Source of the DNA: Gammaproteobacteria bacterium | Lineage (GTDB): Bacteria; Pseudomonadota; Gammaproteobacteria; S144-34 | Assembly (NCBI GenBank): GCA_026989495.1 | Contig: JALSJE010000021.1 | Coordinates: forward strand, 17,239-81,238 | DNA: 64,000 nt | Direction of reading: 5' to 3' | Translations under genes and position numbers: made by a program | Shown: positions 1 through 64,000 of the stretch, piece by piece | Layout: the number at the start of each line of letters is the position of its first letter | How positions within the stretch are numbered: position 1 is the stretch's first letter | Notes under the pieces: generated by a model | What the model was told of the DNA's origin: nothing | Databases searched by the model: none | Seen by the model: the letters and a program-made list of their open reading frames with translations, nothing else

Positions 1-55
1 GGGCGAGGCTCAGGAGGGCGGCGGCGAGCAGGATGCTGGGGAGCGGATGGCGCAT
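1..55 (-). CDS. N-terminus of a signal-peptide protein (partial, runs off window start)
   Basis: Reverse-strand ATG at about 53-55 preceded by a ccuccu-complement RBS (AGGAGG). Reads MRHPLPSILLAAALLSLA..., a hydrophobic signal-like N-terminus. Only 18 codons are visible. Confidence 0.3.
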   Translation of the reverse strand, partial: MRHPLPSILLAAALLSLA

Positions 56-146
56 GGTGCTTCCTCCTCTGGCCGTGGCGGGCCCGTCTCGCGGGGCCCT
101 GCCGTCGAATATGGGGACCGCCGCGGCCGCGGGCAAGCGCGCCGGC

Positions 147-749
147 TCAGGCGGCCCTGCGGAAGCGGTAGAGGGCGATCTCGGCGAGCAGGTTGGGCAG
201 CAGCCGCATGAGGGCGCTCGAGCGGTGGGCGTGGTCCACCACCGCCCGCTGCAGTATCTCGATGCCCTTGCGCGCGCACAGGGCCTCGAAGTCGCGGATG
301 GTGCAGAGGTGGATGTTGGGCGTGTCGTACCACTGGTAAGGGAGGGTACGCACCACGGGCATGCGCCCCTGCAGGCCGAGCTGCACCCGGCAGCGCCAGT
401 GGCCGAAATTGGGGAAGGTGACGATGCCCTCGCGGCCGACCCGCAGCATCTCGTCGATGAGGCGTGCCGGGTAGCGCACCGCCTGCAGGGTCTGGGTCAT
501 GACGACGTAGTCGAAGGAGCCGGCGTCGAAGTCGGACAGGCCCGCGTCCAGGTCCGTCTGGATGACGTTGACGCCCGCGCGGATGCAGGCCTCCACGTTG
601 TCCGGGTCGATCTCGATGCCGTAGCCCGTGACCTGGCGGGTCTCGCGCAGGTGGGCGAGCAGCGTGCCGTCGCCGCAGCCGAGGTCCAGCACGCGCGCCC
701 CGGGCCGGATCCAGCCCGAGATGATCTCGAGGTCGGGGCGCAGCGTCAT
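147..749 (-). CDS. metW: methionine biosynthesis protein MetW
   Basis: 200 aa inside ORF 147..1664. [14 protein letters not shown]...GCGDG...IEID fits the MetW methyltransferase-like family. Its start overlaps the metX stop (ATGA). The longer ORF upstream of it is a GC-rich extension. Confidence 0.85.
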
Positions 750-1894
750 GCCCCCACCTCCTCGGCCACCCGCCGCATGTAGGCGCCGAAGGCCGCCACG
801 TAGCGCGGGATCGGCATCAGGAAGGCGTCGTGGCCCTGGTGGGCCTCGATCTCGGCGTAGGTGACGTCGCGGTCGGCATCCAGCAGGGCCTTGACTATCT
901 CGCGCGAGCGCACGGGCGAGAAGCGCCAGTCGCTGGTGAAGGAGATCACGAGGAAGCGCGCGCGCGCGCGGCGGAAGGCCTCGGCGAGGCTGCCGCCATG
1001 GTCGGCCGCCGGGTCGAAGTAGTCGAGCGCCTTGGTCATGAGGAGATAGGTGTTGGCGTCGAAGCGCTCGACGAAGGTGCGCCCCTGATAGCGCAGGTAG
1101 CTCTCCACCTGGAACTCGACGTCGAAGTTGAAGTTGAGCTTGCCCTCGCGCAGCTCGCGCCCGAACTTGGCGCGCATGGCGTCTTCGGAGAGGTAGGTGA
1201 TGTGGCCGAGCATGCGCGCGAGCATGAGGCCGCGCCGGGGCACCACCCCGTGGTCGTAATAGCGGCCCTCGTGGAAGTCGGGGTCGGAGAGGATGGCCTG
1301 TCGCGCCACCTCGTTGAAGGCGATGTTCTGGGCCGAGAGCCGCGGGGCGGCGGCGATCACCACCGCGTGCGCGAGACGTTCGGGGAAGTCGATGGCCCAC
1401 TGCATGGCCTGCATGCCGCCCAGGCTGCCGCCGATGACGGCCGCCCAGCGGGCGATGCCCAGCCGGTCGGCCAGCCGCGCCTGGCTGCGCACCCAGTCGC
1501 GCACGGTGACGATGGGGAAGTCCGGCCCGTAGTGCCTGCCGGTCCTGGGATTGATGGTGTTGGGGCCGGTCGAGCCCTTGCAGCCGCCGAGGTTGTTGCA
1601 GCAGACGACGTGGAAGCGCTCGGTGTCGATGGGCTTGCCCGGACCAATGCAGTTCTCCCACCACCCGGGCTTGCGGTCGTCCATGCTGTGGTAGCCGGCG
1701 GCATGGTGGTCGCCCGAGAGGGCATGGCAGATCAGGACCGCGTTGGAGCGGTCGGCGTTGAGCTCGCCGTAGGTCTCGTAGACGAGGTCGTACTCGTCGA
1801 GCGTGCGTCCGCAGTCGAGCGGCAGGGGCTCGTCGAAGTGCAGCTTCCTGGGCTCGACGAGGCCGACGGAGTCAGCGGGGATCTTCTCGGGCAT
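746..1894 (-). CDS. metX: homoserine O-acyltransferase (MetX, alpha/beta hydrolase)
   Basis: ORF 746..1954, with the likely start at [12 protein letters not shown]. Contains [18 protein letters not shown] and the nucleophile-elbow motifs of the MetX family. Followed directly by metW. Confidence 0.9.
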
Positions 1895-1984
1895 CGGCCG
1901 CGCGGCGACGTGGCGTGGACGCGGAAGTGTAGCCCCCGCCCCCAGGGTCCGCAAGCGCCAGCCCGGCGCGGAGCCGGGGTGCGC

Positions 1985-3955
1985 TCAGGCGCCCTGGGCG
2001 GGGCCGGTGCCGCGGGCGCTGCCTGCGGCGAGCTCGGCCGGCCCCGGGTAGCCGAGGAGCTTGCGGATGCGGGCGAGCTCGGCGAGCTGGCGCTCGAGCC
2101 CGGCGCACTGGCGCTCGAGCTCGGCAATGCGCGCCTCCACGGTCTCGCGCGACTCGCTGATCCGGCGCAGGCTCTCGAGGCGCTTCTCCATGAGGCGCTT
2201 GCGCTCCTTGATCTGGCGCGCGAGCGGGCCCAGCACCCCCTTGAGCCAGTCCTCGGTCTCCTGGTTGGCGCGGAAGAAGACGTTGCGCGCCTGGCTGACC
2301 AGGGAGATGAAGAACTTGCGGATGACGAAGCTCTGCTCGGTCATGGTGGTGACGGGGCTGCGGCGGAAGGCCTCGGCCTCCTCGTGCAGGCGCCGCAGCT
2401 CCTGGGCATAGGCGCCCATGTCGAGCAGGCGCGGCGTGAGCGGCGGCAGGCCGTGCTCGCGGTGGAACTTGCGGAAGACGGCCTCGACCAGGCTGCGCGT
2501 CTCGGCCGCGCGCGCCTCGGCCTCGCCCATGGCCTCGAGCAGGCCGTCGAAGAGGGCCTTCATGGCGCGCTTCAGCCCGGGCGTGGTCCAGCTCTTGGCC
2601 ATCTCCACGCGCGCGGTGTGGATGCGCCTGTCGATGCGGTCGAGGCTGAGGGCGGCGAGCAGGTCGCGGGCCTGCTTGGCGAGCAGCCGCTTGCTGGACT
2701 GGTAGCTCTGCAGGTGGCGCAGGTAGGTGGCCTGCTCGGCGCGGGCCTTGCGCAGCAGGTCCTCGAGCACGGCGACGTTCTTGCCGCTGAGGCTGCGCAG
2801 CTCGTTGAGCTGGGCGCGCGCCTGCTCGAGCCTGCCCCCCACCACGCTGCGGGCGTTGTCGATCTGGTCGCCGACGCCGCGGTGCACTGCCTCTTGCAGG
2901 ATGACGCGCTTGCGCGCGAGCACCACCTCGGCGAAGTGGCGCTCCAGCGCACGCAGGCGGCTGCGGGCGAGCAGCGGCTCGTCGCCGCGCACCTTCGCCA
3001 CCAGGCCCTTCTGGGCCGAGACCGGGAACACCTGCGCCGGATCCACGCCCAGGATCCCGGCCACCTCCCGGCGCTGGCGCTCGATGGCGGCCTCGATCTC
3101 ATCGCGCCCGCTGAGCTCGTCCCAAAGGGTGTCGATCTTGTTGAGCACCACGACGACGCCCTGCTCGCCCCGACGGGCGAGGCGGGCCACGTGCTCGTTC
3201 CACATCTCCAGGTCGGAGCGGGTCACGCCCGTGTCGGCCCCCACCACGAACAGCACCGCCTGCGCGGCGGGCAGCGCGTTCAGCGTGAGCTCCGGCTCGG
3301 CGCCGATGGCGTTGAGGCCGGGCGTGTCCAGGATGGCGAGCCCCCGGCGCAGCAGGGGATGGGGGAAGCTGATGAGCGCGTGGCGCCACTTGGGGATCTC
3401 CACCTCCGCCTCCGCGGCGGCATCCTCGGGCGTGAGCCCCAGCGCACGCGCCTGCGCCGCCGGCACGCGCTTGGTGCGCACCACCTCCGCCAGGGTCTCG
3501 GCCATGGCGTCCGGATCGGCGGGGTCGAGGTAGAGGGTGACCCAATGGATGGGATCGCGCTTGTACTCGGAGACCGGGATGTCGGTGCGGCGCGTCTCGA
3601 TGGGCAGCAGCCGCACGTAGGGCCGCTCCACCTCGGGGTCATGGAAGATCTCGGTCGGGCACATGGTGGTGCGGCCCGCCTGCGAGGGCAGCAGCCGCCG
3701 GCCGTGCCCGGAGAAGAAGATGGCGTTGATGAGCTCGGTCTTGCCGCGGGAGAACTCGGCCACGAAGGCCACGGTCAGGCGGTCGTGGCGCAGGGCCTCG
3801 AGCGTCTCGTACAGGCGCAGGTCGTCCTCGGCCGTGGCCTCGCCGAAGTCTTCCAGCCAGGCCTGGAAGGCCTGCAGCCCCTCGAGCAGGGACGCGCGCG
3901 AGGCCGCGTAGGCCTCGAGCTCGCGCTCCAGCGCCGGATCCTCCCGTCCCGCCAT
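1985..3955 (-). CDS. dynamin-family large GTPase (bacterial dynamin-like protein)
   Basis: 656 aa. P-loop is FSRGKTELINAI, with LDTPGLNA (G3) and VLNKID (G4) motifs, followed by a long coiled-coil C-terminal half. This is the domain order of BDLP/LeoA/IniA-type proteins. Confidence 0.75.
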   Translation of the reverse strand: MAGREDPALERELEAYAASRASLLEGLQAFQAWLEDFGEATAEDDLRLYETLEALRHDRLTVAFVAEFSRGKTELINAIFFSGHGRRLLPSQAGRTTMCPTEIFHDPEVERPYVRLLPIETRRTDIPVSEYKRDPIHWVTLYLDPADPDAMAETLAEVVRTKRVPAAQARALGLTPEDAAAEAEVEIPKWRHALISFPHPLLRRGLAILDTPGLNAIGAEPELTLNALPAAQAVLFVVGADTGVTRSDLEMWNEHVARLARRGEQGVVVVLNKIDTLWDELSGRDEIEAAIERQRREVAGILGVDPAQVFPVSAQKGLVAKVRGDEPLLARSRLRALERHFAEVVLARKRVILQEAVHRGVGDQIDNARSVVGGRLEQARAQLNELRSLSGKNVAVLEDLLRKARAEQATYLRHLQSYQSSKRLLAKQARDLLAALSLDRIDRRIHTARVEMAKSWTTPGLKRAMKALFDGLLEAMGEAEARAAETRSLVEAVFRKFHREHGLPPLTPRLLDMGAYAQELRRLHEEAEAFRRSPVTTMTEQSFVIRKFFISLVSQARNVFFRANQETEDWLKGVLGPLARQIKERKRLMEKRLESLRRISESRETVEARIAELERQCAGLERQLAELARIRKLLGYPGPAELAAGSARGTGPAQGA

Positions 3956-4019
3956 CCGCTCTCTCCTGTTCGCTCCGTTCCAGCCTAGGGGCCATGGGCC
4001 ACCGGGGCCATGACGGGGT

Positions 4020-4331
4020 TCACGCCTCGCCCGTGTCCGCTTCGGGCCGCGGCAGCCGTCGCGGTCGCGCCACGCGCACCGTCTTGTCCCGGCCGCCGGC
4101 GCCGCGCACCACGCTCACCCGCGAGGGAGGCACCCCGCAGGCGGCCGCCAGCACCTGCGCCAGGGCGCGGTTGGCGCGGCCCTCGATCGGCGGGGCCGTC
4201 ACCCGCACCAGCAGGCGGCCGGCGCGCACGCCCGAGAGGCCCTCGCGCCGGGCCCGGGGCTGCAACCGCACCTCGAGCAGGAGGTCGTCGCCGTCCCGGC
4301 GGCACCAGCCGCCCGTCGAGGGGCCCGCCAT
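4020..4331 (-). CDS. yggU: DUF167/YggU family protein
   Basis: 103 aa tail of ORF 4020..4907 (VRVTAPPIEGRANRAL...VSVVRGAGGRDKTVRV). Its start overlaps the yggT stop (ATGA). Confidence 0.7.
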   Translation of the reverse strand: MAGPSTGGWCRRDGDDLLLEVRLQPRARREGLSGVRAGRLLVRVTAPPIEGRANRALAQVLAAACGVPPSRVSVVRGAGGRDKTVRVARPRRLPRPEADTGEA

Positions 4332-4897
4332 CAGCCGAGCAGCCGCCCCCAGTCGGCAAGCCGTTGCACCACGAGGATTTGCGCAAGCTGCAGCACGATC
4401 AAGGCAGCGAGCGGCGAGAGATCGATCCCGCCGACGGACGGCACCATCCGGCGGAACGGACGGAGCACGGGGGCGTTGAGCTGCATGAGGAGCCAGGCGA
4501 GGGGATGGCCACCGCCGGGGCTGATCCAGCTCAGCACGGCCTCCACGATGATGGTGACGGTGTAGATCTGGATGGCGAAGCCGGCGAGCGCCGCCACGCT
4601 CGCGACGGCGAGGCCCGCCGGCCCGGGGACCCGGCCGGAGAGCAGCCCCAGCAGCACGAGCTCCAGCGCCTGGAGCGCCAGCGCCAGCAGCACCGAGGCC
4701 AGGTCGATGCCCGCCACGCCCGGGACCAGGCGCCGCAGGGGCACCACCGCCGGATTGGTCACACGCACCACCAGGGCGGCCACGGGGTTGCGGAAGTCGG
4801 CGCGTGCCCACTGCAGCATCAGCCGCAGCAGGACGGCCAGGATGTAGAGCCCGAAGGCCACCTGGACGAGGAAGGCCAGCGCCTGCAGCTCGTACAT
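4331..4897 (-). CDS. yggT: YggT family membrane protein
   Basis: 189 aa hydrophobic protein with two YGGT-like repeats (PLRRLVP...GIDLS). Sits at the conserved position downstream of proC. Confidence 0.8.
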   Translation of the reverse strand: MYELQALAFLVQVAFGLYILAVLLRLMLQWARADFRNPVAALVVRVTNPAVVPLRRLVPGVAGIDLASVLLALALQALELVLLGLLSGRVPGPAGLAVASVAALAGFAIQIYTVTIIVEAVLSWISPGGGHPLAWLLMQLNAPVLRPFRRMVPSVGGIDLSPLAALIVLQLAQILVVQRLADWGRLLG

Positions 4898-5727
4898 CAC
4901 CCCTCACTCCCCAGCAGCTCGGCGAGCTCGCGCGAGCGGTCGCGCGCGGCCGAGACGGCCCGATGCACCAGATCGCGGAAGCCGGCCTCCTCGAGCACGG
5001 CCAGCGCCCGCTCGGTGGTGCCGCCGGGCGAGGTCACGCGCGCGCGCAGCGCCGCCGGCGGCTCCTCGCTCTCCAGCGCCATCTTGGCCGCGCCGAAGGC
5101 GGTCTCCAGCGTCAGCAGGCGCGCCTGGGCGGGCTCGAGCCCCAGGGCCTCGCCTGCCGCGGCGAGCGCCTCCATCAGCAGGAAGAAGTAGGCAGGCCCG
5201 CTCCCGCTGAGGGCGGTGACCGCATCCATCAGCGCCTCGTCCTCCAGCCACACGGTGATGCCCACCGCGCGCAGGATGGACTCGGCGCGCTCGCGCTCGG
5301 CCTCTCCGGTGCCCGGGGTGGCGTAGAGGGCCGTAGCCCCGCTCTGCACCAGCGCGGGCGTGTTGGGCATGGCGCGCACCAGAGGGGCGTCGAAGCCCAG
5401 CCAGCGGGCGAGGTCGCGGGTGCGCACCCCCGCCGCCACCGAAAGCACCAGGCTCCCCTGCGCCCGGGCCAACGGGCCCACCTCGCGGGCCGCCGCCGCG
5501 AGCGTCTGGGGCTTGACCGCCAGCACCACCACGGCCGCCCCGCGCGCGGCCTCCGGATTGCCCTCGTGCACCGCAACCTGCCAGCGTGCCTCCAGCGCCG
5601 CGCGCCGCTCCGGGTCCGGGTCGGCCACCCGGATGGCCGCGGGCGGGTAGCCGTCGGCGATGAGGCCGCCGACGAGGCTCGCAGCCATGTTGCCCCCGCC
5701 GATGAAGGCGATGTCCACCGTGTCCAT
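4897..5727 (-). CDS. proC: pyrroline-5-carboxylate reductase
   Basis: Start at MDTVDIAFIGGGNMA (Rossmann fold), with the ...TSPGGTT... P5CR signature. Lies in the yggS-proC-yggT block. Confidence 0.9.
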   Translation of the reverse strand: MDTVDIAFIGGGNMAASLVGGLIADGYPPAAIRVADPDPERRAALEARWQVAVHEGNPEAARGAAVVVLAVKPQTLAAAAREVGPLARAQGSLVLSVAAGVRTRDLARWLGFDAPLVRAMPNTPALVQSGATALYATPGTGEAERERAESILRAVGITVWLEDEALMDAVTALSGSGPAYFFLLMEALAAAGEALGLEPAQARLLTLETAFGAAKMALESEEPPAALRARVTSPGGTTERALAVLEEAGFRDLVHRAVSAARDRSRELAELLGSEG

Positions 5728-5777
5728 CGCGTCCCCCTCGGGTGCGGAAGGAGCCCCAGTATAGGGCACGCGGCGAG

Positions 5778-6527
5778 CTAGCCTGACGGCGGCGCGCGCC
5801 GCCGGAGCGGACGCGGGCCGAAGATCGCCGTCCCCACGCGCACGATGGTGGCGCCCTCGGCCACCGCCGCCTCCAGGTCCGCGCTCATGCCCATGGAGAG
5901 GGTGTCGAGACCCGTGTGCCCCCGGGTGCGCAGGTCCTCGAGCAGCGCCCGCAGCGCGGCGAAGGGGATGCGCTGGCGCCGGGGGTCGCGCTCCGGCGCG
6001 GGGATCGCCATCAGGCCGCGCAGGCGCAGGCGCGAGAGCCCCGCCACCACCTCCGCCAGCGCCGCGGCCTTCTCCGGCGCCACGCCGCGCTTGGAGGCTT
6101 CGCCGCTCACGTTGACCTGGATGCAGACCTCGAGCGGAGCGAGCGCCTCGGGGCGGTGGCGGTGGAGGCGCTCGGCGAGCTCCGGACGGTCCAGACTGTG
6201 AACCCAGTCAAAGTGCGCGGCGATGCGTTTGGCTTTATTGGACTGGATGGGGCCGATGAAATGCCACTCGGCCTCGAGCCCGGACAGGGCCTCGCGCTTG
6301 GCGAGCGCCTCCTGCAGGTAGCTCTCGCCGAAGCGGCGCTGGCCGGCGGCGTGGGCCGCGGCCAGCGCCGCCGGAGGATGGCCCTTGGCGACTGCCAGCA
6401 GCGCCACCGATTCCGGCGCGCGGCCGCAGGCGCGGGCGGCCCGCTCGATGCGCGCGCGCACGGCCCGCAGGCCGGCGGCGACGTCCGGCGCTTCGTTCAC
6501 GACGGGAGGCTCCGGGGTACCGGGCAT
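5778..6527 (-). CDS. yggS: PLP homeostasis protein YggS (alanine-racemase-fold, PLP-binding)
   Basis: C-terminal 249 aa of ORF 5778..7601 (AVAKGHP...HFIGPIQSNK...SMGMSADLEAA). The upstream part of that ORF is antisense to pilT and is rejected. Confidence 0.85.
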   Translation of the reverse strand: MPGTPEPPVVNEAPDVAAGLRAVRARIERAARACGRAPESVALLAVAKGHPPAALAAAHAAGQRRFGESYLQEALAKREALSGLEAEWHFIGPIQSNKAKRIAAHFDWVHSLDRPELAERLHRHRPEALAPLEVCIQVNVSGEASKRGVAPEKAAALAEVVAGLSRLRLRGLMAIPAPERDPRRQRIPFAALRALLEDLRTRGHTGLDTLSMGMSADLEAAVAEGATIVRVGTAIFGPRPLRRRAPPSG

Positions 6528-6605
6528 GGTCGAGGCTATACTGTAGCCGATCGTGGCACCGAAGCGGGGAGAGGCGGGCACGGGCCCGCGCAGACGGGAG
6601 GGGAG

Positions 6606-7643
<1,038 letters not shown>

Positions 7644-7681
7644 GCCCGGCACCGTCACCCGAGGGGGAGGAGGGTCACGCC

Positions 7682-8809
7682 ATGGCCATCGACATGAACG
7701 CGCTCCTCAAGCTGATGGTCCACAAGAAGGCCTCGGACCTCTTCATCACGGCCGGCATGCCGCCCAGCCTGAAGATCCATGGGCGCATCCAGCCTGTCGC
7801 GGAGACGGCGCTCACGCCCGACCAGGCGCGCGAGACGGTGCTGAGCGTCATGAACGAGCGCCAGCGGCGCGAGTTCGAGGAGACCAAGGAGTGCAACTTC
7901 GCCATCAGCGCCTCGGGCGTGGGGCGCTTCCGCGTGAGCGCCTTCGTGCAGCGCAACTACGCAGGGATGGTGCTCAGGCGCATCGAGACCCGCATCCCCA
8001 CCATCGAGGAGCTGCACCTGCCGCCGGTCCTGAAGAACCTGGCCATGACCAAGCGCGGGCTGGTGATCTTCGTCGGCGCCACCGGCACCGGCAAGTCCAC
8101 CTCGCTCGCGGCCATGATCGGCTACCGCAACCAGAACAGCAACGGCCACATCGTCACCATCGAGGACCCGATCGAGTTCGTCCATCAGCACGCCGGCTGC
8201 ATCGTCACCCAGCGCGAGGTGGGCATCGACACCGAGTCCTACGAGGTGGCGCTCAGGAACACCCTGCGCCAGGCCCCGGACGTGATCCTCATCGGCGAGA
8301 TCCGCTCGCGCGAGACCATGGACTACGCCATCCAGTTCGCCGAGACGGGGCACCTCTGCCTGTCGACGCTGCACGCCAACAACGCCAACCAGGCCCTCGA
8401 CCGCATCATCAACTTCTTCCCCGAGGACCGGCGCGACCAGCTCCTCATGGACCTCTCGCTCAACCTCAAGGCCATCGTGGCCCAGCAGCTCATACCCACG
8501 CCCGACGGCAAGGGCCGGCGCGTGGCGGTCGAGGTGCTCATCAACACGCCGCTCGCCGCCGACATGATCCGCAAGGGCGAGATCCACAAGCTCAAGGAGC
8601 TCATGAAGCGCTCGACGCAGCAGGGCATGAAGACCTTCGACCAGGCGCTGTTCGAGCTCTACCAGGCGGGCGAGATCACCTACGAGGACGCTCTCCACCA
8701 CGCCGACTCGGCCAACGAGGTGCGCCTCATGATCAAGCTGGGCAAGCGCGATCCCGAGAGCCTGGCGCAGGCGGCCGAGGGGCTGAGCCTGGTGGATCCC
8801 GACCGCTGA
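7682..8809 (+). CDS. pilU: type IV pilus ATPase PilU
   Basis: 375 aa with GATGTGKST. PilT paralog placed immediately downstream of pilT, as in Pseudomonas. Confidence 0.9.
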   Translation: MAIDMNALLKLMVHKKASDLFITAGMPPSLKIHGRIQPVAETALTPDQARETVLSVMNERQRREFEETKECNFAISASGVGRFRVSAFVQRNYAGMVLRRIETRIPTIEELHLPPVLKNLAMTKRGLVIFVGATGTGKSTSLAAMIGYRNQNSNGHIVTIEDPIEFVHQHAGCIVTQREVGIDTESYEVALRNTLRQAPDVILIGEIRSRETMDYAIQFAETGHLCLSTLHANNANQALDRIINFFPEDRRDQLLMDLSLNLKAIVAQQLIPTPDGKGRRVAVEVLINTPLAADMIRKGEIHKLKELMKRSTQQGMKTFDQALFELYQAGEITYEDALHHADSANEVRLMIKLGKRDPESLAQAAEGLSLVDPDR

Positions 8810-8861
8810 GGCCTCGGGCCGCGTGGAGGCCCCGCCCCCGGTCGGGATGCTCCGGGGCCCC

Positions 8862-9726
8862 TCACCAGACGACCTCGGCGGCGTCGAAGACCGGCCCGTC
8901 CACGCATACGCGGCGCATGGCAAGCCCCTGCGGGGTGCGCACGGGCACCGTGCAGCCGGCGCAGCCGCCCACCCCGCAGGCCATGTGCTCCTCCAGCGCC
9001 ACCTGGCAGGGCAGCCCCTGCTCGGCCGCAAGACGCGCCACCGCCGCCAGCATGGGGTGCGGCCCGCAGGCGTAGAGCTGCACCCCGCGCCGCGCGATCC
9101 CGGGCAGGGTCTCGAGCCAGGCGCGGGCGAGCTCGGTGACGAGCCCGCGGTGGCAGCCCGGGTGGCCGCGCCCGCTCGCGAGCCGTGCCGGCACGCCGGC
9201 CCGCTCGAGACGGGCCAGGCTGCGCTCCGCCTCGGCCGGGACGCCCGGGACCGGCAGCCGCGCGGGGACGAGCTCGAACGGGAAGGGGGCCTCCGAGCCC
9301 AGGAGGGCCACCGGCCGCCACGGCTCGCCCGCCGCCGCGAGCCGCTCGGCGAGGAAGATCACGGGGGGCATGCCCACGCCGCCGCCCAGGAGCAGCGCCC
9401 GGGGACGCGCCGGGTCGGGACGGAAGGGCCGGCCGATGGGCCCGAGCAGGCTGAGGCGCTCACCGGGGCGGCGGGCGGCGAGCCGCGCCGTGCCCAGCCC
9501 CACCACCTTGTAGAGCAGCTCCACGGTGCCCGCGGCCGGGTCGGCGCCCATGAGGGAGAGCGGCCTGCGCATGGGGAGCATCGGGTCGCAGCGCAGGTGC
9601 ACGAACTGCCCGGGCTCGGCGCGGGCGGCGCAGCGCGGCGCGCGCAGCACCAGCACGCGCTGGCCCTCCGGCCAGGCCTCGTGGCGCAGGACCTCGGCCT
9701 CCTCCAGTGCGATCGTACCGGTCACG
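8862..9726 (-). CDS. PyrK-like FAD/NAD(P)-binding oxidoreductase with C-terminal 2Fe-2S cysteine motif
   Basis: About 288 aa. RPLSL (FAD site), LLGGGVGMPP (NAD site) and a C-terminal CGVGGCAGC...C motif as in the dihydroorotate dehydrogenase electron-transfer subunit. Probable GTG start overlapping the pyrC' stop (GTGA). Confidence 0.6.
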
Positions 9727-11014
9727 TGCCCCGGTCCTCGTGGACGATGCGGCCGCCGAGCAGCGTCCAGCGCACCCGCCCCTTCAGGGTCCAGCCGGCG
9801 AAGGGGGTGTTGCGCCCGGCGCTCACCATGCGCGCCGGGTCGAGGCGCCACTCGGCGGCGGGGTCGAAGATGCACACGTCCGCGGACGAGCCCGGGGCGA
9901 GCGTGCCGGCCTCGATGCCGAGGATGGCGGCGGGGCCTGCGGTGAGGCGCTCGATGGCGGCCGGCAGCGTGAGGGTGCCCTCGTCCACCAGCCGCAGCGT
10001 GAGCGGCAGCAGCAGCTCCACCCCCGAGGCCCCCACTTCGGTGGAAGGAAAGGGGGCGAGCTTGGCGTCGGGCTCGTGGGGCTCGTGGTCGGAGCAGACC
10101 GCGCCGATGACGCCGCGGGCGAGCCCCTCGCGCAGGCCCTCGCGGTCGCGCCCGGTGCGGAGCGGCGGGTCGAGGTGGGCCTCGGCGTTGAAGCCGGCGA
10201 GGTCGGCCTCGGTGAGGTGCAGATGCGCCACGGCCACGTCGGCCGTGACCGGCAGCCCGTCGTACTGGGCGCGGGCGATCATGCGCACCGCGCGCGCGGT
10301 CGAGAGCCGCCCGAAGTGGGCGCGCACGCCCGTCTGCTCCACCAGCGCGAGGCAGCGGGCCACCTCGGCGGTCTCGGCCGCGGCCGGGATGCCGGGCAGC
10401 CCCAGGCGCGTGGCCACGGGCCCCTCGTGGGCGCAGCCGCCGTCGCGCAGCCACGCATCCATGGGGTGGATGTGCACGGTGAGCCCGAAGGTGGCGGCGT
10501 ACTCCATGGCGCGGCGCAGGACCAGCGTGTTCGGCACGGGGCGGCGCGCGTTGCCCACGCCCACGCAGCCCGCTTCCGCCAGCGCCGCCATCTCGCTCAG
10601 GCGCTCGCCGTCGAGGCCGCGCGTGAGCGCCCCGAGGCAGACCACGCGCGCGTGGCCCGCGGCCTCGGCCAGCCGCCGCACGAGCTCGGCCACCGCGGGC
10701 GTGTCGAGCACCGGGTCGGTGTCGGGCGGGCAGCAGAGCGTGGTCACCCCGCCGGCGGCGGCCGCGCGCGTCTCGCTCGCCACCGTGCCCTTGTGCTCCT
10801 GGCCCGGCTCGCGCAGGCGCGCGGCCAGATCCACCAGCCCCGGGCACACGACGAGCCCCGTCGCCTCCAGCACGCGGTCGGGCGTGAAGCCCTCGGGGGC
10901 GCGCCCGGCGGCGACGATGCGGCCGTCGGCGATGGCCAGCTCCCCCTCGGCATCGAGGCCGCCCGCCGGGTCGACGATGCGCCCGCCGCGGATGAGGATG
11001 CGCTCGCCGCTCAC
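9722..11014 (-). CDS. pyrC': dihydroorotase-like protein PyrC' (non-catalytic ATCase partner)
   Basis: 430 aa amidohydrolase fold. The N-terminal metal-binding HxH is replaced ([13 protein letters not shown] instead of DxHVHLREPG). GTG start overlaps the pyrB stop. Sits in the pyrR-pyrB-pyrC' arrangement typical of pseudomonads. Confidence 0.8.
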
Positions 11015-11991
11015 GCCGGCGTGCCCTCCCCGCCGCGGGCGGTCCGCATGGTCATGGAGATGATGGCCATGCGCACCGCGATGCCGTGCTCGACCTGCTC
11101 CAGGATCACCGAGCGCGGCCCGTCGGCCACGCGCGACTCGAGCTCCACCCCGCGGTTGATGGGGCCGGGGTGCATGACGATGGCGTCGGGGCGGGCCCGC
11201 GCCAGCCGCTCCTCGGTGAGGCCGTAGAGGCGGAAGTACTCGTGCTCGCTCGGCAGATGCGCGCCGCGCATGCGCTCCTTCTGCAGGCGCAGCATGATGA
11301 CGACGTCGGCGTCGCGCAGCCCGTCCTCCATGCGGTGGAAGACGTGCACGCCCAGGTCCTCCACGTGCGCCGGCAGCAGCGTGCGCGGGGCCACCACCCG
11401 CACCTCGCCCGTGCCCAGGGCGTTGAGGGCGTGGATCTGCGAGCGCGCCACGCGCGAGTGCAGGATGTCGCCCACGATGGCCACCACCAGGTCCTCGAAA
11501 CGGCCCTTGCGGCGGCGGATGGTGAAGACGTCGAGCAGGGCCTGGGTGGGATGTGCGTGGCGGCCGTCGCCGGCGTTGACCACGCTCACGTGCGGCTGCA
11601 CATGGCGGGCGATGAAGTGGGCCGCGCCGCTGTCGGCGTGGCGCACCACGAACATGTCCACGTGCATGGCCTCGAGGTTGCGCAGGGTATCCAGCAGGGT
11701 TTCGCCCTTGGTCGTGGCCGAGGCGGAGACGTTGATGTTGAGCACGTCGGCCGAGAGGCGCTTGGCCGCGAGCTCGAAGGTGGTGCGCGTGCGCGTGCTG
11801 GCCTCGAAGAACAGGTTGACGACGGTCTTGCCGCGCAGCAGCGGGACCTTCTTCACCGTCTGCTCGGCGACGCCGGCGAAGGACTCGGCCGCATCGAGTA
11901 TCTCTGTGAGCAGGCCGCGCTCCAGGCCCTCGACGGTCAGGAAGTGGCGCAGCCGCCCCTGCTCGTCCACCTGCAGCCGCGCGCCGCTCAT
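11011..11991 (-). CDS. pyrB: aspartate carbamoyltransferase catalytic subunit
   Basis: Start at [13 protein letters not shown] and HPTQ signature motifs are present. Overlaps the pyrR stop (ATGA). Confidence 0.9.
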
Positions 11992-12506
11992 GCCGCCTGC
12001 TTCTTCACCACGCTCAGCTCGAGGGGCTCGGGGCCGGCGAGCTCCACGTACTCGTCGGGGGCGAGCTCGAGGTGGCGGCCCGCCACCTGCGCCTCCACGG
12101 GGAGCTCGCGCCCGGGGCGCTCGACCAGCACCGCCAGCAGCACGGAGGCGGGGCGGCCGTAGTCGAAGATCTCGTTCAGGGCCGCTCGGATGGTGCGTCC
12201 GGTGTGCAGCACGTCGTCGACCAGCACGATGTGGCGGTCGTCCACGTTGAAGGGGATGTGGGACGGGCGCACCTGCGGGTTCATGCCCACGCGGGTGAAG
12301 TCGTCGCGGTAGAAGGAGATGTCGAGGGTGCCGAGAGGCTCGTCGAGACCGAGCAGGCGGTGGAGGCGCTCGGCCACCCACACGCCGCCGGTGTGGATGC
12401 CCACCATGGCCGGCGCATGCACGCCGCGCGCCTCGAGCCGCTCGCGCAGGGCCGCGGCCATCTCGGCGAGGACGGCGTCGATGTCGATGTCCAGCCTGCG
12501 GCTCAT
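11988..12506 (-). CDS. pyrR: bifunctional pyrimidine operon regulator/uracil phosphoribosyltransferase PyrR
   Basis: About 172 aa with the PRTase motif [12 protein letters not shown]. Start at [10 protein letters not shown]. Confidence 0.85.
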
Positions 12507-12979
12507 GGGCCCTCCCCCTGCGCGGTGACGCCGTCCAGCCAGGCCTGCAGGATGACCTGCGCCGCCGCCCGGTCGCGCGCGCCGCGCCGCGCCGGCCGGC
12601 GCAGGCGCCCCGCCGCCCGGGCCTCGCGGATGGCCGCGCGGGCGGCGGCGCTGCTCAGGCGCTCGTCCACGCGGTGGACCGGCAGCCGGTAGCGGGCCGC
12701 GAGCCGGCGGGCGAAGCGTTCCGCGGCGCGGGTGAGCGCGTGCGGCGTGCCGTCGAGATTGTACGGGATGCCCACCACCAGCGCATCGGGGCCCCACTCC
12801 GCCACCAGGCGGTCGAGCGCCGGCCAGTCCGGCCCGCGGGCCGCGGCCACCACCGCCAGCGGGCGCGCGGTGCGCGTCACGGTCTCGCCCACCGCCACCC
12901 CGATGCGGCGCAGCCCATAGTCGAAGCCGAGTACCGTCGCGGGTCGGGGCGAGCCCGCCGGGGCCGGACCGGGGCCCAT
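12503..12979 (-). CDS. ruvX: Holliday-junction resolvase-like protein RuvX/YqgF
   Basis: 158 aa; [15 protein letters not shown] is the RNase H-like YqgF signature. Confidence 0.85.
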
Positions 12980-12983
12980 GGCC

Positions 12984-13553
12984 TCAGGCGTGGCCCGCCT
13001 CGCCCGAGAGGCGGCCGAGATCGATCCCGAGATGGCGGGCGGCCGCCTCCCAGCGCGCCTCGTCCGGGGTCTCGAACACGATCGCCATGTCGGCGGGACC
13101 GCTGAGCCAGGCGTTGTCGGCCATCTCCTGCTCGAGCTGCCCCGGCGCCCAGCCGGCGTAGCCGAGGGCGACGAGGAAACGCTCCGGCCCCTCGCCCCGG
13201 GCGATGGCCTCGAGGATGTCGCGCGAGGTGGTGATGGCGACGGTCTCGGTCACCTGCAGGGTCGAGCTCCAGGCCCCCACCGGCTCGTGCAGCACGAAGC
13301 CGCGCTCGCGCTGCACGGGTCCGCCCACGTACACCGGAACCTCCAGCGCGCGGGGGTCGGTGGCGCGGATGCCCATGTGCTCCAGGATCTCGCCCAGGCG
13401 CATCTCGCTCGGCCGGTTGACCACCAGCCCCAGGGCCCCCTCCTCGTTGTGCTCGCAGATGTAGGTGACGGTGTGGAAAAAGTTCGGGTCCGCGAGCTGG
13501 GGCATCGCGATGAGGAAGTGGCCGGTGAGCCAGGCGCGCGTCTGCTCGTCCAT
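12984..13553 (-). CDS. yqgE: YqgE/AlgH family protein (UPF0301)
   Basis: Start at MDEQTRAWLTGHFLIAMP. The family motif GPVQRERGFVLH is present. Confidence 0.8.
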   Translation of the reverse strand: MDEQTRAWLTGHFLIAMPQLADPNFFHTVTYICEHNEEGALGLVVNRPSEMRLGEILEHMGIRATDPRALEVPVYVGGPVQRERGFVLHEPVGAWSSTLQVTETVAITTSRDILEAIARGEGPERFLVALGYAGWAPGQLEQEMADNAWLSGPADMAIVFETPDEARWEAAARHLGIDLGRLSGEAGHA

Positions 13554-13596
13554 GGCGGACAGTATCCCGCCGCCCCGGGGGGCCCGCAAGGGCCGT

Positions 13597-14496
13597 TCAG
13601 CGGCCGCGCAGGCGGTTGGAGCTCAGGAACTCCCAGGTGCGGACGATATGCAGCACGTCGGTTTCACGGCGGATCTCCGGCGGAAAGGGGGCGAAGGGGG
13701 CGGCCAGCCGCACGATGCGCTTGGCTGCCTGGTCGAGCACGCGATGGCCCGAGGAGCGCGTGACGGTGATCTCGCGCACCGTGCCGTCGGCGTTGAGGGC
13801 CACGTCGAGGGTGAGCCGGCCCGAGAGCCCCCGCCGGCGGGCCTCGACCGGGTAGTTCAGGTTGCCGATACGCTCGACCTTCTCCACCCAGGCCTGCACG
13901 TAGGCGGCGTACTTGTGCCGGCGGGTGCGCGCGTGCACGTAGCGCTCGCGCAGCCGTTCGCCGCGGGCGCGTTCGCGCTCGCCCGGCTCGGCCTCGAGGC
14001 TGGCCAGCGCGAGGCTGCGGCTGTAGAGCGCGGCCGCGCTCAGGGGCGTGTTGCGGCTCGCGGGCGGAGCGGGCTCGGCCGGCGCGCGCGGTGCGGCCTC
14101 GGGCCGCGTGCGCGCGAGCCGCTCGGGAGCGGCGGCGCGCGCGGGGGTGGGGGGGCTGGCCTGGCTGGCCTGGGGGCCCGGGGTCTCGAGGGGGACGGTC
14201 TTCGGGGGCGCCTCGGGGCGCGCCGGCTCGCGCACGTTGCCGGCGCCGGCCTGGTCCGCGGCCGCCAGGTAGTCGGCCTGGTCCGGGGCCTTCTCCGCCG
14301 GCTGCCGGACGAGCGTCACGTCCAGGGTGGGCAGCGGGGGCTCGCTCGGGCGATCGAAGGGCGAGAAGCCGACGCCGAGGATGACGATGGCGTGGAAGGC
14401 CGCCGCCAGGGTCAGCGTCAGGGCGAGGCGGTCACGCGCCGGCGGCAGCGGGGGCGGCGGCGCGCCCGGGACCGCGGTGGCCGATGGGGTGCTCAT
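13597..14496 (-). CDS. TonB-family energy transducer (Pro/Ala-rich spacer, TonB C-terminal domain)
   Basis: About 299 aa from MSTPSAT. Has an N-terminal TM segment, a Pro-rich periplasmic spacer and a C-terminal TonB domain (YPVEARRRGLSGRLTLDVALNADGTVREITV). By position it corresponds to tonB3 of P. aeruginosa. Confidence 0.7.
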   Translation of the reverse strand: MSTPSATAVPGAPPPPLPPARDRLALTLTLAAAFHAIVILGVGFSPFDRPSEPPLPTLDVTLVRQPAEKAPDQADYLAAADQAGAGNVREPARPEAPPKTVPLETPGPQASQASPPTPARAAAPERLARTRPEAAPRAPAEPAPPASRNTPLSAAALYSRSLALASLEAEPGERERARGERLRERYVHARTRRHKYAAYVQAWVEKVERIGNLNYPVEARRRGLSGRLTLDVALNADGTVREITVTRSSGHRVLDQAAKRIVRLAAPFAPFPPEIRRETDVLHIVRTWEFLSSNRLRGR

Positions 14497-15107
14497 GCCG
14501 GCTCCGTGGCGTCCAGCTCGAGGATGCGCCAGGCGATTATACCGCTCAGGGTGCCGAAGGCCGCGGCCGCGGTCATGAGAGGCGCGGCCAGGTACAGGAA
14601 AGCCGGGTGGGGGACGAAGAGCAGCCACGCCACCCCGAGCTGGGCACCCATGTGGGCCAGGGCCGCTGCCAGGCTCAGGCCGAGGGGGCTCAGACCGCGC
14701 CCCGGCCCATCGTGCTGCCCGGCCCCCCTGCCTCGGGGGGCGATGCCGACGAGGCGCGCGGCCAGCCCCAGCACCACCAGCGCCCCGGTGGCACCCGCCG
14801 CGCTCAGGATGAAGGTGGGCGAGAGGAAGGTGCCGAGCAGGAGCGAGCCCACCAGCACGCGCAGCGCCCCCACCCACGCGGCCGTGCGCCAGCCGAAGCG
14901 CACCAGGGCGAGCACGGTCACCACATTGGCGAGCCCGGGCTTCATGCCCGGCACCGGGCTGGGCAGGGCTGTCTCCAGCACGTGGAGGGCGACCGCCAGC
15001 GCCGCGAGCGCCGCCACCTGCAGGTCCTCGCGCTCGGGCCGCAGCAGGGTGGTGCCCGGCGTCGCGCCGCTCATCCCGGGGAGGGTGGCGTCCGAGGGTG
15101 GGCTCAC
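14493..15107 (-). CDS. Gx transporter family / heptaprenyl-diphosphate-synthase-component-I-like membrane protein
   Basis: 204 aa, polytopic, with Gly/Ala-rich TM helices. Typical partner of NusG-II and ApbE genes. Confidence 0.5.
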   Translation of the reverse strand: MSPPSDATLPGMSGATPGTTLLRPEREDLQVAALAALAVALHVLETALPSPVPGMKPGLANVVTVLALVRFGWRTAAWVGALRVLVGSLLLGTFLSPTFILSAAGATGALVVLGLAARLVGIAPRGRGAGQHDGPGRGLSPLGLSLAAALAHMGAQLGVAWLLFVPHPAFLYLAAPLMTAAAAFGTLSGIIAWRILELDATEPA

Positions 15108-15119
15108 GGGCGGTCCGGG

Positions 15120-15497
15120 TCAGAAGTTGATGGCGTCATAGGCGCCGCCGGGACCGGTGAGGGTGACCACCACCCCGTTCGGCAGGCAGGCCGCGAGCGC
15201 GCCGGCCTCGCGCACCCAGCCGGCGCGCACGCACACCTTCGCCCGGCAGGGCGAGTCCACGAAACGGACCGCCCCGCCGCGCACCTCCAGCACGCTCTCG
15301 CCAAGCGCCCCGCGCACCCGGTAGGTGCCGGGCCGGTCGAGGGGGAGGTAGCGCGTCCCGAAGGGCGTCTCCACGCGGGCGGTCACCACCGGACCCGCCC
15401 CGGCCTGGCGCCAGGCGAGCACGTGCAGCCCCGCGAGCAGGACCGCCGCGAGGGCGAACACGACCAGGTCCGCGGGCGTCGGAAGCGGACGGCTCAC
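15120..15497 (-). CDS. NusG domain II-containing protein (DUF1312-like)
   Basis: About 125 aa tail of ORF 15120..16532, with an N-terminal TM segment followed by a beta-rich domain. The start (GTG overlapping the apbE stop) is uncertain. Confidence 0.45.
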   Translation of the reverse strand: MSRPLPTPADLVVFALAAVLLAGLHVLAWRQAGAGPVVTARVETPFGTRYLPLDRPGTYRVRGALGESVLEVRGGAVRFVDSPCRAKVCVRAGWVREAGALAACLPNGVVVTLTGPGGAYDAINF

Positions 15498-16588
15498 GGC
15501 GCGCCTCCCCCTGCGGGCGCCGCGGCCGTGCCCTCCGGAACGGCGGGCAGCGGCACGGTCTCCAGGGGCGGGGCGGGGCGCGCCACGATGCGCAGCCGCC
15601 GCGCGAGTGCCGGCGTGGCCTGGAGCCGGCCTGCCTCGTCCACCACCAGCACCTGGGTGAGCCCCAGCCGGGCCGCCACCGCCGGCCACTCGCGGGGGCC
15701 GGCCACGAACAGCGCAGTGGCGGCCGCGTCCGCCTCGCTGCCGTCGTCGTGGACCACCGTGACCGAGACGAGCCCGCGCGCGGGCCGGCCCGTGCGCGGG
15801 TCGAGGATGTGATGATAGCGCCGGCCCTGCCAGGTGAAGTAGCGCTCGTAGTCCCCGGAGGTGAAGACCGCCTCGCCGTCGGCCACCTCGAGGGCGGCCA
15901 GGATGCCGTTGCCGCGCGGGGCGCGGATGCCGATGCGCCAGGGGCGGTCCCCGTGGCGCCCGAGGACGCGCAGGTCGCCGCCGGCGTTGACCAGGGCGCT
16001 GGTCACGCCCAGGCGGCGCAGGCGCTCGACGGCCCGGTCCACGGCGAGCCCCTTGGCGAAGGCGCCGAAGTCGAGCTGCACCTCCGGGTTGCGCGAGCGC
16101 ACCCGGATGCCGCGCACCTCCAGGTCGAGGATGCTGGGCCGGGCGGCGAGCAGGGCGGCGATGCGCGCCGCGTCCGGAGGCGGGCGCTCGCCACCGGGAT
16201 CGTCGCCGTGGAAGCCCCACAGGGCGATGAGCTTTCCGATCCCCGGATCGAAAAGACCGCCCGAGGCCTCGGCGAGCGCGCGCGCCTCGACGATGAGGGG
16301 CAGCACCGAGGGCGCGGCCGAGAACCAGTGGCCCGTGGCGAGCAGCGTGTTGACCCGTCCGAGCGCCCCGGGGCGCCAGGCGTGCCAGGTGCGCTCCATA
16401 TAGGTGAAGTCGGCCTCCAGCGCGCGGTGGGCGCGCTCGGCGAGCCCCGCGGGCGCGCCGTGGAGGGTGAGCTCCACCACCGTGCCCATGGCGAGGAAGC
16501 TGTAGCGATGCTCGGGCGCCTCGCGCGCGCACCCGGCCGCGAGCAGCGCGGCCGCGAGCAGCGCGGCGGCGCGGACACGGGGCCTCAT
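15494..16588 (-). CDS. apbE: FAD:protein FMN transferase ApbE (lipoprotein)
   Basis: From MRPRVRAAALLAAALLAAGC (lipobox). Matches the ApbE family along its length (FLAMGT...DPSGIGKG...GGD). Its start overlaps the gshB stop. Confidence 0.85.
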   Translation of the reverse strand: MRPRVRAAALLAAALLAAGCAREAPEHRYSFLAMGTVVELTLHGAPAGLAERAHRALEADFTYMERTWHAWRPGALGRVNTLLATGHWFSAAPSVLPLIVEARALAEASGGLFDPGIGKLIALWGFHGDDPGGERPPPDAARIAALLAARPSILDLEVRGIRVRSRNPEVQLDFGAFAKGLAVDRAVERLRRLGVTSALVNAGGDLRVLGRHGDRPWRIGIRAPRGNGILAALEVADGEAVFTSGDYERYFTWQGRRYHHILDPRTGRPARGLVSVTVVHDDGSEADAAATALFVAGPREWPAVAARLGLTQVLVVDEAGRLQATPALARRLRIVARPAPPLETVPLPAVPEGTAAAPAGGGAP

Positions 16589-17826
16589 GGCCGCCCGCCT
16601 CCTGCCGTCCTGCGCCGGTCCCGTGCCGCGAGCCGCCGCGCGATGGCGTCCATGAGGTCGCCGGCGATGTCGAGCCCGTAGAGCGCGTCGAGCTCGCGGA
16701 TGCAGGTGGGGCTGGTGACGTTGATCTCGGTCAGCCAGCCCCCGATCACGTCCAGCCCGACGAAAAGCAGCCCGCGCTCGCGGAGCGCCGGGCCGAGGCG
16801 GGCGCAGATCTCGCGCTCGCGCCGATCCAGCGGCACCCCCTCGCCGCGGCCGCCGGCGGCGAGGTTGCCCCGCAGCTCGCCCGCGCGCGGGATGCGGGCG
16901 AGCGCGTAGGGCACGGGCTCGCCATCCACCAGGAGGATGCGGTGGTCGCCCCCGGTGCGGATCTCCGGGACGAAGCGCTGGGCCATGCACCAGCGCCGGC
17001 CGTGCGCCGTCATGGTCTCGAGGATCACGGGGCGGTTGGGGTCGTCGCGGCGCAGGTAGAAGACGGACTCGCCGCCCATGCTTCCGAGGGGCTTGAGCAC
17101 GATCTCGCCGTGCGCCTCGAGGAAGGCCTCGATGCGTGCCGGCTCGCGCGCCACCACGAAGGGCGGGGCGAGGTCGGCGAACCAGGCCAGCCAGAGCTTC
17201 TCGTCCACCTCGCGCAGCGCCCGCGGGGCGTTGACCACCAAGGTCCCCGCCGCCTCGGCGCGCTCCAGGATCCAGGTCGCGCGCAGGTATTCGAGGTCCA
17301 CGGGCGGATCCTTGCGCATGAGGATCACGTCGAGCGTGTGCAGCGGGGCCTCCTCCGGCTCGCCCAGCTCGTACCAGCCCGCCGGGTCGTCGCGCACCGC
17401 GAGCGGGCGCATGCGGGCCCAGGCCTCGGCGCCCGCCGTGCCGGAGCCGGATGCCCAGGTCGCGGGATCTGGGCCGGTGCCGGAGGCGGGCCGCCCCGCC
17501 TGCGGGCGCTGCGGCGCTCCCCGCGACTGCGCGCTGCGCGCGCCCGTGTCCGCGCCGCCGCCTCGTCGTCGCCTTTCCGCATCCCCGGCTGCCTGATACC
17601 GTTCCGCCTCCCCGCGCTCTGGGACTCGGCGGCCGTGCGGCGCTCCCCGCGACTGCGCGCTGCGCGCGCCCGTGTCCGCGCCGCCCGCCAGCCACAGGTC
17701 GCCGAGCTCCATGTAGCGCAGGCTCCAGCCGCGCGCCTGCGCGGCCAGCAGCATGGCGAAGGTGCTGTCCTTGGCGATGCGGATGTCCTCGATGGGGTCC
17801 ATCACGACCCCGAGCCGCACGCTCAC
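16585..17826 (-). CDS. gshB: glutathione synthetase (ATP-grasp) with a long in-frame N-domain insertion
   Basis: Aligns with E. coli GshB from VSVRLGVVMDPIEDI to the C-terminus. About 84 extra Gly/Ala/Arg-rich residues lie between GDLWL and AWARMRPLAV. GTG start overlaps the gshA stop. Confidence 0.85.
   Translation of the reverse strand: MSVRLGVVMDPIEDIRIAKDSTFAMLLAAQARGWSLRYMELGDLWLAGGADTGARSAQSRGAPHGRRVPERGEAERYQAAGDAERRRRGGGADTGARSAQSRGAPQRPQAGRPASGTGPDPATWASGSGTAGAEAWARMRPLAVRDDPAGWYELGEPEEAPLHTLDVILMRKDPPVDLEYLRATWILERAEAAGTLVVNAPRALREVDEKLWLAWFADLAPPFVVAREPARIEAFLEAHGEIVLKPLGSMGGESVFYLRRDDPNRPVILETMTAHGRRWCMAQRFVPEIRTGGDHRILLVDGEPVPYALARIPRAGELRGNLAAGGRGEGVPLDRREREICARLGPALRERGLLFVGLDVIGGWLTEINVTSPTCIRELDALYGLDIAGDLMDAIARRLAARDRRRTAGGGRP
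17511..17685. repeat. Perfect 49-bp direct repeat (2 copies, 126-bp spacer) inside the gshB coding sequence
   Basis: gcggcgctccccgcgactgcgcgctgcgcgcgcccgtgtccgcgccgcc occurs at about 17511-17559 and again at about 17637-17685. The spacer between the copies is lower in GC. Confidence 0.6.
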
Positions 17827-19121
17827 GGCGCGGCCTCGCGCATCTCGCGCGCGGCGGCCACCAGCGCGAGCCGTGCCACCACGCCGTAGGCGTAGAAGCG
17901 GTTGGGGCCCGCGTCCGGGTCGCTGCGCGCATCCGGCGTGTTGCACGACCCCGTGAAGGCGAGCGGCTGGAAGTGCATGCCGGGGGCGTTGAGATTCTCG
18001 GTGGGGCCGCGGCCGGTGTGCACCCGGTAGAAGCCGCCCACCACATAGTGATCGATCATGTAGACCACGGGCTCGGCCACGGAGGAGCCGTCCTCCCAGG
18101 TTTCGAAGGTGTAGACCCCTTCCTGCAGCAGCACGCGCCGCACCGCGCGTCCGCCCTTGGTGGTGGCCATGCGCGTGCGCTGGCGCCGGCTCAGGCCGCG
18201 CACCTCCTCCGGGCTGCGCGCCACCATCACCGCCATGCCGTAGGTGCCGGCGTCGGCCTTGATCACCACGAAGGGCTCACGGTCTATGCCGTGCTCGTCG
18301 TACTTTGCGCGGATGGCCTCGAGGAGCCGGGCCACGTTGCGCTCCAGGCAGGCCTCGCCCTCGCGGCGCAGGAAGTCGATCTCGCCGCAGTTGCGATAGA
18401 GGGGCTCGATGAGCCAGGGGTCGATGTCGATGAGGGCTGCGAACTCTTCGGCCACGCGGTGGTAGTGCTCGAAGTGGCGGAACTTGGAGCGGTCCGCCCA
18501 GCCCAGGTGCAGGGGCGGGGCGACGGGCTGCTCGATGTCCTCCAGGATCGCCGGGCGCCCGCCGGCGAGGTCGTTGTTGAGCAGCACCATGCAAGGGTCG
18601 AATCCGGCCACGCCCACGCGCGCCCCGTGCCGCTCCAGGGGCTCGAGCACCACCTCGCGGCCCGAGGGCAGCTCGATGCGGCGCGGGCCCTCGAGATCCT
18701 CGATGAGCGAGCCGATGCGCACCTCGTAGCCCGCCTGCGCCACGATGCCGGCCAGCGTCGCGAGGCTCTCCAGGTAATAGGTGTTGCGGGTATGGCTCTC
18801 GGGCACGATCAGCACGCGGCTCGCCGTGGGGCAGAGCCGCTCGATGGCGGCCTGCATGGCCTGCACGCACAGCGGCAGGAAGGCCGGGTTGAGGTTGTTG
18901 AACCCGGCCGGAAAGAGGTTGGTGTCCACCGGCGCGAGCTTGAAGCCCGCGTTGCGCAGGTCCACCGACGCGTAGATGGGTGCGGGCGTGGCGAGCCACT
19001 GGCGGCGCAGCCAGGCCTCGATGGCGCTCTGGCGCTCGAGCAGGTGCGACTCCAGGGTCAGCAGCGGCCCCGTGAGCGCGGTGGTCAGGTGCGGTACGGT
19101 CTGCAGTGTCGGTGCGGCCAT
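17823..19121 (-). CDS. gshA: putative glutamate--cysteine ligase (rare Acidithiobacillus-type GshA family)
   Basis: 432 aa, translationally coupled to gshB. It is not the E. coli-type GshA; I recall the family from memory and did not run a search. Confidence 0.55.
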   Translation of the reverse strand: MAAPTLQTVPHLTTALTGPLLTLESHLLERQSAIEAWLRRQWLATPAPIYASVDLRNAGFKLAPVDTNLFPAGFNNLNPAFLPLCVQAMQAAIERLCPTASRVLIVPESHTRNTYYLESLATLAGIVAQAGYEVRIGSLIEDLEGPRRIELPSGREVVLEPLERHGARVGVAGFDPCMVLLNNDLAGGRPAILEDIEQPVAPPLHLGWADRSKFRHFEHYHRVAEEFAALIDIDPWLIEPLYRNCGEIDFLRREGEACLERNVARLLEAIRAKYDEHGIDREPFVVIKADAGTYGMAVMVARSPEEVRGLSRRQRTRMATTKGGRAVRRVLLQEGVYTFETWEDGSSVAEPVVYMIDHYVVGGFYRVHTGRGPTENLNAPGMHFQPLAFTGSCNTPDARSDPDAGPNRFYAYGVVARLALVAAAREMREAAP

Positions 19122-19400
19122 GGCGAGCGGAAAGGCGGAGGACGGCGCCGAAGGCCCCGGCGGCGTCGATGCCCCGACGAGCGCGTCCCCTCGGGCGGGA
19201 TCCCGGCGTGCCAGCCCTCGGGCAGCGCCCTAAAATGGTACCCTAGGCACAGGGCGTGCGCGCGGCCTGCGGGCTCGCTGCCAGCCGGGGTTGGAAGGCC
19301 GGCCGGGGTGGGGGCTTGCGGTGCGCGTTTTATGGAAGCGCTTAAGTTATTGTGCTAAACATTGGCCGTACGGTAGTTTTCAGCCCGGGAGCGGGGAAGG

Positions 19401-19832
19401 ATGGCCACGCAGGAGAACCCGGTGGGGGAGGCGAAGACCAAGCCGCAGGACCTGGCCGGCCTCAAGGTCATGGTCATCGACGACAGCAAGACCATCCGCC
19501 GCACGGCGGAGATCCTGCTGAAGAAGGAGGGTTGCGAGGTCGTCACCGCGACGGACGGCTTCGAGGCACTGGCCAAGATCGCCGAGCACCGGCCCGACAT
19601 CATCTTCGTCGACATCATGATGCCGCGCCTCGACGGCTATCAGACGTGTGCCCTGATCAAGCGCAACCGGATGTTCCGGGACACGCCCGTCATCATGCTC
19701 TCGAGCAAGGACGGGCTGTTCGACCGGGCCAAGGGGCGCATCGTGGGCTCGGAGCAGTACCTGACCAAGCCCTTCACCAAGGAGGAGCTGCTGGGGGCGA
19801 TCCGGCGCCAGGTCCAGAGCGGCGAGGAATGA
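19401..19832 (+). CDS. pilG: twitching-motility response regulator PilG (CheY-like)
   Basis: 143 aa single REC domain (VMVIDDS...DIMMPRLDG...KPF). First gene of the Pil-Chp cluster. Confidence 0.9.
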   Translation: MATQENPVGEAKTKPQDLAGLKVMVIDDSKTIRRTAEILLKKEGCEVVTATDGFEALAKIAEHRPDIIFVDIMMPRLDGYQTCALIKRNRMFRDTPVIMLSSKDGLFDRAKGRIVGSEQYLTKPFTKEELLGAIRRQVQSGEE

Positions 19833-19840
19833 GGTTCAGG

Positions 19841-19879
19841 GGCGCCTGGCGTGTCCGCCGCGGCGGGCACGCCAGGCGC
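19841..19879. other. nested GC-rich palindrome between pilG and pilH
   Basis: ggcgcctggcgtg / loop tccgccgcggcggg / cacgccaggcgc. It is a 12-bp stem whose loop is itself palindromic. There is no U-tract. Confidence 0.35.
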
Positions 19880-19948
19880 GCGCGGGCGGGGGCGGCAGGC
19901 GCCACCCGTCACGGCGAGTTGCACGGCACAGCGGAGGGGGCAGCACAG

Positions 19949-20317
19949 ATGGCGCGCATCCTGATCGTGGACGACTCACCCACCGAGGTGCACGTCCTCA
20001 AGACCATGCTCGAGAAGAACGGCTTCGACACGCTCGCGGCCATGAGCGGCGAGGAGGGCATCGAGAAGGCGCGCAACGAGCGCCCGGACCTCATCCTGAT
20101 GGACATCGTGATGCCGGGCCTCAACGGTTTCCAGGCCACCCGTCAGCTCACGCGCGATCCCGACACGGCCTCCATCCCGGTGATCATCGTGACCACCAAG
20201 GACCAGGAGACCGACCGCATCTGGGGGCTGCGCCAGGGGGCCAAGGACTACATCACCAAGCCGGTGGAGGAGAAGGACCTGGTGGCAAAGATCAAGGCGG
20301 TGCTGGGGGCGGCCTGA
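19949..20317 (+). CDS. pilH: response regulator PilH (CheY-like)
   Basis: 122 aa REC domain (ILIVDDSPTE...DIVMPGLNG...KPV). Confidence 0.9.
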   Translation: MARILIVDDSPTEVHVLKTMLEKNGFDTLAAMSGEEGIEKARNERPDLILMDIVMPGLNGFQATRQLTRDPDTASIPVIIVTTKDQETDRIWGLRQGAKDYITKPVEEKDLVAKIKAVLGAA

Positions 20318-20339
20318 GGCCGGGCGCGGAGGCAGGCGG

Positions 20340-20870
20340 GTGCGCGACCCGGCCCAGCTGCTGGCCCAGATCGAGCGCCGCGCCCAGGCGCGCGCGCGGG
20401 CGCTGCCGCGCCAGGAGGCGGCGCGGCGTCTGTGGCCGGGCATCGCCTTCCGCGTCCGCGGCCAGCGGCTGGTGGCCCCGCTCGCCGAGGTGTCCGAGAT
20501 CCTCTACTACCCGCCGCTCACGCGCGTGCCCGGCACCAAGCCCTGGGTGTGCGGGATCGCCAACGTGCGGGGCAATCTGCTGCCCATCATGGATCTCAAG
20601 GGCTATCTCTATGGCGAGCAGACGCCCACCCACCGGCGCGCGCGCGTGCTGGTCGTCAGCCACCGCGGGCTCGCGGCGGGGCTGCTGGTGGACGAGGTGC
20701 TGGGCCTCAGGCACTTCGACGAGGCCGACCGCCTGGCCGAGGTGCCCGAGGCCGACGAGCCGCTGCGCCCCTACCTGCGCCGCGGCTATCGGGACGAGGA
20801 GGGGAGCTGGCCCGTGTTCAGCATGTTCCGCCTGGCGGAGAATCCGCTCTTCCTGCAGGCGGCGGTCTGA
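20340..20870 (+). CDS. pilI: CheW-like coupling protein PilI
   Basis: 176 aa CheW domain (...VCGIANVRGNLLPIMDLKG...). GTG start. Confidence 0.8.
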   Translation: MRDPAQLLAQIERRAQARARALPRQEAARRLWPGIAFRVRGQRLVAPLAEVSEILYYPPLTRVPGTKPWVCGIANVRGNLLPIMDLKGYLYGEQTPTHRRARVLVVSHRGLAAGLLVDEVLGLRHFDEADRLAEVPEADEPLRPYLRRGYRDEEGSWPVFSMFRLAENPLFLQAAV

Positions 20871-20956
20871 GCGGGGGCGGCGCGGAGGCGAGCAACGAGG
20901 AGTCGGTCGCTGCCGGCCTGAGGCCGCGGGCGGCCATCTGACGGGGGAAGAAGAAG

Positions 20957-22984
20957 ATGAGCACACCGAAGCACGTACTGGCCCAGATCGGAGCCAACCG
21001 GAGGATCCTGTGGCTCGGCGGCCTGGCCATCGCCCTGGTGATCGGCATGGCCGCGGTGTTCATCTACGTGGCGGTCACCGGCGGCTACGACCGCCAGTAC
21101 ATCAGCATCGCAGGCGAGCAGCGGGTGCTGTCGCAGAACATCGCGAAGTATGCGCTGCAGGCGGCCACCGGCACGGAGGCGGCCTTCGACCGCCTCGCCA
21201 AGGCGCGTGGCGCCTTCGAGCGCAACCTCAAGGTGCTGGAGGCGGGCGATCCGGAGCAGGGGCTGCCCCCGGCCCCGGAGGCGGTGGGCGCCGAGCTCGC
21301 CCGCATGCGCAAGGAGTGGAACGACTTCCGCAGCAACGTGGACGGCGTCATCGCGGGCAAGGCGGCCGTGCTCGAGATACGCGAGTTCATCGGCACCATC
21401 AACGAGCTCATGCCCCAGCTGCTCGCCGTCTCCGACGAGGTCGTGACCCTTCTGGTGGAGAAGGGCGCCGATCGCGAGCAGATCTACATCGCCTCCCGCC
21501 AGCTTATGCTGACCCAGCGCATCGAGAACAACGTCAACAAGGTCATCGCCGGCGGCGAGGGCGCGGCCATGGCGGCCGACCGCTTCGGGCGTGACGCGGC
21601 GCTGTTCGGGCGCGTGCTCGAGGGCATGGTCAAGGGCGATCCCGCCCTCAACATCCGGCCCGTGAAGGACCCGGAGATCCTCGACAAGCTGCGCGAGGTC
21701 TCCATGCTGTTCACCACGGTGAGCCACCACGTGGGCGCCATCCTCGAGCGTTCGCCCGAGCTGTTCGAGGTGCAGGAGGCGGCCAACAAGATTTCGGCGG
21801 AGAGCGACCACCTCCTCGAGACAGCCAGCAGTCTGGCGGGTGCCTTCGTGGCGGCGGCCGAGGCGCGGCCGGTCAAGGTCTGGCACGGTTACGTGCTGCT
21901 CGTGCTCGCCATCCTGGTGCTCGGCCTGGTGGGCTGGGAGTTCCTGCAGGATGCGCGCCGGCGCCAGCGCGCGGCCGAGGAGCAGAACAGGCGCAACCAG
22001 GAGGCCATCCTGCGGCTGCTGGACGAGATCAGCAACCTGGCCGAGGGCGACCTGACCGTGCACGCCACGGTCACCGAGGACATCACCGGCGCCATCGCCG
22101 ACTCGATCAACTACGCCATCGACGCGCTGCGCAGTCTGGTGTCCACCATCAACGAGACCTCGGTGCAGGTCTCCTCGGCGGCCCAGGAGACCCAGGCCAC
22201 CGCCATGCATCTGGCCGAGGCCTCCGACCACCAGGCGCAGCAGATCACGGCGGCGAGCGCGGCCATCAACGAGATGGCGGTCTCGATCGACCAGGTCTCG
22301 AAGAACGCGCAGGAGTCCACGGAGACGGCGCAGAAGTCGGTGGAGGTGGCCCACAAGGGCGCCGACACCGTGCGCCGCACCATCACCGGCATGGAGGCCA
22401 TCCGCGAGCAGATCCAGGAGACCTCCAAGCGCATCAAGCGCCTGGGCGAGAGCTCGCAGGAGATCGGCGACATCGTCGAGCTCATCAACGACATCGCCGA
22501 CCAGACCAACATCCTCGCCCTCAACGCCGCCATCCAGGCGGCCATGGCGGGCGAGGCGGGGCGCGGCTTCGCGGTGGTGGCCGACGAGGTGCAGCGCCTG
22601 GCGGAGCGCTCCGCCAACGCCACCAAGCAGATCGAGGCCCTGGTCAAGGCCATCCAGACCGACACCAACGAGGCGGTCATCTCCATGGAGCAGACCACGG
22701 CCAACGTGGTCAGCGGCGCCAGGCTGGCCGAGGAGGCGGGTGAGGCCCTCACCGAGATCGAGAACATGTCCAAGCATATCGCCGAGCTCATCCAGAGCAT
22801 CTCGGACTCGGTGCGCCAGCAGGCCTCGGCCGCGGCCAACATCTCCGACACCATGAACGTGATCCAGGAGATCACCACCCAGACCTCGGCCGGCACCAAC
22901 GAGGTGGCCTCCTCGATCGGCAACCTGGCCGAGCTCGCCACGGAGCTGCGCAGGTCGGTGGCCGGCTTCAAGCTCCCGGACTGA
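20957..22984 (+). CDS. pilJ: methyl-accepting chemotaxis protein PilJ
   Basis: 675 aa with two TM segments, a HAMP domain and the highly conserved MCP signalling domain (...IADQTNILALNAAIQAAMAGEAGRGFAVVADEVQRLAERS...). Confidence 0.9.
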   Translation: MSTPKHVLAQIGANRRILWLGGLAIALVIGMAAVFIYVAVTGGYDRQYISIAGEQRVLSQNIAKYALQAATGTEAAFDRLAKARGAFERNLKVLEAGDPEQGLPPAPEAVGAELARMRKEWNDFRSNVDGVIAGKAAVLEIREFIGTINELMPQLLAVSDEVVTLLVEKGADREQIYIASRQLMLTQRIENNVNKVIAGGEGAAMAADRFGRDAALFGRVLEGMVKGDPALNIRPVKDPEILDKLREVSMLFTTVSHHVGAILERSPELFEVQEAANKISAESDHLLETASSLAGAFVAAAEARPVKVWHGYVLLVLAILVLGLVGWEFLQDARRRQRAAEEQNRRNQEAILRLLDEISNLAEGDLTVHATVTEDITGAIADSINYAIDALRSLVSTINETSVQVSSAAQETQATAMHLAEASDHQAQQITAASAAINEMAVSIDQVSKNAQESTETAQKSVEVAHKGADTVRRTITGMEAIREQIQETSKRIKRLGESSQEIGDIVELINDIADQTNILALNAAIQAAMAGEAGRGFAVVADEVQRLAERSANATKQIEALVKAIQTDTNEAVISMEQTTANVVSGARLAEEAGEALTEIENMSKHIAELIQSISDSVRQQASAAANISDTMNVIQEITTQTSAGTNEVASSIGNLAELATELRRSVAGFKLPD

Positions 22985-22997
22985 GCCGGGGGGCGCG

Positions 22998-23909
22998 ATG
23001 GCGCAGGTGGGCAGCGAGGTGCGGCGCAGCGGGTGGCAGGGGCTCACCCCCGCGCCCGCCATGAGCGAGGCCCAGTTCGCGCGCTGGGTCGAGCTCGTGC
23101 GCCACCGCACCGGCATGCTGCTCTCGCCGGAACGCAAGTCCTTCCTCGTCACCAGCCTCACGGCGCGCATGCGCGAGCTCGGTATCGCCGACTACGACGC
23201 CTACTACGAGCTCGTCGCGCACGGGCCGCGCGGGGCGGTGGAGTGGGTGCTGCTGGTGGATCGGCTCACGGTGCACGAGACGCGCTTCTTCCGCCACCGC
23301 CCCTCCTTCGATCTGGTGCGCACGCGCGTGCTGCCCCAGAGCCCGGTGCCGGAGGCGCTCCAGCCCTACCGCATCCAGGTGTGGAGCATCGGCTGCGCCA
23401 CCGGCGAGGAGGCCTACAGCCTCGCCATCGCCATCGACGAGCATCTGAGCCGGCTCGGGGGACGCTACTACTTCGGCATCACCGCCACCGACATCAGCCT
23501 ATCGGCGCTCGCCACCGCCCGCCGCGGGATCTATCCGGGCAAGCGCCTCGACCGGATCGCGCCCGACCAGCGCGCGCGCTACTTCCGGCGTGTCGCCCCC
23601 GACACCTGGGAGGTGGTGCCGGCGCTGCGCAAGCGCGTGTGCTTCGCGCAGCTCAACGTGCTCGAGCTCGCGCGCGCGCCGCTCGCGCCCATGGACCTCA
23701 TCTTCTGCCAGAACGTGCTGATCTACTTCGACCGCGCGCAACGCCAAGCCATCCTCGACCAGGTGGTGCGGCGGCTGGCGCCGGGCGGGGTGCTGGTGCT
23801 CGGTCCGGGTGAGGTCGTGGGCTGGCGCCATCCCGAGCTCGAGCGGGTGCATCATCCCGACACTCTGGCCTGGCGGCGCGTGGCGCGCCGCGGCGGAGGT
23901 GCGGCATGA
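22998..23909 (+). CDS. pilK: CheR-type chemotaxis methyltransferase PilK
   Basis: 303 aa. CheR N-terminal domain plus SAM-binding domain (VWSIGCATGEEAYSLAI...LIFCQNVLIYF). Confidence 0.85.
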   Translation: MAQVGSEVRRSGWQGLTPAPAMSEAQFARWVELVRHRTGMLLSPERKSFLVTSLTARMRELGIADYDAYYELVAHGPRGAVEWVLLVDRLTVHETRFFRHRPSFDLVRTRVLPQSPVPEALQPYRIQVWSIGCATGEEAYSLAIAIDEHLSRLGGRYYFGITATDISLSALATARRGIYPGKRLDRIAPDQRARYFRRVAPDTWEVVPALRKRVCFAQLNVLELARAPLAPMDLIFCQNVLIYFDRAQRQAILDQVVRRLAPGGVLVLGPGEVVGWRHPELERVHHPDTLAWRRVARRGGGAA

Positions 23910-26900
23910 GCTTCGGTGAAGGCATCGATCCCGGCGCCCTCGGCTGGGTGCGGGGCGAGCTCGAGGAGACCCTCAAGCAGGCCCGCCAGGCCCTCGAGGC
24001 CTATGTCGAGGACCCCGGCGACACCGCCCAGCTCCAGTTCTGTGCGAGCTACCTGCATCAGGTGCGCGGCACGCTCCAGATGCTGGAGCTCTACGGGGCC
24101 GCCATGCTCGCCGAGGAGATGGAGCACCTGGTGCGAGCGCTGCTCGAGGAGCGCATCAGCCAGCGCGAGGACGCCTACGAGGTGCTGATGCGTGCGCTGC
24201 TGCAGCTGCCGGACTACCTGGAGCGGCTCCGGAGCGGCGGGCGCGACCTGCCGGTGCTGCTGCTGCCGATCCTCAACGACCTTCGCGCCACCCGCGGCGA
24301 GAACCTGCTCTCCGAGAATGCGCTCTTCAATCCAGACCTGAGCGTGGAGGCACCGGTGGAGCCGGCGGCAGGGGCCCCGCTGCCGGCGCGCGAGCTCGGC
24401 CCGCGCGCACGCGGACTGCGCCATCAGCTCCAGCGCGGGCTGCTGGCCTGGTACCGCAACCAGGATGGGCGCGCCGGGCTGGACCTGATGGAGAAGGCGC
24501 TCGAGGGGCTGCAGGCCGCCTGCCGTCCCGGCAACGCCACGCGCCTGTGGTGGGCCGCGCGCGGCGTCGTCGAGGCCCTGCGCGATGGGGGCCTGGAGTC
24601 CAACGTCTCGCTGAAGCTCCTGCTCGGCCAGCTCGACCGCCAGGTGCGACGCATCATAGAGCAGGGCCAGGAGGCCCTGGAGAGCGAGCCGCCCGTCGAG
24701 CTCCTCAAGAACCTGCTCTACTACGTGGCCCGCGCCACCTCGGAGGGGCCGCTGGTCAAGGCCATACAGGAGGCCTTCCGGCTCGGCGAGCTGCTGCCGG
24801 ACGAGGAGGAGCTGGAGGCCGCGCGTGACGCCCTCTCGGGCCGCAACCGCCAGCTCCTCGAGACGGTCTCCACCGCCATCCGCGAGGACCTGGCCCACGT
24901 CAAGGATGCCCTCGACCTCATCGGCCGCACGGGCAAGGCCAACCCCCAGGCCCTGGAGGACATGGCCGAGGTCCTGCGTCGCGTCTCGGACACGCTCGCC
25001 ATGCTGGGCCTGGGTGCCGCGCGCCAGCTCGTGCAGGAGCAGATCGAGCGGCTGGAGGCGCTGCGGGAGGCGGGCGGCGAGGGGCCGCCGGAGCCTGCGG
25101 CGCTGATGGAGATGGCGAGCGCCCTGCTCCAGGTCGAGACGCGCCTGGAGGAAGGCCTGGCCGAACCCGAGGAGCCCGGGCAGGTCCCCGAGCCCGGGTC
25201 CCCCGTCCCCGAGGGCGAGTACCGCGCGGTCCAGGCGGCGGTGATCCGCGAGGCCATGGCCGACATGGCCAAGGCCAAGGAGGCCATCGTCGGCTTCATC
25301 GAGGCCCCGTGGGACCACGAGCGGCTCACCCACGTGCCGGGCCTGTTCCGCGAGATCCGTGGCGGCCTCCTGATGCTTGGCCTGGCGCGCGCGGCGGGGG
25401 CCCTGGAGGCGGTGGACGCCTACCTGCGCGAGGAGCTGCTCGGCCGGCGGCTGGTGCCCGAGAAGGAGGACCTGGACAGGCTGGCCGACGCCATCACCGC
25501 GGTGGAGTACTACCTGGAGGCGGTGGCCGAGGGACGCGCCGAGCGCGAGCGCATCCTCGACACCGCCGAGCAGGCCGTGGCGGCCCTGGGCCATCCCGTG
25601 AGCGGCGCCGCGCCGGCGTCCGCGGCGGTCGAGGCGCCGGACGAGACCGCCGGGGGTGAGGCGCCGGAGGAAGCGCTCCCCGAGGAGGAGGCGCAGGAGG
25701 CGGGCGAGGCTGTGGGGGAGGCCGCCGGGGAGGTCCTGGAGGGCGTCGAGGGCATCGAGGTGGAGCTCGTGGGCCCGGAGGAGGCGGCGGGCGTGCCGGA
25801 GCCGGGCCCGGGCGAGGCCGAGGCGGAGACCTCCCCGGCCGAGGGTGCGCCCGCGCAGCCCGCGGAGGGGGCAGCGGAGGAGGAGGCCGCGGAGGCCGGG
25901 ACCCAGGCGCAGGCGGCAGGCGAGGCGGCGCAGCCGCCCGCCGCCCCCGAGCTCCATGCCCCGGACACCGGCGAGCCCCTCCAGGTGCTCGCCGGCGAGG
26001 TCGAGCCGGACATCCTCGACATCTTCCTGGAGGAGGCCGAGGAAGAGCTCTCCACGCTGCGGGAGCTCGTCCCGCGCTGGCGCGCCAATCCGGACGATCG
26101 CGATGCGCTCATCACCGTGCGCCGCGCCTTCCACACCCTCAAGGGCAGCGGCCGGCTGGTGGGAGCGCAGGTGGTGGGCGAGTTCGCCTGGTGCTACGAG
26201 AACATGCTCAACCGCGTGATCGACGGCACCATCGAGCCCACGCCCGCGCTGCTCGGCCTGCTCGACGAGTCGCTGGAGGTGCTGCCGGGGCTGGTCGAGC
26301 AGCTCCGCGGTGGCCCCGGCCCCCGGGTCGACCTCCAGGCGCTGCTGGAGCGCGCGCACCGCATCGCCAGGGGCGAGCCGGTGGAGCCGCCCGCCTTCGC
26401 GCCGGTGGCCGAGGAGGCGGCTGCCGCGGGCGAGGCCGGGGCGGAGACCGTGGCCGAGGCGCCCCCCTCGCCCGAGGCCGCCCCGGCCATGGACCCCACC
26501 CTCTACGAGATCTTCAGCAAGGAGTCGGCAGGCCACCTGGAGACGGTGCGCGCCTTTCTCGAGGGCTGCCGGGAGGGCGACGAGGCCGCCTGCCGGCCCA
26601 CCGATGCCCTGGTGCGCGCGCTCCACACCCTCCACGGCAGCGCGCGCATGGCGGGCGCCGACGCCATCGCGGAGCTGGCGGGCATCGCCGAGCGCTACGT
26701 GAAGGTGGTGCAGGCGCGCGAGGCCCCGCTGCCGGAGGAGGGCCGCACCGCGCTGGGCGAGGCGGCCGAGACCATCGCCCGCATGGTGGAGGCCCTGGGC
26801 CCCGCCGGCGGCGAGCTGCCCGACGCGGCAGAGCTGCGCGAGCGCCTCGCCATGCTGCACACGCGCGAGCAGGAGGCGCTGGAGGCGGAGGAGGCCGCGG

Positions 26901-29440
26901 CGCAGGCCCCCGTCGCGGGCGAGGGGCAGGCACGCCCGGCCGGCGAGGCGGCGCAGCCCGAGGGCGGACGCGACGAGCTCGCCGAGATCTTCCTCGAGGA
27001 GGGTGCCGAGATCCTCGACGCGAGCGAGATGCTGCTCCACCGCTGGCACCAGGAGCACGAGAACCCGGACGTGGTGCGCCAGCTCCAGCGCGAGCTCCAC
27101 ACCCTCAAGGGCGGCGCGCGCATGGCCGGCATCGAGCCCATCGGCAACCTGAGCCATGCGCTGGAGTCGCTGTTCACGGCGGTGGCCGATGGCCATGTGC
27201 CGGTCTCGCCGCGCCTGCTCGACACGGTGCAGCGCGCCTTCGATGCCCTGCACCGGATGCTGGAGGAGGCCCGCGGCGGCCAGCCGGTCACGCCGGACGA
27301 GACCATCCTCCAGGAGGTGGAGAACGTGCGTCTCGGCACCGCGGCGCTGTCGGACGAGAGCGCCTCCGCGGTGACGGGCGAGACGGCCGGGGAGGAGGCC
27401 GCGGCCGAGACGGCGGGAGACGTGGTCGCCCCGGAGGGGACGCCGGTCCCCGCGCAGGCCCCGGAGCCGGCGCCGCCGGAGCCGGTGCCGCCGTCCGAGG
27501 CCGCGGAAGAGGGCGCCGAAGTGGTGCCCCTGCGGCCGCGGCGCGAGCAGGAGGCCGAGGCGGAGGCGGGCCCGCCCAAGGTGGAGCGCCGCGCGCGCCC
27601 CCGCATCCATTACGAGACGGTGCGTGTGCGCGCCGACCTCCTCGACCAGCTCGTCAACTACGCCGGCGAGATCAGCATCTACCGCGCCCGCCTGGAGCAG
27701 CAGTTCGGCGCCTTCCGCTTCAACCTCGCCGAGCTCGAGCAGACCGTGGCGCGCCTGCGCGAGCAGCTCCGGCGCCTCGAGATCGAGACCGAGGCCCAGA
27801 TCCTCGCCACCTACCAGACCGAGGCCGGCACCCTGCGCGAAGACTTCGATCCGCTCGAGCTCGACCGCTACTCCACCGTGCAGCAGCTCTCGCGTGCGCT
27901 CGCCGAGAGCCTCAACGACCTGGTCAGCATCCAGGGCCTGCTCGAGAACCTCACACGCGAGTCCGAGACCCTGCTCCTGCAGCAGTCGCGCATCACCACC
28001 GACCTGCAGGAAGGGCTCATGCGCACGCGCATGGTCTCCTTCAGCGGCCTGGTGCCGCGCATGCGCCGCATCGTGCGGCAGGCCGCCGAGGAGCTCGGCA
28101 AGAAGGCCGAGCTCAGCGTGAGCGGCGCCGACGCCGAGATCGACCGCACGGTGCTCGACCGCGTGACCGCCCCGCTGGAGCACATGCTGCGCAACGCCGT
28201 CTCGCACGGCATCGAGCCCCCCGCCGAGCGGCGCCGCCTCGGCAAGGACGAGGTCGGGCGCGTGCACGTGGCCGTGGGCCGCGAGGGCAACGAGGTGGTG
28301 ATCCGCGTCTCCGACGACGGCGCGGGCATGAATCTCGAGGCCATCCGGCGCAAGGCCGTCGAGCGTGGGCTGCTCGCCCCCGACGCGCAGGTGGATGACG
28401 ACGATCTCATGCGCTTCATCTTCGAGGCGGGCTTCTCCACCGCCGCCGAGATCACGCAGGTGGCCGGCCGCGGCGTGGGCATGGACGTGGTCAACGCCGA
28501 GATCAAGCAGCTCGGCGGCTCCCTCGACATCGCCTCGCAGGCGGGCAAGGGCACGACCTTCACCATCCGCCTGCCCCTGACGCTGGCGGTGAGCCGCGCC
28601 CTGCTGGTCCACGTGGGCGAGGACATCTTCGCGGTGCCGCTCGCGAGCGTCGAGGGCGTGGTGCGCATGGACCGCGAGACGCTGGAGCGCTTCTATCGGG
28701 CCGAGGAGCAGGCGCTCACCTACGAGTACGCCGGCAACCGCTACCGCGTGGAGTATCTGGGGCGTCTTCTCGGCACCTGCGAGCCGGCGCTGGCCGGCGA
28801 CCGCGCGCGCTTCCCCGTCCTCCTGGTGCGCGCCGGTGAGCATCGCTCGGCGCTCCAGGTGGACGCCATCATGGGCGCGCGGGAGGTGGTGGTGAAATCC
28901 GTGGGGCCGCAGATCGCCACCGTGCGCGGCATCGCCGGCGCCACCATCCTGGGCGACGGGCGCGTGGTGCTGATCCTCGACATCGGCCCGCTGGTGCGCA
29001 TGGGCGGTGCGGCCACCGTGCACCTGCCGCCTGCCGGGGAGGCGGCCGAGGCCGAGCGCCCCGTCACCGTCATGGTGGTGGACGACTCCATCACCATGCG
29101 GCGCGTCACCCAGCGCCTGCTGGAGCGCAACCACATGCAGGTGGTCACGGCCAAGGACGGGGTGGATGCGCTCGCCAGGCTGCAGGAGGCGCTCCCGGAC
29201 GTGATCCTGCTCGACATCGAGATGCCGCGCATGGACGGCTACGAGCTCGCCACCCACATCCGCAACGAGGAGCGGCTGCGGCACATCCCCATCATCATGA
29301 TCACCTCACGCACGGGCACGAAGCACCGCGAGCGTGCGGCCGAGATCGGTGTGGATCTCTACCTCGGCAAGCCCTACCAGGAAACCGAGCTCCTGGAGAG
29401 CATCGAGTCGGTGCTGAGGGAACGCCATGGCCATGCCTGA
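23906..29440 (+). CDS. chpA: hybrid CheA-like histidine kinase ChpA (multiple Hpt domains, HATPase, CheW, C-terminal receiver)
   Basis: 1844 aa with repeated Hpt signatures (FHTLKGSGRLVGA, LHTLHGSARMAGA, LHTLKGGARMAGI), a kinase core (GRGVGMDVV...GGSL), a CheW-like domain and a C-terminal REC domain (VMVVDDSITMRR...DIEMPRMDG). Confidence 0.9.
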   Translation: MSFGEGIDPGALGWVRGELEETLKQARQALEAYVEDPGDTAQLQFCASYLHQVRGTLQMLELYGAAMLAEEMEHLVRALLEERISQREDAYEVLMRALLQLPDYLERLRSGGRDLPVLLLPILNDLRATRGENLLSENALFNPDLSVEAPVEPAAGAPLPARELGPRARGLRHQLQRGLLAWYRNQDGRAGLDLMEKALEGLQAACRPGNATRLWWAARGVVEALRDGGLESNVSLKLLLGQLDRQVRRIIEQGQEALESEPPVELLKNLLYYVARATSEGPLVKAIQEAFRLGELLPDEEELEAARDALSGRNRQLLETVSTAIREDLAHVKDALDLIGRTGKANPQALEDMAEVLRRVSDTLAMLGLGAARQLVQEQIERLEALREAGGEGPPEPAALMEMASALLQVETRLEEGLAEPEEPGQVPEPGSPVPEGEYRAVQAAVIREAMADMAKAKEAIVGFIEAPWDHERLTHVPGLFREIRGGLLMLGLARAAGALEAVDAYLREELLGRRLVPEKEDLDRLADAITAVEYYLEAVAEGRAERERILDTAEQAVAALGHPVSGAAPASAAVEAPDETAGGEAPEEALPEEEAQEAGEAVGEAAGEVLEGVEGIEVELVGPEEAAGVPEPGPGEAEAETSPAEGAPAQPAEGAAEEEAAEAGTQAQAAGEAAQPPAAPELHAPDTGEPLQVLAGEVEPDILDIFLEEAEEELSTLRELVPRWRANPDDRDALITVRRAFHTLKGSGRLVGAQVVGEFAWCYENMLNRVIDGTIEPTPALLGLLDESLEVLPGLVEQLRGGPGPRVDLQALLERAHRIARGEPVEPPAFAPVAEEAAAAGEAGAETVAEAPPSPEAAPAMDPTLYEIFSKESAGHLETVRAFLEGCREGDEAACRPTDALVRALHTLHGSARMAGADAIAELAGIAERYVKVVQAREAPLPEEGRTALGEAAETIARMVEALGPAGGELPDAAELRERLAMLHTREQEALEAEEAAAQAPVAGEGQARPAGEAAQPEGGRDELAEIFLEEGAEILDASEMLLHRWHQEHENPDVVRQLQRELHTLKGGARMAGIEPIGNLSHALESLFTAVADGHVPVSPRLLDTVQRAFDALHRMLEEARGGQPVTPDETILQEVENVRLGTAALSDESASAVTGETAGEEAAAETAGDVVAPEGTPVPAQAPEPAPPEPVPPSEAAEEGAEVVPLRPRREQEAEAEAGPPKVERRARPRIHYETVRVRADLLDQLVNYAGEISIYRARLEQQFGAFRFNLAELEQTVARLREQLRRLEIETEAQILATYQTEAGTLREDFDPLELDRYSTVQQLSRALAESLNDLVSIQGLLENLTRESETLLLQQSRITTDLQEGLMRTRMVSFSGLVPRMRRIVRQAAEELGKKAELSVSGADAEIDRTVLDRVTAPLEHMLRNAVSHGIEPPAERRRLGKDEVGRVHVAVGREGNEVVIRVSDDGAGMNLEAIRRKAVERGLLAPDAQVDDDDLMRFIFEAGFSTAAEITQVAGRGVGMDVVNAEIKQLGGSLDIASQAGKGTTFTIRLPLTLAVSRALLVHVGEDIFAVPLASVEGVVRMDRETLERFYRAEEQALTYEYAGNRYRVEYLGRLLGTCEPALAGDRARFPVLLVRAGEHRSALQVDAIMGAREVVVKSVGPQIATVRGIAGATILGDGRVVLILDIGPLVRMGGAATVHLPPAGEAAEAERPVTVMVVDDSITMRRVTQRLLERNHMQVVTAKDGVDALARLQEALPDVILLDIEMPRMDGYELATHIRNEERLRHIPIIMITSRTGTKHRERAAEIGVDLYLGKPYQETELLESIESVLRERHGHA

Positions 29441-30497
29441 GCCGCGGCCAGCAGCGCCCCTGCGCGTGGCGGTGATCGCGAGCGGCGGCGGCGCGCGCGC
29501 GGACCTGCGCCACATGCTGGAGGCCGAGGGCCTGGAGGTGGTGCTGGAAGTGGCGCCCGACCGCCTGCCCTGCGAGCGCATCGAGGACTGGCGCGGCGCC
29601 GAGGTCATCCTCCTCGACCTCGACGACGGCGACGATGCGAGCATGGCCTGCCTCGCCAGCCTGGCCGAGGGTCCGCCGCTGCCCCTGGTGTTCGTCGACG
29701 GCGAGACCGCGCGCCTGAGCGGCGGGGCCCGGCTCGGCCGTCGCCTGGCGGAGAAGCTCGCCGCCGAGGCCGGCCGCCACCCCGGGGCCCCGGCCGCCCC
29801 GGCCGCGTCCACGCCCCCCCTGCGGGTGGTGGCGCAGGAGGCGGACACGCGGGCGGCGGCGCCATCCGTCCCCGAGGCCGCGACGCCGCGCGGCTCGCGT
29901 CCGCTGGAGGTCTGGGGGCTCGGGGCCTCGATCGGCGGCCCCCAGGCGCTCAAGCGCTTCCTGTCCGGGCTGCCCGCGGGGCTGCCCTTCGCCTTCGTGC
30001 TCGCCCAGCACATCGGCGAGAACTTCATGGATCTGCTCGCCCGGCAGCTCGACCGCGAGACGCCGCTGCGGGTCGGGATCGCCGAGGAGGGCGCGCGGCT
30101 CGGCGCGGGCGACGTGATGCTGGTGCCGGTCGGAAGCGCCGTCGCCTTCGAGGGTGACGGACGCGTGCGCCTGCGCCGTCTCGAGGGCAGCCTCTACGAC
30201 CCCTCCATCGACCGCACGCTGGAGATGGTGGCCGCGGCCTTCGGGCCCCGCTGCGGGGCCATCCTCTTCAGCGGCATGGGTGACGACGGCCTGCAGGGCT
30301 GCCACGAGATCGTGCGCCGCGGCGGCACGGTGTGGGCGCAGGAGCCGGCGAGCTGCGTGGTGAGCAGCATGGCGGACCAGGCGCGCGCGCGTGGCTACGT
30401 CAGCTTCAGCGGCACGCCGGAGGCCCTCGCCACCCGGCTGCGGGCGCGAGCCGCCGAGCTGGCGCGTGCCGCCGTCCGCGCAGGCGAAGGAGGCTGA
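29427..30497 (+). CDS. chpB: CheB-type chemotaxis methylesterase ChpB
   Basis: 356 aa with an N-terminal REC-like region and a C-terminal CheB methylesterase domain (GASIGGPQAL...SGMGDDG). Overlaps the chpA 3' end by 14 nt. Confidence 0.85.
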   Translation: MAMPEPRPAAPLRVAVIASGGGARADLRHMLEAEGLEVVLEVAPDRLPCERIEDWRGAEVILLDLDDGDDASMACLASLAEGPPLPLVFVDGETARLSGGARLGRRLAEKLAAEAGRHPGAPAAPAASTPPLRVVAQEADTRAAAPSVPEAATPRGSRPLEVWGLGASIGGPQALKRFLSGLPAGLPFAFVLAQHIGENFMDLLARQLDRETPLRVGIAEEGARLGAGDVMLVPVGSAVAFEGDGRVRLRRLEGSLYDPSIDRTLEMVAAAFGPRCGAILFSGMGDDGLQGCHEIVRRGGTVWAQEPASCVVSSMADQARARGYVSFSGTPEALATRLRARAAELARAAVRAGEGG

Positions 30498-30499
30498 GC

Positions 30500-30985
30500 A
30501 TGGCGCAGCCGGCCGATACCATCCGCTGCCTTCTCATGCCCGTGGGTGAGGTGCAGGTGCTGCTGCCGGGGGCGGCGGTGGCCGAGATCACGGCCTGGCA
30601 GGCGCCGGAGCCCGTGCCGGGGACGCCGCCCTGGCTGCTGGGGCGGGTGGACTGGCGCGGGACCGGCGTGCCGGTCACGGACCTCGAGGCCCTCATGCAG
30701 GGCAGGGATCCGCTGGCGCCCGGACCTCGTGCACGGCTCGCCGTGCTGCACAGCCTGGCCGAGGACGACCTCCTGCCTTTCCATGCCCTGCTCCTGCGCG
30801 GCATCCCCCACATGGTCCACGTCTTCCCTGGGCTGGTGACGCCGGAGGACAGGGGCGAGGGTCTGGCCCACGACGTGGTCGCGCAGACCGTGAGCGTGCA
30901 TGGGGAGCGGGCCTTCGTTCCGGACCTCGACGTGCTCGAGCGCAGCCTGCGCGAGGCGCTGGGGCTCGGGGCGGCAGGCAAGTGA
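30500..30985 (+). CDS. chpC: CheW-like protein ChpC
   Basis: About 161 aa from MAQPADTIRCLLMPVGEV, taken as a CheW-like fold. Position after chpB matches Pseudomonas. Confidence 0.7.
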   Translation: MAQPADTIRCLLMPVGEVQVLLPGAAVAEITAWQAPEPVPGTPPWLLGRVDWRGTGVPVTDLEALMQGRDPLAPGPRARLAVLHSLAEDDLLPFHALLLRGIPHMVHVFPGLVTPEDRGEGLAHDVVAQTVSVHGERAFVPDLDVLERSLREALGLGAAGK

Positions 30986-31025
30986 CAGCCGACGGGAAGG
31001 GCTGCCGGCCCCTGCTCCGGGGCGT

Positions 31026-31760
31026 TCAGCCGAGGTCGCCGTAGAGGGCCTGGAGGGCGGCCAGCGCCGCGAGCCCCGCAGTCTCGGTACGGAGGATCCG
31101 CGGCCCCAGCCGCAGGCCCGTGAAGCCGGCCGCGCGCGCCGCCGCCCGCTCCCCCTCCGTGAGCCCACCCTCGGGCCCGACCAGCAGCGCGAGGTGACCA
31201 TCCTGGGCGTCGAGGCCCCGCGGCCCCTGCCGGGCATCCGGATCCAGGAGATAGCGCCGGCCGGGCAGCGCGGGATCCGCGAAGGCCTCGGCCAGCGGCC
31301 GCGGCGCCGTCACCTCGGGCACCACGGCCCGCCCGCACTGCTCGGCCGCGGCCGCGGCCACGCCCTGCCAGCGTGCCCGGCGGCGCGCCGCGCGTGCCCC
31401 GTCGAGGCGCGGGACGCTGCGCGCCGTGAGCACGGGCACGATGCGCGCCGCACCCAGCTCCACCGCCTTCTGCACCACGAGGTCCATGCGCTCGCCCTTG
31501 CACACGCCCTGCAGGAGCGTGACGGCCAGCGGGCTCTCCGGGCGCGGGGCCACCGGCGCCAGCACGCGCACGCGCGCCTCGCCGCGACGCGTCTCGAGCA
31601 GCTCGGCCGCGTGCTCACGTCCGGCGCCGTCGAAGAGGCGCAGCCGCGCCCCGGCGCGCAGCCGGAGCACCTGCGCCACGTGCCGTGCCGCCGCGGGGGG
31701 CAGCACGACCTCGGTGCCCTCCGCGAGCGGCGCCGGCACATGGATGCGCGGAATCCTCAT
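31026..31760 (-). CDS. rsmE: 16S rRNA (uracil1498-N3)-methyltransferase RsmE
   Basis: 244 aa from MRIPRIHVP, with a PUA-like N-terminus and a SPOUT domain (LLVGPEGGLTEGE). Confidence 0.85.
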   Translation of the reverse strand: MRIPRIHVPAPLAEGTEVVLPPAAARHVAQVLRLRAGARLRLFDGAGREHAAELLETRRGEARVRVLAPVAPRPESPLAVTLLQGVCKGERMDLVVQKAVELGAARIVPVLTARSVPRLDGARAARRRARWQGVAAAAAEQCGRAVVPEVTAPRPLAEAFADPALPGRRYLLDPDARQGPRGLDAQDGHLALLVGPEGGLTEGERAAARAAGFTGLRLGPRILRTETAGLAALAALQALYGDLG

Positions 31761-31861
31761 GGGCACGAAGTTTGCGCAGGGCGTATGCGGCTTGCGATTG
31801 CCTGACTGTGCGGGACGAGGACACCCTCCTGCCCTGGTCCGTCGACCGCAAACCGTAAACT

Positions 31862-33211
31862 TCAGTCGCGCGTGGCGATATCGATCCCCTCCGCCGCCAC
31901 CTCGACCATGAGATCGATCTCCTCCTCGGTGATCACGTAGGGCGGCATGAAGTAGACCACGTTGCCCAGCGGCCGCAGCAGCACACCGCGGGCGAGCCCG
32001 TGCTCGTAGACGCGCAGCCCGCGCCGCTCCTGCCAGGGATAGGGCTCGCGGCGCGCCTTGTCGCGCACCAGCTCGACGGCGAGGATCATGCCGGTCTGGC
32101 GCACCTCGCCCACGTGCGGATGGTCGGCGAGCGGGGCCGCCGCCGCGGCCATGCGCGCCGCGAGCCGGCGGTTGCGCTCGAGCACGGGCTCGGACTCGAA
32201 GATGTCGAGGGTGGCGAGCGCCGCCGCGCACCCCAGGGGGTTGCCCGTGTAGCTGTGCGAATGGAGGAAGGCGCGCAGGTTCCGATAGTCGTCGTAGAAG
32301 GCCCCGTAGACCTCGTCCGTGGTGAGCACCGCCGCCAGCGGCAGGAAGCCGCCGGTGAGCCCCTTGGACAGGCAAAGGAAGTCAGGCCGGATGCCGGCCT
32401 GCTCGCAGGCGAACAGCGTTCCCGTGCGCCCGAAGCCCACCGCGATCTCGTCGGCGATCAGGTGCACGCGATGGCGGTCGCAGGCCTCGCGGAGCAGCCG
32501 CAGGTAGACCGGGTGGTACATGCGCATGTGGCCGGCGCACTGCACCAGCGGCTCGACGATGACGGCGCACACCTCGCCCGCGTGGCGCGCGAGCGCCTCC
32601 TCCATGTGCGAGAACATGCGCCGGCTGTGCTCCTCCCAGGAGACGCCGGGCTCGCGCAGGTAGCAGTCGGGCGAGGGGACCGTGATCGGGCGCATGAGCA
32701 GCGGCTCGTAGGTCTCCTTGTAGAGGGCCACGTCGCCCACGGCGAGCGCGCCCAGGGTCTCGCCGTGGTAGCTGTTGGAGAGGTTGATGAAGCGCGTGCG
32801 CCCGGCCTCACCGCGGTTGCGCCAGTAGTGGAAGCTCATCTTGAGCGCCACCTCGACGGCGGACGAGCCGTTGTCGGCGTAGAAGCAGCGCGTGAGCCCC
32901 TTGGGCGCGATGCGCACGAGGCGCTCCGAGAGCCGGATCACGGGCTCGTGCGTGAAGCCCGCGAGCAGCACGTGCTCCAGGCGCGCGGCCTGCTCCGCCA
33001 CCGCCTGCGCGATGCGCGGATGGGCGTGGCCGAACAGGTTCACCCACCAGGAGCTGATGGCGTCCAGGTAGCGGCGCCCGTCGAAGTCCTCCAGCCACAC
33101 GCCCTCGGCGCGCCGGATGGGGATGAGCGGCAGGCGCTCGTGGTCCTTCATCTGGGTGCAGGGATGCCACACAACCGCGAGGTCGCGCGACTGCCACTCG
33201 CGGTTGGCCAT
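31862..33211 (-). CDS. bioA: adenosylmethionine-8-amino-7-oxononanoate aminotransferase
   Basis: 449 aa from MANREWQSRDL. Class III aminotransferase with the PLP-lysine region IADEIAVGFGRTG...LCLSKGLTGG. Confidence 0.9.
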   Translation of the reverse strand: MANREWQSRDLAVVWHPCTQMKDHERLPLIPIRRAEGVWLEDFDGRRYLDAISSWWVNLFGHAHPRIAQAVAEQAARLEHVLLAGFTHEPVIRLSERLVRIAPKGLTRCFYADNGSSAVEVALKMSFHYWRNRGEAGRTRFINLSNSYHGETLGALAVGDVALYKETYEPLLMRPITVPSPDCYLREPGVSWEEHSRRMFSHMEEALARHAGEVCAVIVEPLVQCAGHMRMYHPVYLRLLREACDRHRVHLIADEIAVGFGRTGTLFACEQAGIRPDFLCLSKGLTGGFLPLAAVLTTDEVYGAFYDDYRNLRAFLHSHSYTGNPLGCAAALATLDIFESEPVLERNRRLAARMAAAAAPLADHPHVGEVRQTGMILAVELVRDKARREPYPWQERRGLRVYEHGLARGVLLRPLGNVVYFMPPYVITEEEIDLMVEVAAEGIDIATRD

Positions 33212-33221
33212 GGCCGGCGCC

Positions 33222-34097
33222 TCAGGAAGCCGTGCCGGCCGCCGGGCGCGGCAGGCCGAGCCGCTCCCAGATGGCGAGCACGGGCCCGGCGCGGTTGAGC
33301 GTGTAGAAGTGCAGCCCCGGGGCGCCCGCCTCCAGCAGCCGTCGGCAGAGATCGGCCACCACGTCGGCGCCGAAGGCGCGCAGCGATTCCAGGTCGTCGC
33401 CGTAGGCCTCCAGGCGCTTGCGGATCCAGCGCGGGATCTCCGCGCCGCAGGCGTCGGAGAAGCGCGCGAGCTGGGCATGATTGGTGATGGGCATGATGCC
33501 GGGCACGATCGGGATGGCCAGCCCCATGCGCTCGCAGTCGGTCACGAAGCGGAAGTAGGCGTCGGCGTTGTAGAAGTACTGGGTGATGGCCGAGTCGGCG
33601 CCCGCCTCGACCTTGCGCCGGAAGTGCTCGAGGTCGGCCTGGGCGCTGGGGGCCTGGGGATGGAACTCCGGGTAGGCGGCCACCTCGATGTGGAAGTGCG
33701 CGCCCGTGGTCTCGCGGATGAAGGCAACGAGCTCGTTGGCGTAGCGCAGCTCCCCGGGCTCGACCATGCCCGAGGGGAGGTCGCCGCGCAGGGCCACGAG
33801 GCGCCGGATGCCGGCCGCGCGGTAGCGCTCGAGGAGTTCCGCGATGGCCGCGCGCGTGGAGCCGATGCAGGACAGGTGCGGCGCAACCGGCACACCGGAA
33901 TCGCGCTGTATGGCGAGCACGGTCTCGAGCGTGCGCTCGCGCGTGGAGCCGCCCGCGCCATAGGTCACGGAGAAGAAGGCCGGCCGCAGCGGCGCGAGCG
34001 CCTGCCAGGCCGCACGCAGGCGCGCCTCACCCTCCGCCGTCTTGGGCGGGAAGAACTCGAAGCTGAAGACCTGCGGGAAGCGGCGCTGTGTCTCCAT
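33222..34097 (-). CDS. metF: 5,10-methylenetetrahydrofolate reductase
   Basis: 291 aa matching MetF (FSFEFFPPKT...SVTYGAGGS). Confidence 0.9.
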   Translation of the reverse strand: METQRRFPQVFSFEFFPPKTAEGEARLRAAWQALAPLRPAFFSVTYGAGGSTRERTLETVLAIQRDSGVPVAPHLSCIGSTRAAIAELLERYRAAGIRRLVALRGDLPSGMVEPGELRYANELVAFIRETTGAHFHIEVAAYPEFHPQAPSAQADLEHFRRKVEAGADSAITQYFYNADAYFRFVTDCERMGLAIPIVPGIMPITNHAQLARFSDACGAEIPRWIRKRLEAYGDDLESLRAFGADVVADLCRRLLEAGAPGLHFYTLNRAGPVLAIWERLGLPRPAAGTAS

Positions 34098-34185
34098 CGC
34101 GGAGGACGGCTGGCTGACGCCAGCCAGCAGTCGACAGCCTACGGTTTACGGTGGACCGTAAACTGCCAGCTGTAGACTGTAAACC

Positions 34186-35604
34186 TCAGTAGCGGTAATG
34201 GTCGGGCTTGTAGGGCCCGTCCACCGGCACGCCGATGTACTCGGCCTGCTCGGGCGTGAGCCGCGTGAGCCTGGCGCCGAGCTTGTCCAGGTGCAGGCGC
34301 GCCACCTTCTCGTCGAGCTTCTTGGGCAGCATGTAGACCTTGCGCTCGTAACGCTCGGGGTGGTTCCAGAGCTCGATCTGGGCGATGACCTGGTTGGTGA
34401 AGGAGGCCGACATGACGAAGGAAGGGTGCCCGGTGGCGCAGCCCAGGTTCACCAGCCGTCCCTCGGCGAGCAGGATGATCTTCTTGCCGTCGGGGAAGAT
34501 GACGTGGTCCACCTGGGGCTTGATGTTCTCCCAGCGGTACTGGCGCAGGCTCGCCACGTCGATCTCGGAGTCGAAGTGGCCGATGTTGCAGACGATGGCC
34601 TCGTCCTTCATGCGCAGCATGTGCTCGTGGGTGATGACGTTCACGTTGCCGGTGGCGGTGACGAAGATGTCGGCCGTCCCGCAGGCCTCGTCCATGGTCA
34701 CCACCCGGTAGCCCTCCATGAGGGCCTGCAGGGCGCAGATGGGGTCGATCTCGGTCACCCACACGGTGGCGCCCATGCCGCGCAGGGCCTGGGCGCAGCC
34801 CTTGCCCACCTCGCCATAGCCGCACACCACGGCGATCTTGCCGGCGATCATGACGTCGGTGGCGCGCTTGATGCCGTCGATGAGCGACTCGCGGCAGCCG
34901 TAGGTGTTGTCGAACTTGGACTTGGTGACGGAGTCGTTGACGTTGATGGCAGGGAACAGCAGCCGCCCCTCCTCGGCCATCTGGTAGAGGCGGTGCACGC
35001 CGGTGGTGGTCTCCTCCGTCACGCCGCGGATGCTGCGCGCGAGCTGCGCGTACCAGCCGGGCCGCTCCTCGAGGCGGCGGCGGATGGCGGCATACAGCAC
35101 GCGCTCCTCCTCGCTCTGCGGATCGTCCAGCACGCCCGGATCCTGCTCGGCACGCACGCCCAGATGCACCAGGAGGGTGGCGTCGCCGCCGTCGTCCAGG
35201 ATCATGTTGGCGGTGCCGCCGTCGTGCCACTCGAAGATGCGGTGCACGAAATCCCAGTACTCCTCCAGGCTCTCGCCCTTGTAGGCGAAGACCGGGATGC
35301 CGCGCGCGGCCATGGCGGCGGCTGCGTGATCCTGGGTGGAAAAGATGTTGCACGAGGCCCAGCGCACCTCCGCCCCCAGCTCCACCAGGGTCTCGATGAG
35401 CACCGCCGTCTGGATGGTCATGTGCAGGCAGCCGGCGATGCGGGCGCCGGCGAGCGGCTTGCGCCCGCGGTACTCCTCGCGCACCGCCATGAGGCCGGGC
35501 ATCTCGGTCTCGGCGATGCGGATCTCCTTGCGGCCCCACTCGGCCATGGAGAGGTCCTTGACGTGGTAGTCGGGCTCGCGCTCGCGTGCGGGCTGGCTGC
35601 TCAT
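34186..35604 (-). CDS. ahcY: adenosylhomocysteinase
   Basis: 472 aa from MSSQPARE matching SAH hydrolase along its length ([13 protein letters not shown] site, HFDSEID). Confidence 0.95.
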
Positions 35605-35669
35605 CGCGGCTCCTCCCTCGCTGATGCGGCGCGGACGCCGGTGCGGCGTCCGCCAGGTTCTTGGACTGC

Positions 35670-35830
35670 TGGAAACTCTGATCAATCCGCTGCGCGGATT
35701 GATCAGCGCGATAGTGCTTCGCGGTCCATTTCGATTTTTCACGTGTCGTCATGGACTTCCCTGTGCATGGGCCGTCCCGCGGCCGTCCGTGGCCGCGGGA
35801 AAGGTCTGAAAAATCGGATTTTCAGACCTT
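35670..35830 (-). repeat. structured intergenic repeat, copy A (4 hairpins), in the ahcY 5' leader / after metK
   Basis: ggaaactctgatcaatccgcTGCGCgcggattgatcag ... catgcacagggaagtccatg ... cccgcggccGTCCGTggccgcggg ... ggtctgaaaaatcggattttcagacc. Nearly identical to the copies at 38030 and 45789 (the latter inverted). Confidence 0.8.
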
Positions 35831-35860
35831 TCTGCTGAATTCTAGCCCGGGCCGTCCGGC

Positions 35861-37039
35861 TCAGGCGCTGCGCGCCTCCGGCAACCCGGCGTCGGCCCGC
35901 AGGGCCTCGGCCTTGTCGGCGCGCTCCCAGGTGAACTCGGGCTCGGGCCGGCCGAAGTGCCCGTAGGCGGCGGTCGCGCGGTAGATCGGCCGCAGCAGGT
36001 CCAGCATCTCGATGATGCCGCCCGGGCGCAGGTCGAAGTGGGCGCGCACGAGCTCGGCGATGCGCTCGTCCGGGATGCGTCCGGTGCCGAAGGTCTGCAC
36101 GCTCACCGAAGTGGGCTCGGCCACGCCGATGGCGTAGGAGACCTGAATCTCGCAGCGGGCGGCGAGCCCCGCCGCCACGATGTTCTTGGCCACGTAGCGC
36201 CCCGCATAGGCCGCCGAGCGGTCCACCTTGGAGGGATCCTTGCCCGAGAAGGCTCCGCCGCCGTGGCGGGCCATGCCGCCGTAGGTGTCGACGATGATCT
36301 TGCGGCCGGTGAGGCCGGCATCGCCCACGGGCCCGCCGATGACGAAGCGGCCGGTAGGGTTGATGTGGTAGCGGGTGCCGGCATGCAGCCATTCGGCCGG
36401 CAGCACCGGCTTGATGATCTCCTCCATCACCGCCTCGCGCAGGGTCTCGGCGTGTATCTCGGGCGCGTGCTGGGTGGAGAGCACCACCGCGTCCACCGCC
36501 ACCGGGCGCCCCTCGCGGTAGCGCACCGTCACCTGGCTCTTGGCGTCGGGGCGCAGCCAGGGGAGCGTGCCCGCGCGGCGCAGCTCGGCCTGGCGCTGCA
36601 CCAGGCGGTGCGCGTAGTGTATGGGCGCCGGCATGAGCGCCTCGGTCTCGTCGGTGGCGTAGCCGAACATCATGCCCTGGTCGCCCGCCCCCTGCGTCTT
36701 GGGGTCGCCGCGGTCCACGCCACGGCGGATGTCCGGCGACTGCTTGCCGATGGCGACCAGCACCGCGCAGGTGCGTCCGTCGAAGCCGATCTCGGAGCTG
36801 TCGTAGCCGATCCCGGTGACCGTCTCGCGCACCACCGCCTCGTAGTCCACGCTGGCCGCGGTGGTGATCTCGCCCGCGAGCATCACCAGCCCCGTCTTGA
36901 CCAGGGTCTCGCAGGCCACGCGCGCGTGGCTGTCCTGGGCGAGGATCGCGTCGAGGATCGCGTCCGAGACCTGGTCGGCCACCTTGTCGGGGTGGCCCTC
37001 CGAGACCGACTCCGAGGTGAAGACGTATTCCTGGCTCAT
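35861..37039 (-). CDS. metK: S-adenosylmethionine synthetase
   Basis: 392 aa from [26 protein letters not shown] and the other MetK signatures are present. Confidence 0.95.
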
Positions 37040-37171
37040 CGTCGCTCCTGCCGGCGGCGGCCGTGGCCGGCCGCCGGATGCCGTGCACGACGCCGCCCGC
37101 GGCCGGGGCCGCGGGCGGCGGCGGACCAAGTCTAGCGCCTCGGGCGTCGGGGCGCACCCGTCCGGGCGGCC

Positions 37172-38002
37172 TCAGCGGTAGCCCCACACCCCCTCGAGGA
37201 GCCGGGCGTAGCCGTCGTAGACCTTGGCGTCGGCCGGCACGAAGCGGGGGAAGTTGATGGCCTTGAGCATGGCCTGGCCCGCAGGGGTCCTGTCGGCCTC
37301 CACGAGGGCCTTGCGGATCGCCTTGCGCACGGGCTCGGGCACGTCGGGCGAGGCCGACATGGCGATGTGGGGCACGGGGTCGGTCGTGGTCACCACGTTG
37401 AGGGGGAAGGCGCCCACCAGCGGCGAGGGCACGATCGCCGCCACGGCCCGCCCCTTCAGCACCGCATCGATCGCCTGGCGCGAGTTGTCCACCTCCACCG
37501 CGACAGGCTGGCGCAGCGGGTTGGGGAAGAGCTGGGAGAGCCGCACCGCGCCCAGGCTCGGCGAGCCTATGGTGGCCACAGTCTTGCCGATCAGCTCGGT
37601 GGGCTCGAGCACGAGCGTGTCCTCGCCGGTGACCAGGCTGTAGCTGACCGTGTCCGGGATCTTGGCCAGCACCACGTAGTCCATGTTCTTGACGCGCCAG
37701 TCCGTGAAATGGGCGGCATCCAGGATCAGGTCATAGTCGCCGCGCTTCATCCGGGCCCAGTAGGCGAGGAAGTTTACGGCGGTCACCAGCCGTATCTGCT
37801 GGCCGGTCGCCCGGCTCAGGTAGTCGGCCAAGGGCTGGAAGGCCGCCCGGGTCTGGGCCGGGGGCAGGATGGGCTGGACGACGAAGGTGTAGGTTTCGGC
37901 CCGCGCCGCCGGCGGGACGAGCGCGCCGGCGCAGGCGGCGACGAGCAGCAGCAGAGCGGCGACCAAGGGTGGCCGCCGGGTGGTGCCGGCCTGGATGCTC
38001 AC
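37172..38002 (-). CDS. periplasmic substrate-binding protein, phosphate/phosphonate-binding (PhnD-like) family
   Basis: About 276 aa from a GTG with a GGAGGG RBS. Has a signal peptide (LVAALLLLVAACAGA) and a type-2 periplasmic-binding fold. The first 14 codons of the longer ORF lie inside repeat copy B and are rejected. Confidence 0.6.
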   Translation of the reverse strand: MSIQAGTTRRPPLVAALLLLVAACAGALVPPAARAETYTFVVQPILPPAQTRAAFQPLADYLSRATGQQIRLVTAVNFLAYWARMKRGDYDLILDAAHFTDWRVKNMDYVVLAKIPDTVSYSLVTGEDTLVLEPTELIGKTVATIGSPSLGAVRLSQLFPNPLRQPVAVEVDNSRQAIDAVLKGRAVAAIVPSPLVGAFPLNVVTTTDPVPHIAMSASPDVPEPVRKAIRKALVEADRTPAGQAMLKAINFPRFVPADAKVYDGYARLLEGVWGYR

Positions 38003-38029
38003 GGAACGACCCTCCGCTTTGCTTCTTTT

Positions 38030-38176
38030 GGAAACTCTGATCATCCGCTGCGCGGACTGATCAGCGCGATGGCGCTTCGCGGTCCATTTCGATTTTTTCT
38101 TTTATCGTCATGCACTTCCCTGTGCATGGGTCCCCGGCCGCGGGAAAGGTCTGAAAAGATCGAATTTTTCAGACCT
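38030..38176 (-). repeat. structured intergenic repeat, copy B (one arm of hairpin 2 deleted)
   Basis: Same element as copy A, with changes in the hairpin loops while the stems are kept. About 30 nt upstream of the PhnD-like GTG start. Confidence 0.8.
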
Positions 38177-38595
38177 TTCTTCCATTACAAGGGATTACAT
38201 CGCGAGTCTAGGTGCGGGCGCACCCGCCCGCAAGGTGGGCGCGGGACCCGTCTGGAGGCAGCGGCAGCGTGCCGCCGACGAGCGGCCCCCAAGAGGGGCT
38301 TATGGGCGCATAGGGCGCGCACGGGGCAGGGGCGGCTGGTTGCACCTTGCCCCCCGCCGGATGCTCAGGGAAAATTGGCGTTTCATCGCACAGCGATGGG
38401 ATGCCTGTGCCGCGGCGCCGAGCGAGGCGCGCCGCGGGGCGCCGGAGCACACAGACAGCGACCATCCCTCTGCCCGGGGTGCGGCCCCGGCGACCCGGAC
38501 CGCCAGGCGGCGGAGGGGCAGGTGCGTTCCGCCACGCCGGGACACGGCGCCGGATTCGGCAAACCGAGGCATTCACGAGAACAGGGGAGGGGGCT

Positions 38596-40596
38596 ATGCC
38601 TTCGCGTAAAGACCTGGCCAACGCGATCCGTGCGCTCAGCATGGACGCGGTCCAGAAGGCCAACTCGGGCCACCCGGGCATGCCCATGGGCATGGCCGAC
38701 ATCGCCGAGGTGCTCTGGAACGACTACCTGCGGCACAACCCGGCCAACCCGAAGTGGTGGGACCGCGACCGTTTCGTGCTGTCCAACGGCCACGGCTCGA
38801 TGCTGCTCTACGCCCTGCTGCACCTGACGGGCTACGATCTCGGCATCGAGGACATCAAGCGCTTCCGACAGCTCCACTCCAAGACCCCGGGCCATCCCGA
38901 GTACGGAATCACCCCCGGCGTCGAGACCACCACCGGCCCCCTCGGCCAGGGCATCACCAACGCCGTCGGCATGGCGCTGGCCGAGAAGGTGCTGGCCGCG
39001 CGCTACAACCGCGACGGCCACACCATCGTGGACCACTGGACCTACGTCTTCCTCGGCGATGGCTGCCTCATGGAGGGCATCTCCCACGAGGCCTGCTCGC
39101 TCGCCGGCACCTGGGGCCTGGGCAAGCTCATCGCCTTCTACGACGACAACGGCATCTCCATCGACGGCCACGTCGAGGGCTGGTTCACCGACGACACGCC
39201 CAAGCGCTTCGAGGCCTACGGCTGGCACGTCATCCCGGGCGTGGACGGCCACGACCCCGAGGCCATCCGCAAGGCCATCGAGGCCGCACGCGCGGTCCCC
39301 GACAAGCCCTCGCTCATCTGCTGCAAGACCGTCATCGGCTACGGCGCGCCCAACCTCTGCGGCAGCCACGACTGCCACGGCGCCCCCCTGGGCGAGGACG
39401 AGGTGCAGGCCACCCGCGAGAACATCGGCTGGCCGCACCCGCCATTCGTCATCCCCGAGGAGATCTACCAGGGCTGGGACGCGCGCGAGAAGGGTGCCCG
39501 CCTCGAGGCCGAGTGGCGCGAGCGCTTCGAGGCCTATCGCAAGGCCTTCCCGGAGCTCGCCGCCGAGTTCGAACGCCGCATGCGGGGCGAGCTCCCCGGC
39601 GACTGGGCCAAGGAGGCGGCCGAGTACATCGCCAAGGTGGCGGCCGAGGCGAAGGACATGGCCACCCGCAAGGCTTCGCAGGTGGCGCTCGAAGGCTACG
39701 GGCCGAAGCTGCCCGAGCTCATCGGCGGCTCGGCGGATCTCGCCGGCTCCAACAACACCATCTGGTCCGGCTCCAAGGGCATCTCGAAGGACGAGCCGGA
39801 CGGCAACTACGTCTACTACGGCGTGCGCGAGTTCGGCATGTCGGCCATCATGAACGGGCTCGCCCTGCACGGCGGCTTCATCCCTTACGGCGGCACCTTC
39901 CTCGTCTTCTCCGACTACGCGCGCAACGCCGTGCGCATGTCGGCGCTGATGGGGCTGGGCGTGATCTACGTCTATACCCACGACTCCATCGGCCTTGGCG
40001 AGGACGGCCCCACGCACCAGCCCATCGAGCACGTGGCGAGCCTCAGGCTCATCCCCAACCTGCATGTCTGGCGCCCCTGCGATGGCGCCGAGACGGCCGT
40101 GGCCTGGCGCGCGGCCATCGAGCGGCGCGACGGGCCCACGGCGCTGGTGCTCACGCGCCAGGGCCTCAAGGCCCAGAGCCGCACGCCCGGGCAGGTCGAG
40201 GCCATCGCCCGCGGCGGCTACGTGCTTTCCGACTGCGAGGGCGAGCCCGAGGCGATCGTCATCGCCACCGGTTCCGAGGTGGCGCTGGCGCTGGAGGCGC
40301 AGAAGCTGCTGGCCGGGAAGGGCCGGCGCGTGCGCGTGGTCTCCCTGCCCTGCGCCGAGGTCTTCGACGCCCAGGACGAGGCCTGGCGCGAGTCCGTGCT
40401 GCCCTCGTCCGTGCAGGCCCGGGTGGCGGTCGAGGCGGGCACCACGCCCTGGTGGTACCGCTACGTCGGCTGCCGCGGCCGGGTGATCGGCATCGACCGT
40501 TTCGGCGAGTCGGCGCCGGGCAAGGCGCTGTTCGAGCATTTCGGCTTCACGGCCGAGAACGTGGCGCGCGCCGTCGAGGAGGTGCTCGGCGGCTGA
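38596..40596 (+). CDS. tkt: transketolase
   Basis: 666 aa from [28 protein letters not shown], with the ThDP motif [10 protein letters not shown]. Confidence 0.95.
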
Positions 40597-40668
40597 GCGT
40601 GCGCAGGCTCACGGGCGGGCGGTAGGGAGCCGTCCGCCCCGGGTACGGCATCTGCGAGGAGAGAAGCA

Positions 40669-41682
40669 ATGGCGATCAAGGTTGCGATCAACGGGTTCGG
40701 CCGCATCGGCCGCAACGTCCTGCGGGCCCTGTACGAGGCGGGGCGCACCAACGAGATCCAGATCGTTGCCATCAACGATCTGGGCAACGCCCAGACCAAT
40801 GCGCATCTGACCCGCTACGACACGGTGCACGGCCGCTTCGCCGGCAGCGTGGAGGTGGACGGCGACTACCTCGTGGTCAACGGCGACCGCATCCGCGTGC
40901 TGGCCGAGCGCGACCCCTCCAAGCTCCCCTGGGGCGAGCTGGGCATCGACGTGGTGATGGAGTGCACGGGGCTGTTCACCTCCAAGGAGAAGTCCATGCC
41001 CCACATCCAGGCCGGGGCCAGGAAGGTGCTGATCTCGGCCCCCGGTGGCAAGGACGTGGACGCCACCGTGGTCTATGGCGTCAACCACCACGTCCTCAAG
41101 GCCGAGCACCAGGTGGTCTCCAACGCCTCCTGCACCACCAACTGCCTCGCCCCGCTGGTCAAGCCGCTGCACGAGAAGATCGGCGTGGTGCGCGGCCTCA
41201 TGACCACCATCCACTCCTACACCAACGATCAGGTCCTGATCGACGTCTACCACAAGGACCTGCGCCGCGCGCGCTCGGCCACCCAGTCGCAGATCCCGAC
41301 CAAGACCGGTGCCGCCGCCGCCGTGGGCCTGGTGCTGCCCGAGCTCAACGGCAAGCTCGACGGCTTCGCCGTGCGCGTGCCCACCATCAATGTCTCGCTG
41401 GTGGACCTCACCTTCGAGGCCGCGCGCGACACCTCCATCGACGAGATCAACGCGGTGCTGAAGGGGGCGGCCGAGGGCGAGCTCAAGGGCATTCTCGCCT
41501 ACAACGAGGAGCCGCTGGTCTCCATGGACTTCAACCACACCACGGTCTCCTCCACCTACGACGCCACGCTCACGCGCATCATCGACAACCGTCTGGTGAA
41601 GGTCTGCTCCTGGTACGACAACGAGTGGGGCTTCTCCAACCGCATGCTCGACACCTGCGTGGCGATGATGAACGCCAAGTGA
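40669..41682 (+). CDS. gap: glyceraldehyde-3-phosphate dehydrogenase
   Basis: 337 aa with INGFGRIGR and the active-site [10 protein letters not shown]. Confidence 0.95.
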
Positions 41683-41764
41683 GACGCAGCGCGTGACCGG
41701 CCGGGGCGCCCGGCGGGCGCCCCGGCCCCGTTTCCTTGCCGGGCTCAGGGGGGATCCAGCCGAG

Positions 41765-42949
41765 ATGTCCGTGATCAAGATGACCGACCTCGACCTCGCG
41801 GGCAAGCGCGTGCTCATCCGCGAGGACCTCAACGTCCCGCTCAAGGACGGCCGGGTGGCCGACGACACCCGCATCCGCGCCTCGTTCCCCACCATCGAGC
41901 ATGCCGTGAAGGCGGGCGCACGCGTGATGCTCATGTCGCACCTGGGCCGGCCCGAGGAGGGTGTCTACGACGAGAAGTACTCGCTGCGGCCCGTGGCCGA
42001 GCACCTCTCCCGGCTCCTCGGCCGCGAGGTGCGTCTCGTCAAGGACTACCTCGACAATCCGCCCGAGGTGGCCGAGGGCGAGGTGGTGGTGCTGGAGAAC
42101 GTGCGCTTCAACAAGGGCGAGAAGAAGGACGACGAGACGCTGGCCCGCGCGTACGCCGCCCTGTGCGACGTCTACGTGATGGATGCCTTCGGCACCGCCC
42201 ACCGCGCCCAGGCCTCCACGCACGGGGTGGCGCGGTTCGCGCCCGTGGCCTGCGCCGGGCCCCTGCTCGCCGCCGAGCTCGAGGCCCTGGGCAAGGCGCT
42301 CGAGGACCCGGCCCGCCCCATGGTCGCCATCGTCGGCGGCTCCAAGGTCTCCACCAAGCTCACCGTGCTGGACGCCCTCTCGCGGAAGGTGGACCAGCTC
42401 ATCGTCGGCGGCGGCATCGCCAACACCTTCATCGCCGCCGCGGGCCATCCGGTGGGCAGGTCGCTCTACGAGCCGGACCTCGTGGCCGAGGCCAAGCGCC
42501 TCATGGAGCAGGCCCGGGCCAAGGGCGGCGAGATCCCCGTCCCCACCGACGTGGTGGTGGCCAAGGAGTTTTCGGAGAGCGCCGCGGCCGTGACCAAGCC
42601 GGTGGACCAGGTGGCCGAGGACGAGATGATCCTCGATATCGGCCCGGAGACGGCCGAGCGCTACGCCCGGATCCTGCAGGGCGCCGGCACCGTCGTGTGG
42701 AACGGCCCCGTGGGCGTGTTCGAGTTCGACCAGTTCGCCGGCGGCACGCGGCGCCTGGCCGAGGCCATCGCCGCCAGCCCCGCCTTCTCCATCGCCGGCG
42801 GCGGCGACACGCTCGCCGCCATCGCCAAGTTCGGCGTGGGCGAGCGCATCTCCTACATCTCCACCGGAGGCGGCGCCTTCCTGGAGTTCCTCGAGGGCAA
42901 GAAGCTGCCCGCGGTGGCGGTGCTCGAGGAGCGGGCGGCGCAGGCGTGA
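41765..42949 (+). CDS. pgk: phosphoglycerate kinase
   Basis: 394 aa from [25 protein letters not shown]. Confidence 0.95.
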
Positions 42950-42981
42950 GGCGGCCGGCGGCGCGGGTGGGGGGCGGCACC

Positions 42982-44427
42982 ATGCCGAGACGCACCAAGA
43001 TCATCGCCACCCTCGGCCCCGCCACGGACGATCCCGCCGTCCTGGACGAGGTGATCCAGGCCGGCGTGGACGTGGTGCGCGTCAATTTCTCCCATGGCAG
43101 CGCCGAGGAGCATGTGCAGCGGGCCGATACGGTGCGCAACCGCGCCCGGGCGCATGGGCGCCAGATCGGCGTCATCGCCGACCTGCAGGGGCCCAAGATC
43201 CGCATCGAGGGCTTCCGTGAGGGTCAGGTGCTGCTCCAGGAGGGCGCGCGCTTCGTGCTCGACGCCAACCTCGGTCCCCGGGACGGCACCTCCGAGCGCG
43301 TCGGCATCACCTACAAGGACCTGCCGAGCGACGTCGAGCGCGGCGACACGCTGCTCCTCGACGACGGGCGCATCGTCCTGTGGGTGGACGAGGTGGTCGG
43401 CGGCGAGATCGTCTGCCGCGTGGTGGTCGGCGGGGAGCTCAGCGACAGCAAGGGCATCAACCGCCAGGGCGGGGGGCTTTCGGCCAAGGCCATCACGGAC
43501 AAGGACCGCGCCGATATCCGCGTCGCGGCCGAGATGCAGGCCGACTACCTCGCCGTCTCCTTCCCGCGCAACGCCGAGGACGTGCTGGAGGCACGCGAGC
43601 TCTTCCGCGCCGCCGGCGGGCACGGCGGCGTCATCGCCAAGATCGAACGCGCCGAGGCGTTGGAGGCGATCGAGGACATCATCCGCGCGGCCGACGCGGT
43701 GATGATCGCCCGCGGCGACCTGGGCGTGGAGATCGGCGACGCCGAGCTACCCGGGGTGCAGAAGCGCATCATCCACCTCGCCCGTTCCATGGACAAGGTG
43801 GTTATCACCGCCACGCAGATGATGCAGTCCATGGTCGAGAGCCAGATCCCCACGCGCGCCGAGGTCTTCGACGTGGCCAACGCCGTGCTCGACGGCACCG
43901 ACGCCGTCATGCTCTCGGCCGAGACCGCCACCGGGCGCTACCCGGCCAAGGCCGTGGCCGCCATGGACCGCATCTGCCGCGGGGCCGAGCGCCAGGCGGG
44001 CAGCGTGGCCGTGGAGCGGCGCAATCCCACACGCTTCACGCGGGTGGACGAGGCCATCGCCAAGGCCTCCATCTACACCGCCAACCATCTCGGCGTGAAG
44101 GCGATCGCGGCGCTGACCGAGTCCGGCGCCACGGCGCTGTGGATGTCGCGCGTCACCTCCGACATCCCCATCTATGCGATGACGCGCCACGTGGCCACGC
44201 GGCGCAAGGTGACGCTCTACCGGGGGGTCTATCCGGTGAGCTTCGACGTCACGAGCACCGACCACCCCGCGGTCAACCGCGAGATCGTCGACGAGCTGGT
44301 GCGTCGCGGGGCGGTGCGCGACGGCGACCTCGTCATCATCACCAAGGGCGACCTCTCGGGCGTGGCCGGCGGCACCAATGCCATGAAGATCGTGCGTGTT
44401 GGGGAGCTCATCGGCCCGGCCACCTAG
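42982..44427 (+). CDS. pyk: pyruvate kinase
   Basis: 481 aa from [13 protein letters not shown], with ...[11 protein letters not shown].... Confidence 0.9.
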
Positions 44428-44546
44428 GGGGCCGTCATCGGGTAAAATCGGGCTCCCCACGGGGGCGCCCGGGGCGCCCCGGCCCGCAGGGCGCGGGCGC
44501 CGGAGGAGACGGAACCGGAACACGAAGCGAGACTGAGGAGACGGCT

Positions 44547-45611
44547 ATGGCGCTCATCACCCTTCGACAGCTTCTCGACCACGCCGCCGAGCACGGCTAC
44601 GGCGTGCCGGCTTTCAACGTCAACAACATGGAGCAGATGCACGCGATCATGGAGGCCGCCGACGAGACCGACAGCCCCGTGATCGTGCAGGCCTCGGCCG
44701 GTGCGCGCAAGTACGCAGGCCCCTCCTTCCTCAAGTACCTGATCGTCGCCGCCATCGAGCAGTGGCCGCACATCCCCGTGGTCATGCATCAGGACCACGG
44801 CGCATCGCCCGCGGTCTGCCAGCGCTCCATCCAGCTCGGCTTCTCCTCCGTCATGATGGACGGCTCGCTGATGGAGGACATGAAGACCCCCTCCACCTAC
44901 GAGTACAACGTGGAGGTCACGCGCCGGGTGGTGGAGATGGCCCATGCCTGCGGCGTCTCGGTCGAGGGCGAGCTCGGCTGCCTCGGCTCGCTGGAGACCG
45001 GCATGGCGGGCGAGGAGGACGGCGTCGGCGCCGAGGGCAAGCTCTCGCACGACCAGCTCCTCACCGATCCCGACCAGGCCGCCGACTTCGTCAAGCAGAC
45101 CGGGGTGGATGCGCTCGCCATCGCCATCGGCACCAGCCACGGCGCCTACAAGTTCAGCAAGCCGCCCACGGGCGAGGTGCTGCGCATCGACCGCATCAAG
45201 GAGATCCACGCCCGCATCCCGGACACGCACCTGGTGATGCACGGCTCCTCCTCGGTCCCTCAGGAGTGGCTCGAGATCATCCACGAGTTCGGCGGCGACA
45301 TCGGCGAGACCTACGGCGTGCCCGTGGAGGAAATCGTCGAGGGCATCAAGCACGGCGTGCGCAAGGTCAACATCGACACCGACCTGCGGCTCGCCGCCAC
45401 CGGCGCGATCCGCAAGAACCTCGCCGAGAACCCGAAGAACTTCGACCCGCGCAAGTACCTCACGGCGGCCAAGGACGCCATGAAGGAGATCTGCAAGCAG
45501 CGCTACGAGGCCTTCGGCACGGCAGGCAACGCCTCCAAGATCAAGCCCATCCCCATGGAGGAGATGTGGCGGCGCTATGCCAGCGGCGAGCTGGATCCGC
45601 GCGTCAACTGA
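44547..45611 (+). CDS. fba: class II fructose-bisphosphate aldolase (354-aa CbbA/Calvin-cycle subtype)
   Basis: [27 protein letters not shown]...HQDHG...[10 protein letters not shown]. This is the long class IIB form used for FBP/SBP cleavage. Confidence 0.9.
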
Positions 45612-45788
45612 GGCGCGCGTGCCATGGCCACCGGAGAGGGCGGGGCGACCCGCCCTTTCTCTTTGGGGAGAAGGCCAGCAGCAGGCAGCACGTGGCGAGG
45701 GAGGCGCGGCTTCCAGCCGCGCCCCGCCGGCGGGGCCGCTTTCCGCACGGCATCCGCAGACCCTGGCGCCCTGATTCTCATAAGGAAG

Positions 45789-45960
45789 CTCTGAAAAATC
45801 CGATTTTTCAGACCTTTCCCGCGGCCAGGGACGGCCGCGGGACGGCCCATGCACAGGGAAGTGCATGACGATACGACGAAAAATCGAAATGGAACGCGAA
45901 GCACCTCAGCGCTGATCAATCCGCGCAGCGGATTGATCAGAGTTTCCATCAGAGTTTCCA
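45789..45960 (+). repeat. structured intergenic repeat, copy C (inverted relative to A/B; 12-bp terminal duplication)
   Basis: gctctgaaaaatccgatttttcagacc - cccgcggccAGGGAcggccgcggg - catgcacAGGGAagtgcatg - ctgatcaatccgcGCAGCgcggattgatcag - agtttccat(cagagtttccat). Lies between fba and the aldolase-Dabb gene. Confidence 0.8.
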
Positions 45961-46071
45961 TAAGCATTCATTTATCGAAAACAAATCTGGAATCGATTGG
46001 AATTCATCGACTGCTTGTGGACAGAATAACGCGGCCGCCTGAGGCGGCCGCGGACGCGAGGAGGACCCACC

Positions 46072-47244
46072 ATGCCGCTCGTGCACATGGGCGACATGCT
46101 CCGCCATGCCCACCGGCACCGCTATGCCGTGGGCGCCTTCGACCTCGTGGAGCTCTCCTTCCTCGAGGCGATCGTCGCCGGCGCCGAGGCCTGCGCGGCG
46201 CCCGTGATCCTGAGCCTGGCCGAGTCGCACTTCGAGCACTACGACTTCGAGCTCGCCATGGCGGCCACGGTGGCCGCGGCGCGGCGCGCGCGCGTCCCCG
46301 TGGCCATCCACCTGGATCACGGCGCGAGCCTGGAGTCGGCCGTGCGCGGCATCGCCCTCGGCTGCAACGGCGTCATGGTGGACGCCTCCCACGAGCCCTT
46401 CGAGGAGAACGTGCGGCGCACGCGCGCCGTGGTCGAGATGGCCCACGCCTGCGGCGTGCCGGTGGAGGGCGAGCTCGGCTACGTGGCCGGCGTCGAAGGC
46501 GAGGACGCCGAGAAGCATCCGGGCGAGGTCGTCTACACCGCCCCCGAAGAGGCGGCCGAGTTCGTGCGGCAGACGGGGGTGGACTTCCTCGCCGTCTCCA
46601 TCGGCACCGTCCACGGGCGGCTTCGGGGCGAGCCGCGGCTGGACCTCGAGCGGCTCGCCGCGATCGACGAGGCACTCGGGCTGCCGCTGGTGATCCACGG
46701 CGGCACGGGTCTCGGAGATGCCCAGTTCCGCGCCATCATCGAACGCGGCGTGACCAAGATCAACTACTACACGGCGCTCGCCGACGCCGCGGCGGCGAGC
46801 ATCCGCGCCCGCGCCGCCGAGGACCCGCGCGCGGGCTACACGGGGCTCATGCGGGATGTGCGCCGCGCCATCCGCGACGAGGTCGAGCGATGCATCCGCC
46901 TGTGGGGCTCGGCGGGGCGCGCCGCCGCGGTGCTGGCCGAGGCGCGGCCATGGCGGGAGATCGAGCACGTCATCCTGTGGAACACGGACGCGGGCGAGGA
47001 GCGGGCCGCGGCCGCCATGGCCGAGGGGCGCGAGAAGCTCGCGCGCATCCCCGGCGTGCGGCACGTGCGCACCGGCACCGCCGTCGACGCGGATGCGCGC
47101 TACCGCTATTGCTGGCTGATCGGCTTCTCCTCCGTGGCCGCGCGTGACCACTACCGCGACCACCCGGTCCACGTCGCCTATGCCGACGGAACCTTCCGGC
47201 CCATGGCGGGCGATCGGGTTCGGGTGGACTACGCGCTGGACTGA
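46072..47244 (+). CDS. class II (ketose-bisphosphate) aldolase family protein fused to a C-terminal Dabb (stress-responsive alpha/beta barrel) domain
   Basis: 390 aa. The N-terminal 290 aa are aldolase-like (HLDHG, VEGELG, IHGGTG). The C-terminal 95 aa ([13 protein letters not shown]...[12 protein letters not shown]...[14 protein letters not shown]) look like a Dabb domain. RBS is GAGGAGGA. Confidence 0.55.
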
Positions 47245-47308
47245 GGACGGCGGGCTGCGGCCCGACCGGCGTAACGATCCATGCCCTGCTGCAGAGACGG
47301 GAGGTGAG

Positions 47309-48217
47309 ATGAGCGAGGGCGCGCCCGAGGCGCTGTACGAGACCGACCTGAGGAGCCTGCCGCTGGTGAGCCGGGGCAAGGTGCGCGACATCTACGCCGT
47401 GGGCGACGAGGCGCTGCTGATCGTTGCCACCGACCGCCTCTCGGCCTTCGATGTCGTGCTGCCGACGCCCATCCCCGGCAAGGGGCGGGTGCTGACGGCG
47501 CTGTCGGAGTTCTGGTTCGAGCGCATGGCCGACCTGGTGCCGGGGCATCTGGCGGACATCCCGCTGGAGGAGGCGGTGCCGGATGCGGCCGAACGCGTGC
47601 AGGTGGCCGGTCGCGCCATGGTGGTGCGACGGCTCAAGCCCCTGCCGGTGGAGGCCATCGTGCGCGGCTACATCATCGGCTCCGGCTGGAAGGACTACCA
47701 GCGCACGGGCGCCGTCTGCGGCATCCGGCTGCCCGATGGCCTGCGGCTCGCCGATCGGCTGCCCGAGCCCATCTACACGCCCTCCACGAAGGCCGAGGCG
47801 GGCGAGCACGACGAGAACATCGACTTCGACCGTACCGTGGCGCTGCTCGGGCGCGAGCTCGCCGAACGGGTGCGAGGCCTCAGCCTCGAGATCTATCGGC
47901 GCGCGGCCGAGTATGCGCGCGCGCGCGGGATCATCATCGCCGACACCAAGTTCGAGTTCGGCCTCGACGAGGCCGGCACGCTCTATCTCATAGACGAGGT
48001 GCTCACCCCCGATTCCTCGCGCTTCTGGCCGGCGGACGCCTGGCGCCCGGGCGAGAACCCGCCGAGCTTCGACAAGCAGTACGTGCGCGACTGGCTCGAG
48101 GCGAGCGGCTGGGACAAGCGCCCGCCGGGCCCGGAGCTGCCACCCGAGGTGGTGGCGCGCACCGCCGAGAAGTACCGCGAGGCCTACCGGCGCCTGACCG
48201 GGCGCGAGCTGGGCTGA
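47309..48217 (+). CDS. purC: phosphoribosylaminoimidazole-succinocarboxamide synthase
   Basis: 302 aa long-form PurC (GKVRDIY...DTKFEFG). Confidence 0.9.
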
Positions 48218-48221
48218 GGCG

Positions 48222-48833
48222 GTGGACGATCCGGCCCTGCGGCGCCTGCTTGCGGGCTTCCGCGCCTTCCGGGCGCGCCACTACGAGCGCCAGCCCGAGC
48301 CCTGGATGCGGCTGGTGCGCGAGGGCCAGCGCCCCGAGGTGCTGGTGGTCGCCTGCAGCGACTCGCGCGTGGACCCGGCGCTGCTGCTCGGCGCCGAGCC
48401 GGGCGAACTCTTCGTGGTGCGCAACGTCGCCGCGCTCGTGCCCCCCTACGCGCCGGACGGCGCCGAGCACGGCACCGCCGCCGCCATCGAGTTCGCCGTC
48501 AAGGTGCTCGGCGTGCGCCATGTGCTGGTGCTGGGCCACGGCGGCTGCGCCGGCGTGGCCGCCGCCCGCGCGGGCACGCCGGCCGGCTGCGAGGAGTTCC
48601 TGGGCCCGTGGACACGCACCGTCGCGGATGCCGTCTCCGGGCTGGACGAGCCCGCCGAGATGGAACGTGCCGCCGTGCGCCGCTCGCTCGAGAACCTGCG
48701 TGGCTACCCCTGGCTGGCCGAGGCTGAGCGGGCCGGACTGCTCGCCGTGCACGGCTGGCGCTTCGACCTGGAGCGTGGCCGCATCGAGGGCTACGATGAG
48801 GCGGCCGGCCGCTTCCGCGACCTCGCGCCCTGA
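48222..48833 (+). CDS. can: beta-class carbonic anhydrase
   Basis: About 203 aa with CSDSRV and HGGCAG zinc-ligand motifs. GTG start 4 nt after the purC stop. Confidence 0.8.
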   Translation: MDDPALRRLLAGFRAFRARHYERQPEPWMRLVREGQRPEVLVVACSDSRVDPALLLGAEPGELFVVRNVAALVPPYAPDGAEHGTAAAIEFAVKVLGVRHVLVLGHGGCAGVAAARAGTPAGCEEFLGPWTRTVADAVSGLDEPAEMERAAVRRSLENLRGYPWLAEAERAGLLAVHGWRFDLERGRIEGYDEAAGRFRDLAP

Positions 48834-48886
48834 GGCGGCGCCGCGCGGCCCGCGCTGACCGGACCCGGTCCGGGAAGGGGACGCCC

Positions 48887-50101
48887 GTGGAGATCCACAC
48901 ATTCTTCCTCCACCTGATGGTGATGCTGCTCACCGCCCGCATCCTGGCGGAGGTGGCGGTGCGCATGCAGTCACCCGCCGTGATCGGCGAGCTGCTCGCA
49001 GGCGTCCTGCTCGGGCCCAGCCTGCTCGGCTGGATCGAGCCGGCCGAGGCGATCCGGCTGCTCGCCGAGATCGGCATCATCCTGCTGCTGTTCGAGGTGG
49101 GGCTGGAGACCGACGTCATGCGGCTCGTGCGCACGGGGGTGCGGTCGGTGATCGTCGCCCTCGGCGGCTTCGTGCTGCCCTTCCTGCTCGGCTACGCGGT
49201 GGCGCGCTGGCTCTTCGGGCTGGAGCTGCTGCCGAGCCTGTTCGTGGGCGGCACCCTGACGGCAACGAGCATCGGGATCACGGTCCGTGTGCTCACCGAT
49301 CTCGCCCGCCACCGCGCCGAGGAAGGGCAGATCGTGCTGGGGGCGGCAGTGCTGGACGACGTGCTGGGCGTGGTGCTGCTCGCTCTGCTCTACGAGTTCT
49401 CGGTCGGCGGCGGCGTCAGCCTCGCCAGCGCCACCAAGGTGCTCCTGTTCGTGGGTGCCTTCTTCTTCGTCGCCCCCGTGATGGCCAAGCTCATCGCCGT
49501 GGTCATCCAGCGCTTCGAGGCCACCACCCAGATCCCGGGCCTCATCCCCACGGCCATCGTCTCGCTGGTGCTGTTCTTCGCCTGGCTCGCGCACGTGATG
49601 GGGGCGCCGGAGCTGCTCGGCGGCTTCGCCGCGGGGCTCGCGCTCTCGCGACGCTTCTTCCTGCCCTTCGGCATGGCCGTCCGCGCCGAGTCCGGCTTCG
49701 CCGAGCGCATCGAGCAGCAGATGCGCCCCATCGTGCACCTGTTCACCCCCATCTTCTTCGTGATGGTGGGGCTTTCCCTCAACCTGCGCGTGATCGACTG
49801 GGAATCTCCCTTCATCTGGGCCTTCTCGCTCACCCTGCTGGCGGTCGCGGTGCTGGGCAAGATGGCCGCCGCCTTCGTCATCGGTGTGCCCATGGCCGCG
49901 CGCTGGGCGGTGGGCATGGCCATGGTGCCGCGCGGCGAGGTGGGTCTGATCTTCGCCGAGCTCGGACGCACCTCGGGAATCCTCGACGCGCAGCTCTATG
50001 CCGGCATGGTGATCGTGATCGCCCTCACCACGCTGCTGCCGCCCTTCGCCCTCAAGTGGTTCTACGCGAGCCGCTACGCGCGGGGGCTGCCGGCCGCCTG
50101 A
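48887..50101 (+). CDS. cation:proton antiporter (CPA2/Kef-type transmembrane domain only)
   Basis: 404 aa with about 12 TM helices and a Na+/H+-exchanger family profile. No RCK domain. Confidence 0.75.
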   Translation: MEIHTFFLHLMVMLLTARILAEVAVRMQSPAVIGELLAGVLLGPSLLGWIEPAEAIRLLAEIGIILLLFEVGLETDVMRLVRTGVRSVIVALGGFVLPFLLGYAVARWLFGLELLPSLFVGGTLTATSIGITVRVLTDLARHRAEEGQIVLGAAVLDDVLGVVLLALLYEFSVGGGVSLASATKVLLFVGAFFFVAPVMAKLIAVVIQRFEATTQIPGLIPTAIVSLVLFFAWLAHVMGAPELLGGFAAGLALSRRFFLPFGMAVRAESGFAERIEQQMRPIVHLFTPIFFVMVGLSLNLRVIDWESPFIWAFSLTLLAVAVLGKMAAAFVIGVPMAARWAVGMAMVPRGEVGLIFAELGRTSGILDAQLYAGMVIVIALTTLLPPFALKWFYASRYARGLPAA

Positions 50102-50205
50102 GCCCCGTCGCGCCAGCGGACGCCCCCGGCGCGGCGCGCGCTTGAGCGCACCGTGCCGCGTCCGCATCTACCATTGTCCTTGGGCTGCCTTCGGGGGACG
50201 CAGGC

Positions 50206-52185
50206 GTGGGTGCGCATGCGCTGATCCAGGTGATGGCGCTGCTGGGCGTGGCGGTGGCGGTGCTCGCCGCCTTCCGCCGGCTCGGCCTGCCCGCGGTGCT
50301 CGGCTACCTGCTGGTGGGCGTGCTGGTGGGCCCGCACGTGCTCCACTGGCTGCCGGACACGGGGCTCACCCGCCTGCTCGCCGAGCTCGGCGTGGTCTTC
50401 CTCCTGTTCACGGTCGGACTGGAATTCTCGCTGCCGGAGCTGCTCGCGCAGCGCGCGGGCGTGCTCGTGCTGGCGTTGCTCCAGGTGATCCTGACGGCAG
50501 CCCTCGGCGCAGGCGCCGCCATGGCCTCGGGGCTGCCGGCCGGCACGGCGGTCGTGGTCGGCGGCGCGGTGGCCATGTCCTCGACCGCGATCGTGGTGCG
50601 CCAGCTCGGCGAGCAGCTCGAGCTCGCCACCCGCCACGGGCGCGCGGTGGTCGCCGTGCTCCTGTTCCAGGACCTCGCCACGCTGCCCTTCCTCGTGCTG
50701 GTCGCGCGCCTCGGCGAGGGCGGTGGGGTGCCCATGGCCGAGCTGGGGGCGGGCCTGGCGCGGGCCGCCGCCGTGGTGGTGGGCCTCTACCTCGCGGGCC
50801 AGTGGCTGGCGCGGCCCTTCGTGCGTTGGGTGGCGGCCATGCGCTCGGCGGAGCTCTTCATGCTGGCCGCGCTCCTCGTGGTGCTGGGCGCGGCGGGCGT
50901 GGCCCAGCTCGCCGGCCTGAGCGCGCCGCTCGGCGCCTTCGTGGCAGGCATGGTGCTGGGCGAGACCGAGTTCCGCCACCAGGTGGAGGAGGACATCCGT
51001 CCCTTCCGCGAGGTGCTCCTCGGGCTGTTCTTCGCCACCGTGGGCATGCTCGTGGACCCGGCGGCGCTGGCGCGGCAGGCGGGTCCTGTGCTGGGGCTCG
51101 CGCTGGCGCTGGTGCTCGCGAAGGGCACGCTCGTCACGGGGCTCGCGCGCGTGAGCGGCATGAGCCGGGGCGTGGCGCTGCGGGTGGGGCTGTGCCTCGC
51201 GCACGCGGGCGAGTTCGGCCTGCTGCTGGTCGCCGCGGCCATGGGCCGCGGCCTGTTTCCGGGGGATGCCGGCCAGGTGCTGCTGGGCGCGCTCGTGCTC
51301 AGCATGGCCGCCGCGCCCGTGCTGGTGCGCCTGAACGGTCCGGCCGCGCGGCGTCTGGGCTTCCTCGGCTACGCCCGCGAGCTGCGCGCGCGCGAGGCGG
51401 CCGTCGCGCGCGAGGCGCAGGGCCTCGCCCGGCATGTGATCGTGGCCGGCTACGGGCGCATCGGCCAGAACGTGGTCCGCCTGCTGGAGGAGGACGGCAT
51501 CCCCTACGTGGCCCTGGACCTGGACCCGGCACGGGTGCGCGAGGCACGCGCCGCAGGCGACCGCGTCGTCTACGGCGACGCCACGCGCGAGGGCATCCTG
51601 CGGGCCGTGGGCGTGGCGCGGGCCCGGCTGCTGGTGGTGGCCTTCGCCGACGACCGCGCGGCCCTGCGGGTGGTCGAGCACGCCCGGCGCCTGCAGCCGG
51701 AGCTGCCCATCGTGGTGCGCACCCGCGACGACAGCCACCTGGAGGCGCTGCTCGCCGCCGGCGCCACCGAGGTGCTGCCCGAGGGCCTGGAGACCAGCCT
51801 CATGATCGGCGCCCAGATCCTGCTCCTGCTGGGGGTGCCGGACTCGGAGGTCACGCGCCGCATCGCCGCCATCCGAGCCGACGACTACCGCCCCTTCCGG
51901 CGCTTCTTCCACGCCCACGAGGCGCACGAAGCGGAGGCGCCCGAGTCCTACCGCAGCCGGCTGCACGCGGTGCCTCTGCCCGCGCGGGCTTGGGCGGTGG
52001 GGCGGCGCATCGACGAGCTCGGCCTGGAGGCGCTGGAGGTGGAGCTGGTGGCCGTGCGCCGCGGCGGCGTCCGGGTTCCGGCGCCGGCGCTGGACACGCG
52101 CCTGCGCGAGGGCGACGTGCTGGTCCTCTCGGGCCCGCGCGAGGCCCTGCAGCGGGCCGAGGCGCGTATCCTGGGCGGGGGCTGA
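50206..52185 (+). CDS. KefB/KefC-like K+ efflux CPA2 antiporter with RCK (TrkA-N) and TrkA-C domains
   Basis: 659 aa. TM domain, then a Rossmann motif (IVAGYGRIGQNV) and a C-terminal RCK_C domain. Confidence 0.8.
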   Translation: MGAHALIQVMALLGVAVAVLAAFRRLGLPAVLGYLLVGVLVGPHVLHWLPDTGLTRLLAELGVVFLLFTVGLEFSLPELLAQRAGVLVLALLQVILTAALGAGAAMASGLPAGTAVVVGGAVAMSSTAIVVRQLGEQLELATRHGRAVVAVLLFQDLATLPFLVLVARLGEGGGVPMAELGAGLARAAAVVVGLYLAGQWLARPFVRWVAAMRSAELFMLAALLVVLGAAGVAQLAGLSAPLGAFVAGMVLGETEFRHQVEEDIRPFREVLLGLFFATVGMLVDPAALARQAGPVLGLALALVLAKGTLVTGLARVSGMSRGVALRVGLCLAHAGEFGLLLVAAAMGRGLFPGDAGQVLLGALVLSMAAAPVLVRLNGPAARRLGFLGYARELRAREAAVAREAQGLARHVIVAGYGRIGQNVVRLLEEDGIPYVALDLDPARVREARAAGDRVVYGDATREGILRAVGVARARLLVVAFADDRAALRVVEHARRLQPELPIVVRTRDDSHLEALLAAGATEVLPEGLETSLMIGAQILLLLGVPDSEVTRRIAAIRADDYRPFRRFFHAHEAHEAEAPESYRSRLHAVPLPARAWAVGRRIDELGLEALEVELVAVRRGGVRVPAPALDTRLREGDVLVLSGPREALQRAEARILGGG

Positions 52186-52256
52186 GCCATGCCCCGCCTG
52201 CACCTGCAGGGCCATTGCCACGACCAGTGATACTAAGACCTACGTTAACAAAGCCT

Positions 52257-52700
52257 CATAAGCTTGCGTATGAGCATGACGGACTCCGGAAGAAGCTCGA
52301 GACGAGCCCGGGCATCTTCTGCAGGCTGCGCAGGGCACCGATGGCGGCAGACACCAGCTCGGCCCTGCTCCTCACGGCAGCCCTGCCGATCCTGCGCTTG
52401 ACATGCGCCCAGACCAGCTCGTCCGGGTTCAGCTCAGGCGAATAGGGCGCAGGAAGAAGAGCTCGATCCGGTCATCATGCTCGGCCACGAACTTCTCCAC
52501 CAGCCTGGCCTTGTGCACCGGATGTCCATCGACGATCAGGAATATCTTGCGGTCCATGCCCGTGATCAGCCGCCTGAGGAAATCCCGAGACACACGCGCC
52601 GTCACTCGCCCCTCCACCGTCATGAACCGGAAATGCCCCCGGGCATTGACAGCAGACAGCATGTTGAACGAGAAGCGCTCACCCGTCGCCTTCACCAGCG
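52257..52700 (-). pseudogene. IS630-family transposase 3' fragment (frameshifted, N-terminus missing)
   Basis: ...RKIFLIVDGHPVHKARLVEKFVAEHDDRIELFFL then, after a frameshift, (LPPYSP)ELNPDELVWAHVKRRIG...LVSSFFRSP. This is the DDE_3 C-terminal region; no HTH N-terminus is present. Confidence 0.6.
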
Positions 52701-52821
52701 GCGTCCACCCAACGTGGTCGCCGTGGCGCCGGCCAACAAGCTCGCCCGCCGGGCCTGGGCAGTGCTGCACCGCGGCGAGCCCTGGCGGCCCCAGCCGGCC
52801 GCGGCGGCGACGGGCATCTGA
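52700..52821 (+). mobile_element. IS110-family transposase C-terminal tail fragment
   Basis: ...VVAVAPANKLARRAWAVLHRGEPWRPQP* resembles the conserved C-terminal helix of IS110/IS1111 transposases. Only about 40 codons are present. Confidence 0.45.
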
Positions 52822-53116
52822 CCCGCCCCTGCGATTGCGCCAGTGGCTGAAGGCGAGACAGGTCGGACCGCGGCAGGGCAGACCCGGGGAAGCTCTCGGG
52901 CCTCGAGCCCGCTTTTCAGATTCGGGACCCTGCCGGCGGTTACCTTCAGGGCCCGGCACCGCGGCAAGGTGCCACCGACAGAGGCCGGATGCAAGCATGC
53001 AGTCGACCCCCCCTCACCTCAGCCCCTGGCAGGACGGGCGGCCCACGAAAACGACAGAAGAGCCAAAAAGAGGGCCCGGCCGGGCCCTCCAGGACGAAGC
53101 CGCGGACCGCGGGCGC

Positions 53117-54868
53117 TCAGGCGCCCACGCCCGGGTTGCCCTCGACGCCCTTGAGGCGCGGGACGTTGAGCTCCTTGATCCTCACGACCTTCTTGTCGCG
53201 CAGGTACTCGGCGACCACGTCCCACACGGGCCGGCCCTCCAGGGGCTTGGCCACGCTCGCCCAGCCCGCGACGGTGTAGGTCTTCTTCGGATCGATGGGC
53301 TGGCCGTCCAGCTCCATGTCGCTGATGCGGTGGCCGATGTCGGCCTCGGGGTCCATGGTGTACCTGAGGCCGCCGACACGCACCATGTCGCCGCCCTGCT
53401 GGTAGTAGGGGTCCTTGTTGAACAGGTTGTCGGCCACGTCCTCGAGGATCATCTTGATCTGCTCGCCCGTCATCTCGTTGAGCGTGACCACCGGGTAGGT
53501 GATGGCGGTCTGGGTCATGACATGCTCGAAGGTGATCGGGTCGCCGGGCAGCACGCTCACGCCCCAGCGGAAGCCGGGAGAGAAGGCGATCTGGGCCCCC
53601 ATCACTTCCATGAGGGCATCGCAGATGAGCTGGTCGAAGGTGCCGTTGAAATTGCCGCGTCGGTAGAGGAGGTCGTCGGTGACGGCGAGCTGCTCCTCGA
53701 GCTTCTCCTTGTAGGGCGCACGCACCTGTTCGATGTAGGCGCTCATGGTCGGGTCCGGCTCGAGGAAGTTCGCGAACACCGGCAGCAGCCTGTAGCGGTA
53801 GTCGCGCACCTTGCCGTCCTTGACGTCGAGGTCCAGCACCGAGAGGAACTTGCCGTTCGAGCCGGAATTGATGACCAGGGTCTTGCCGCCGGGATTGGAG
53901 ACCTCCACCGGGCGCGGCACGGCGTCGTGCGTGTGGCCGCCCATGATGGCGTCGATGCCGCGCACGCGGCTCGCCATCTTGAGGTCCACGTCCATGCCGT
54001 TGTGGGAGAGGACGATGACCACCTGGGCCCCTTTCTCCCGCGCCTCGTCCACCACCTGCTGCATGTCCTCCTCGCGGATGCCGAAGCTCCACTCGGGGAT
54101 GAGGTAGGCGGGGTTGGCGATGGGCGTGTACGGAAAGGCCTGGCCGATGATGGCCACCGGGACCCCGTTGATCTCGCGGATCACGTAGGGCTCGAAGATA
54201 CGCTCGCCCCAGTCCTTGTCCACCACGTTCTGGGCGACGAAGTCGATCTTGCCCTTGAAGTCCTTCTCCACGATCGCCTTCACGCGCTCGGCGCCGAAGG
54301 TGAACTCCCAGTGCGGGCACATGACGTTGACGCCGAGCAGGATCTGGGCGTCCACCATGTCCTGGGCGTTGGACCAGAGCGAGGTGGCCGAGCCCTGCCA
54401 GGTGTCGCCGCCATCCAGCAGCAGCGCCCCGGGCCGCTGCTCGCGGACCTTCTTGACCAGGGTCGCCAGGTGGGCGAAGCCACCTACCTTGCCGTACTTG
54501 CGGGCGAGCTCGACGAAGTCGAGATAGGTGAAGGCATGAGCCTCCGGGGTGCCGGGCTGGATGCCATAGTGCTTGAGGAAGGCCTCGCCCACCAGATGCG
54601 GGGGCTTGCCCCGCATGGAGCCGACGCCGATGTTGTGGCTCGGTTCACGGAAGTAGAGGGGCAGGAGCTGCGCATGGCAGTCGGTGTAGTGCAGCAGGCT
54701 CACGTTGCCGAAGGGCGGCAGCTCGTAGAGGGTGCCCGGGGTCTTGCTCGGCTTTGGCCCGGCGGCGGGCTTCTGCTGGTCCGAGCCAGGCTCGCAGCCG
54801 GCCAGGTTGATCCCGGCCGCGGCCGCCGCCGCCAGGATCTGCATGAACTCACGGCGGGAGATGTTCAT
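53117..54868 (-). CDS. soxB: thiosulfohydrolase SoxB
   Basis: 583 aa with a Tat signal (SRREFMQILAAAAAAG). Dinuclear-Mn metallophosphoesterase/5'-nucleotidase-like fold. Matches SoxB along its length. Confidence 0.9.
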   Translation of the reverse strand: MNISRREFMQILAAAAAAGINLAGCEPGSDQQKPAAGPKPSKTPGTLYELPPFGNVSLLHYTDCHAQLLPLYFREPSHNIGVGSMRGKPPHLVGEAFLKHYGIQPGTPEAHAFTYLDFVELARKYGKVGGFAHLATLVKKVREQRPGALLLDGGDTWQGSATSLWSNAQDMVDAQILLGVNVMCPHWEFTFGAERVKAIVEKDFKGKIDFVAQNVVDKDWGERIFEPYVIREINGVPVAIIGQAFPYTPIANPAYLIPEWSFGIREEDMQQVVDEAREKGAQVVIVLSHNGMDVDLKMASRVRGIDAIMGGHTHDAVPRPVEVSNPGGKTLVINSGSNGKFLSVLDLDVKDGKVRDYRYRLLPVFANFLEPDPTMSAYIEQVRAPYKEKLEEQLAVTDDLLYRRGNFNGTFDQLICDALMEVMGAQIAFSPGFRWGVSVLPGDPITFEHVMTQTAITYPVVTLNEMTGEQIKMILEDVADNLFNKDPYYQQGGDMVRVGGLRYTMDPEADIGHRISDMELDGQPIDPKKTYTVAGWASVAKPLEGRPVWDVVAEYLRDKKVVRIKELNVPRLKGVEGNPGVGA

Positions 54869-55051
54869 CGACGTCCTCCAGGGTCTCGTGCGTTGCCAGG
54901 AAGCGGAAGGCGCGAGCGGGATCGTCGTCGTTGTCGTCGTGATGGCTGGTGCCGTCTGACCGCCCGCAAGCTGCGGCCGATTATAGAAATCGGCACTGCC
55001 GAAGCCAAGCGCCTGACTGAGTGTCCGTGCCTTCGTCCGGTCCGGTTACAG

Positions 55052-55092
55052 GCACAAAAGAAGAGGCCCCGGCACGGGCCGGGGCCTCTCGT
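55052..55092 (-). terminator. intrinsic terminator-like hairpin between soxA and soxB
   Basis: gaggccccggc-acgg-gccggggcctc (11-bp GC stem) followed on the minus strand by uucuuuugug. Confidence 0.45.
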
Positions 55093-55113
55093 GGCCCAAG
55101 GTGCGCCGGCGTG

Positions 55114-55980
55114 TCACATGCGCACGCCGGGCGCGTTGATGGGCAGCCCGTTGCTCATGTAGGTGTGGAAGTACTCCAGCGAGCGGTACTCCACGCTCTG
55201 GGCCTTGAAGGGCTTGGCGCGCACCTGCTTGTTGCAGCCGGTGTAGCGGCGCTGGATGGTGCCGAAGCCGGCCAGCGCGCCGCTGCCCTTGGCCTCCCAC
55301 TTCTTGCGGTAGGCAGGAAAATGGGTCACCTGGCCGAGGGCGGGGCTCAGCAGGTTGGCGCGGATGCGACGACCGGGATTGGCCACGTGACAGTCGGCGC
55401 AGGAGAAGTTGAGCTGGCCGCGCTTGGCGTAGAAGAAGCGCTTGCCGCGCTCATACCAGGCAAGCGCGTCCGGGTCGTCCTCCGGCACAACGACATTGAT
55501 GCGCTTGCCCCGCGAGAGGTAGCCGATGTAGGCGGAGACCGCCGCCAGCTTGCCCTTCTTCCACTTGTAGGGCTTCTCGCCGTTGGCCTTGCGGCACTCG
55601 TTGATGGCGAGCTCGAGCGTGATCACCTCCTTGCGCTTCGGATCCCAGTAGGGGTAGTTCTGCTTGATGCCCTTCTCGGCGTCGGGGAAGCAGTCGGCGA
55701 GCGATTTGCCGTTCTTGAATTTCTTGTAGAACTCGGCCTTGCCGATGTCGAGCCCCAGCTCGTAGGGCGGGAACTCTTCCATCTGCTCCCACTCGGCACG
55801 CATGCCGGCATCGATGGCATAGACGCCATTGGCGAACTCGTCCAGCGGCACGCCGGGGAAGCGTTTCATGTAATACTCCCGGAATGCCTTGAGGTCCTCC
55901 TTCGGGCCGGCCTGGGCGAGAAGCGGGGCGCCTGCCGCCAGGCCCGCCGCGGCAGCCAGGATCAGAGTCTTGCTCTTCAT
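55114..55980 (-). CDS. soxA: diheme cytochrome c SoxA
   Basis: 288 aa with a signal peptide and CADCH heme motif. Matches the SoxA family. Confidence 0.9.
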   Translation of the reverse strand: MKSKTLILAAAAGLAAGAPLLAQAGPKEDLKAFREYYMKRFPGVPLDEFANGVYAIDAGMRAEWEQMEEFPPYELGLDIGKAEFYKKFKNGKSLADCFPDAEKGIKQNYPYWDPKRKEVITLELAINECRKANGEKPYKWKKGKLAAVSAYIGYLSRGKRINVVVPEDDPDALAWYERGKRFFYAKRGQLNFSCADCHVANPGRRIRANLLSPALGQVTHFPAYRKKWEAKGSGALAGFGTIQRRYTGCNKQVRAKPFKAQSVEYRSLEYFHTYMSNGLPINAPGVRM

Positions 55981-56033
55981 GGTTCGTCTCTCCTTATGTT
56001 TCGTTATCGAGACCGTCGGGGTGGCGGGTGCCG

Positions 56034-56348
56034 TCAGCGGATGACGGCCTCCCTGGAGTCGCTCTGGCCCTTGTTGTCCTTCCAGCTCAGCTTCACCTTC
56101 TCTCCCTTCTTCCCGCCCGTGAACTTGAACGAGATATACGGGTTCTTCGAGATCGCCGGACCCCAGTGCGCCGTCAGCACCTCCTTGCCCTCGTGCTCGG
56201 CCTTCACCTCCTGAATGTAATGCGCCGGAATCTTCTTCCCCGTCTTCTTGTCCTTGCGCTGACCCGTCTCCATCGGATGCGCCATCAGCGCCTTCACCAC
56301 CACCACACCATTGCGCTCGGTCGCGCGAATCTTGATCGTCGACGCCAT
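56034..56348 (-). CDS. soxZ: thiosulfate-binding protein SoxZ
   Basis: 104 aa (MASTIKIRA...) matching the SoxZ family. Confidence 0.85.
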   Translation of the reverse strand: MASTIKIRATERNGVVVVKALMAHPMETGQRKDKKTGKKIPAHYIQEVKAEHEGKEVLTAHWGPAISKNPYISFKFTGGKKGEKVKLSWKDNKGQSDSREAVIR

Positions 56349-56379
56349 CGCTCAGTCCTCCTCTCGCTCCAGACCCCGA

Positions 56380-56850
56380 TCAGCCACCACAGCCACCAAT
56401 CGTCACCTTCACCTCCTTGCGCGCACTGTAGAGCTTGCCTCCCGCCTGCACCACCGCAATCACGTCCGAGGTCTTGCCCATCTTGATGCGCGTCGACACA
56501 TAACCCTGCGCATTCGCAGCCAGATCATAGCTCGAGGTCAGAGGCTGCGGGTTCTTCTCCACGAAGATCGCCATGCGCTCCACGCCCCCAAGCCCGGCCG
56601 ACACCGTCACCGGCACCACCGCACCGTTCTCGGCGATGTCCGGCGCCTTCACCCTCACCTTCCCGGAGGCCTCCGTCAGATCGCTCCCCACCAGCGCCTT
56701 CAGCGCATCCTGCACCGACTTCGCCTCGAACGCCGTCTGCGGCCACGCCGCCAGCACCCTCCGCGGCGCCAGCAGCCCACTGCCCACCGCCACACCAACG
56801 GCTCCCACCGCCAGCGTGCCCTTCAGAAAGGTCCTGCGCTTGCTGTCCAC
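56380..56850 (-). CDS. soxY: sulfur carrier protein SoxY
   Basis: 156 aa with a Tat-like signal (KRRTFLKG). The C-terminus is GGCGG, carrying the substrate-binding Cys. Confidence 0.9.
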   Translation of the reverse strand: MDSKRRTFLKGTLAVGAVGVAVGSGLLAPRRVLAAWPQTAFEAKSVQDALKALVGSDLTEASGKVRVKAPDIAENGAVVPVTVSAGLGGVERMAIFVEKNPQPLTSSYDLAANAQGYVSTRIKMGKTSDVIAVVQAGGKLYSARKEVKVTIGGCGG

Positions 56851-56908
56851 TTTCGTTCTACCTCCGGAACCGAGTGCTTGCGAAAATTTCCCGAGCCTTG
56901 CCTGCCGT

Positions 56909-57292
56909 TCAGAGAGTCCAGATGAACTCCACCACCTTGTCGATCTCGTCTTCGGTCAGGATCTTGTGGCGGCCGAAGGGTGGCATGGACGTGTTGGGAT
57001 TGCGCTTGGTCGCGTCCCAGATCTGCTCGCGCAGCGCCTGCTTGCTGGGGAAGCGCTGCTTCATGGCCACCAGCGGCGGGCCGATGTTGCCCGGCAGCGT
57101 GCCGCCCGCGATCTGATGGCAGGCGAGGCAGTTGCCCTTCTTGCGGTTGAAGGCGATCTGCTTGCCCTGCTCGACCACCGACAGGGCCTTCTTCTTCTCG
57201 GCGGCCACGGCCGGGTCCGAAGTGAGGGCCAGGCTGCCGAGCAGCGTGGCCGCGGAGACGGCCGTGGTGATCAGCGTCGCGGCTTTGCGCAT
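56909..57292 (-). CDS. soxX: monoheme cytochrome c SoxX
   Basis: 127 aa with a signal peptide and CLACH heme motif. Confidence 0.85.
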   Translation of the reverse strand: MRKAATLITTAVSAATLLGSLALTSDPAVAAEKKKALSVVEQGKQIAFNRKKGNCLACHQIAGGTLPGNIGPPLVAMKQRFPSKQALREQIWDATKRNPNTSMPPFGRHKILTEDEIDKVVEFIWTL

Positions 57293-57541
57293 GGGATGGT
57301 CCTCCTGGTTCTTCTCGTCGTCGTTGTTGTGTGTTTGGGAGAGATGTCGCGCTGCACCCCGCCAGCCGGCCCGCCGCCCGCCTCGGCGCGGGCCACGATG
57401 CGCGCGGGTAGCGCGTCACGGTGGTGCTGCGTGGGCAATAAGGATACTCAAAAGACGTCCGAACACAAGCGGAATCCCTTGTGCGGTCAGTAAATTAGCG
57501 CGGAGTAATATTCGGGAATACCCCACGCCGGGCGTGTCGGC

Positions 57542-58987
57542 TCAGGGGTGACGCGCCTGCATGGCGCGGGCGTAGTCCTTGATCTCCCCGAGCCGGGCGC
57601 GGATGCGGGAGGCTTCGTAGTAATCCGAGCGGGCCAGGCGTAGCGCCTGCTCGAGCTGCTGGATGGCGGCGTCGACCTGGCCGTTGAGGAAATAGACCTC
57701 GGCCTGGGCCCGATGGGCCTCGGCCCGGTGCCCTGCGGCCTCGGCGACCCGGGCGTACAGGGCGTACAGGCCGGGATCGTCCGTCTCCGGCCGGATCAGA
57801 GGCTGCAGCCGCTTGCGCGCCTGTTCGGGCCGGCCTGCCTCCAGGAGCGCTTCGGCATGGGCGCGCACGAGCAGCGGATTGCCTGGATAGAGGCGCAGGC
57901 TCTGCTCGAGGAGCGCCAGCGCCGCGGCCTTGCGCCCTGCCTCGAGGCGCGCCCGCGCCAGACCGATCCGGTACAGGATCCGGTCCGGGTCCTCATGCTG
58001 TAGCGCCATGAGGATGCGCTCGGCCTCGGCGGCTTTCCCCCGGCGCAGGAGCGCGAGCGCGAGGCCGTAGCGGGCCGCCGCCGTCACGGCATGGGTGCCG
58101 GTGGCGACGGCCTTGCGGAAACGGCTCTCCACCGCGGCCGCATCCTCAGCGGTGAGCACCTCCACGCGAGCGCGCACGAGCTGGTAGGCCAGGCGGTCCT
58201 GTCGGCCCTTCGTCCGCGGCGGGATGCGGGCGCGCGCGTCGGCGATGCGGGAAGGGGTGACGGGGTGGGTGCTCAGGAACTCGGGGGGCTCACCCCCGTA
58301 AAGGCTGCGCTCGCGCTGCAGCCGGCCGAAGAAGCGCACCAGGCCCTCGGGCGAGATGCCTGCCCGCAGCAGGATCTCGATGCCGATGCGGTCGGCCTCG
58401 CGCTCGTTGGCGCGGGTGAAGTTGACCCGGTGCTGGGCGAGCCCCGCCATGCCCGCCGCGAGCGCCGCTTCGCCGGCCTCGGGGCTGCGCGCGCCCAGCA
58501 GGGCGGCCGCAAGCAGGGCCGCGGCCGCGGGCAGGGTCATGCGCCGTGCCTCGTCGAAGGTGCGCGCCAGGTGACGCTGCGTCACGTGCGCCATCTCGTG
58601 GGCCAGGACACCGGCCAGCTCCGACTCGCGCTCGGCGGCGAGGATGAGGCCGGCATGCACGCCGATGTGGCCCCCCGGGGCGGCGAAGGCATTGATGCTG
58701 CGGTCGCGCACCAGAAAGAAGGTGAAGGCCGGGGCGGGCTCGCCGGCGGCGGCCACGAGCTCCGCACCCAGGCCGCGCAGGTAGGTGAGGGCGGGTGGGT
58801 CCTCCAGCACCAGGCGCTTGCGCCGCAGCTCCTGCAGCAGGGCCTGGCCGATGCGCCGCTCCGCCGCGGGAGAGAGTGCCTGGCCGGCCGGGTCGCCGAT
58901 GTCGGGGAGGGCCGGGCTGGCTGGCGGGCCCCACCCCGTGATGAACGCGGCCAGCAGGAGCAGGATCTGTGGTGCGGCAGGTCTCAC
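57542..58987 (-). CDS. bepA: M48-family periplasmic metalloprotease with TPR repeats (BepA/YfgC-like)
   Basis: 481 aa with a signal peptide, HEMAHV zinc motif and a C-terminal TPR region. Confidence 0.8.
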   Translation of the reverse strand: MRPAAPQILLLLAAFITGWGPPASPALPDIGDPAGQALSPAAERRIGQALLQELRRKRLVLEDPPALTYLRGLGAELVAAAGEPAPAFTFFLVRDRSINAFAAPGGHIGVHAGLILAAERESELAGVLAHEMAHVTQRHLARTFDEARRMTLPAAAALLAAALLGARSPEAGEAALAAGMAGLAQHRVNFTRANEREADRIGIEILLRAGISPEGLVRFFGRLQRERSLYGGEPPEFLSTHPVTPSRIADARARIPPRTKGRQDRLAYQLVRARVEVLTAEDAAAVESRFRKAVATGTHAVTAAARYGLALALLRRGKAAEAERILMALQHEDPDRILYRIGLARARLEAGRKAAALALLEQSLRLYPGNPLLVRAHAEALLEAGRPEQARKRLQPLIRPETDDPGLYALYARVAEAAGHRAEAHRAQAEVYFLNGQVDAAIQQLEQALRLARSDYYEASRIRARLGEIKDYARAMQARHP

Positions 58988-59040
58988 CGTTCGTGAGACC
59001 TACCTTATTACACGCAGGTTCCCCGGGAAAGGAGCCGGCG

Positions 59041-59349
59041 TTACTTGCCGAGCGCGGGCGAGGAGGCGTAGAGCGCCATGCGGTCGCGGTCGCGCCAGCT
59101 GTCGGCGCTCAGCAGCGCCTCGGGCACGGCATAGGTGTGGACGGGATCGGCCGGCACCTCCTGCACGATTCGGATCACCTGCTCATAGGGGATCTTGAGC
59201 AGCAGGGCGTCCTGGTCGGTGCGCCGGGCGATCATGAAGCCGTCGTGCAACCGGTAGACATAGATGTTGGCGGGGCGCAGGCGTCCGGTCTCCGGATCCT
59301 TCAGTGTGACCACGTAGCGGGTCCGCTCTTTGAAGTCCTCGCGTCTCAC
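59041..59349 (-). CDS. hypothetical protein (about 102 aa)
   Basis: GTG start with a GGAGGG RBS 8 nt upstream. It resembles no family I can name. Confidence 0.4.
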   Translation of the reverse strand: MRREDFKERTRYVVTLKDPETGRLRPANIYVYRLHDGFMIARRTDQDALLLKIPYEQVIRIVQEVPADPVHTYAVPEALLSADSWRDRDRMALYASSPALGK

Positions 59350-59439
59350 GATGGCTGCCCTCCGGTCCGACGCCCGGAATGTGCGGGCCGGAGCGCGCGC
59401 CGTCAAGGTCTGCATCCCCCGGCACGGAATGGCCCCGGA

Positions 59440-59540
59440 CCGTGCGTCAAAATTACTTGACTGAAATATTAAGATATTATCAAATATTGGTCATCGTCAA
59501 ATTCAGGCCCCCAAGGGGAGAGGACAAGGGGAGAGGAGCT
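59440..59540 (+). promoter_or_regulatory. AT-rich promoter/operator island upstream of rhd-tusA-dsrE3 (sHdr cluster)
   Basis: tcaaaattacTTGACTgaaatattaagatattatcaaatattggtcatcgtcaaattcagg lies in a 70% GC genome. It contains a TTGACT -35-like hexamer and a repeated tcaaat half-site. Confidence 0.3.
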
Positions 59541-59885
59541 GTGCAGTACGGGATTCCCGAGATCGACGTGGCGACTTTGGATGCCTGGCGGGCGGCAGGC
59601 CGCCCGGTGCGGCTGGTGGACGTGCGGACGGCCCCCGAGGTGGCGCAGGGCATCATTCCCGGCGCCGAGCCTCTGCCGCTGCACCTGCTGCCCCTGCGGC
59701 ATCGGGAGCTCGAGGGCACGGAGCCTCTTGTCCTCTACTGCCGCAGCGGGGCGCGGTCGGCGCAGGCGGTCTCCTGGCTCATGGGCCAGGGCCGGCGGGA
59801 GGTCTACAACCTGAGCGGCGGCATCCTGGCCTGGACGCGGACCGGCCGGGCGCTGGAGCTGCCGACCCGCGTCGCCGCGGTGTGA
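59541..59885 (+). CDS. single-domain rhodanese-like sulfurtransferase
   Basis: 114 aa. GTG start with a [12 protein letters not shown] and active-site loop CRSGARS. Confidence 0.8.
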   Translation: MQYGIPEIDVATLDAWRAAGRPVRLVDVRTAPEVAQGIIPGAEPLPLHLLPLRHRELEGTEPLVLYCRSGARSAQAVSWLMGQGRREVYNLSGGILAWTRTGRALELPTRVAAV

Positions 59886-59978
59886 GCACGCTTGCGTCAC
59901 CCGGTGGCATGTCATATAAGAGTTACGCTCCATTCTAAATTCCCCATTCACCCTGGCGGCTGAAGAAAGGAGTGAGAC

Positions 59979-60209
59979 ATGGCGAACTGGGATCAGGAGC
60001 TCGACGCAAGCGGCCTCAACTGCCCGCTGCCGATCCTGCGTGCGAAGAAGGCGCTCGCGGGCATGCAGAGCGGTCAGGTGCTGCGTATCATCGCCACCGA
60101 CCCCGGCTCCGTGAAGGACTTCGAGGCCTTCGCCAAGCAGACGGGTCACGAGCTGCTCGAGTCGAAGGAGGAGGGGGGCAAGTTCCACTTCCTCATCAAG
60201 AAGGCCTGA
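59979..60209 (+). CDS. tusA: TusA-family sulfur carrier protein
   Basis: 76 aa with GLNCPLPIL (the CPxP motif). Confidence 0.85.
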   Translation: MANWDQELDASGLNCPLPILRAKKALAGMQSGQVLRIIATDPGSVKDFEAFAKQTGHELLESKEEGGKFHFLIKKA

Positions 60210-60276
60210 GCCCTTGCGGCCAGGCCTTTTTCTTGCAGACGGCACCTGACCATAACAACACCGGGGAGGGTAGAGA

Positions 60277-60762
60277 ATGTCTGACGAGCAGAAGAAGCTG
60301 GCCATCATCGCGACCAAGGGCACCCTGGACTGGGCCTACCCTCCGTTCATCCTGGCCTCCACCGCGGCGGCGCTCGGCTACGAGTGCCAGATCTTCTTCA
60401 CCTTCTATGGGCTGAACCTGCTCAAGAAGAAGCTCAACCTGAAGGTGAGCTCCCTGGGCAACCCGGGGATGCCCATGCCCATGGGCATGGACAAGTGGTT
60501 CCCGGTGCTGTTCCAGGCCCTGCCCGGCATGGAGGCGATGATGAGCGCCATGATGAAGGCCAAGATGAAGGCCAAGGGCGTGGCCAGCGTGGAGGAGCTG
60601 CGCACGATGTGCCAGGAGGCGGACGTCAAGCTCATCGCCTGCCAGATGACGGTGGACCTGTTCGACATGGATCCGTCACAGTTCATCGACGGCATCGAGT
60701 TCGGCGGCGCGGCGACCTTCTTCGAGTTCGCAGGCGAATCGGACATCTGCCTGTTCATCTGA
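60277..60762 (+). CDS. DsrE/DsrF-like family protein (DsrE3-type)
   Basis: 161 aa resembling the DsrE fold. The rhd-tusA-dsrE3 position ahead of hdrC1B1A matches sHdr clusters. Confidence 0.7.
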   Translation: MSDEQKKLAIIATKGTLDWAYPPFILASTAAALGYECQIFFTFYGLNLLKKKLNLKVSSLGNPGMPMPMGMDKWFPVLFQALPGMEAMMSAMMKAKMKAKGVASVEELRTMCQEADVKLIACQMTVDLFDMDPSQFIDGIEFGGAATFFEFAGESDICLFI

Positions 60763-60773
60763 GAGGGATTCCC

Positions 60774-60805
60774 GGGGCCGCCCGCGTGCGGGCGGCCCCT
60801 TCGGA
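60774..60805 (+). terminator. GC hairpin downstream of dsrE3
   Basis: ggggccgccc-gcgtgc-gggcggcccc followed by ttcgg. The U-tract is weak. Confidence 0.35.
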
Positions 60806-60939
60806 CCGCGGCTGGCGCCGCGGTTCCTTGTGGGCGTATACTTGAGTAAAATACTCGGAAATTGCCGCACGGCAAAAGGGGTAGGATGAGGCGGACGCGA
60901 GCGCTGCGGCTGCCCGCCCGAGCCGAGGGGTGAGAGGAC

Positions 60940-61623
60940 ATGGCGACCTACGCCGAGATGCAGCAGATCTACGAGGACATCCGTAGCGACTTCCGCTACG
61001 ACCACGAGCTCAACGGCTGCCTCAACTGCGGGATCTGCACCGCCACCTGCCCATCCGCGCAGTTCTACGACTACAGCCCGCGCGAGATCGTGCAGCTGCT
61101 CTGGACCGAGAACGTCGAGCAGATCTACGACGCCATGCAGGAGAAGATCTGGGCCTGTGCCCAGTGCATGACCTGCGCGGCGCGCTGCCCCTTCAAGAAC
61201 TCCCCTGGCGGGCTCGTGGCCATCATGCGCGAGGTCGCCATCAAGCACGGGCTGCAGTCGGCCAAGGACGTGCTGCGGCCCTTCGGGCGGGTGATGCTCA
61301 AGCTCATCACCACGGGCAACCAGCTCTCGCCCGACATGATCCAGCCCGACCACTTCCCGGACTGGGGCCCCAACATCCAGAAGGTCGAGGGCGACCTCAG
61401 GACCCTGCGCAAGGCCATCCCGCTCAAGACCCTGCAGACGGTGGAGACCGCCTGGGAGGTCTCCCTCAAGACCTCGGTGGAGATGTACACGATCTGGGAG
61501 ATGACCGGGGTCCTGACCGCCCTGGAGCAGATGGACGAGAACCTCTTCGATGTGATCGAGGACTTCATCGACGAGAAGAAGGAAGAGTACGAGGAGTGGC
61601 TCGAGGAGCAGGAGGAGGACTGA
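60940..61623 (+). CDS. hdrC1: heterodisulfide reductase subunit C-like protein (sHdrC1)
   Basis: 227 aa with two 4Fe-4S motifs (CLNCGICTATCP and CAQCMTCAARCP) and an acidic C-terminus. Confidence 0.8.
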   Translation: MATYAEMQQIYEDIRSDFRYDHELNGCLNCGICTATCPSAQFYDYSPREIVQLLWTENVEQIYDAMQEKIWACAQCMTCAARCPFKNSPGGLVAIMREVAIKHGLQSAKDVLRPFGRVMLKLITTGNQLSPDMIQPDHFPDWGPNIQKVEGDLRTLRKAIPLKTLQTVETAWEVSLKTSVEMYTIWEMTGVLTALEQMDENLFDVIEDFIDEKKEEYEEWLEEQEED

Positions 61624-61675
61624 GACCGGGCCAAGCCGGCCCAGCCACGCGTGAAACCCGACGGAGGCACGCACC

Positions 61676-63028
61676 ATGAGCAGCACCAGCCAGACTCCCC
61701 CCAACAGCGGTGGCGGCATCGCCGGCCACGGCTCCTTCTTCCAGGAGACCAACCTCTCGCGCGAGGAGGCGCTCAAGGCCACCGAGTGGGTCCGCAAGCA
61801 TGTGGACCGGCGCACGGTGGACCTGGGTGAGCGCATGGACGATATCCGCGAGCACATGTGGGAGCTCGAGAGGGACGGTGAGATCATCGTCCACCGCATC
61901 ACCGACGCGCACGAGCCCGTGGTGGTGAAGACGCTCTTCGGGTGGGAAAAGAAGATCCCGACCAAGCAGCTCTGGCACCACAAGTCCTGCGGGCAATGCG
62001 GCAACATCCCGGGCTATCCCACATCGCTGCTCTGGTTCATGAACCGGTTCGGCTACGTGCCGGGGCGGGACTACCTGGACGAGACCGACCAGACCTCCTG
62101 CACCGCCTGGAACTACCACGGCTCAGGCATCGGCAACGTGGAGTCGCTGGCTGCGGTCTTCCTGCGCAACTTCCACCAGGCCTACGTGTCCGGCCTGCAG
62201 CACGGCCACCAGGCGGGCCACTTCTTCCCGCTGGTGCACTGCGGCACCTCCTTCGGCAATTACAAGGAGATCCGCAAGTACCTGATCGAATCCGCCGAGC
62301 TGCGCGAGCGGGTCAAGAAGATCCTGGACCGCCTCGGGCGCCTGGTGGACGGCAAGCTCGTGATCCCCGAGGAGATCGTGCATTACTCGGAGTGGGTGCA
62401 CGTCATGCGTCACCGCATCGCCGAGCTCCAGAAGTACGACGTCTCCAACATCCGGGTCACGGCGCACGTGGCCTGCCATTACTACAAGATGGTGCACGAG
62501 GATGCCGTCTACGACGCCGGGGTGCTGGGAGGCAACCGCACCGCGATCGTGACCTCGGTGGCCGAGGCGCTCGGCGCACAGGTGATCGACTACTCCACCT
62601 GGTACGACTGCTGCGGCTTCGGCTTCCGCCACATCATCTCCGAGCGCGAGTTCACGCGCTCGTTCACCATGGACCGCAAGATCCGGGTCGCCAAGGAGGA
62701 GGCCAAGGCCGACGTCATGCTGACCAACGACACCGGCTGCGTGACGACCATGGACAAGAACCAGTGGATCGGCAAGGCCCACGGCCAGGACTACCAGGTG
62801 CCCATCATGGCGGACGTGCAGTTCGCCGCGCTCGCCTGCGGCGCCGATCCCTTCAAGATCGTGCAGCTGCAGTGGCATGCCTCGCCCTGCGAGGAGCTGG
62901 TGGAGAAGATGGGCATCGACTGGAACGCCTCGAAGAAGGCCTTCGAGGAGTATCTCAAGCAGGTCGAGCAGGGCAACATCGAGTACCTCTACGACCCCGA
63001 GCTCGCCTACGGCGGAGGGAAGGCGTAA
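61676..63028 (+). CDS. hdrB1: heterodisulfide reductase subunit B-like protein (sHdrB1, two CCG domains)
   Basis: 450 aa with Cys-rich CCG-type motifs (CGQCG..., CHYYKM..., YDCCGFG...). Confidence 0.85.
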   Translation: MSSTSQTPPNSGGGIAGHGSFFQETNLSREEALKATEWVRKHVDRRTVDLGERMDDIREHMWELERDGEIIVHRITDAHEPVVVKTLFGWEKKIPTKQLWHHKSCGQCGNIPGYPTSLLWFMNRFGYVPGRDYLDETDQTSCTAWNYHGSGIGNVESLAAVFLRNFHQAYVSGLQHGHQAGHFFPLVHCGTSFGNYKEIRKYLIESAELRERVKKILDRLGRLVDGKLVIPEEIVHYSEWVHVMRHRIAELQKYDVSNIRVTAHVACHYYKMVHEDAVYDAGVLGGNRTAIVTSVAEALGAQVIDYSTWYDCCGFGFRHIISEREFTRSFTMDRKIRVAKEEAKADVMLTNDTGCVTTMDKNQWIGKAHGQDYQVPIMADVQFAALACGADPFKIVQLQWHASPCEELVEKMGIDWNASKKAFEEYLKQVEQGNIEYLYDPELAYGGGKA

Positions 63029-64000
63029 ATGCAGAACACCGTGCTGGTCGTGGGCGCAGGCCCGGCCGGGCTCTCGGCCGCCGCGAGCGTGGCGGCCGCG
63101 GGCCACCGGGCCGTGCTGGTCGAGAAGGAGGAGGTCCTGGGCGGGGCGCCGATCCTGTCGGGCTATGCCAGGCTGATCCCATCGGGCGAGTGGGCCAAGG
63201 ACGCCATCGGGCGCATGGTCGCGCGCGTGGAGCAGGACCCCAACGTCACCATCCACAAGGGCACGCGCGTGACGCAGGTGGACGGGGAGGCCGGCGACTT
63301 CACCTGCACCCTGAGCAACGGCGGGACGGTGCAGGCCGGCGCCATCATCCTGTGCACGGGCTTCACCCACTTCGACTCCATCAACAAGCCGGAGTGGGGT
63401 TTCGGCACCTATGAGGACGTGCTCACCACCACGCAGATGGAGCAGATGGTGGCGGGCGGCAAGATCTACTGCCCTTCGGACGGGCGCACGCCCGAGCGCG
63501 TGGCCATCCTCCTGTGCGTGGGCTCCCGGGACCGGCAGATCGGGCGCGAGTGGTGCTCCAAGGTCTGCTGCACGGTCTCGGCCAATCTCGCCATGGAGAT
63601 CAAGGAGCTCTCGCCCGAGACGGACGTCTTCATCTACTACATGGACATCCGCACCTTCGGGCTGTACGAGGACCGCTACTACTGGAAGTCCCAGGAGGAG
63701 TTCAAGACCAAGTTCGTCAAGGCGCGCATCGCCGAGGTGACCAGGGCGCCCGACGGGCGTCTCCTGGTGAAGGGCGAGGATACGCTGGTCAAGCGGCCCA
63801 TCGTCATCCCCTTCGACATCGTGGTGCACGCCATCGGCATGGACCCCAACGAGGAGAACCCGGAGATCGCACGGATCTTCGGCGTCGGGCTGGAGAAGCA
63901 TGGCTTCATCGAGCGGGCCGAGCACTACACCAACACCTGCGGCACCACCCGGCGGGGCATCTATGCCGCCGGCGCAGCCTACGGGCCGGAGTCCATCGAC
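63029..64000 (+). CDS. hdrA: heterodisulfide reductase subunit A-like flavoprotein (sHdrA), 5' partial, truncated by window end
   Basis: ATG directly after the hdrB1 TAA. FAD motif VVGAGPAGLSAA, and an HdrA-type Cys cluster (CVGSRD...CSKVCC). Confidence 0.85.
   Translation, partial: MQNTVLVVGAGPAGLSAAASVAAAGHRAVLVEKEEVLGGAPILSGYARLIPSGEWAKDAIGRMVARVEQDPNVTIHKGTRVTQVDGEAGDFTCTLSNGGTVQAGAIILCTGFTHFDSINKPEWGFGTYEDVLTTTQMEQMVAGGKIYCPSDGRTPERVAILLCVGSRDRQIGREWCSKVCCTVSANLAMEIKELSPETDVFIYYMDIRTFGLYEDRYYWKSQEEFKTKFVKARIAEVTRAPDGRLLVKGEDTLVKRPIVIPFDIVVHAIGMDPNEENPEIARIFGVGLEKHGFIERAEHYTNTCGTTRRGIYAAGAAYGPESID

Follow-up and report, generated by a model that had tools for sequence, protein, structure and literature searches.

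A probable ApbE/EetA/EetB flavin-trafficking and flavinylation module within the gshAB-tonB gene string of a gammaproteobacterial metagenome contig

The closest described system is the FmnB-EetA-EetB set of Listeria monocytogenes, and Rivera-Lugo et al. (2023) identified PF07009 proteins as EetA and PF07456 proteins as EetB (PMC9973259, Data Set S1). The EetB of Listeria is an FAD-binding protein with an ECF-S-like fold, and the export of FAD to the extracytosolic ApbE protein FmnB depends on it; EetB requires in turn the ECF-T protein FmnA and EcfA/A' (PMC9973259). Flavinylation of PplA also requires EetB, and the mutant is partly rescued by exogenous FAD (PMC9973259). In genome surveys, eetB adjoins eetA in 3,328 of 4,214 genomes and apbE in 2,169, and Rnf-associated apbE-eetA-eetB clusters were found in 572 Clostridia genomes (PMC9973259).

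The window (the whole 64,000-nt stretch of a metagenome contig that was analyzed) has a GC content of 71%, rising to 75-80% at the locus described here, and encodes sox and sHdr genes and a PF08886-type GshA. The host is not a pseudomonad, so the pseudomonad framing of the earlier note serves as a comparison only. All genes between 8.9 and 19.1 kb were assigned to the minus strand by GC3 frame analysis and a codon-position gene caller, and the gene lengths at the locus were identical in a second assembly with an independent public gene call. The string runs gshA-gshB-apbE-eetA-eetB-tonB-algH-ruvX-pyrR-pyrB-pyrC' (Table 1), with a pilG-pilH-pilI-pilJ-cheR-chpA cluster divergent from it. The operon context claimed earlier, with gshAB upstream, tonB-algH-ruvX-pyr downstream and pilGHIJ-chpA divergent, was thus borne out.

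Table 1. Features of the gene string and their positions in the window
Feature	Position	Strand	Support or remark
gshA, glutamate-cysteine ligase, first in string	17823..19121	-	PF08886 1.3e-184; GC3 frame
gshB, glutathione synthetase	16585..17826	-	PF02951 + PF02955; NF003573 411 bits
In-frame insertion in gshB, 252 nt (84 codons)	17428..17679	-	
55-nt direct repeat at the gshB insertion	17505-17559 and 17631-17685		
AGGAGG, Shine-Dalgarno-like hexamer	16598..16603	-	9 nt 5' of apbE ATG, within gshB 3' end
apbE, FAD:protein FMN transferase, predicted lipoprotein	15494..16588	-	PF02424 3e-76
eetA, NusG domain II protein, 125 aa	15120..15497	-	PF07009 5.6e-17
eetB, 'Gx transporter'/Hpre_diP_synt_I	14493..15107	-	PF07456 1.5e-32; alternative ATG 15074
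tonB, positional counterpart of Pseudomonas tonB3	13597..14496	-	PF03544 8.7e-17; TIGR01352
algH/yqgE (DUF179)	12984..13553	-	PF02622; 43-nt spacer separates tonB and algH
ruvX	12503-12979	-	
pyrR	11988-12506	-	
pyrB	11011-11991	-	
pyrC'	9722-11014	-	
PyrK-like Fe-S protein	8862-9725	-	

GshA scored 564 bits against NCBIfam TIGR02049 (cut-off 294). GshB is 413 amino acids long, compared with ~315 normally, owing to an in-frame insertion recognized by alignment with relatives. The insertion consists of two units of a dispersed GC-rich repeat with a 126-nt period, GC3 periodicity is lost across it, and it is absent from the GshB of 45 relatives.

The scores for PF02424, PF07009 and PF07456 were all well above the gathering thresholds, and the ApbE, NusG-II and Gx assignments made earlier from the letters alone therefore stand. 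It is likely that the triad belongs to the known ApbE/EetA/EetB module of flavin trafficking and flavinylation, fixed here within a packed housekeeping string. The predicted EetA and EetB membership is at the level of Pfam family and modeled fold, the Listeria proteins being compared by family and fold. The NusG-II/Gx pair, formerly called uncharacterized, corresponds to the EetA/EetB already described by Rivera-Lugo et al. (2023; PMC9973259).

The PF07456 label "heptaprenyl diphosphate synthase component I" is a misnomer. In an AlphaFold model (pLDDT 85, pTM 0.78), EetB is a six-helix, ECF-S-like membrane protein, and its 18 best PDB matches were all ECF S-components (RibU, ThiT, BioY, PanT and FolT), with probabilities of 0.99-1.0 and TM-scores of at most 0.70. 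Residues D28, A32xxxA36, H42, E45, K56, N61, H152 and Q156 are invariant in 72 homologs. By analogy with Listeria EetB, the protein would bind cytoplasmic FAD and carry it over the inner membrane.

The signatures of established ApbE chemistry are present in the ApbE of the window. Its predicted signal peptide ends in LLAAGC, and a lipobox-like motif occurs in 51 of 58 clade ApbEs. The protein matches solved ApbE/Ftp structures (1vrm, 5mgy and 4xdt), to which its TSGDYERYF, YHHILDPRTG and EADAAAT segments align (conserved motifs TSGDYERYF, YHHILDPxTG and ADAxxTA). T243, S244, G245, Y247, H260 and D263 are invariant in the 58 clade ApbEs, and D287 and T291 are nearly so. Because it scored 109 bits against the NCBIfam E. 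coli-type equivalog (cut-off 498), it is a family member and not an E. coli-type ortholog. As a periplasmic lipoprotein, it would use FAD and Mg2+ to place FMN on envelope redox proteins through a phosphoester bond to Thr or Ser, with release of AMP. A role in flavin salvage, with ApbE as a periplasmic FAD pyrophosphatase (cf. T. pallidum Ftp) and EetB importing the released flavin, is very unlikely. Some ApbE/Ftp proteins do hydrolyze periplasmic FAD, and ECF S-components are classically importers, the fold matches of EetB including the riboflavin importer RibU. However, Asn or Ala at the FAD-stacking "switch" position leads to pyrophosphatase activity, whereas 57 of the 58 clade ApbEs have an aromatic residue (Trp) there, a sequence pattern that matches the FAD-binding, non-hydrolyzing class rather than the pyrophosphatase class. 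Moreover, Listeria EetB is unable to replace RibU in flavin uptake and is needed for export (PMC9973259). With its sox, sHdr and carbon-metabolism genes, the host is apparently free-living and chemolithoautotrophic and thus unlikely to be a flavin auxotroph.

EetA has a hydrophobic N-terminal anchor and a predicted periplasmic C-terminal domain, with an invariant C84-x4-C89...C104-L-P-N pattern and PDB relatives 4obi and 3ld7/2kpp. This single-pass protein with its NusG-II-type domain would be co-expressed with ApbE and might act as an accessory or adaptor linking EetB and ApbE, a role that is a guess because deletion of Listeria eetA gave no extracellular-electron-transfer phenotype (PMC9973259). 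The lack of a phenotype also speaks against EetA being itself a non-canonical ApbE substrate in a self-contained flavoprotein system, a most improbable reading that would develop the earlier suggestion of the NusG-II protein as a flavinylated target. The apbE/eetA junction is the most tightly conserved of the module (4-nt or 1-nt overlaps in 57 of 62 relatives), S68 and S82 are highly conserved, and Méheust et al. uncovered new substrate families (DUF2271 and DUF3570) through "orphan" apbE genes, with 4% of apbE genomes still without a known substrate. However, the [S/T]GA[S/T] motif occurs in 0 of 50 aligned clade EetAs, and their invariant residues are Cys, Gly, Trp, Pro, Asn and Asp, none of them a Thr/Ser flavinylation site. 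Rnf is also encoded in relatives, as in Thioalkalivibrio sulfidophilus, where rnfABCDGE lies elsewhere in the genome.

Within the likely ApbE/EetA/EetB module, ApbE would probably act on Rnf-type proteins encoded elsewhere in the genome, RnfG and RnfD types being the likeliest. The D-x-x-[ST]-G-A-[ST] motif was absent from all predicted proteins in the window, and Pfam scans of those of its ORFs that had no other identification gave no hits to FMN_bind, Rnf or Nqr domains, in line with the earlier statement that the window holds no canonical flavinylation target. Public gene tables listed none of these domains within ~10 kb beyond each window end, and rnf, nqr and nos genes were likewise absent from the window and these flanks. 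That no substrate was found reflects the ~84 kb of genome visible.

The earlier claim that every junction overlaps is right for four of the five gshA-to-tonB junctions, where 4-nt overlaps were read from the sequence (GTGA at gshA/gshB and apbE/eetA, ATGA at gshB/apbE and eetB/tonB). It fails at eetA/eetB, where a 12-nt spacer separates the eetA TGA stop (15120-15122) from the eetB GTG at 15107 (45 nt if the alternative ATG is used); an overlap is impossible there because both genes are in one reading frame. The junctions from ruvX to the PyrK-like Fe-S gene are mostly 4-nt overlaps too. Such overlaps are found at 11 of the window's 48 same-strand junctions, 8 of the 11 within the gshA-pyr string, and they are not special in the window. 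In relatives, 4-nt or 1-nt overlaps join gshB/apbE in 34 of 55 cases and eetB/tonB in 33 of 72.

Across 80 related species genomes, eetB is followed by tonB in 73 loci, and apbE precedes eetB in 50 of the 61 loci informative for its position. The nearest relative has the same gene order and junction pattern, and the order is also listed for Alkalilimnicola ehrlichii in Data Set S1 (PMC9973259). The supposedly unusual arrangement is thus the majority state, and the operon position of the triad is normal for a large sulfur-oxidizing and halophilic gammaproteobacterial group. The triad occurs in several gammaproteobacterial orders; therefore, the triad may equally well be ancestral, with later loss in pseudomonads and enterics, and the word "inserted" presumed a direction of change. 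The earlier note had allowed that the triad might be a routine, characterized maturation cassette in relatives, and this is largely what the neighborhood survey and published work indicate (PMC9973259). The observation stands, but most of it is unremarkable.

One feature is not explained by a purely ApbE-centered reading, namely that eetB-tonB-algH is kept in at least six loci without apbE, eetA and the upstream gshB; in one locus (L010), eetB directly follows a divergent pgm as the first gene. The two genes are at most 15 nt apart in 57 of 72 related loci. TonB itself has a His-containing N-terminal TM helix, a Pro-rich linker and a TonB_C domain. No ECF-T or ECF-A gene was found in the window or ~10 kb past either end, and none of the 80 loci has an ABC-ATPase-like ORF at a distance of up to 7 kb from eetB. 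These observations would suit a functional unit in which the TonB-like protein, with PocAB/ExbBD-type partners, energizes or gates EetB in place of ECF-T/ATPase, or in which flavin export is coupled to the polar-organelle system that depends on TonB3. We consider such a unit very unlikely. The genes separate both ways: the triad occurs without tonB in Sinimarinibacterium (L073), eetB has no accompanying tonB in Thiorhodospira and in the Thioploca, Thiomargarita and Beggiatoa-type loci, and pseudomonads have tonB3 but are not known to carry eetB. Four-nucleotide overlaps also join unrelated neighbors in the string, such as ruvX/pyrR, and the known role of TonB3 is in type IV pilus and flagellum localization with PocAB. 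Additionally, the invariant A32xxxA36 of helix 1 resembles the motif by which S-components dock onto ECF-T, which speaks for a conventional ECF partner whose genes lie elsewhere. In E. coli, gshB-yqgE-yqgF are adjacent; therefore, the backbone is an old synteny joining functionally unrelated genes. The tie of the flavinylation module to glutathione synthesis and TonB3 is most readily seen as inherited operon organization rather than a common pathway.

The order in Pseudomonas aeruginosa (PA0407-PA0401) is gshB-tonB3-algH-ruvX-pyrR-pyrB-pyrC', beside pilGHIJK-chpA, so that the backbone and the divergent pilG-pilH-pilI-pilJ-cheR-chpA cluster are the same as in the window. Published papers give gshB as PA0407 and tonB3 as PA14_05300. 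In the clade of the window, unlike in P. aeruginosa and E. coli, gshA immediately precedes gshB, and apbE-eetA-eetB separates gshB from tonB.

Bfe, the MATE-family FAD exporter of Shewanella, would likewise supply periplasmic FAD, but its transporter family is unrelated to that of EetB. This flavin exporter, present in some Gram-negative bacteria, does not co-localize with apbE (PMC9973259). In the Clostridia Rnf clusters, Vibrio nqr-apbE and Pseudomonas stutzeri nos-apbE, ApbE probably matures RnfG/D or NqrB/C-type FMN sites, using FAD provided by EetB, as would be the case here, although the module in the window is not beside a substrate operon. Compared with Listeria, the host is Gram-negative, the triad is embedded in a housekeeping operon, and the locus is without nearby ECF-T (FmnA) and EcfA/A' genes, a PplA-like substrate, Ndh2 or DMK genes. 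In both, PF02424, PF07009 and PF07456 are adjacent (PMC9973259), EetB is ECF-S-like and ApbE is an extracytosolic lipoprotein, a relatedness that holds at the level of family and fold only.

The triad of apbE, eetA and eetB lies between gshB and tonB in the gene string gshA-gshB-apbE-eetA-eetB-tonB3-algH-ruvX-pyrR-pyrB-pyrC'. The GC content was 71% window-wide and 75-80% at the triad locus, and raw ORF lists were crowded with spurious frames because of it. Genes were called from GC content by codon position and with a simple likelihood caller; all real genes from 8.9 to 19.1 kb were placed on the minus strand, and an independent public assembly lists identical genes of identical lengths. The pilG-pilH-pilI-pilJ-cheR-chpA genes are divergent from the string and start at 19.4 kb. 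A promoter and terminator scan from 8.5 to 20 kb gave matches at chance level and no convincing internal terminator.

Coordinates of the gene string and of other features mentioned in the text (L-numbers denote DNA loci fetched for comparison with the window)
Feature	Position	Strand	Remark
gshA	17823-19121	-	transcribed first in the string
gshB	16585-17826	-	413 aa
gshB insertion	17428-17679	-	in frame, 252 nt (84 codons)
apbE	15494-16588	-	PF02424
eetA (NusG_II protein)	15120-15497	-	PF07009
eetA/eetB junction	15107-15122	-	TGA, 12 nt, GTG
eetB ('Gx' protein)	14493-15107	-	PF07456
EetB N-terminal extension	15075-15107		
EetB loop insertion	14706-14750		residues 120-134
tonB	13597-14496	-	PF03544, TIGR01352
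algH, ruvX, pyrR, pyrB, pyrC', PyrK-like protein	after tonB in transcription order	-	
dynamin-family GTPase gene	1985-3955	-	656 aa, between metX and yggT/proC
AT-rich intergenic region	45700-46070		
165-nt similarity to the AT-rich region	L089 11162-11324		92% identical
sulfur-oxidation genes	53117-64000		with L085
eetB in L008, L010, L011, L014, L022, L052	about 7001-7500 in each		
eetB and 278-aa gene, Candidatus Thiomargarita nelsonii	L080 6986-8334		overlap by ATGA
gshB repeat core	L089 8059-8367		
gshB repeat core	L088 1044-1108		
gshB repeat core	L090 5303-5398		

In the Pfam check, PF02424, PF07009 and PF07456 were all far over threshold, as an earlier note on this DNA had proposed. 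The same note regarded the NusG_II/'Gx' pair as an uncharacterised partner set, a view that does not hold: Rivera-Lugo et al. 2023 (PMC9973259) cover the same families, and their Data Set S1 assigns PF07009 to EetA and PF07456 to EetB. Membership of PF07456 is also their operational definition of EetB (PMC9973259), and the protein in the window matched this family with E = 1.5e-32 (113 bits, cut-off 30). Its AlphaFold model (pLDDT 85) had ECF S-components without exception as its 18 best PDB matches, with TM-scores up to 0.70. No NCBIfam model matched EetA or EetB. The gene eetB adjoins eetA and apbE in the window and is co-localised with them in 50/61 informative loci (best 80 of at least 587). 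Judged by Pfam family and by the predicted EetB fold, the pair is EetA/EetB. An N-terminal extension of EetB and a 15-aa Gly/Arg-rich loop insertion with low pLDDT are both missing from 17 aligned homologues.

In Listeria, EetB folds like an ECF S-component and binds FAD, and flavinylation of PplA by FmnB, an ApbE homologue, depends on EetB; the partners of EetB are the ECF-T protein FmnA and EcfA/A', an eetB mutant is partially rescued by exogenous FAD, and deletion of eetA has no phenotype (PMC9973259). Among 31,910 genomes, eetB occurs in 4,214; of these, it adjoins eetA in 3,328, apbE in 2,169, ECF-A genes in 796 and an ECF-T gene in just 291 (PMC9973259). In a 2025 review, the way in which FAD reaches ApbE is still termed 'obscure', and EetB is not mentioned. 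We consider it probable that the triad is this known flavin-trafficking and flavinylation module, placed in an inherited operon. EetB, by analogy with Listeria and given its family and fold, would move cytoplasmic FAD over the inner membrane; the ApbE lipoprotein would attach FMN, by established chemistry whose signatures are seen here, to Thr/Ser residues of envelope redox proteins encoded elsewhere; and EetA might be an accessory protein, perhaps an adaptor.

ApbE matched PF02424 with E = 3e-76 (257 bits, cut-off 25.6), and a phmmer search matched it to 13 solved ApbE/Ftp chains. The FAD-/Mg-binding and catalytic signatures tested (TSGxY, H-[IL]-x-D-P and A-D-A-x-x-T) were all present, and alignment to 1vrm, 5mgy and 4xdt showed them as TSGDYERYF, YHHILDPxTG and ADAxxTA. 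Among 58 clade members (the clade being the related Gammaproteobacteria of the neighbourhood survey), T243, S244, G245, Y247, H260 and D263 were the same in all, and D287 and T291 in nearly all. The N-terminus, MRPRVRAAALLAAALLAAGC, contains a lipobox-like AAGC, and such a motif was matched in 51/58 ApbE relatives; ApbE is accordingly predicted, from this motif, to be extracytosolic via a lipoprotein signal peptide. Its score against the E. coli-type equivalog NCBIfam NF007774 was 108.8 bits, below the cut-off of 498, so by sequence it is a family member and not an E. coli-type orthologue. In FAD-binding Ftps the FAD-stacking 'switch' residue is Tyr, and Asn or Ala at this position leads to FAD pyrophosphatase activity; the residue is Trp in 57/58 clade ApbEs.

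EetA matched PF07009 with E = 5.6e-17, and its hydrophobic stretch (residues 11-29) is a predicted N-terminal membrane anchor. Across 50 homologues, D10, G63, G66, P83, C89, G93, W94, G99, C104-L-P-N and D121 were invariant and C84 was conserved in 96%, giving the motif C84-x4-C89...C104-L-P-N, whose conserved Cys residues could form a disulfide or a metal site. The PDB relatives of EetA, 4obi and 3ld7, retain only the Cys of CLP[HN], and 4obi retains the first Cys as well. Clade EetAs also carry a C-terminal D-x-I-x-F. EetA might itself be a non-canonical ApbE substrate; its homologues contained the [S/T]GA[S/T] motif in 0/50 cases, and we regard this explanation as extremely improbable.

No predicted protein of the window contains the strict flavinylation motif, and Pfam scans of the otherwise unidentified ORFs, with gene tables reaching about 10 kb past each end, revealed no FMN_bind, Rnf, Nqr, NosR, ECF-T or ABC ATPase protein. 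The earlier statement that the window lacks a canonical flavinylation target was therefore confirmed. Three loose SGAT matches were found, in ProC, pyruvate kinase and the EetB N-terminus. The first two are in cytoplasmic enzymes; the third lacks conservation even in the relative with 74% identity and was rejected as a flavinylation site. No rnf or nqr genes lie beside apbE in the 64-kb window or within about 10 kb beyond either end, and the triad differs in this from an Rnf/Nqr maturation cassette, in which apbE adjoins such genes. The triad is known and routine in relatives. A search of supplementary data of Méheust et al. 2021 for lists of substrates by genome found none for Alkalilimnicola, Halorhodospira, Arhodomonas or Thioalkalivibrio. 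Thioalkalivibrio sulfidophilus, a clade relative, encodes rnfABCDGE elsewhere in its genome, and therefore RnfG/RnfD-type proteins are, by inference, the most plausible ApbE substrates.

An ABC-ATPase-like ORF was found within 7 kb of eetB in none of the best 80 loci of at least 587 relatives. The lack of an ECF gene near eetB leaves room for an exporter that stands alone or is helped by EetA. In helix 1 of EetB, A32xxxA36 is invariant among homologues; we take this motif to resemble the ECF-T docking motif of S-components, a likeness that hints that an ECF module is encoded at another locus. We tentatively raise the possibility, which we think rather unlikely, that clade EetB exports FAD alone or aided by EetA/TonB3, without a dedicated ECF-T protein or ATPase, and that the coupled ApbE-EetA take FAD directly at the membrane. 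If true, such an EetB would be the missing path of FAD to periplasmic ApbE in many Gram-negatives. The S-component fold might also suit a role of the triad in flavin salvage or import, but such a role seems very improbable.

The neighbourhood survey was based on alignment of EetB against one genome per species, which gave at least 587 relatives, of which the best 80 loci were kept; by record title these are Gammaproteobacteria, save a few with unclassified or phylum-level titles. Window proteins were mapped onto the loci, and the 61 in which 2.5 kb or more of sequence precedes eetB were taken as informative. Among these best 80 of at least 587, apbE was upstream of eetB in 50/61 informative loci, 46 of these 50 had the full gshB-apbE-eetA-eetB-tonB order, and tonB was downstream of eetB in 73/80. 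The order pyrB-pyrR-ruvX-algH-tonB-EetB-EetA-ApbE-gshB is moreover listed for Alkalilimnicola ehrlichii in Data Set S1, with partial equivalents in a Thioalkalivibrio and a Nevskiales genome (PMC9973259). Hence, the arrangement, earlier described as unusual, is the majority order among the best 80 of at least 587 relatives and was already published for A. ehrlichii.

The claim that every junction overlaps was correct for gshA/gshB (GTGA), gshB/apbE (ATGA), apbE/eetA (GTGA) and eetB/tonB (ATGA), all 4-nt overlaps read from the sequence, but not for eetA/eetB, which is separated by a 12-nt spacer. A perfect AGGAGG lies 9 nt 5' of the apbE ATG. Overlaps of 4 nt occur at 11/48 same-strand junctions of the window, 8 of them in this gene string. 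Translational coupling of gshB and apbE, as had been suggested, would fit their overlap, but such overlaps are common in the window and this one is no marker of a special relationship. The closest relative has identical order and junction pattern, with a spacer at eetA/eetB only. In the best 80 loci of at least 587, overlaps of 4 nt or 1 nt were found at apbE/eetA (57/62), gshB/apbE (34/55) and eetB/tonB (33/72), the eetB/tonB junction was at most 15 nt in 57/72, eetA/eetB had mostly a short spacer, and tonB and algH were about 48 nt apart. In 14 genomes, EetA and EetB are reported as a fusion. In the window eetA and eetB share one frame across the stop codon, yet just 12/62 relatives do, so the shared frame is probably a coincidence, and a read-through fusion was rejected.

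The tonB product has a TonB_C domain, and the position of its gene between gshB and algH, beside pilGHIJ-chpA, is of the TonB3 type. TonB3 is known to act with PocAB in the localisation of type IV pili and flagella; no exbBD or pocAB genes were found in the window. Six loci (L008, L010, L011, L014, L022 and L052) keep eetB-tonB-algH-ruvX-pyrR-pyrB without apbE, eetA or gshB upstream, and therefore the eetB-tonB link outlives the ApbE link; in L010, a divergent phosphoglucomutase gene directly precedes eetB. Sinimarinibacterium has the triad and no tonB, and eetB is solitary in Thiorhodospira and in Thioploca-, Thiomargarita- and Beggiatoa-type loci. Given exceptions both ways, eetB and tonB are usually joined yet separable in both directions. 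The tight, conserved junction is a small regularity that could suggest that EetB and TonB3 form a functional unit; with the two genes separable in this manner, we hold that to be quite improbable. The solitary eetB of Candidatus Thiomargarita nelsonii overlaps a gene for a 278-aa GspC-like protein with an N-terminal TM helix and a PDZ-like C-terminus, so that here, too, eetB seems to be paired with a TonB/GspC-like anchor protein that spans the envelope.

The exact proteins of the window matched metagenome contigs only. The closest EetB relative is 74% identical, followed by those of uncultured Gammaproteobacteria, Ectothiorhodospiraceae, Chromatiaceae and Arhodomonas. The end of the window, together with comparison locus L085, contains SoxB-like and SoxYZ-like genes, cytochromes, and then a rhodanese, TusA, DsrE and sHdr (HdrC/B/A-like) cluster that runs on into LbpA (GCV_H) and lipoate-assembly genes. 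The sox and sHdr genes mark the host as a sulfur-oxidising gammaproteobacterium, and a pseudomonad origin is ruled out by the 71% GC, the GshA type and the sulfur-oxidation genes. The window also encodes a dynamin-family GTPase. A strikingly AT-rich intergenic region upstream of a second class-II aldolase-like gene holds the palindrome CTGATCAATCCGCGCAGCGGATTGATCAG and the direct repeat AGTTTCCATCAGAGTTTCCAT, and a 165-nt stretch of it resembles another metagenome contig.

The length of gshB is due to an in-frame insertion at a hairpin of the N-terminal domain, which is missing from 45 relatives, including the closest one. Codon periodicity is lost within the insertion, which consists of two units of a dispersed GC-rich repeat with a 126-nt period and shows a 55-nt direct repeat at 126-nt spacing. 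The repeat core was found on three more contigs of one JGI metagenome, where it forms a perfect intergenic tandem array (126 nt x 2.5), lies singly between grpE-like and hrcA-like genes, and lies singly within a gene for a 1,007-aa oxidoreductase-like protein. A one-off assembly error was dismissed, as the 413-aa gene is also present in a second public assembly and copies of the repeat lie at other loci, and a structured RNA was rejected because the fold was no better than that of shuffled sequence (z = +1.46). This stop-free repeat of 42 codons, in frame within genes, presumably resembles Rickettsia palindromic elements.

Taken together, the earlier reading was partly right and overlooked both the identity of the pair as EetA/EetB and the fact that this arrangement is the clade norm. 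In these genomes, proteins labelled 'heptaprenyl diphosphate synthase component I' should be re-annotated as EetB-like flavin exporter subunits, and those labelled 'NusG domain II protein' as EetA. A clade-wide module detached from its substrate and from an ECF module offers a clean Gram-negative setting for studying both FAD supply to periplasmic ApbE and the function of EetA. If EetB does work without a dedicated ECF-T protein or ATPase, the fixed site beside gshAB and tonB3 might reflect co-regulation of envelope redox maintenance; in the main reading, the glutathione and TonB3 neighbours would be best explained by inherited operon architecture. The triad may have been gained here, or pseudomonads and enterics may have lost it. 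In E. coli, gshB, yqgE and yqgF are adjacent, and therefore the backbone is an old synteny of functionally unrelated genes, and the module that it carries is of a known type and not a new kind of system.

Follow-up and report, generated by a model that had tools for sequence, protein, structure and literature searches.

Small repeats that colonise conserved enzyme genes in-frame are textbook knowledge in Rickettsia, and REPs are also on record as doing so; to our knowledge, this is rarely documented in free-living, high-GC bacteria. Head-to-tail repeat arrays are also known from mycobacteria, whose dispersed minisatellites (MIRUs) are described as intergenic, often lie inside operons, and consist of units of tens to ~100 nt in variable copy number at several loci. 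The Rickettsia palindromic elements (RPEs) are ~100–150 bp long and are found in-frame in housekeeping genes (Ogata et al. 2000, 2002, per PMC10969869 and PMC3733652). Intragenic REPs, tagged by GTAG or CGTC, have been described from genes such as uvrA of Thioalkalivibrio (Di Nocera et al. 2013, PMC3733652), and some bacterial MITEs fuse in-frame with ORFs, e.g., QMITE1 of Coxiella (PMC5896051; reviewed in PMC10969869). Here we report a previously undescribed 126-nt repeat family that does likewise although it is neither palindromic nor inverted at its ends, with whole 42-codon units placed in surface loops of three proteins (GshB, SoeA, and a glutamine amidotransferase). The copies in gshB lie in a 64-kb window, that is, the whole stretch of DNA that was analysed.

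The host gene gshB (glutathione synthase) occupies 16585–17826 on the minus strand and, with the insert counted, runs to 413 codons. The gene begins with a GTG that overlaps the stop codon of gshA (GTGA; glutamate-cysteine ligase, ORF at 17823–19121, minus strand), located upstream in the same operon, and its TGA stop overlaps the ATG of a downstream apbE-like ORF (15494–16588, minus strand). Pfam GshA was present in the syntenic genes of relatives. The GshB protein scored 411 bits against the glutathione synthase equivalog NCBIfam NF003573 (cutoff 272) and contains two Pfam domains, GSH-S_ATP and a GSH-S_N whose match is interrupted between profile positions 46 and 47. All invariant residues were retained in ortholog alignments. 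Judged by these profiles and by structure modelling, the host protein is a full-length glutathione synthase GshB with a predicted intact ATP-grasp fold.

Protein and DNA alignments with orthologs placed the in-frame insert at 17437–17688 (minus strand), between GDLWL and GAEAWARMRPLAV. It comprises 252 nt (84 codons, residues 47–130), in agreement with the ~84 extra residues after GDLWL reported in the initial annotation; the repeat at the borders leaves an uncertainty of 8 nt in where the insert precisely starts and ends. The other 119 best orthologs listed are 310–364 aa, thus too short to hold an insert of 84 codons, as compared with 413 aa for this GshB. A clean gap was found at the insert position in the closest relatives (82–85% identity) and in a 62-sequence alignment, so the ortholog comparison proposed earlier places the insert as missing in close relatives. 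The locus was collinear with that of one relative across ~18.7 kb (~83% nucleotide identity), and the insert was the sole break.

Within the insert, the 49-mer GCGGCGCTCCCCGCGACTGCGCGCTGCGCGCGCCCGTGTCCGCGCCGCC occurs exactly twice, at 17511–17559 and 17637–17685 (plus strand), and these are its only occurrences in the 64-kb window. No further copy was detected in the window with up to three mismatches, nor in 100 shuffles. The perfect 49-bp direct repeat noted initially is therefore real, and the identity extends to 50 nt (17510–17559 and 17636–17685) and, with two mismatches, to 55 nt (starting at 17505 and 17631). The peptide GGADTGARSAQSRGAP, likewise reported as duplicated, is present twice in the GshB insert. 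The spacer had been given as 126 bp, which is instead the start-to-start distance of the two 49-mers and thus the repeat period; the spacer itself is 77 bp, with the lower GC content that had been noted (0.73–0.75 vs 0.85–0.87 in the flanking 60-nt windows).

The gshB insert probably represents two head-to-tail copies of a 126-nt (42-codon), GC-rich, non-coding dispersed repeat. Unit W1 (17431–17556, minus strand), second in gene order, is a canonical 126-nt unit encoding GGADTGARSAQSRGAPQRPQAGRPASGTGPDPATWASGSGTA. Unit W2 (17557–17682, minus strand), first in gene order, is also 126 nt and joins the common core to an unrelated 74-nt arm. The W1 core (17489–17559), identical or almost so in all canonical copies, holds one 49-mer, and the W2 core (17631–17685), with 55 nt in common with W1, holds the other. 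The 49-mers are thus the conserved cores of two head-to-tail units rather than a target-site or terminal duplication, as had been suggested. W1 aligned gap-free to copies at three other loci (L007, L008, and L009), with 96–100% identity at unit positions 59–126 and 51–63% at positions 10–58, compared with 36 ± 6% for shuffles. Between W1 and W2 the core was perfect and the identity at positions 10–58 was 24%; nhmmer detected both units (E = 7e-25 and 3e-17, respectively). Overall, the unit consists of a ~68-nt core (96–100% identical among copies) and a variable arm of ~50–74 nt (51–69% identical), the arm being unrelated in W2 of gshB.

The W2 arm (17557–17630, 74 nt) is of lower GC content. 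When its source was sought in the window and in all loci by tblastn and blastn-short, nothing rose above shuffle level, and local alignments with the divergent tail of L007 and the arm of L010 had the same outcome. A DGR-like origin of the variable arm was rejected upon inspection, as the arm differences involve all four bases and not adenines only. The W2 arm is coding-like solely in its antisense (plus-strand) frame (GC by codon position.57/.65/.91). Separately, an 18–19-nt inverted match to the W1/W2 junction is found in the first codons of the apbE-like gene (16563–16581); it is unexplained and has a chance expectation of 0.01 per window.

A direct repeat with a period of 126 nt inside a gene could also be produced if a piece of gshB itself had been duplicated in place, by strand slippage or in tandem, as the initial annotation had considered. 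No part of the insert matched gshB or its orthologs, however, and no source was found elsewhere in the window. W1 and W2 have only the core in common, their arms being ~24% identical, i.e., at the random level, and Tandem Repeats Finder (TRF) reported no period-126 array. The same unit at unrelated loci refutes local duplication, which we assign virtually no probability. An in-situ intragenic VNTR was rejected on the same grounds (no TRF array of period 126, orthologs without the insert, no local source, and the unrelated loci).

Copies of the repeat were identified at five loci in all, namely gshB of the window, two metagenome contigs found with an exact 26-mer of the core, and two GTDB MAGs found with a degenerate peptide pattern. 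They form a family with a common anatomy, with in-frame insertions in three genes and empty sites in relatives. With nhmmer, all copies were recovered at E values of 1e-15 to 4e-25 and nothing else was recovered in the ~120 kb searched. In soeA of the assembly Ga0256839 (L008), exactly 42 extra residues are inserted in-frame between EELPVGTAGG and RISNSDP; this SoeA has 1007 aa, vs 955–982 aa in the 120 best orthologs listed, and the insert is missing in close orthologs. In the MAG S144_34 (WGBS01; L009), a unit is inserted in-frame in a glutamine amidotransferase gene, whose product aligns to PDB 3m3p over residues 1–197 and 244–275 with the insert as a gap. The soeA gene of S144_34 has an empty site and shares 92.9% nucleotide identity with the soeA of L008; the insertion is polymorphic between close relatives. 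The other two loci are non-coding: L007 is an intergenic array between convergent genes, with two units of 126 nt and a divergent one of 135 nt, and L010 carries a 114-nt unit in a leader, just 3' of a cobalamin riboswitch. The small in-frame element that had been proposed for gshB is thus upheld by the same unit at four other loci, while its description as a MITE with a target-site or terminal duplication is not.

Beyond these loci, the exact core 26-mer had no match in genome contigs or viral contigs, and blastn of the whole insert against plasmids gave no match. A profile of four insert peptides searched against 5.8 billion proteins yielded three candidates with common words, none of which scored, and an exhaustive phmmer search of 1.84 billion representatives with the 84-aa insert as query had no hits; as a peptide, the insert is hence all but confined to this lineage. 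The gshB of S144_34 was absent among the cluster members looked up, which came from other MAGs. Rfam gave nothing on the whole window at the gathering threshold and nothing on the insert at E ≤ 10, a promoter and terminator scan gave no matches, no Pfam domain was detected inside the insert, and no paper on either the core sequence or the peptide turned up in the literature. The family is probably a low-copy one, within a lineage of uncultured Chromatiales-like sulfur-oxidising Gammaproteobacteria.

As the source is metagenome-assembled, an assembler could have threaded a foreign repeat into gshB or mis-resolved the number of units, the gene in reality holding a single unit or another second one. 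The gshB insert is known from one assembly (a 91,382-bp contig in NCBI, ENA, and JGI), a repeat of 50–55 nt could confuse short k-mers, and neither the window nor the loci yielded a second W2 arm. The gshB junctions, however, have only 8 nt in common with the element, much less than any k used in assembly, so that an artefact would need real reads spanning both junctions. Moreover, the insert is exactly two units long, in-frame, and at the family's own target motif, and in-frame single-unit insertions are present in independent assemblies (soeA of Ga0256839 and the amidotransferase gene of WGBS01). We therefore regard an assembly artefact as very unlikely.

To characterize the repeat, its codon statistics were compared with those of local genes. 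In the latter, the GC content at the three codon positions is.68/.48/.96 and the log-likelihood ratio for codon usage is +0.68 per codon, vs.76/.88/.90 and −0.28 for W1 and.88/.74/.74 and −0.72 for W2, both in the gshB frame. The repeat is not coding by origin, its codon statistics being non-coding-like. The core folds into an imperfect ~48-nt hairpin (−17 to −20 kcal/mol; z ~ −1.2, with 10–14% of the shuffles equal), and one compensatory pair was seen in the diverged copy of L010 (four sequences). The folding z-scores of the units were −1.3 to +2.0, revealing no significant palindrome. As the core is 96–100% identical and the arm 51–69%, simple neutral decay is insufficient, and the core may be under functional constraint or gene conversion. 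All unit lengths, in this small number of units, are multiples of three, including the non-coding ones of 114 and 135 nt, which hints at something beyond chance.

The structure model of GshB places the insert at a beta-hairpin turn of the N-domain, between strands 44–47 and 134–144, with a predicted pLDDT of 31–52 over residues ~48–131 and of 88–98 in the rest of the protein. The model matched E. coli GshB (1gsa) in Foldseek with a TM of 0.96 and an rmsd of 1.7 Å. The insert is thus predicted to be a disordered surface loop beside an enzyme core that models normally, in support of the tolerated disordered loop of the initial annotation. The gene stays open because the units are a whole number of codons long and carry no stop in the frame used by gshB. 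GshB carrying the insert is putatively made and active.

A functional addition to GshB and the other enzymes, selected for a benefit to the host, for example as a disordered interaction or regulatory loop of the protein or as an RNA or DNA signal in the operon, would be in keeping with a 68-nt core that stayed 96–100% identical while the arm diverged, with the one compensatory base pair of the core hairpin, and with the three genic copies (gshB, soeA, and amidotransferase) sharing orientation and frame. This last feature is, however, predicted by the target motif alone: GGCGGGCG is in sense frame 0 in 20 of its 38 genic occurrences, which gives p ~0.15 for all three copies being in frame, so the codon-phase bias of the motif explains it and we rejected it as a sign of selection. 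The core hairpin is no stabler than shuffles, the codon statistics are non-coding-like, and the peptide, predicted to be disordered, varies widely among copies past its first 22 residues. Furthermore, the family is also present in non-coding DNA (L007 and L010), and close relatives manage without the insert. A selected addition is thus highly improbable, and the 84-residue Gly/Ala/Arg/Pro-rich loop is more readily taken for selfish or neutral DNA that came to rest where the protein surface permits it than for a selected domain. Its neutrality is inferred.

All inserts are bounded by direct repeats of 7–12 nt of a GGCGGGCGGC-like sequence, with 8 nt in gshB, 12 nt in soeA, 11 nt in the amidotransferase gene, and 7–9 nt in L007 and L010, and with one motif throughout. 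In gshB, the border repeat is CGCCCGCC (GGCGGGCG in gene sense), at 17430–17437 on the gene-3' side and 17682–17689 on the gene-5' side; GCCCGCC begins at 17431 and 17683, 252 nt apart, and is preceded by C. The empty site in the gshB of relatives reads CTGGAGGGCGCG or CTCGACGGCGCCGAG. In gene sense, a GGCGGGCGGC-like motif marks both ends of each unit, and the core comes first, then the variable arm. No terminal inverted repeats pairing the ends of the unit or of the 252-nt insert were detected.

A dispersed family with a direct repeat flanking every insert, and with insertions polymorphic between close relatives, could be a conventional non-autonomous transposon (a MITE, or an IS derivative without inverted ends) that is moved by a transposase encoded elsewhere, the GGCGGGCG repeats being true target-site duplications from staggered cleavage at a strongly preferred target; the element proposed in the initial annotation was of this kind. 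However, the aligned unit ends (GCGGACACGG... and ...CCGGCAC) are not complementary, and the border repeats are of unequal length (7, 8, 11, and 12 nt), whereas a given transposase normally makes a target-site duplication of fixed length. The border motif also occurs between tandem units and thus belongs to the element. Finally, the 126-nt units have no significant hairpins such as those at IS200/IS605-type ends, and no transposase is encoded in the syntenic neighbourhood of relatives. A conventional transposon is accordingly an unlikely explanation.

Two further kinds of element were considered and rejected. Inteins adopt a Hint fold, with Cys/Ser/Thr at the N-terminus and His-Asn at the C-terminus, the next residue being Cys/Ser/Thr; the insert begins with AGGADTG and ends with GSGT, followed by AGAEAW, contains no Pfam domain, and is predicted to be disordered. 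CRISPR arrays lie in non-coding DNA, as a rule close to cas genes, and comprise at least three identical, regularly spaced repeats separated by spacers that are each unique; here two repeats only are found, inside a gene, the "spacers" within the L007 array are identical to one another, and those of different loci are homologous to one another (51–69%).

For the integration, we tentatively favour short homology between the motif at the unit boundary and the same motif in the target, a mechanism to which we give somewhat less than an even chance. The element would have entered the hairpin turn of the N-domain at a GGCGGGCG (Ala-Gly codons) that was already there, either by a template switch into a tandem donor array with exit one or two units later, or by site-specific recombination of an excised, unit-length circle. 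Both routes would insert complete units and leave a motif repeat of varying length on either side, and arrays could then expand through unequal exchange between the identical cores. It is also conceivable, if doubtful, that the family represents a kind of mobile module not described before, one that lacks inverted ends. In such a module, the ~68-nt core would be the recombination or recognition site and the arm of ~50–74 nt would be replaceable, with the total remaining a multiple of three; it would home to GCG-GGC-GGC (Ala-Gly-Gly) codons, hence its in-phase entry into ORFs, and would be moved by a putative recombinase or by copy-choice from tandem donor arrays. If so, the W2 arm with its coding-like antisense frame would be captured cargo, and the perfect conservation of the core would reflect a role in mobility.

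These insertions provide a natural experiment on the tolerance of proteins to loop insertions and also inform on how repeats without a transposon-like structure spread. Such inserts lengthen proteins and can pass for misassemblies or novel domains in the annotation of MAGs. The invariant core next to a diverged arm poses a concrete, testable question on how the core is maintained.

Among the known systems, the 126-nt element resembles the RPEs in being a small repeat with no coding capacity of its own that is inserted in-frame in unrelated genes, adds 40–50 residues at sites compatible with the fold, and is also present in non-coding DNA. It is set apart from them by structure and host: it is presumably unrelated in sequence, it is not palindromic (folding z −1.3 to +2.0), it has an invariant core, a variable arm, tandem units, and a border repeat of a 7–12-nt motif, it resides in unrelated, free-living, high-GC Gammaproteobacteria, and a handful of copies were seen, compared with dozens for the RPEs. 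Like intragenic REPs, it is GC-rich, lies inside gammaproteobacterial genes as a single unit or dimer, and adds tens of residues that are thought to be tolerated and not functional. REPs, however, are stem-loops of 20–40 nt that bear a GTAG or CGTC tag, mostly pair up as head-to-head dimers, and number from tens to thousands per genome, whereas the unit described here is longer, has only a weak hairpin (z ~ −1.2), and is arranged head-to-tail; neither GTAG nor CGTC is in the conserved core, and CGTC occurs only in the W2 arm. As in MITEs, the repeat is non-autonomous and dispersed, has a short flanking direct repeat, and can extend or interrupt ORFs in-frame, and with 126 nt of non-coding sequence in several dispersed copies it falls within the MITE size class (50–500 bp). 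Unlike MITEs, it has no target-site duplication of fixed length and no terminal inverted repeats, and thus lacks their defining feature. It differs from MIRUs in lying inside conserved enzyme genes and in that the units of one array may carry unrelated arms. By these comparisons, the closest analogues appear to be the RPEs and the intragenic REPs, and the 126-nt element is probably a member of neither.

The gshB gene (16585-17826, minus strand), read directly from the region, encodes a 413-aa protein that scored 411 bits against the NCBIfam glutathione synthase equivalog (cutoff 272) and whose Pfam GSH-S_N match is broken between profile positions 46 and 47. Set against orthologs, the protein has 84 additional residues (47-130), with GDLWL on one side and GAEAW on the other, in agreement with the approximate figure in the initial annotation; the other 119 best GshB matches listed are 310-364 aa long. 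The alignment with close relatives proposed there revealed that they lack the insert, with a clean gap in the closest relatives (82-85% identity) and in a 62-sequence GshB alignment. The locus is collinear with that of a relative over ~18.7 kb (~83% nucleotide identity), the insert being the sole break. The GTG start of gshB overlaps the gshA stop (GTGA, 17823-17826) and, at the other end, the gshB stop overlaps with the start codon (ATG) of an apbE-like gene (ATGA, 16585-16588), and these overlaps at both junctions suggest a translationally coupled gshA-gshB-apbE operon. This gene group diverges from a pilG/pilH-type chemosensory cluster, an arrangement kept in relatives.

Direct reading of the region recovered both plus-strand copies of the 49-nt repeat reported for the insert (17511-17559 and 17637-17685); no third copy was detected in the window at up to three mismatches, and none in shuffles. 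The repeat is perfect over 50 nt and reaches 55 nt with two mismatches. The copies are 126 nt apart from start to start and therefore have 77 nt between them; the 126 bp originally described as a spacer is the period of the repeat, and the real spacer does have the lower GC claimed for it (0.73-0.75 versus about 0.85). Copies at other loci, read together, show the insert to be two head-to-tail 126-nt units (W1, 17431-17556; W2, 17557-17682) of a dispersed family.

A metagenome collection scan with a 26-mer from the repeat retrieved two further contigs, both of one metagenome (L007 and L008), and a degenerate back-translated pattern detected diverged copies among the GTDB species representatives, in two MAGs (S144_34 and S012_21). 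In L008, one unit lies in frame in soeA, encoding a sulfite dehydrogenase subunit of 1007 aa (955-982 aa in the 120 best orthologs), in which the alignment places exactly 42 added residues after EELPVGTAGG and before RISNSDP. In MAG S144_34, a class-I glutamine amidotransferase carries one in-frame unit close to its C-terminus; PDB 3m3p covers residues 1-197 and 244-275, and the gap is the insert. L007 carries an array (8060-8455) of three units, two of them identical and one divergent in its tail; it fills most of the interval separating the stop codon of a dctP-like gene from that of a Phd/YefM antitoxin gene. In MAG S012_21, a diverged 114-nt unit (2998-3121) lies 9 nt past a cobalamin riboswitch aptamer (2755-2989; Rfam RF00174, 66.8 bits) and upstream of the regulated gene (ATG 3213), which places it inside the expression platform or leader. 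The soeA gene of MAG S144_34, 92.9% identical in nucleotides to that of L008, lacks the unit that is present in its amidotransferase gene. The sites of insertion thus vary among close relatives, the signature of mobility. The exact 26-mer core was absent from the GTDB species representatives, neither it nor similar sequence was found in viral contigs, the plasmid collection contained no sequence similar to the insert, and no paper of the literature collection searched had the core sequence or its peptide.

Adjoining the L007 array (at 8467-9098) are the Phd/YefM-type antitoxin gene and, overlapping it upstream, an ORF taken from its sequence to be a PIN-type toxin, so that the two are probably a toxin-antitoxin pair. 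A 135-aa minus-strand ORF (8033-8440) reads the array in the frame of gshB and had no match in a Pfam search.

In the plus orientation of the window, the unit starts with GCCCGCCGT. Among the canonical copies (W1, L008, L007 and that of MAG S144_34), the core at positions 59-126 is conserved at 96-100% identity, whereas positions 10-58 of the arm are just 51-69% identical, well above the 36 ± 6% of shuffles, and align without indels. W2 has the same length and 55-nt core as W1, and its 74-nt arm is unrelated to the other arms (20-37% identity, the random level). One motif, directly repeated, flanks every insert and array. The repeats are longest in soeA (12 nt) and the amidotransferase gene (11 nt), and measure 8 nt in gshB (CGCCCGCC, 17430-17437 and 17682-17689) and 7-9 nt in L007 and MAG S012_21. 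Tandem units also meet at this motif; successive boundary motifs are spaced 126, 126 and 135 nt apart in L007 and 114 nt in MAG S012_21 (3000-3114), and every unit length (114, 126 or 135 nt) is divisible by three, non-coding copies included. No terminal inverted repeats were found at unit or insert ends, and whole units folded no better than shuffles (z from -1.3 to +2.0). The core could form an imperfect hairpin, as could 10-14% of shuffles, with one compensatory pair in the diverged MAG S012_21 copy. Rfam gave no match in the whole window at the gathering threshold, or in the insert even at E<=10, and a promoter and terminator scan had zero matches.

Across the organism's genes, GC at the three codon positions is.68/.48/.96 and the codon log-likelihood ratio about +0.68 per codon; W1 and W2, read in the frame of gshB, score -0.28 and -0.72, with GC at codon position 2 of 0.74-0.88. 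Given these codon statistics, unlike those of the organism's genes, the insert is not protein-coding DNA by origin. The canonical unit has zero stop codons in all six frames, and a 3n length plus high GC suffice to keep the reading frame of the host gene intact. The copies in gshB, soeA and the amidotransferase gene all share orientation and frame. Of the 38 genic occurrences of the target motif GGCGGGCG in the window, 20 are in sense orientation and in Ala-Gly phase, so a common frame in three of three has p ~0.15 and selection is not needed to explain it. The W2 arm (17557-17630) is coding-like only antisense to gshB, in a plus-strand frame (GC123.57/.65/.91, +0.22 per codon, peptide ASSSPFRIPGCLIPFRLPALWDS), which suggests that part of some gene was captured; searches of the window and of all family loci gave no source for it.

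In an AlphaFold model of GshB built from 62 homologs, the enzyme proper reached pLDDT 88-98, against 31-52 over residues about 48-131, which are flanked by strands 44-47 and 134-144 and thus occupy a beta-hairpin turn. Superposition of the model on E. coli GshB (1gsa) gave TM 0.96 and rmsd 1.7 A, and family-invariant residues are kept. Most simply read, gshB is functional with a disordered surface loop, as the initial annotation had anticipated.

The site that is empty in relatives reads CTGGAGGGCGCG or CTCGACGGCGCCGAG, showing the motif already in the target before insertion. Only whole units are seen as inserts, and border repeats vary in length and match the inter-unit junction. Because of these features and the missing inverted ends, integration would proceed by short homology between boundary motif and target, either by switching template into an array of tandem units and leaving it one or two units on, or by recombination, at the motif, of a unit-length circle after its excision; unequal exchange between identical cores could then enlarge the arrays. 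A conventional transposase with strong target preference is a possible alternative, one that fits the variable border repeats and missing inverted ends more poorly than short homology does. The gshB insertion itself, including its apparent unit number, comes from one assembled contig; an assembly artefact is nevertheless unlikely because the junctions have only 8 nt in common with the gene and independent assemblies show the same behaviour.

The apbE-like gene carries, in its first codons (16563-16581, minus strand), a perfect 18-19-nt inverted match to the W1/W2 junction (17543-17561; chance expectation 0.01 per window). The site is ~1 kb from the insert and has different sequence in relatives; just upstream, the last gshB codons also have the GGCGGGCGGC motif. 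Gene conversion, a footprint or coincidence could account for the match. A 15-nt tandem repeat (CGGCCGCGAGCAGCG, 2.5 copies, 95% match, 16534-16571) falls in the signal-peptide coding part of the gene (AALLAAALLAA).

A second dispersed repeat of ~160 nt occurs in the window (35671-35830 and 38030-38177, plus; 45784-45947, minus) and in L007 (11162-11324), with 80-91% identity between copies, lower GC and no relationship to the 126-nt unit. It has three long near-perfect hairpins (RNA fold -84 kcal/mol, z = -6.9) and a U-rich stretch after the last. It is a classic structured element, either MITE/REP-like or a terminator module, and contrasts sharply with the 126-nt unit, which is unstructured.

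Rickettsia palindromic elements (RPEs) and intragenic REPs form in-frame inserts in housekeeping genes (PMC10969869; PMC3733652), the latter including Thioalkalivibrio uvrA (PMC3733652), and the 126-nt element resembles both in its behaviour, in-frame insertion. Membership of MITEs, REPs and RPEs was rejected, the element lacking the defining features of all three. It differs from MITEs in having neither inverted ends nor a fixed target duplication, from REPs in having neither the tag nor a significant stem-loop, and, as judged by structure and host, from RPEs in being non-palindromic and in an unrelated host. It is a small repeat that inserts in frame and has an unusual architecture: core plus arm, tandem and non-palindromic.

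Follow-up and report, generated by a model that had tools for sequence, protein, structure and literature searches.

The structured intergenic repeat described here is, with high confidence, a family of MITEs: non-coding, non-autonomous DNA transposons of 162-176 bp. A sequence-only reading had listed a MITE/REP-like mobile module among its candidates, and in the MITE form this claim was borne out by the inverted repeats, 4-bp duplications, dozens of dispersed copies and empty sites of the family. In this best explanation, the inverted repeats, duplications, copy numbers and insertion polymorphisms relative to related genomes were seen directly; the transposase type and the essentially selfish nature of the element are what we infer.

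Window copies and their fold

The window (the whole stretch of gammaproteobacterial DNA that was analyzed, 64,000 nt) carries three copies with a pairwise identity of 82-92%, found where the sequence-only reading had placed them but with refined limits. All three lie between genes, as it had said, and each points to the next gene start, at a distance of 66 nt (copy A to ahcY), 27 nt (copy B to the PhnD-like gene) or 112 nt (copy C to the aldolase-Dabb gene). The copies and their parts are as follows.

35667-35670, minus strand, target-site duplication of copy A, 3' side (AGCA on the element strand, TGCT on the plus strand)
35671-35832, minus strand, MITE copy A, in the spacer between metK (stop 35861) and ahcY (start 35604)
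35671-35677, minus strand, terminal AGTTTCC of copy A
35678-35706, minus strand, hairpin 4 of copy A
35707-35749, minus strand, linker of copy A
35750-35769, minus strand, hairpin 3 of copy A (loop AGGGAA, 35757-35762; one C-C mismatch in the stem)
35777-35798, minus strand, hairpin 2 of copy A (loop ACGGAC, 35785-35790)
35799-35832, minus strand, hairpin 1 of copy A
35833-35836, minus strand, target-site duplication of copy A, 5' side (AGCA on the element strand)
38030-38179, minus strand, MITE copy B, in the divergent spacer between the PhnD-like binding-protein gene (GTG start 38002) and tkt (start 38596)
38037-38064, minus strand, hairpin 4 of copy B
38109-38128, minus strand, hairpin 3 of copy B
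38131-38143, minus strand, hairpin 2 remnant of copy B
38144-38179, minus strand, hairpin 1 of copy B
45780-45783, plus strand, target-site duplication of copy C, 5' side (ATAA)
45784-45947, plus strand, core of MITE copy C, between fba (stop 45611) and the aldolase-Dabb gene (start 46072)
45784-45818, plus strand, hairpin 1 of copy C
45819-45840, plus strand, hairpin 2 of copy C (loop AGGGAC, 45827-45832)
45848-45867, plus strand, hairpin 3 of copy C (loop AGGGAA, 45855-45860)
45868-45911, plus strand, linker of copy C
45912-45940, plus strand, hairpin 4 of copy C
45941-45947, plus strand, terminal AGTTTCC of copy C
45948-45959, plus strand, 12-nt tandem duplication at the 3' terminus of copy C (ATCAGAGTTTCC)
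45960-45963, plus strand, target-site duplication of copy C, 3' side (ATAA)

All four of the hairpins claimed earlier are present, and the arm reported lost from hairpin 2 of copy B is its 3' arm, removed by an 18-nt deletion. The gene-proximal 12-bp duplication noticed in copy C was located at the end of the core; CAGAGTTTCCAT occurs twice in copy C and three times in ENA contig L001, and 6 of 62 family copies have such a 12-nt 3' extension. Other details needed correction. Hairpin 4 does have a 13-bp stem, but its loop is the 3-nt GCA instead of GCAGC; the AGGGA loops said to be identical in hairpins 2 and 3 are so in copy C, but not in copy A, where hairpin 2 has ACGGAC. Hairpin 1 had been called terminator-like for the UUU that follows it; these residues pair with the 5'-terminal GAAA/GGAA, leaving no U tail, and with the UUU paired the hairpin is a palindrome of 15-17 bp. 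Searching the window with a 29-nt pattern for hairpin 4 recovered copies A and C, copy B being too diverged (0.00 matches expected from 100 shuffles). The predicted fold of copy C has a free energy of -76.8 kcal/mol (z = -7.4).

The element was also judged non-coding in the earlier reading. In agreement, its short open reading frame, which begins at an ATG after hairpin 3, shifts frame from copy to copy, and the translated frames of the element gave no match to predicted proteins.

Family ends, target-site duplications and empty sites

Counting copies in other sequence had been proposed as a check. An nhmmer profile built from four copies (A-C of the window and one from contig L006) found at least 75 near-full copies (>100 bits) in 638 kb, along with fragments; almost all of the near-full copies are in the metagenome Ga0256839, in about 0.5 Mb on more than 40 contigs with a G+C content of 72%, as in the window. 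The ends are sharp: in alignments of 62-68 copies with their flanks, similarity stops exactly at GGAAG... and ...GTTTCC. Within these limits of 162-176 bp the termini form imperfect inverted repeats, GGAAGGTCTGAAAAATC...GATTGATCAGAGTTTCC, which agree at 13 of 17 positions, the 5' end being GGAAG(G/C)NCTGAAAAATC and the 3' end, read inwards as its reverse complement, GGAAACTCTGATCAATC. Behind each end the element carries an internal inverted copy of that end, which makes hairpins 1 and 4 self-folded terminal repeats. The core between them consists of a conserved linker rich in A and two GC-rich hairpins, each with an ANGGAN hexaloop. Over most of the element, conservation among copies is about 95%, and in the family alignment changes on both sides of a pair were found in 5 pairs of hairpin 1 and 3 of hairpin 4, with no compensatory change in hairpins 2 and 3.

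The 4-mers flanking the element are identical in 28 of 62 copies and match at three of four positions in another 10 (shuffled expectation, 0.9 and 3.8, respectively); perfect duplications include AGCA, ATAA, GAGA, TGAA, GGAT and GCGC. Those of copy B have decayed (GGAA/AAAA, two of four matching). The 12 nt on each side of the element contain 53% A+T vs. 30% further out.

In relatives whose flanking proteins are 86-92% identical to those of the window, orthologous spacers lacking the element were found for all three window copies (contigs L064, L065/L066 and L070-L073). At the copy C site, L064, whose aldolase-Dabb protein is 92% identical, has a single ATAA (...GACC-ATAA-GCATCCGTTTATCG...), the window counterpart being ATAA-[element]-ATAA-GCATTCATTTATCG. 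The metK-ahcY spacer of L070, which corresponds to the copy A site, is 85 nt long and has no element, and the copy B site reads without interruption as ...TTGTTATATAAGAAGCAAAGCGGAGG... in L070, L071, L072 and L073.

The genes that adjoin the element are unrelated, and it occupies every kind of spacer. The three window copies do share one orientation, 5' of a gene (a coincidence with a chance probability of about 1/4, one copy being in a divergent spacer), but the arrangement claimed from them holds for only 45 of 66 copies family-wide: the other 21 have no gene start downstream, 11 of them lying between convergent genes. In many family copies the distance from the element to the next start codon is 1-60 nt, the four hairpins ending within 40 nt of it in at least 16 cases; in co-directional spacers the element usually lies close behind a stop codon, with many copies at 0-30 nt. 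The many copies only 1-40 nt before a start codon would thus be transcribed within the leader of the downstream mRNA or within an intercistronic region. In co-directional spacers the gene-sense orientation is favored 25:7 (p=0.002), suggesting selection on the appearance of the transcribed strand.

The ends also point to a type of transposase. The 5' end agrees at 12 of 16 positions with both ends of the E. coli IS5 (IS5A, NC_000913), the first seven nucleotides, GGAAGGT, being identical, and the element ends resemble GGAAGGTGCGAA..., as in the IS5 group. IS5 likewise duplicates 4 nt of its target, with a YTAR target preference (PMC5009759). Judged from the end sequence and the 4-bp duplication, these likenesses suggest an enzyme of the IS5 type. 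The element differs from IS5 in its length (162 bp vs. 1195 bp), in having no transposase gene and in its targets, which are AT-rich without following YTAR; none of the 28 perfect duplications fits YTAR, which is a trait of IS5 itself and perhaps not of every family member. Neither an autonomous element with these ends nor an IS5-type transposase turned up in the 638 kb, which were searched for the end motif, with IS5 InsH by tblastn and, for atypical genes, by a Pfam scan; DDE_Tnp_1 had no match in the sampled sequence. The sole transposase remnant in the window is a fragment of the IS630-type DDE_3 (52429-52695); a transposase of this type would not produce 4-bp duplications.

We propose that a DDE transposase encoded elsewhere binds both ends and excises or copies the element, which would then be inserted by a staggered 4-bp cut. 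Insertion would favor the short AT-rich islands of a genome with 71-72% G+C, and because these islands adjoin stop codons, ribosome-binding sites and promoters, copies would become tightly wedged between genes. Transcribed copies would fold into four stable hairpins within the RNA of their neighbors. Besides the missing parent element in the 638 kb and the misfit to YTAR, two observations speak against the MITE explanation: the non-random gene orientation (25:7) is not predicted for a purely selfish element with symmetric ends, and simple recognition of the ends by a transposase does not explain the co-varying arms of the terminal palindrome.

Known bacterial MITEs, such as the Correia elements of Neisseria, ERIC/IRU of enterobacteria and RUP of Streptococcus pneumoniae, are non-coding and 100-300 bp long, occur in tens to hundreds of intergenic copies, are co-transcribed with their neighbors and fold into stable hairpins. 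The element has in common with them its size, terminal inverted repeats, a short duplication, intergenic copies and presence/absence polymorphism. It is unrelated to all three in sequence and differs from them in that each terminus is itself palindromic (the end plus its internal inverted copy) and in its core with two ANGGAN hexaloop hairpins; Correia elements and RUP duplicate TA, while the 4 bp duplicated here vary in sequence. Copy C had no match in the plasmid collection.

GGA hairpins and a putative link to CsrA

The sense-strand excess and the two core hairpins raise a tentative extension of the MITE explanation, not a replacement for it, namely that the MITE also carries putative binding sites of the CsrA/Rsm type; we consider this unlikely. 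Hairpins 2 and 3 fit the RsmE/CsrA core C-ANGGAN-G with its closing C-G pair, and hairpin 3 (ACAGGGAAGU) fits the full consensus (A/U)CANGGANG(U/A), which reportedly comes from structural work on RsmE-hcnA. In 54 of 68 copies CANGGANG matches twice on the sense strand and never on the antisense strand, against a window background of 0.43 matches per kb and strand (about 0.07 over the length of one element). Divergence in the hairpin-2 loop falls mainly on the free positions (A.05, N.32, G.05, G.03, A.08, N.24), and in the hairpin-3 loop of the 11 copies that lay outside selection by the search pattern GGA is unchanged, all three changes being at the two N positions. The conservation of GGA is nevertheless unexceptional in an element that is mostly so well conserved, and the lack of compensatory changes in hairpins 2 and 3 counts against the CsrA reading.

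The element's only Rfam similarity is to TwoAYGGAY (RF01731, CsrB clan), an RNA with a pair of GGA hairpins that has been proposed to bind CsrA (PMC4333381). Both have two neighboring GC-rich hairpins with GGA-centered hexaloops, and the cmscan alignment places hairpins 2 and 3 on the two AYGGAY hairpins of the model. But the model's outer helix has no counterpart in the element, loop position 2 is mostly G instead of a pyrimidine, and the GGA-hairpin module lies inside a transposon, whereas TwoAYGGAY is a stand-alone RNA gene. The scores of 23-28 bits (copy A 23.4, L011 28.3) are also well below the gathering threshold of 43, and only one of about 12 copies scanned reached E<10. Moreover, no csrA gene was found in the 638 kb searched, and a literature search found nothing on CsrA in this lineage. 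Finally, AGGGAAGUGCAUG may be no more than what is left of a lost transposase gene, its Shine-Dalgarno sequence and AUG, hidden in a hairpin as known from other insertion sequences.

If the sites did bind CsrA, the two GGA hexaloops of the sense transcript, about 28 nt apart, could be clamped by one CsrA dimer. Dozens of copies would then couple neighboring mRNAs to the Csr system or act jointly as a distributed CsrA sponge, about 100 transcribed copies perhaps buffering free CsrA, and the 25:7 sense excess would be the footprint of selection on this activity at the RNA level.

Other readings and the meaning of the family

The co-varying palindromic ends, the many intergenic copies and the orientation bias are also features of REP/BIME sequences mobilized by RAYTs. 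In an alternative of this or the IS200/IS605 type, a tyrosine (HUH) transposase would recognize the hairpins instead of inverted-repeat ends and move the element as single-stranded DNA. This is highly improbable: HUH elements produce no target-site duplications, whereas regular 4-bp duplications and terminal inverted repeats, both lacking in REPs, are hallmarks of DDE transposition. The element is, furthermore, a composite of 165 bp instead of a palindrome of 20-40 nt, and no RAYT/TnpA_Y1 gene was seen in the limited sample searched.

Equally little probability attaches to a family of small-RNA genes in which each copy is transcribed independently. The stable fold and the weak TwoAYGGAY similarity would fit it, but scans found no sigma-70-like promoter and no intrinsic terminator inside or at the ends of the window copies, both strands fold equally well (z = -7.4 and -7.0), and the boundaries are set by transposon ends and duplications instead of transcription signals.

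A terminator-plus-leader cassette, in which hairpin 1 ends the upstream gene and the remainder serves as the leader of the next, had been suggested too, and the long stable stem of hairpin 1 and its frequent position just after a stop codon agree with it. The suggestion fails on the UUUC after the stem, which pairs with the 5' GAAA/GGAA and leaves no U tract, and on the terminator scan, which found none inside the elements; a conserved terminator belonging to fba (45642-45656) already precedes copy C, no gene upstream of copy B shares its orientation, and copies 1-40 nt from a start codon would need read-through for the gene to be expressed. We regard it as very improbable.

Least probable of all is a dedicated cis-regulatory leader RNA of the riboswitch or attenuator kind, also suggested earlier, since its strong fold and the start codons that lie downstream of all three window copies and close to many others are outweighed by the empty orthologous spacers of close relatives, the unrelated downstream genes, the one third of copies without a downstream gene start, the target-site duplications that mark arrival by insertion, and the absence of any Rfam match at the gathering threshold, TwoAYGGAY matches being sub-threshold; the earlier reading had likewise recognized no known riboswitch in it.

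The MITE family is new, though its kind, the bacterial MITE, is already known. A structured repeat before ahcY and genes of the Calvin cycle and glycolysis looks like a riboswitch or leader, and its identity as a recently inserted MITE averts mis-annotation. About 17 family copies lie within 350 bp of contig ends, and copies so placed explain assembly breaks in this uncultured, high-G+C lineage resembling sulfur oxidizers. The family illustrates how a GC-rich genome funnels insertions into a few AT-rich islands. If its GGA hairpins do bind CsrA, it would be a mobile element naturally rewiring a global post-transcriptional regulon, a case of which a full-text search on MITEs and CsrA returned no described example, and neighboring genes would come under Csr control whenever the element entered their leader or an intercistronic region.

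Limits and hairpins of the three copies

The repeat noticed at three places in the window proved to be real, with about 165 nt alignable and pairwise identities of 82-92%. Genes were called with a codon-usage caller trained on the window, and the calls agreed with those stored for the same locus in L001, an ENA contig. The gene order is metF, ahcY, copy A, metK, PhnD-like binding protein, copy B, tkt, gap, pgk, pyk, fba, copy C, aldolase-Dabb, and purC. As had been read from the sequence, all copies are intergenic and each is oriented towards the next start codon. In the window, a 29-nt pattern of hairpin 4 was found in copies A and C, with an expectation of 0.00 (100 shuffles).

Features around the three copies (window positions; refined limits for the copies)
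34186-35604, minus strand, ahcY
35671-35832, minus strand, MITE copy A
35861-37039, minus strand, metK
37172-38002, minus strand, PhnD-like binding protein
38030-38179, minus strand, MITE copy B
38596-40596, plus strand, tkt
ends 45611, fba
45784-45947, plus strand, MITE copy C, plus a duplicated 12-nt terminus at 45948-45959
46072-47244, aldolase-Dabb

The four hairpins, numbered 5' to 3' on the element (sense) strand, were present in the fixed order claimed. Copy B does lack one arm of hairpin 2 (the 18 nt absent are the 3' arm), and the terminal duplication described for copy C was seen as two occurrences of CAGAGTTTCCAT. The 13-bp stem of hairpin 4 stood, but its loop has 3 nt and is not GCAGC. 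The UUU behind hairpin 1, taken for a terminator tail in the sequence-only reading, pairs with the 5'-terminal GAAA/GGAA, so that the stem is 15-17 bp long and a U tail is absent. The 12-nt unit at the 3' end of copy C, (AT)CAGAGTTTCC, occurs twice in the window (45948-45959) and three times in L001 (9858-9893), which is otherwise 99.9% identical to the window; the number of units is a copy-number polymorphism between assemblies. In the family, 6 of 62 copies have an additional 3' terminus of this kind; in five, half of the 5' end repeat is found once more immediately upstream.

We then analyzed the structure over 62 copies. The four-hairpin model paired 97.8% of cells, compared with 36-42% when the partners were slid by 1-3 columns. 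Compensatory changes lay mostly in the terminal palindromes: columns 6/33 of hairpin 1 had GC 34 and CG 18 times, columns 7/32 had UA 38, CG 7, GC 7, and UG 6 times, and columns 154/170 of hairpin 4 had AU 30, GU 21, and GC 9 times. None of 500 shuffles reached the observed covariation. Covariation, proposed earlier as a check, was thus found for hairpins 1 and 4 and not for hairpins 2 and 3, which are near-invariant and therefore give no such evidence; hairpin 3 also formed part of the copy search pattern. Both strands fold alike (z = -7.4 and -7.0), so structure alone cannot tell whether DNA or RNA was the selected form. When G-U and A-C mismatches were compared as a test of RNA versus DNA selection, the sole clear asymmetry was at column 154/170 (21 G-U, 2 A-C), which could be one inherited change and is thus uninformative. 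At both termini the hairpin consists of an end repeat and then an inverted copy of that repeat, and the arms could have co-varied through hairpin selection in single-stranded DNA or RNA, or through repair within the palindrome.

Insertion and spread of the MITE family

To map the ends, 68 copies were aligned with 45-nt flanks. Similarity between copies begins and ends sharply, at GGAAG(G/C)NCTGAAAAATC... and ...GATTGATCAGAGTTTCC, and these ends are mutual inverted repeats at 13 of 17 positions. The flanking 4-mers were identical in 28 of 62 copies and matched at three of four positions in another 10, against shuffled expectations of 0.9 and 3.8; in the window they are AGCA/AGCA for copy A, ATAA/ATAA for copy C, and a decayed GGAA/AAAA for copy B. 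In one copy, in L033 (3846-4009), the flanking duplication, AGACGGAT, is 8 bp long rather than 4. The 12 nt on each flank are 53% A+T versus 30% farther out, so the element inserts into AT-rich islands. Insertion just 3' of -10-like hexamers was rejected: TANNNT is evenly frequent on both sides and strands (9, 8, 10, and 6 of 62), which supports only a general AT-rich target preference.

Empty sites were found for all three copies. In the relative's fba/aldolase-Dabb locus L064, ATAA is present once (...GACC-ATAA-GCATCCGTTTATCGAAAAC...) at the point where ATAA-element-ATAA-GCATTCATTTATCGAAAAC stands in the window. The metK-ahcY spacer measures 85 nt in the relative's locus L070 and 256 nt in the window, and ...TTGTTATATAAGAAGCAAAGCGGAGG... 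is uninterrupted at the site of copy B in L070-L073. All three window insertions postdate the split from relatives with 86-92% identity in the flanking proteins. The earlier judgment that the repeat is not coding held: a small ORF 3' of hairpin 3 (MTIRRKIEMEREAPQR; also in copy B) was rejected because its frame differs in copy A and in L006, and the peptide from the open antisense frame gave no match in a protein search. Taken together, the inverted-repeat ends, the target duplication of fixed length, the high number of copies, the absence of coding capacity, and the polymorphic insertions identify the repeat as a MITE, one of the options of the sequence-only reading. It is a genuine, well-delimited new family, although the kind itself is well known.

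The repeat had not been recognized as a known RNA family, and Rfam, searched with the whole window at the gathering threshold, matched none; a permissive search gave only sub-threshold matches to TwoAYGGAY and evident chance matches (e.g. miRNA and IRES models). Species-representative genomes, scanned with the conserved 21-mer AAATCGAAATGGANCGCGAAG, contained one true copy, L006. Six further matches, in Bdellovibrio-like, Crocinitomicaceae, and Planctomycetaceae MAGs, were rejected as copies, their likeness being confined to 21-28 nt around the pattern. Two scans of viral contigs found no copy, and the plasmid collection gave no match in 'distant' mode. JGI metagenomes scanned with GCACAGGGAAGTNCATGACGA yielded 55 loci, every one from metagenome Ga0256839, with a G+C content of 66-77% (mean 72%; window, 71%). 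A profile search of these loci and the window (638 kb) counted 75 near-full copies and about 10 fragments. Contig ends are no more than 350 bp away from about 17 copies, as is typical of assembly-breaking repeats, so the real copy number is higher. The family's expansion is recent and took place in a single uncultured gammaproteobacterial lineage of high G+C content. The aldolase-Dabb protein has close homologues named Sulfurifustis and Sulfuricaulis, and these names place the window among Acidiferrobacterales-like Gammaproteobacteria.

The contig L006/L024 (JALSGW010000039.1), the sole element-bearing contig from a species-representative MAG, is labelled 'Alphaproteobacteria bacterium', in contrast to the gammaproteobacterial names of the window's nearest named protein relatives. 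Of the many MITE-bearing Ga0256839 contigs, this MAG includes just one; either a binning error of the contig or a wrong label on the MAG is to blame. Copies also cluster: L040 holds three in 2.3 kb (536-701, 771-934, and 2608-2771), and in L010 (6191-6428) a full copy is directly followed by a partial one. Solitary hairpin-4 pieces, each a 3' end repeat with its inverted copy, lie apart from full copies (L023 8078-8142, L046 9308-9342, L051 5826-5871, and L050 17-66), and are either decayed elements or a still smaller mobile unit.

The ends of E. coli IS5, read from NC_000913, are GGAAGGTGCGAATAAG and GGAAGGTGCGAACAAG. The MITE 5' end, GGAAGGTCTGAAAAAT, matches both at 12 of 16 positions, the first seven bases being identical. 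The target duplication of IS5 is 4 nt, YTAR (PMC5009759), the same length as that of the MITE, whereas the target sequence differs. No parent transposase or full-length partner was found in the 638 kb with the end motif outside known copies or by tblastn with IS5 InsH, and none of 10 atypical genes scanned against Pfam was an IS5-type transposase candidate. The MITE probably derives from an IS5-like element, a supported lead rather than demonstrated membership. The window also holds an 88-aa DDE_3 (IS630-type) transposase fragment (52429-52695, minus strand; Pfam E = 6e-18; G+C 60%, lower than its surroundings), a decayed insertion sequence of a family other than the MITE's.

Neighboring features in the window and in relatives

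The region upstream of aldolase-Dabb (45960-46071) is conserved with L064, and its motif GGAATCGATTGGAATTCATC is also kept in the relatives' loci L065 and L066. It closes immediately 5' of the ribosome-binding site with CGCGGCCGCCTCAGGCGGCCGCG (46030-46052), a perfect palindrome rich in G+C, and is a candidate operator or leader that has no relation to the MITE. In the MITE's place, the relatives' fba/aldolase-Dabb spacers have short tandem repeats, CACTGTC runs in L064 (7350-7690) and GGGAGACGGGTTGC runs in L065 (2865-3287) and L066 (363-799), the latter two unequal in repeat number; this spacer evolves fast. The genes at 44547-45611 and 46072-47244 are adjacent class II fructose-bisphosphate aldolase paralogues (82% DNA identity over 84 nt), the second of which carries a Dabb domain (stress-responsive alpha-beta barrel) fused at its C terminus. 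The same fusion occurs widely among sulfur-oxidiser-like Gammaproteobacteria (2989 homologues, E<=1e-30).

Upstream of tkt (38200-38596, plus strand), blocks such as GGGCAGAGGGATGGTCGCTG and CATCGCTGYGCGATGAAACGCCAATTTTC are conserved in the relatives' loci L070-L074, and may form a structured leader, or a region that regulates the Calvin-cycle gene cluster; the only Rfam match there, to COG2908, was at chance level (16.6 bits). One long ORF (25853-27143) has three internal repeats spaced about 480-530 nt apart, each encoding a motif of the HTLKG(S/G) type; these repeats suggest a CheA-like kinase that contains multiple Hpt domains. A 55-nt GC-rich direct repeat (GGCGCTGCGGCGCTCCCCGCGACTGCGCGCTGCGCGCGCCC...; spacing 126 nt, 96% identity) lies at 17505-17685.

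Gene context and CsrA-type hairpins

We examined the spacers that hold the element. A stop codon upstream and a start codon downstream frame 25 copies, while 12 lie in divergent spacers, 11 in convergent spacers, and 7 antisense in co-directional spacers; no gene starts downstream of 21 of the 66 copies. Compared with all 450 spacers of the loci (73% co-directional, 14% divergent, 13% convergent), those with the element (58/22/20%) are somewhat enriched in divergent and convergent ones. Scans of the window copies found no sigma-70-like promoter and no intrinsic-terminator-like site inside them. The native fba terminator (45642-45656), kept in relatives, lies upstream of copy C, and the conserved native upstream region of aldolase-Dabb lies downstream of it. 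With these data, neither an obligate leader nor a terminator cassette is tenable: the proposed terminator-plus-leader cassette fails on the missing U tail, the negative terminator scan, and the fba terminator, and a dedicated leader RNA on the copies without a downstream gene start and those in convergent spacers. Two further promoter readings were rejected: a sigma-54 one in TGGACCGCGAAGCA, whose GG-GC spacing is 10 and not 12, and an outward sigma-70 one from TTGATC in the 3' terminus, for which a -10 element at workable spacing is missing and the scan was negative.

Orientation towards the downstream gene is nevertheless non-random across the family: co-directional spacers favor sense over antisense by 25:7 (p = 0.002), and by 19:6 (p = 0.015) with stricter gene calls. 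At least 16 copies end 1-40 nt 5' of a start codon, which leaves no room for a promoter, and we infer that they are transcribed into mRNA. The sense excess and the start-codon proximity point to consequences at the RNA level.

Hairpins 2 and 3 have GC-rich stems, a C-G closing pair, and ANGGAN hexaloops. The CsrA/RsmE binding consensus is (A/U)CANGGANG(U/A), and hairpin 3 (ACAGGGAAGU) fits the whole of it. CsrA/RsmE binding sites are GGA-loop hairpins, usually paired (PMC4333381), an architecture shared by hairpins 2 and 3. In 54 of 68 copies CANGGANG occurs twice on the sense strand and never on the antisense strand, against a background of about 0.07 per element length. The N positions of the hairpin-2 loop vary in 32% and 24% of copies, and its A, G, G, and A in 3-8%; in 11 copies not selected by the pattern, the GGA of the hairpin-3 loop was unchanged and all three changes fell at the two N positions. 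By cmscan, both hairpins align with the two AYGGAY hairpins of TwoAYGGAY, a proposed CsrA-binding RNA of the CsrB clan, at a sub-threshold 23-28 bits versus 43. However, conservation of about 95% is the rule over most of the element, and AGGGAAGUGCAUG could represent the Shine-Dalgarno sequence together with the AUG of the lost transposase gene. No csrA was found in the 638 kb searched by tblastn with CsrA of E. coli, Pseudomonas, and Bacillus, a result that is uninformative for the genome as a whole. The MITE may spread paired CsrA-type hairpins, but we consider a real interaction with CsrA improbable. A full-text literature search on MITEs and CsrA returned no paper linking them.

In practice, identifying the repeat as a MITE allows it to be annotated correctly. 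The one aspect that could surprise is the hypothesis that, as it moves, the family would spread paired CsrA-type hairpins.

Follow-up and report, generated by a model that had tools for sequence, protein, structure and literature searches.

A truncated Sox gene block adjacent to a type I sHdr-LbpA cluster in an uncultured gammaproteobacterium

Genes and features of the locus

The window analysed here is a 64,000-nucleotide stretch of DNA from an uncultured high-GC gammaproteobacterium, whose nearest named relatives are 'Chromatiales bacterium' MAGs. Five sox genes on the minus strand and an sHdr cluster on the plus strand were assigned as follows, together with the features around them.

53069..53090, minus: terminator-like hairpin 3' of soxB (9-bp stem, 7 GC pairs, then a T run)
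53117-54868, minus: soxB, thiosulfohydrolase, 583 aa (TIGR04486, 899.5 bits, cut-off 550; 5_nucleotid_C domain)
55008-54980, minus: promoter-like site ahead of soxB (promoter match 10/12)
55061..55090, minus: strong terminator-like hairpin in the soxA/soxB gap (13-bp stem, 10 GC pairs)
55114-55980, minus: soxA, c-type cytochrome, 288 aa (TIGR04484, 227 bits, cut-off 110; PF21342)
56034-56348, minus: soxZ, 104 aa (TIGR04490, 144.5 bits, cut-off 76)
56380-56850, minus: soxY, carrier, 156 aa (TIGR04488, 176 bits, cut-off 125; TAT_signal)
56909-57292, minus: soxX, monohaem cytochrome c, 127 aa (TIGR04485, 97.8 bits, cut-off 61)
57489..57512, minus: AATATTA and AATTTACT, AT-rich boxes ahead of soxX (candidate shared cis-element)
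57542-58987, minus: BepA-like periplasmic M48 metalloprotease with TPR domain, 481 aa (Peptidase_M48 and TPR)
59041-59349, minus: hyp102, stand-alone WYL-like beta-barrel, 102 aa, divergent from the shdr operon
59448..59505, no strand: AT-rich divergent promoter region in the hyp102/rhd gap, with AAATTACT, AATATTA and a second AATATT
59541-59885, plus: rhd, single-domain rhodanese, 114 aa, GTG start (PF00581, 57 bits; gene call in contig L001)
59979-60209, plus: tusA, 76 aa (PF01206, 94.6 bits)
60277-60762, plus: dsrE2, 161 aa (NF047629 'DsrE2', 313 bits, cut-off 210, whole profile; PF13686)
60940-61623, plus: shdrC1, 227 aa (Fer4_8; two CxxCxxC ferredoxin motifs)
61676-63028, plus: shdrB1, 450 aa, one CCG motif (PF02754)
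63029-64000, plus: shdrA, first 324 of 349 codons, the rest beyond the window end (full-length L001 copy compared with PDB 6TJR)

All five Sox proteins (soxX-Y-Z-A-B, 57292→53117) passed their NCBIfam equivalog cut-offs, and the minus-strand set is complete, as the earlier note on this DNA had claimed. SoxX and SoxA each possess a single CxxCH motif (CLACH in SoxX; CADCH at residue 194 in SoxA, which also has a signal peptide). SoxY terminates in ...TIGGCGG and carries a Tat signal, and the N-terminus of SoxB is of the Tat type by its sequence motif, RREF. Neither soxCD nor dsrAB was found among the called genes at 1-64000; the Pfam tables, which covered all of these genes except one (ahcY), listed no Oxidored_molyb, Mo-co_dimer, or DsrAB, in agreement with the claim that soxCD is missing from the window.

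The plus-strand genes from 59541 had been read as rhd–tusA–dsrE3–hdrC1–hdrB1–hdrA. The genes and their places were confirmed, but the DsrE3 label of the 161-aa protein was rejected on its NF047629 score and on structural comparison, in which DsrE2B (2QS7) was a full-length match and ranked above DsrE3A (3MC3); the protein is of the DsrE2 type. The active site of Rhd is CRSGARS, and that of TusA is CPLP, a CPxP motif with Leu at the variable position as in TusA of sulfur oxidisers. The part of sHdrA inside the window includes an FAD-binding GxGxxG motif and the FeS cysteine cluster C..CSKVCC.

The rest of the cluster was found in an independent metagenome contig (L001), which is 99.9 % identical to window positions 56698-64000 (7.3 kb) and runs 9 kb past the window end. 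Judged from its record coordinates alone, another 2.9 kb would reach into soxB. The contig continues in the order shdrA-hyp-shdrC2-shdrB2-lbpA1-dsrE(dsrE3B)-lbpA2-lipS1-slpl(AB)-lipT-lipS2, so that the genes predicted to lie past the window end (hyp, hdrC2B2, and lbpA) are all present, as are the lipoate-maturation genes that were to be sought there. sHdrB2 has two CCG motifs, and LbpA1 and LbpA2 are GcvH-like proteins with the lysine motif ESGKW. The only PDB match of the 132-aa DsrE3-like protein was 3MC3. LipT is geranylgeranyl-reductase-like, and LipS1 (201 bits, NCBIfam cut-off 230) and LipS2 (200 bits, cut-off 270) both scored slightly under their thresholds. SoxCD and DsrAB are also absent from this 9-kb extension. 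An ArsR-type regulator (sHdrR or SoxR), of the kind that the earlier note had proposed to look for, is not encoded in the locus, and neither is a sulfur importer of the SoxT/YeeE type or a sulfite-oxidising enzyme.

Assignment of the hdr-like genes

In NCBIfam, the three subunits take their top-ranking names from methanogen HdrC, HdrB, and HdrA, which would fit an Hdr-family paralogue with no part in sulfur oxidation, whether of the methanogen type or another (Qmo-, Flox-, or Lut/GlcF-like). However, the methanogen Hdr model scores of the C1, B1, and A subunits are 3- to 6-fold under the curated cut-offs; sHdrC1, for example, reached 86-90 bits on HdrC models with cut-offs of 270-350. The complete sHdrA in L001 is short (349 aa) and matched Hyphomicrobium denitrificans sHdrA (6TJR) over residues 4-347 with 480 bits and a conserved Cys cluster, whereas methanogen HdrA gave a partial match of about 200 bits. 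The gene order C1B1A-hyp-C2B2-lbpA-dsrE-lbpA-lipS1-slpl-lipT-lipS2 is diagnostic as well. Because of the 6TJR match and the LbpA and lipoate-assembly context, the methanogen-type or other paralogue reading is refuted, with a negligible chance of being correct, and the earlier assignment of these genes to the sHdr type holds. On the basis of these sequence features, the cluster is classed as an sHdr–LbpA system of type I rather than as Hdr of the methanogen type.

The methanogen HdrABC complex (PDB 5ODC, 7BKB) has a common ancestry with these A, B, and C subunits and likewise features CCG motifs for non-cubane FeS clusters. It differs in its HdrA, which is about 650 aa long and not 349 aa, the present protein being without the ferredoxin and N-terminal domains, and in family cut-offs that the present scores fall far below. 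The gene context also differs, with Mvh or Fdh in the methanogens and lipoate-binding proteins and sulfur transferases here.

Linkage of the two modules and the proposed sulfur route

The distance from the soxX start to the rhd start is 2249 bp, close to the 'about 2 kb' estimated before, and the two genes named as intervening, for a BepA-like protease and a 102-aa hypothetical protein, were both found there. The BepA-like protein reached 391 bits on NF052400, below the cut-off of 570, and its gene is kept at the same position in 25 of the 47 related species loci that had enough upstream flank. The hyp102 family is conserved, being a divergent neighbour of shdr operons in 37/47 loci, and may have a regulatory role. 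AATATTA and AATTTACT occur just twice each in the 64 kb, with the second copy upstream of rhd; the rare hexamer AATATT is common to the sox and shdr upstream regions.

The juxtaposition could have arisen by misassembly or through the recent insertion of a mobile element. A DDE remnant of the IS630 family is located beside soxB at 52429-52998, contigs of a second assembly break at it, and the GC content of 52-64 kb (0.64-0.70) is lower than that upstream (0.70-0.78). However, L001 spans the N-terminal codons of soxY to past lipS2 at 99.9 % identity, and the same synteny occurs in many genomes. The sox and hdr genes have a GC3 of 0.89-0.97, similar to that of the remaining window; therefore, the lower GC is due to codon positions 1 and 2. 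An artefact or recent insertion is very improbable.

We consider it very probable that the locus encodes two modules for the oxidation of thiosulfate and sulfane sulfur, a truncated periplasmic Sox system and a type I sHdr-LbpA system; both gene sets are complete. SoxXA would oxidatively link thiosulfate to the cysteine in the GGCGG arm of SoxY, and the sulfone would then be released as sulfate through hydrolysis by SoxB. In the absence of SoxCD, the remaining sulfane sulfur would stay bound to SoxY and be handed to sHdr. A cytoplasmic relay of rhodanese, TusA, DsrE2, and then DsrE3B may pass persulfide sulfur to LbpA1/2 and the sHdrC1B1A-H-C2B2 complex, which would oxidise it to sulfite, and LbpA would be matured by the dedicated lipoate-assembly genes lipS1, slpl(AB), lipT, and lipS2. 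We infer this chemistry, the transfer from Sox to sHdr, and the sulfite product from published work on homologues. The coordinated thiosulfate route suggested by the earlier note is supported and matches the published model, in which truncated Sox passes sulfane sulfur to sHdr (PMC10451225, PMC11094781, PMC6382920).

Taken alone, the physical linkage is a weak indication of functional coupling because it is common but not universal: sox genes lie within 10 kb upstream of shdrB1 in 21 of the 47 loci. The adjacency might instead reflect shared neighbourhood ancestry without coupling, with sHdr serving mainly sulfane sulfur from sulfide or elemental sulfur and the SoxY-bound sulfur being deposited as sulfur or polysulfide or passed to an rDsr elsewhere. 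The other 26 loci have no sox gene inside 10 kb, soxB alone adjoins in most Thioalkalivibrio loci, and the hairpins 3' of soxA and soxB point to transcription in separate units. Four Thioalkalivibrio genomes have rDsr and hdr-like genes together (PMC6382920); therefore, dsr genes elsewhere in the genome would not refute an sHdr role, and the earlier note's test was too strict. On the other side, H. denitrificans needs both systems for one thiosulfate oxidation route under shared regulation (PMC10451225), rare AT-rich words are common to both upstream regions here, and the Sox-sHdr layout recurs across orders. Uncoupled adjacency is unlikely, and a joint route is preferred.

Comparison with known systems

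The Sox-sHdr neighbourhood is conserved in relatives. The same sox-bepA-hyp102 / rhd-tusA-dsrE2-shdr layout is found in Ectothiorhodospiraceae bacterium 2226 (CP054689.1, L085) and in MAG loci L006, L032, L036, L042, L052, and L089, with near-identical synteny (shdr...dsrE2-tusA-rhd / hyp102-bepA-soxX-Y-Z-A) and, as here, AATATT upstream of soxX and/or rhd, but protein identities of just 45-85 %. In L085 and L089, soxB is missing from the block, and in L085 its place is taken by a second SoxA/TsdA-like gene.

sHdrB1 is 85-87 % identical to hdr-like B subunits of Thioalkalivibrio (85-86 %), Ectothiorhodospira, and Acidiferrobacterales. Truncated sox genes occur in 75/75 and hdr-like genes in 73/75 Thioalkalivibrio genomes, and the order hdrC1B1A-hyp-hdrC2B2-lbpA1-dsrE-lbpA2 is shared (PMC6382920). 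Loci L007-L012 and L084 of this genus also have soxB-bepA-hyp102 divergent from rhd-tusA-shdr. However, in the sampled Thioalkalivibrio loci soxAX and soxYZ are elsewhere and dsrE2 is not present between tusA and shdrC1, whereas the present locus includes dsrE2 and groups all five sox genes in a single block; the GC content of the window organism is also much higher.

In H. denitrificans, the adjacent Sox and sHdr genes were shown genetically to be both essential for thiosulfate oxidation (PMC10451225); the type I cluster definition and the sulfur-relay biochemistry have also been reported (PMC11094781). In strain X(T) (Hden_0678 onward), the shdr-lbpA operon adjoins soxXA and soxYZB, and a truncated Sox (no SoxCD) lies beside type I shdrC1B1AHC2B2-lbpA with lipS1, slpl(AB), and lipS2, as here. 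The ArsR-type repressors sHdrR and SoxR, the SoxT1A/B transporters, DsrE3C, and Rhd442 of that organism are all missing from the present locus, where rhd-tusA-dsrE2, a dsrE3B gene between two lbpA genes, and the genes for hyp102 and the BepA-like protein occur instead. Thiosulfate oxidation by a truncated Sox together with sHdr is well established. The arrangement seen here, in which sox genes lacking soxCD stand back to back with the sHdr-LbpA genes, is therefore real but ordinary, being well known from Hyphomicrobium, Thioalkalivibrio, and relatives, and the one less ordinary point of the locus is the undescribed hyp102 family with its WYL-like β-barrel.

Sox genes and base composition of the window

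The window carries a minus-strand soxX-Y-Z-A-B set near its end. The genes and associated elements, with NCBIfam matches, are as follows.

53069-53090, minus strand, strong terminator-like hairpin after soxB
53117-54868, minus strand, soxB, thiosulfohydrolase (TIGR04486, 899 bits against a cut-off of 550; Tat-type N-terminus with RREF)
54980-55008, minus strand, sigma-70-like promoter site before soxB (10/12 matches)
55061-55090, minus strand, strong terminator-like hairpin after soxA
55114-55980, minus strand, soxA (TIGR04484, 227 bits against 110; one CxxCH)
56034-56348, minus strand, soxZ (TIGR04490, 144 bits against 76)
56380-56850, minus strand, soxY (TIGR04488, 176 bits against 125; TAT_signal; C-terminal GGCGG)
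56909-57292, minus strand, soxX (TIGR04485, 98 bits against 61; one CxxCH)

All five proteins score above their own equivalog cut-offs and contain the expected motifs, and the set is complete, as the earlier note had described it. Hairpins 3' of both soxA and soxB and the promoter-like site before soxB suggest at least two sox transcripts; soxB is probably transcribed apart from soxXYZA. The absence of soxCD from the window also held: no SoxC-type molybdoenzyme, dihaem SoxD or DsrAB was found in the Pfam tables for window positions 1-64000 or for the 9-kb extension described below. The tables were taken from contigs with identical proteins (window 1-13955, 13906-34623 and 36072-52892, with the overlapping metagenome contig L001 covering the rest), and the single gene in the gap of this coverage is ahcY. 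The sox/shdr region also contains no YeeE/SoxT-type transporter gene.

The GC content of the window is 0.64-0.78, and raw ORF lists are therefore full of shadow ORFs. Codon-position GC and a score for codon usage guided the choice of genes, which were then checked against the calls on contigs with identical proteins. GC is 0.64-0.70 over the sox-shdr block (52001-64000) and 0.70-0.78 in 1-52000. An IS630-family transposase remnant (DDE_3) lies at 52429-52998 on the minus strand, between a Kef-type antiporter gene and soxB, and the contigs of an independent assembly (ERZ27262642) break at this remnant. The lower GC and the remnant could be read as traces of horizontal transfer of the block. This reading is unsupported, because the GC3 of the sox-shdr genes (0.89-0.97) is as high as elsewhere in the window; therefore, the lower GC is due to protein composition and not to a foreign origin.

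The rest of the window consists of housekeeping genes, namely pyrBC, pilTU, proC, metXW, gshAB, metF-ahcY-metK, tkt-gap-pgk-pyk-fba, a pilGHIJ-chpA chemosensory cluster, a carbonic anhydrase gene and two Na/H-type antiporter genes, besides the IS630-family remnant. The chemosensory cluster (19401-30985, plus strand) is a complete Pil-Chp type, with two response regulators, CheW, a PilJ-type MCP, CheR, a 1844-aa ChpA-like multi-Hpt kinase, CheB and a further CheW. Two class II fructose-bisphosphate aldolase genes follow tkt-gap-pgk-pyk (44547-45611 and 46072-47244, both plus strand). The second has a Dabb domain (stress-responsive alpha/beta barrel) fused at its C-terminus, and reaches none of the equivalog cut-offs.

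The shdr cluster and its continuation

A divergent plus-strand run starts from a GTG at 59541 and comprises genes for rhodanese, TusA (CPLP), a DsrE-family protein and hdrC-, hdrB- and hdrA-like proteins, the last of which starts with an ATG at 63029 and is truncated by the window end. Using the exact HdrB1 protein, we retrieved L001, a 19-kb metagenome contig (ENA ERZ27262642) that matches window 56698-64000 at 99.9 % identity (BLAST; 4 mismatches and one 3-nt indel). L001 runs 9 kb past the window and encodes a complete sHdrA (349 aa), a 280-aa protein without a family match, sHdrC2 and sHdrB2. These are followed by two GcvH-like proteins with a 132-aa DsrE between them, and then by LipS1, an LplA/LplB fusion ligase, a flavoprotein resembling geranylgeranyl reductase and LipS2. 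The final gene is of the FadL type and is convergent. Therefore, the earlier prediction that hyp, hdrC2B2 and lbpA lie beyond the window end was correct, and the lipoate-maturation genes that the earlier note proposed to look for there, LipS1, sLpl(AB), LipT and LipS2, are present as well.

The gene tables and family matches of the window and L001 give the order shdrC1-B1-A-hyp-C2-B2. The type I cluster is defined as shdrC1B1AHC2B2 with lbpA1-dsrE-lbpA2 and lipoate-assembly genes (PMC11094781), and, judged by gene order and family assignment, the locus matches this definition of a type I sHdr-LbpA cluster. CCG motifs are located at residues 42 and 205 of sHdrB2 and at residue 312 of the divergent sHdrB1, which has only this one. 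The two GCV_H proteins that flank the DsrE gene both contain an ESGKW motif with the predicted lipoyl-lysine. The Radical-SAM CxxxCxxC motif is present, and the best matches of LipS1 and LipS2 are NF053742 (201 bits, cut-off 230) and NF053743 (200 bits, cut-off 270), respectively, both just below the cut-off. The sLpl(AB) assignment follows from the LplA/LplB match, and that of LipT from a match to the GG-reductase family.

The hdr-like genes could instead encode a methanogen-type HdrABC, and methanogen HdrA chains do align with the sHdrA of the locus. These alignments are confined to residues ~100-340 and score about 200 bits, whereas residues 4-347 of 349 align with the sHdrA crystal structure of Hyphomicrobium denitrificans (6TJR) at 480 bits (E 4e-143). 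The protein keeps the FAD GxGxxG motif and the cysteine cluster CVGSRDRQIGREWCSKxCCTVS. The methanogen Hdr models for the three subunits score 90, 124 and 243 bits against cut-offs of 270, 450 and 1100. We therefore rejected the methanogen type on account of these scores, the short HdrA (349 aa) and its end-to-end match with 6TJR; the complex is of the sHdr type, as had been proposed.

The gene order rhd–tusA–dsrE3–hdrC1–hdrB1–hdrA reported earlier is correct in its genes and their arrangement, but not in the DsrE subtype. The 161-aa DsrE protein encoded after tusA matches the whole NF047629 'DsrE2' profile at 313 bits (cut-off 210). It aligns with 2QS7 over its full length (52.6 bits) and with 3MC3 only partially (43 bits); these structures are DsrE2B and DsrE3A, respectively (PMC11094781). 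The profile score and the better match with 2QS7 rule out the DsrE3 label, and by these sequence comparisons the protein is assigned to DsrE2. The 132-aa DsrE encoded between the two lbpA genes has 3MC3 as its only PDB match, and on this basis it is assigned as the DsrE3-type protein of the locus. Of the shdr clusters, 50 % contain dsrE2, and the systems of Aquifex, Thiorhodospira and Thioalkalivibrio K90mix have DsrE2A (PMC11094781).

The segment between the sox and shdr genes

Two genes separate soxX from the divergent rhodanese gene.

57542-58987, minus strand, BepA-like M48/TPR protease, in the same orientation as soxX and upstream of it
59041-59349, minus strand, hyp102, a 102-aa ORF of a conserved unannotated family

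Both had been noted before, the second as a hypothetical; the genes are indeed present, but the hypothetical belongs to a conserved family. To compare related loci, we collected 80 GTDB species loci, each centred on an sHdrB1 homologue, and used tblastn to find in them the counterparts of all 23 proteins that the extended locus encodes; 47 loci with an upstream flank of at least 8 kb and an intact shdrC1-B1-A were counted. The BepA-like gene is kept between sox and hyp102/shdr in 25 of them. Its product has the M48 and TPR architecture and HExxH, and scores 391 bits with NF052400, whose equivalog cut-off is 570.

A single-sequence search with hyp102 gave 3 clusters and made it appear to be an orphan. 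This was dismissed after tblastn on the related loci and a profile search, which revealed a family of 264 clusters, nearly all of 101 aa. Homologues (39-57 % identity; in L005-L089) are located on the side divergent from the shdr operon in 37/47 loci. Of the 60 loci whose flank is long enough, 36 have one no more than 2.5 kb from shdrC1. Five homologues were looked up independently, and every one is divergent from and adjoins (soeABC-)rhd-tusA-dsrE2-shdr. All of the cluster names are 'hypothetical' except for one UniRef entry, 'WYL domain-containing'. WYL domains are usually fused to an N-terminal wHTH; hyp102 is just 102 aa long and has no HTH. It has no Pfam or NCBIfam match, the Pfam WYL domain included, and the Foldseek matches to the WYL/Sm-like beta-barrel fold have E-values of only about 0.1. 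The tentative prediction for the family is a WYL-like beta-barrel that stands alone and ends in an invariant, disordered tail, Y-S-S-P-x-x-G-K.

The palindromic hexamer AATATT occurs 3 times in 64 kb (0.28 expected), once upstream of soxX (57489-57512) and twice in the hyp102/rhd intergenic region (59450-59488). AATATTA and AAWTTACT each have exactly two copies in the 64 kb, one at each of these sites. AATATT is found at equivalent sites in GC-rich relatives (L085, L032, L036, L052 and L016). Among all-A/T hexamers, it is the most frequent across 48 intergenic regions on the hyp102 side (19 copies versus 3.4±1.8 in shuffles), with AATATT-type words in only 12 of the 48, and an 8-mer survey of such regions found no motif common to all loci. 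The sites may represent a shared operator or promoter element. However, a defined operator cannot be claimed because the order of the two boxes differs between the sox and shdr sites. For this reason, and in view of the phylogenetic relatedness of the loci and the general AT-richness of promoters, the sites are a lead towards shared regulation rather than a result.

The earlier note had suggested a search for an ArsR-type sHdrR regulator by extending the contig. The Pfam tables covering 36 kb to the end of the 9-kb extension contain no gene with an HTH domain, and thus no ArsR-type sHdrR/SoxR. A tentative and rather doubtful reading is that hyp102 represents an undescribed WYL-like family. In Gamma- and Betaproteobacteria, this family would be dedicated to the type I shdr operons (and to those of the soeABC-shdr kind) as their divergently transcribed partner, and, with the AATATT sites, it could belong to a sensing/regulatory (or sulfur-handling) layer replacing the ArsR-type sHdrR/SoxR of Hyphomicrobium. 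Literature searches for sHdr together with WYL or BepA returned nothing relevant.

Thiosulfate oxidation and comparison with known systems

By analogy with homologues, for which the reaction is established, SoxXA would oxidatively couple thiosulfate to the cysteine of SoxY, and SoxB would free sulfate from the SoxY-bound intermediate. The leftover sulfane sulfur would enter the cytoplasm and may be relayed by the rhodanese, TusA and the DsrE proteins until it reaches LbpA and sHdr, where it would be oxidized to sulfite. The gene for a sulfite-oxidizing enzyme would have to lie outside the locus. Loci of the Sulfuriferula and Sulfurirhabdus types carry an insertion directly between hyp102 and rhd-tusA-dsrE2-shdr: a SoeABC-like molybdoenzyme set, with Mo subunit, FeS subunit and DmsC-like anchor, which links sulfite oxidation genes to the divergent hyp102/shdr unit.

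L044, 3163-7740, SoeABC-like insertion
L087, 2866-7511, SoeABC-like insertion

Apart from the DsrE subtype, the earlier observation is confirmed, and the interpretation as a truncated Sox plus sHdr route for thiosulfate is supported and is already textbook in the field. Knowledge of the pathway is unchanged: with this locus, a further uncultured gammaproteobacterium, of unusually high GC, joins the many sulfur oxidizers that combine a probably truncated Sox with sHdr-LbpA, and the comparison of loci shows how often the two modules adjoin in this lineage. In practice, the contig can now be annotated with confidence, with DsrE3 corrected to DsrE2. Groups working on sHdr may find two small leads in the conserved, unannotated gene of ~101 aa, which nearly always lies divergently beside shdr operons, and the BepA-like protease conserved between sox and shdr; together with the shared AT-rich sites, they form a modest, testable side-lead.

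The closest GTDB sHdrB1 is about 86 % identical, and the nearest named relatives (clusters of at least 90 % identity) are 'Chromatiales bacterium' MAGs. At least one sox gene occurs within 10 kb in 21 of the 47 loci and soxB in 15; four or five sox genes are present in 5 (L032, L036, L042, L052 and L056), and the truncated locus L006 is one more. In Thioalkalivibrio strains, soxB-bepA-hyp102 is divergent from rhd-tusA-shdr, and in Ectothiorhodospira, soxB-soxZ-soxY-bepA-hyp102 is divergent from tusA-dsrE2-shdr. In Ectothiorhodospiraceae bacterium 2226 (complete genome) and on one Logan contig, hyp102-bepA-soxX-Y-Z-A lies opposite rhd/tusA-dsrE2-shdr.

Truncated sox is found in 75/75 Thioalkalivibrio genomes and hdr-like genes in 73/75 (PMC6382920), and the shdr cluster with lbpA1-dsrE-lbpA2 has been described in this genus (PMC6382920). 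Four Thioalkalivibrio genomes carry hdr and rDsr together (PMC6382920); therefore, the view that rDsr elsewhere in the genome would refute the Sox–sHdr route was too strong. The sox and shdr genes are likewise adjacent in H. denitrificans, where experiments show that thiosulfate oxidation needs both Sox and sHdr and the two systems are co-regulated (PMC10451225), which supports the proposal of a coordinated route. The linkage recurs in relatives and in H. denitrificans, and the locus is therefore one further case of an arrangement already known.
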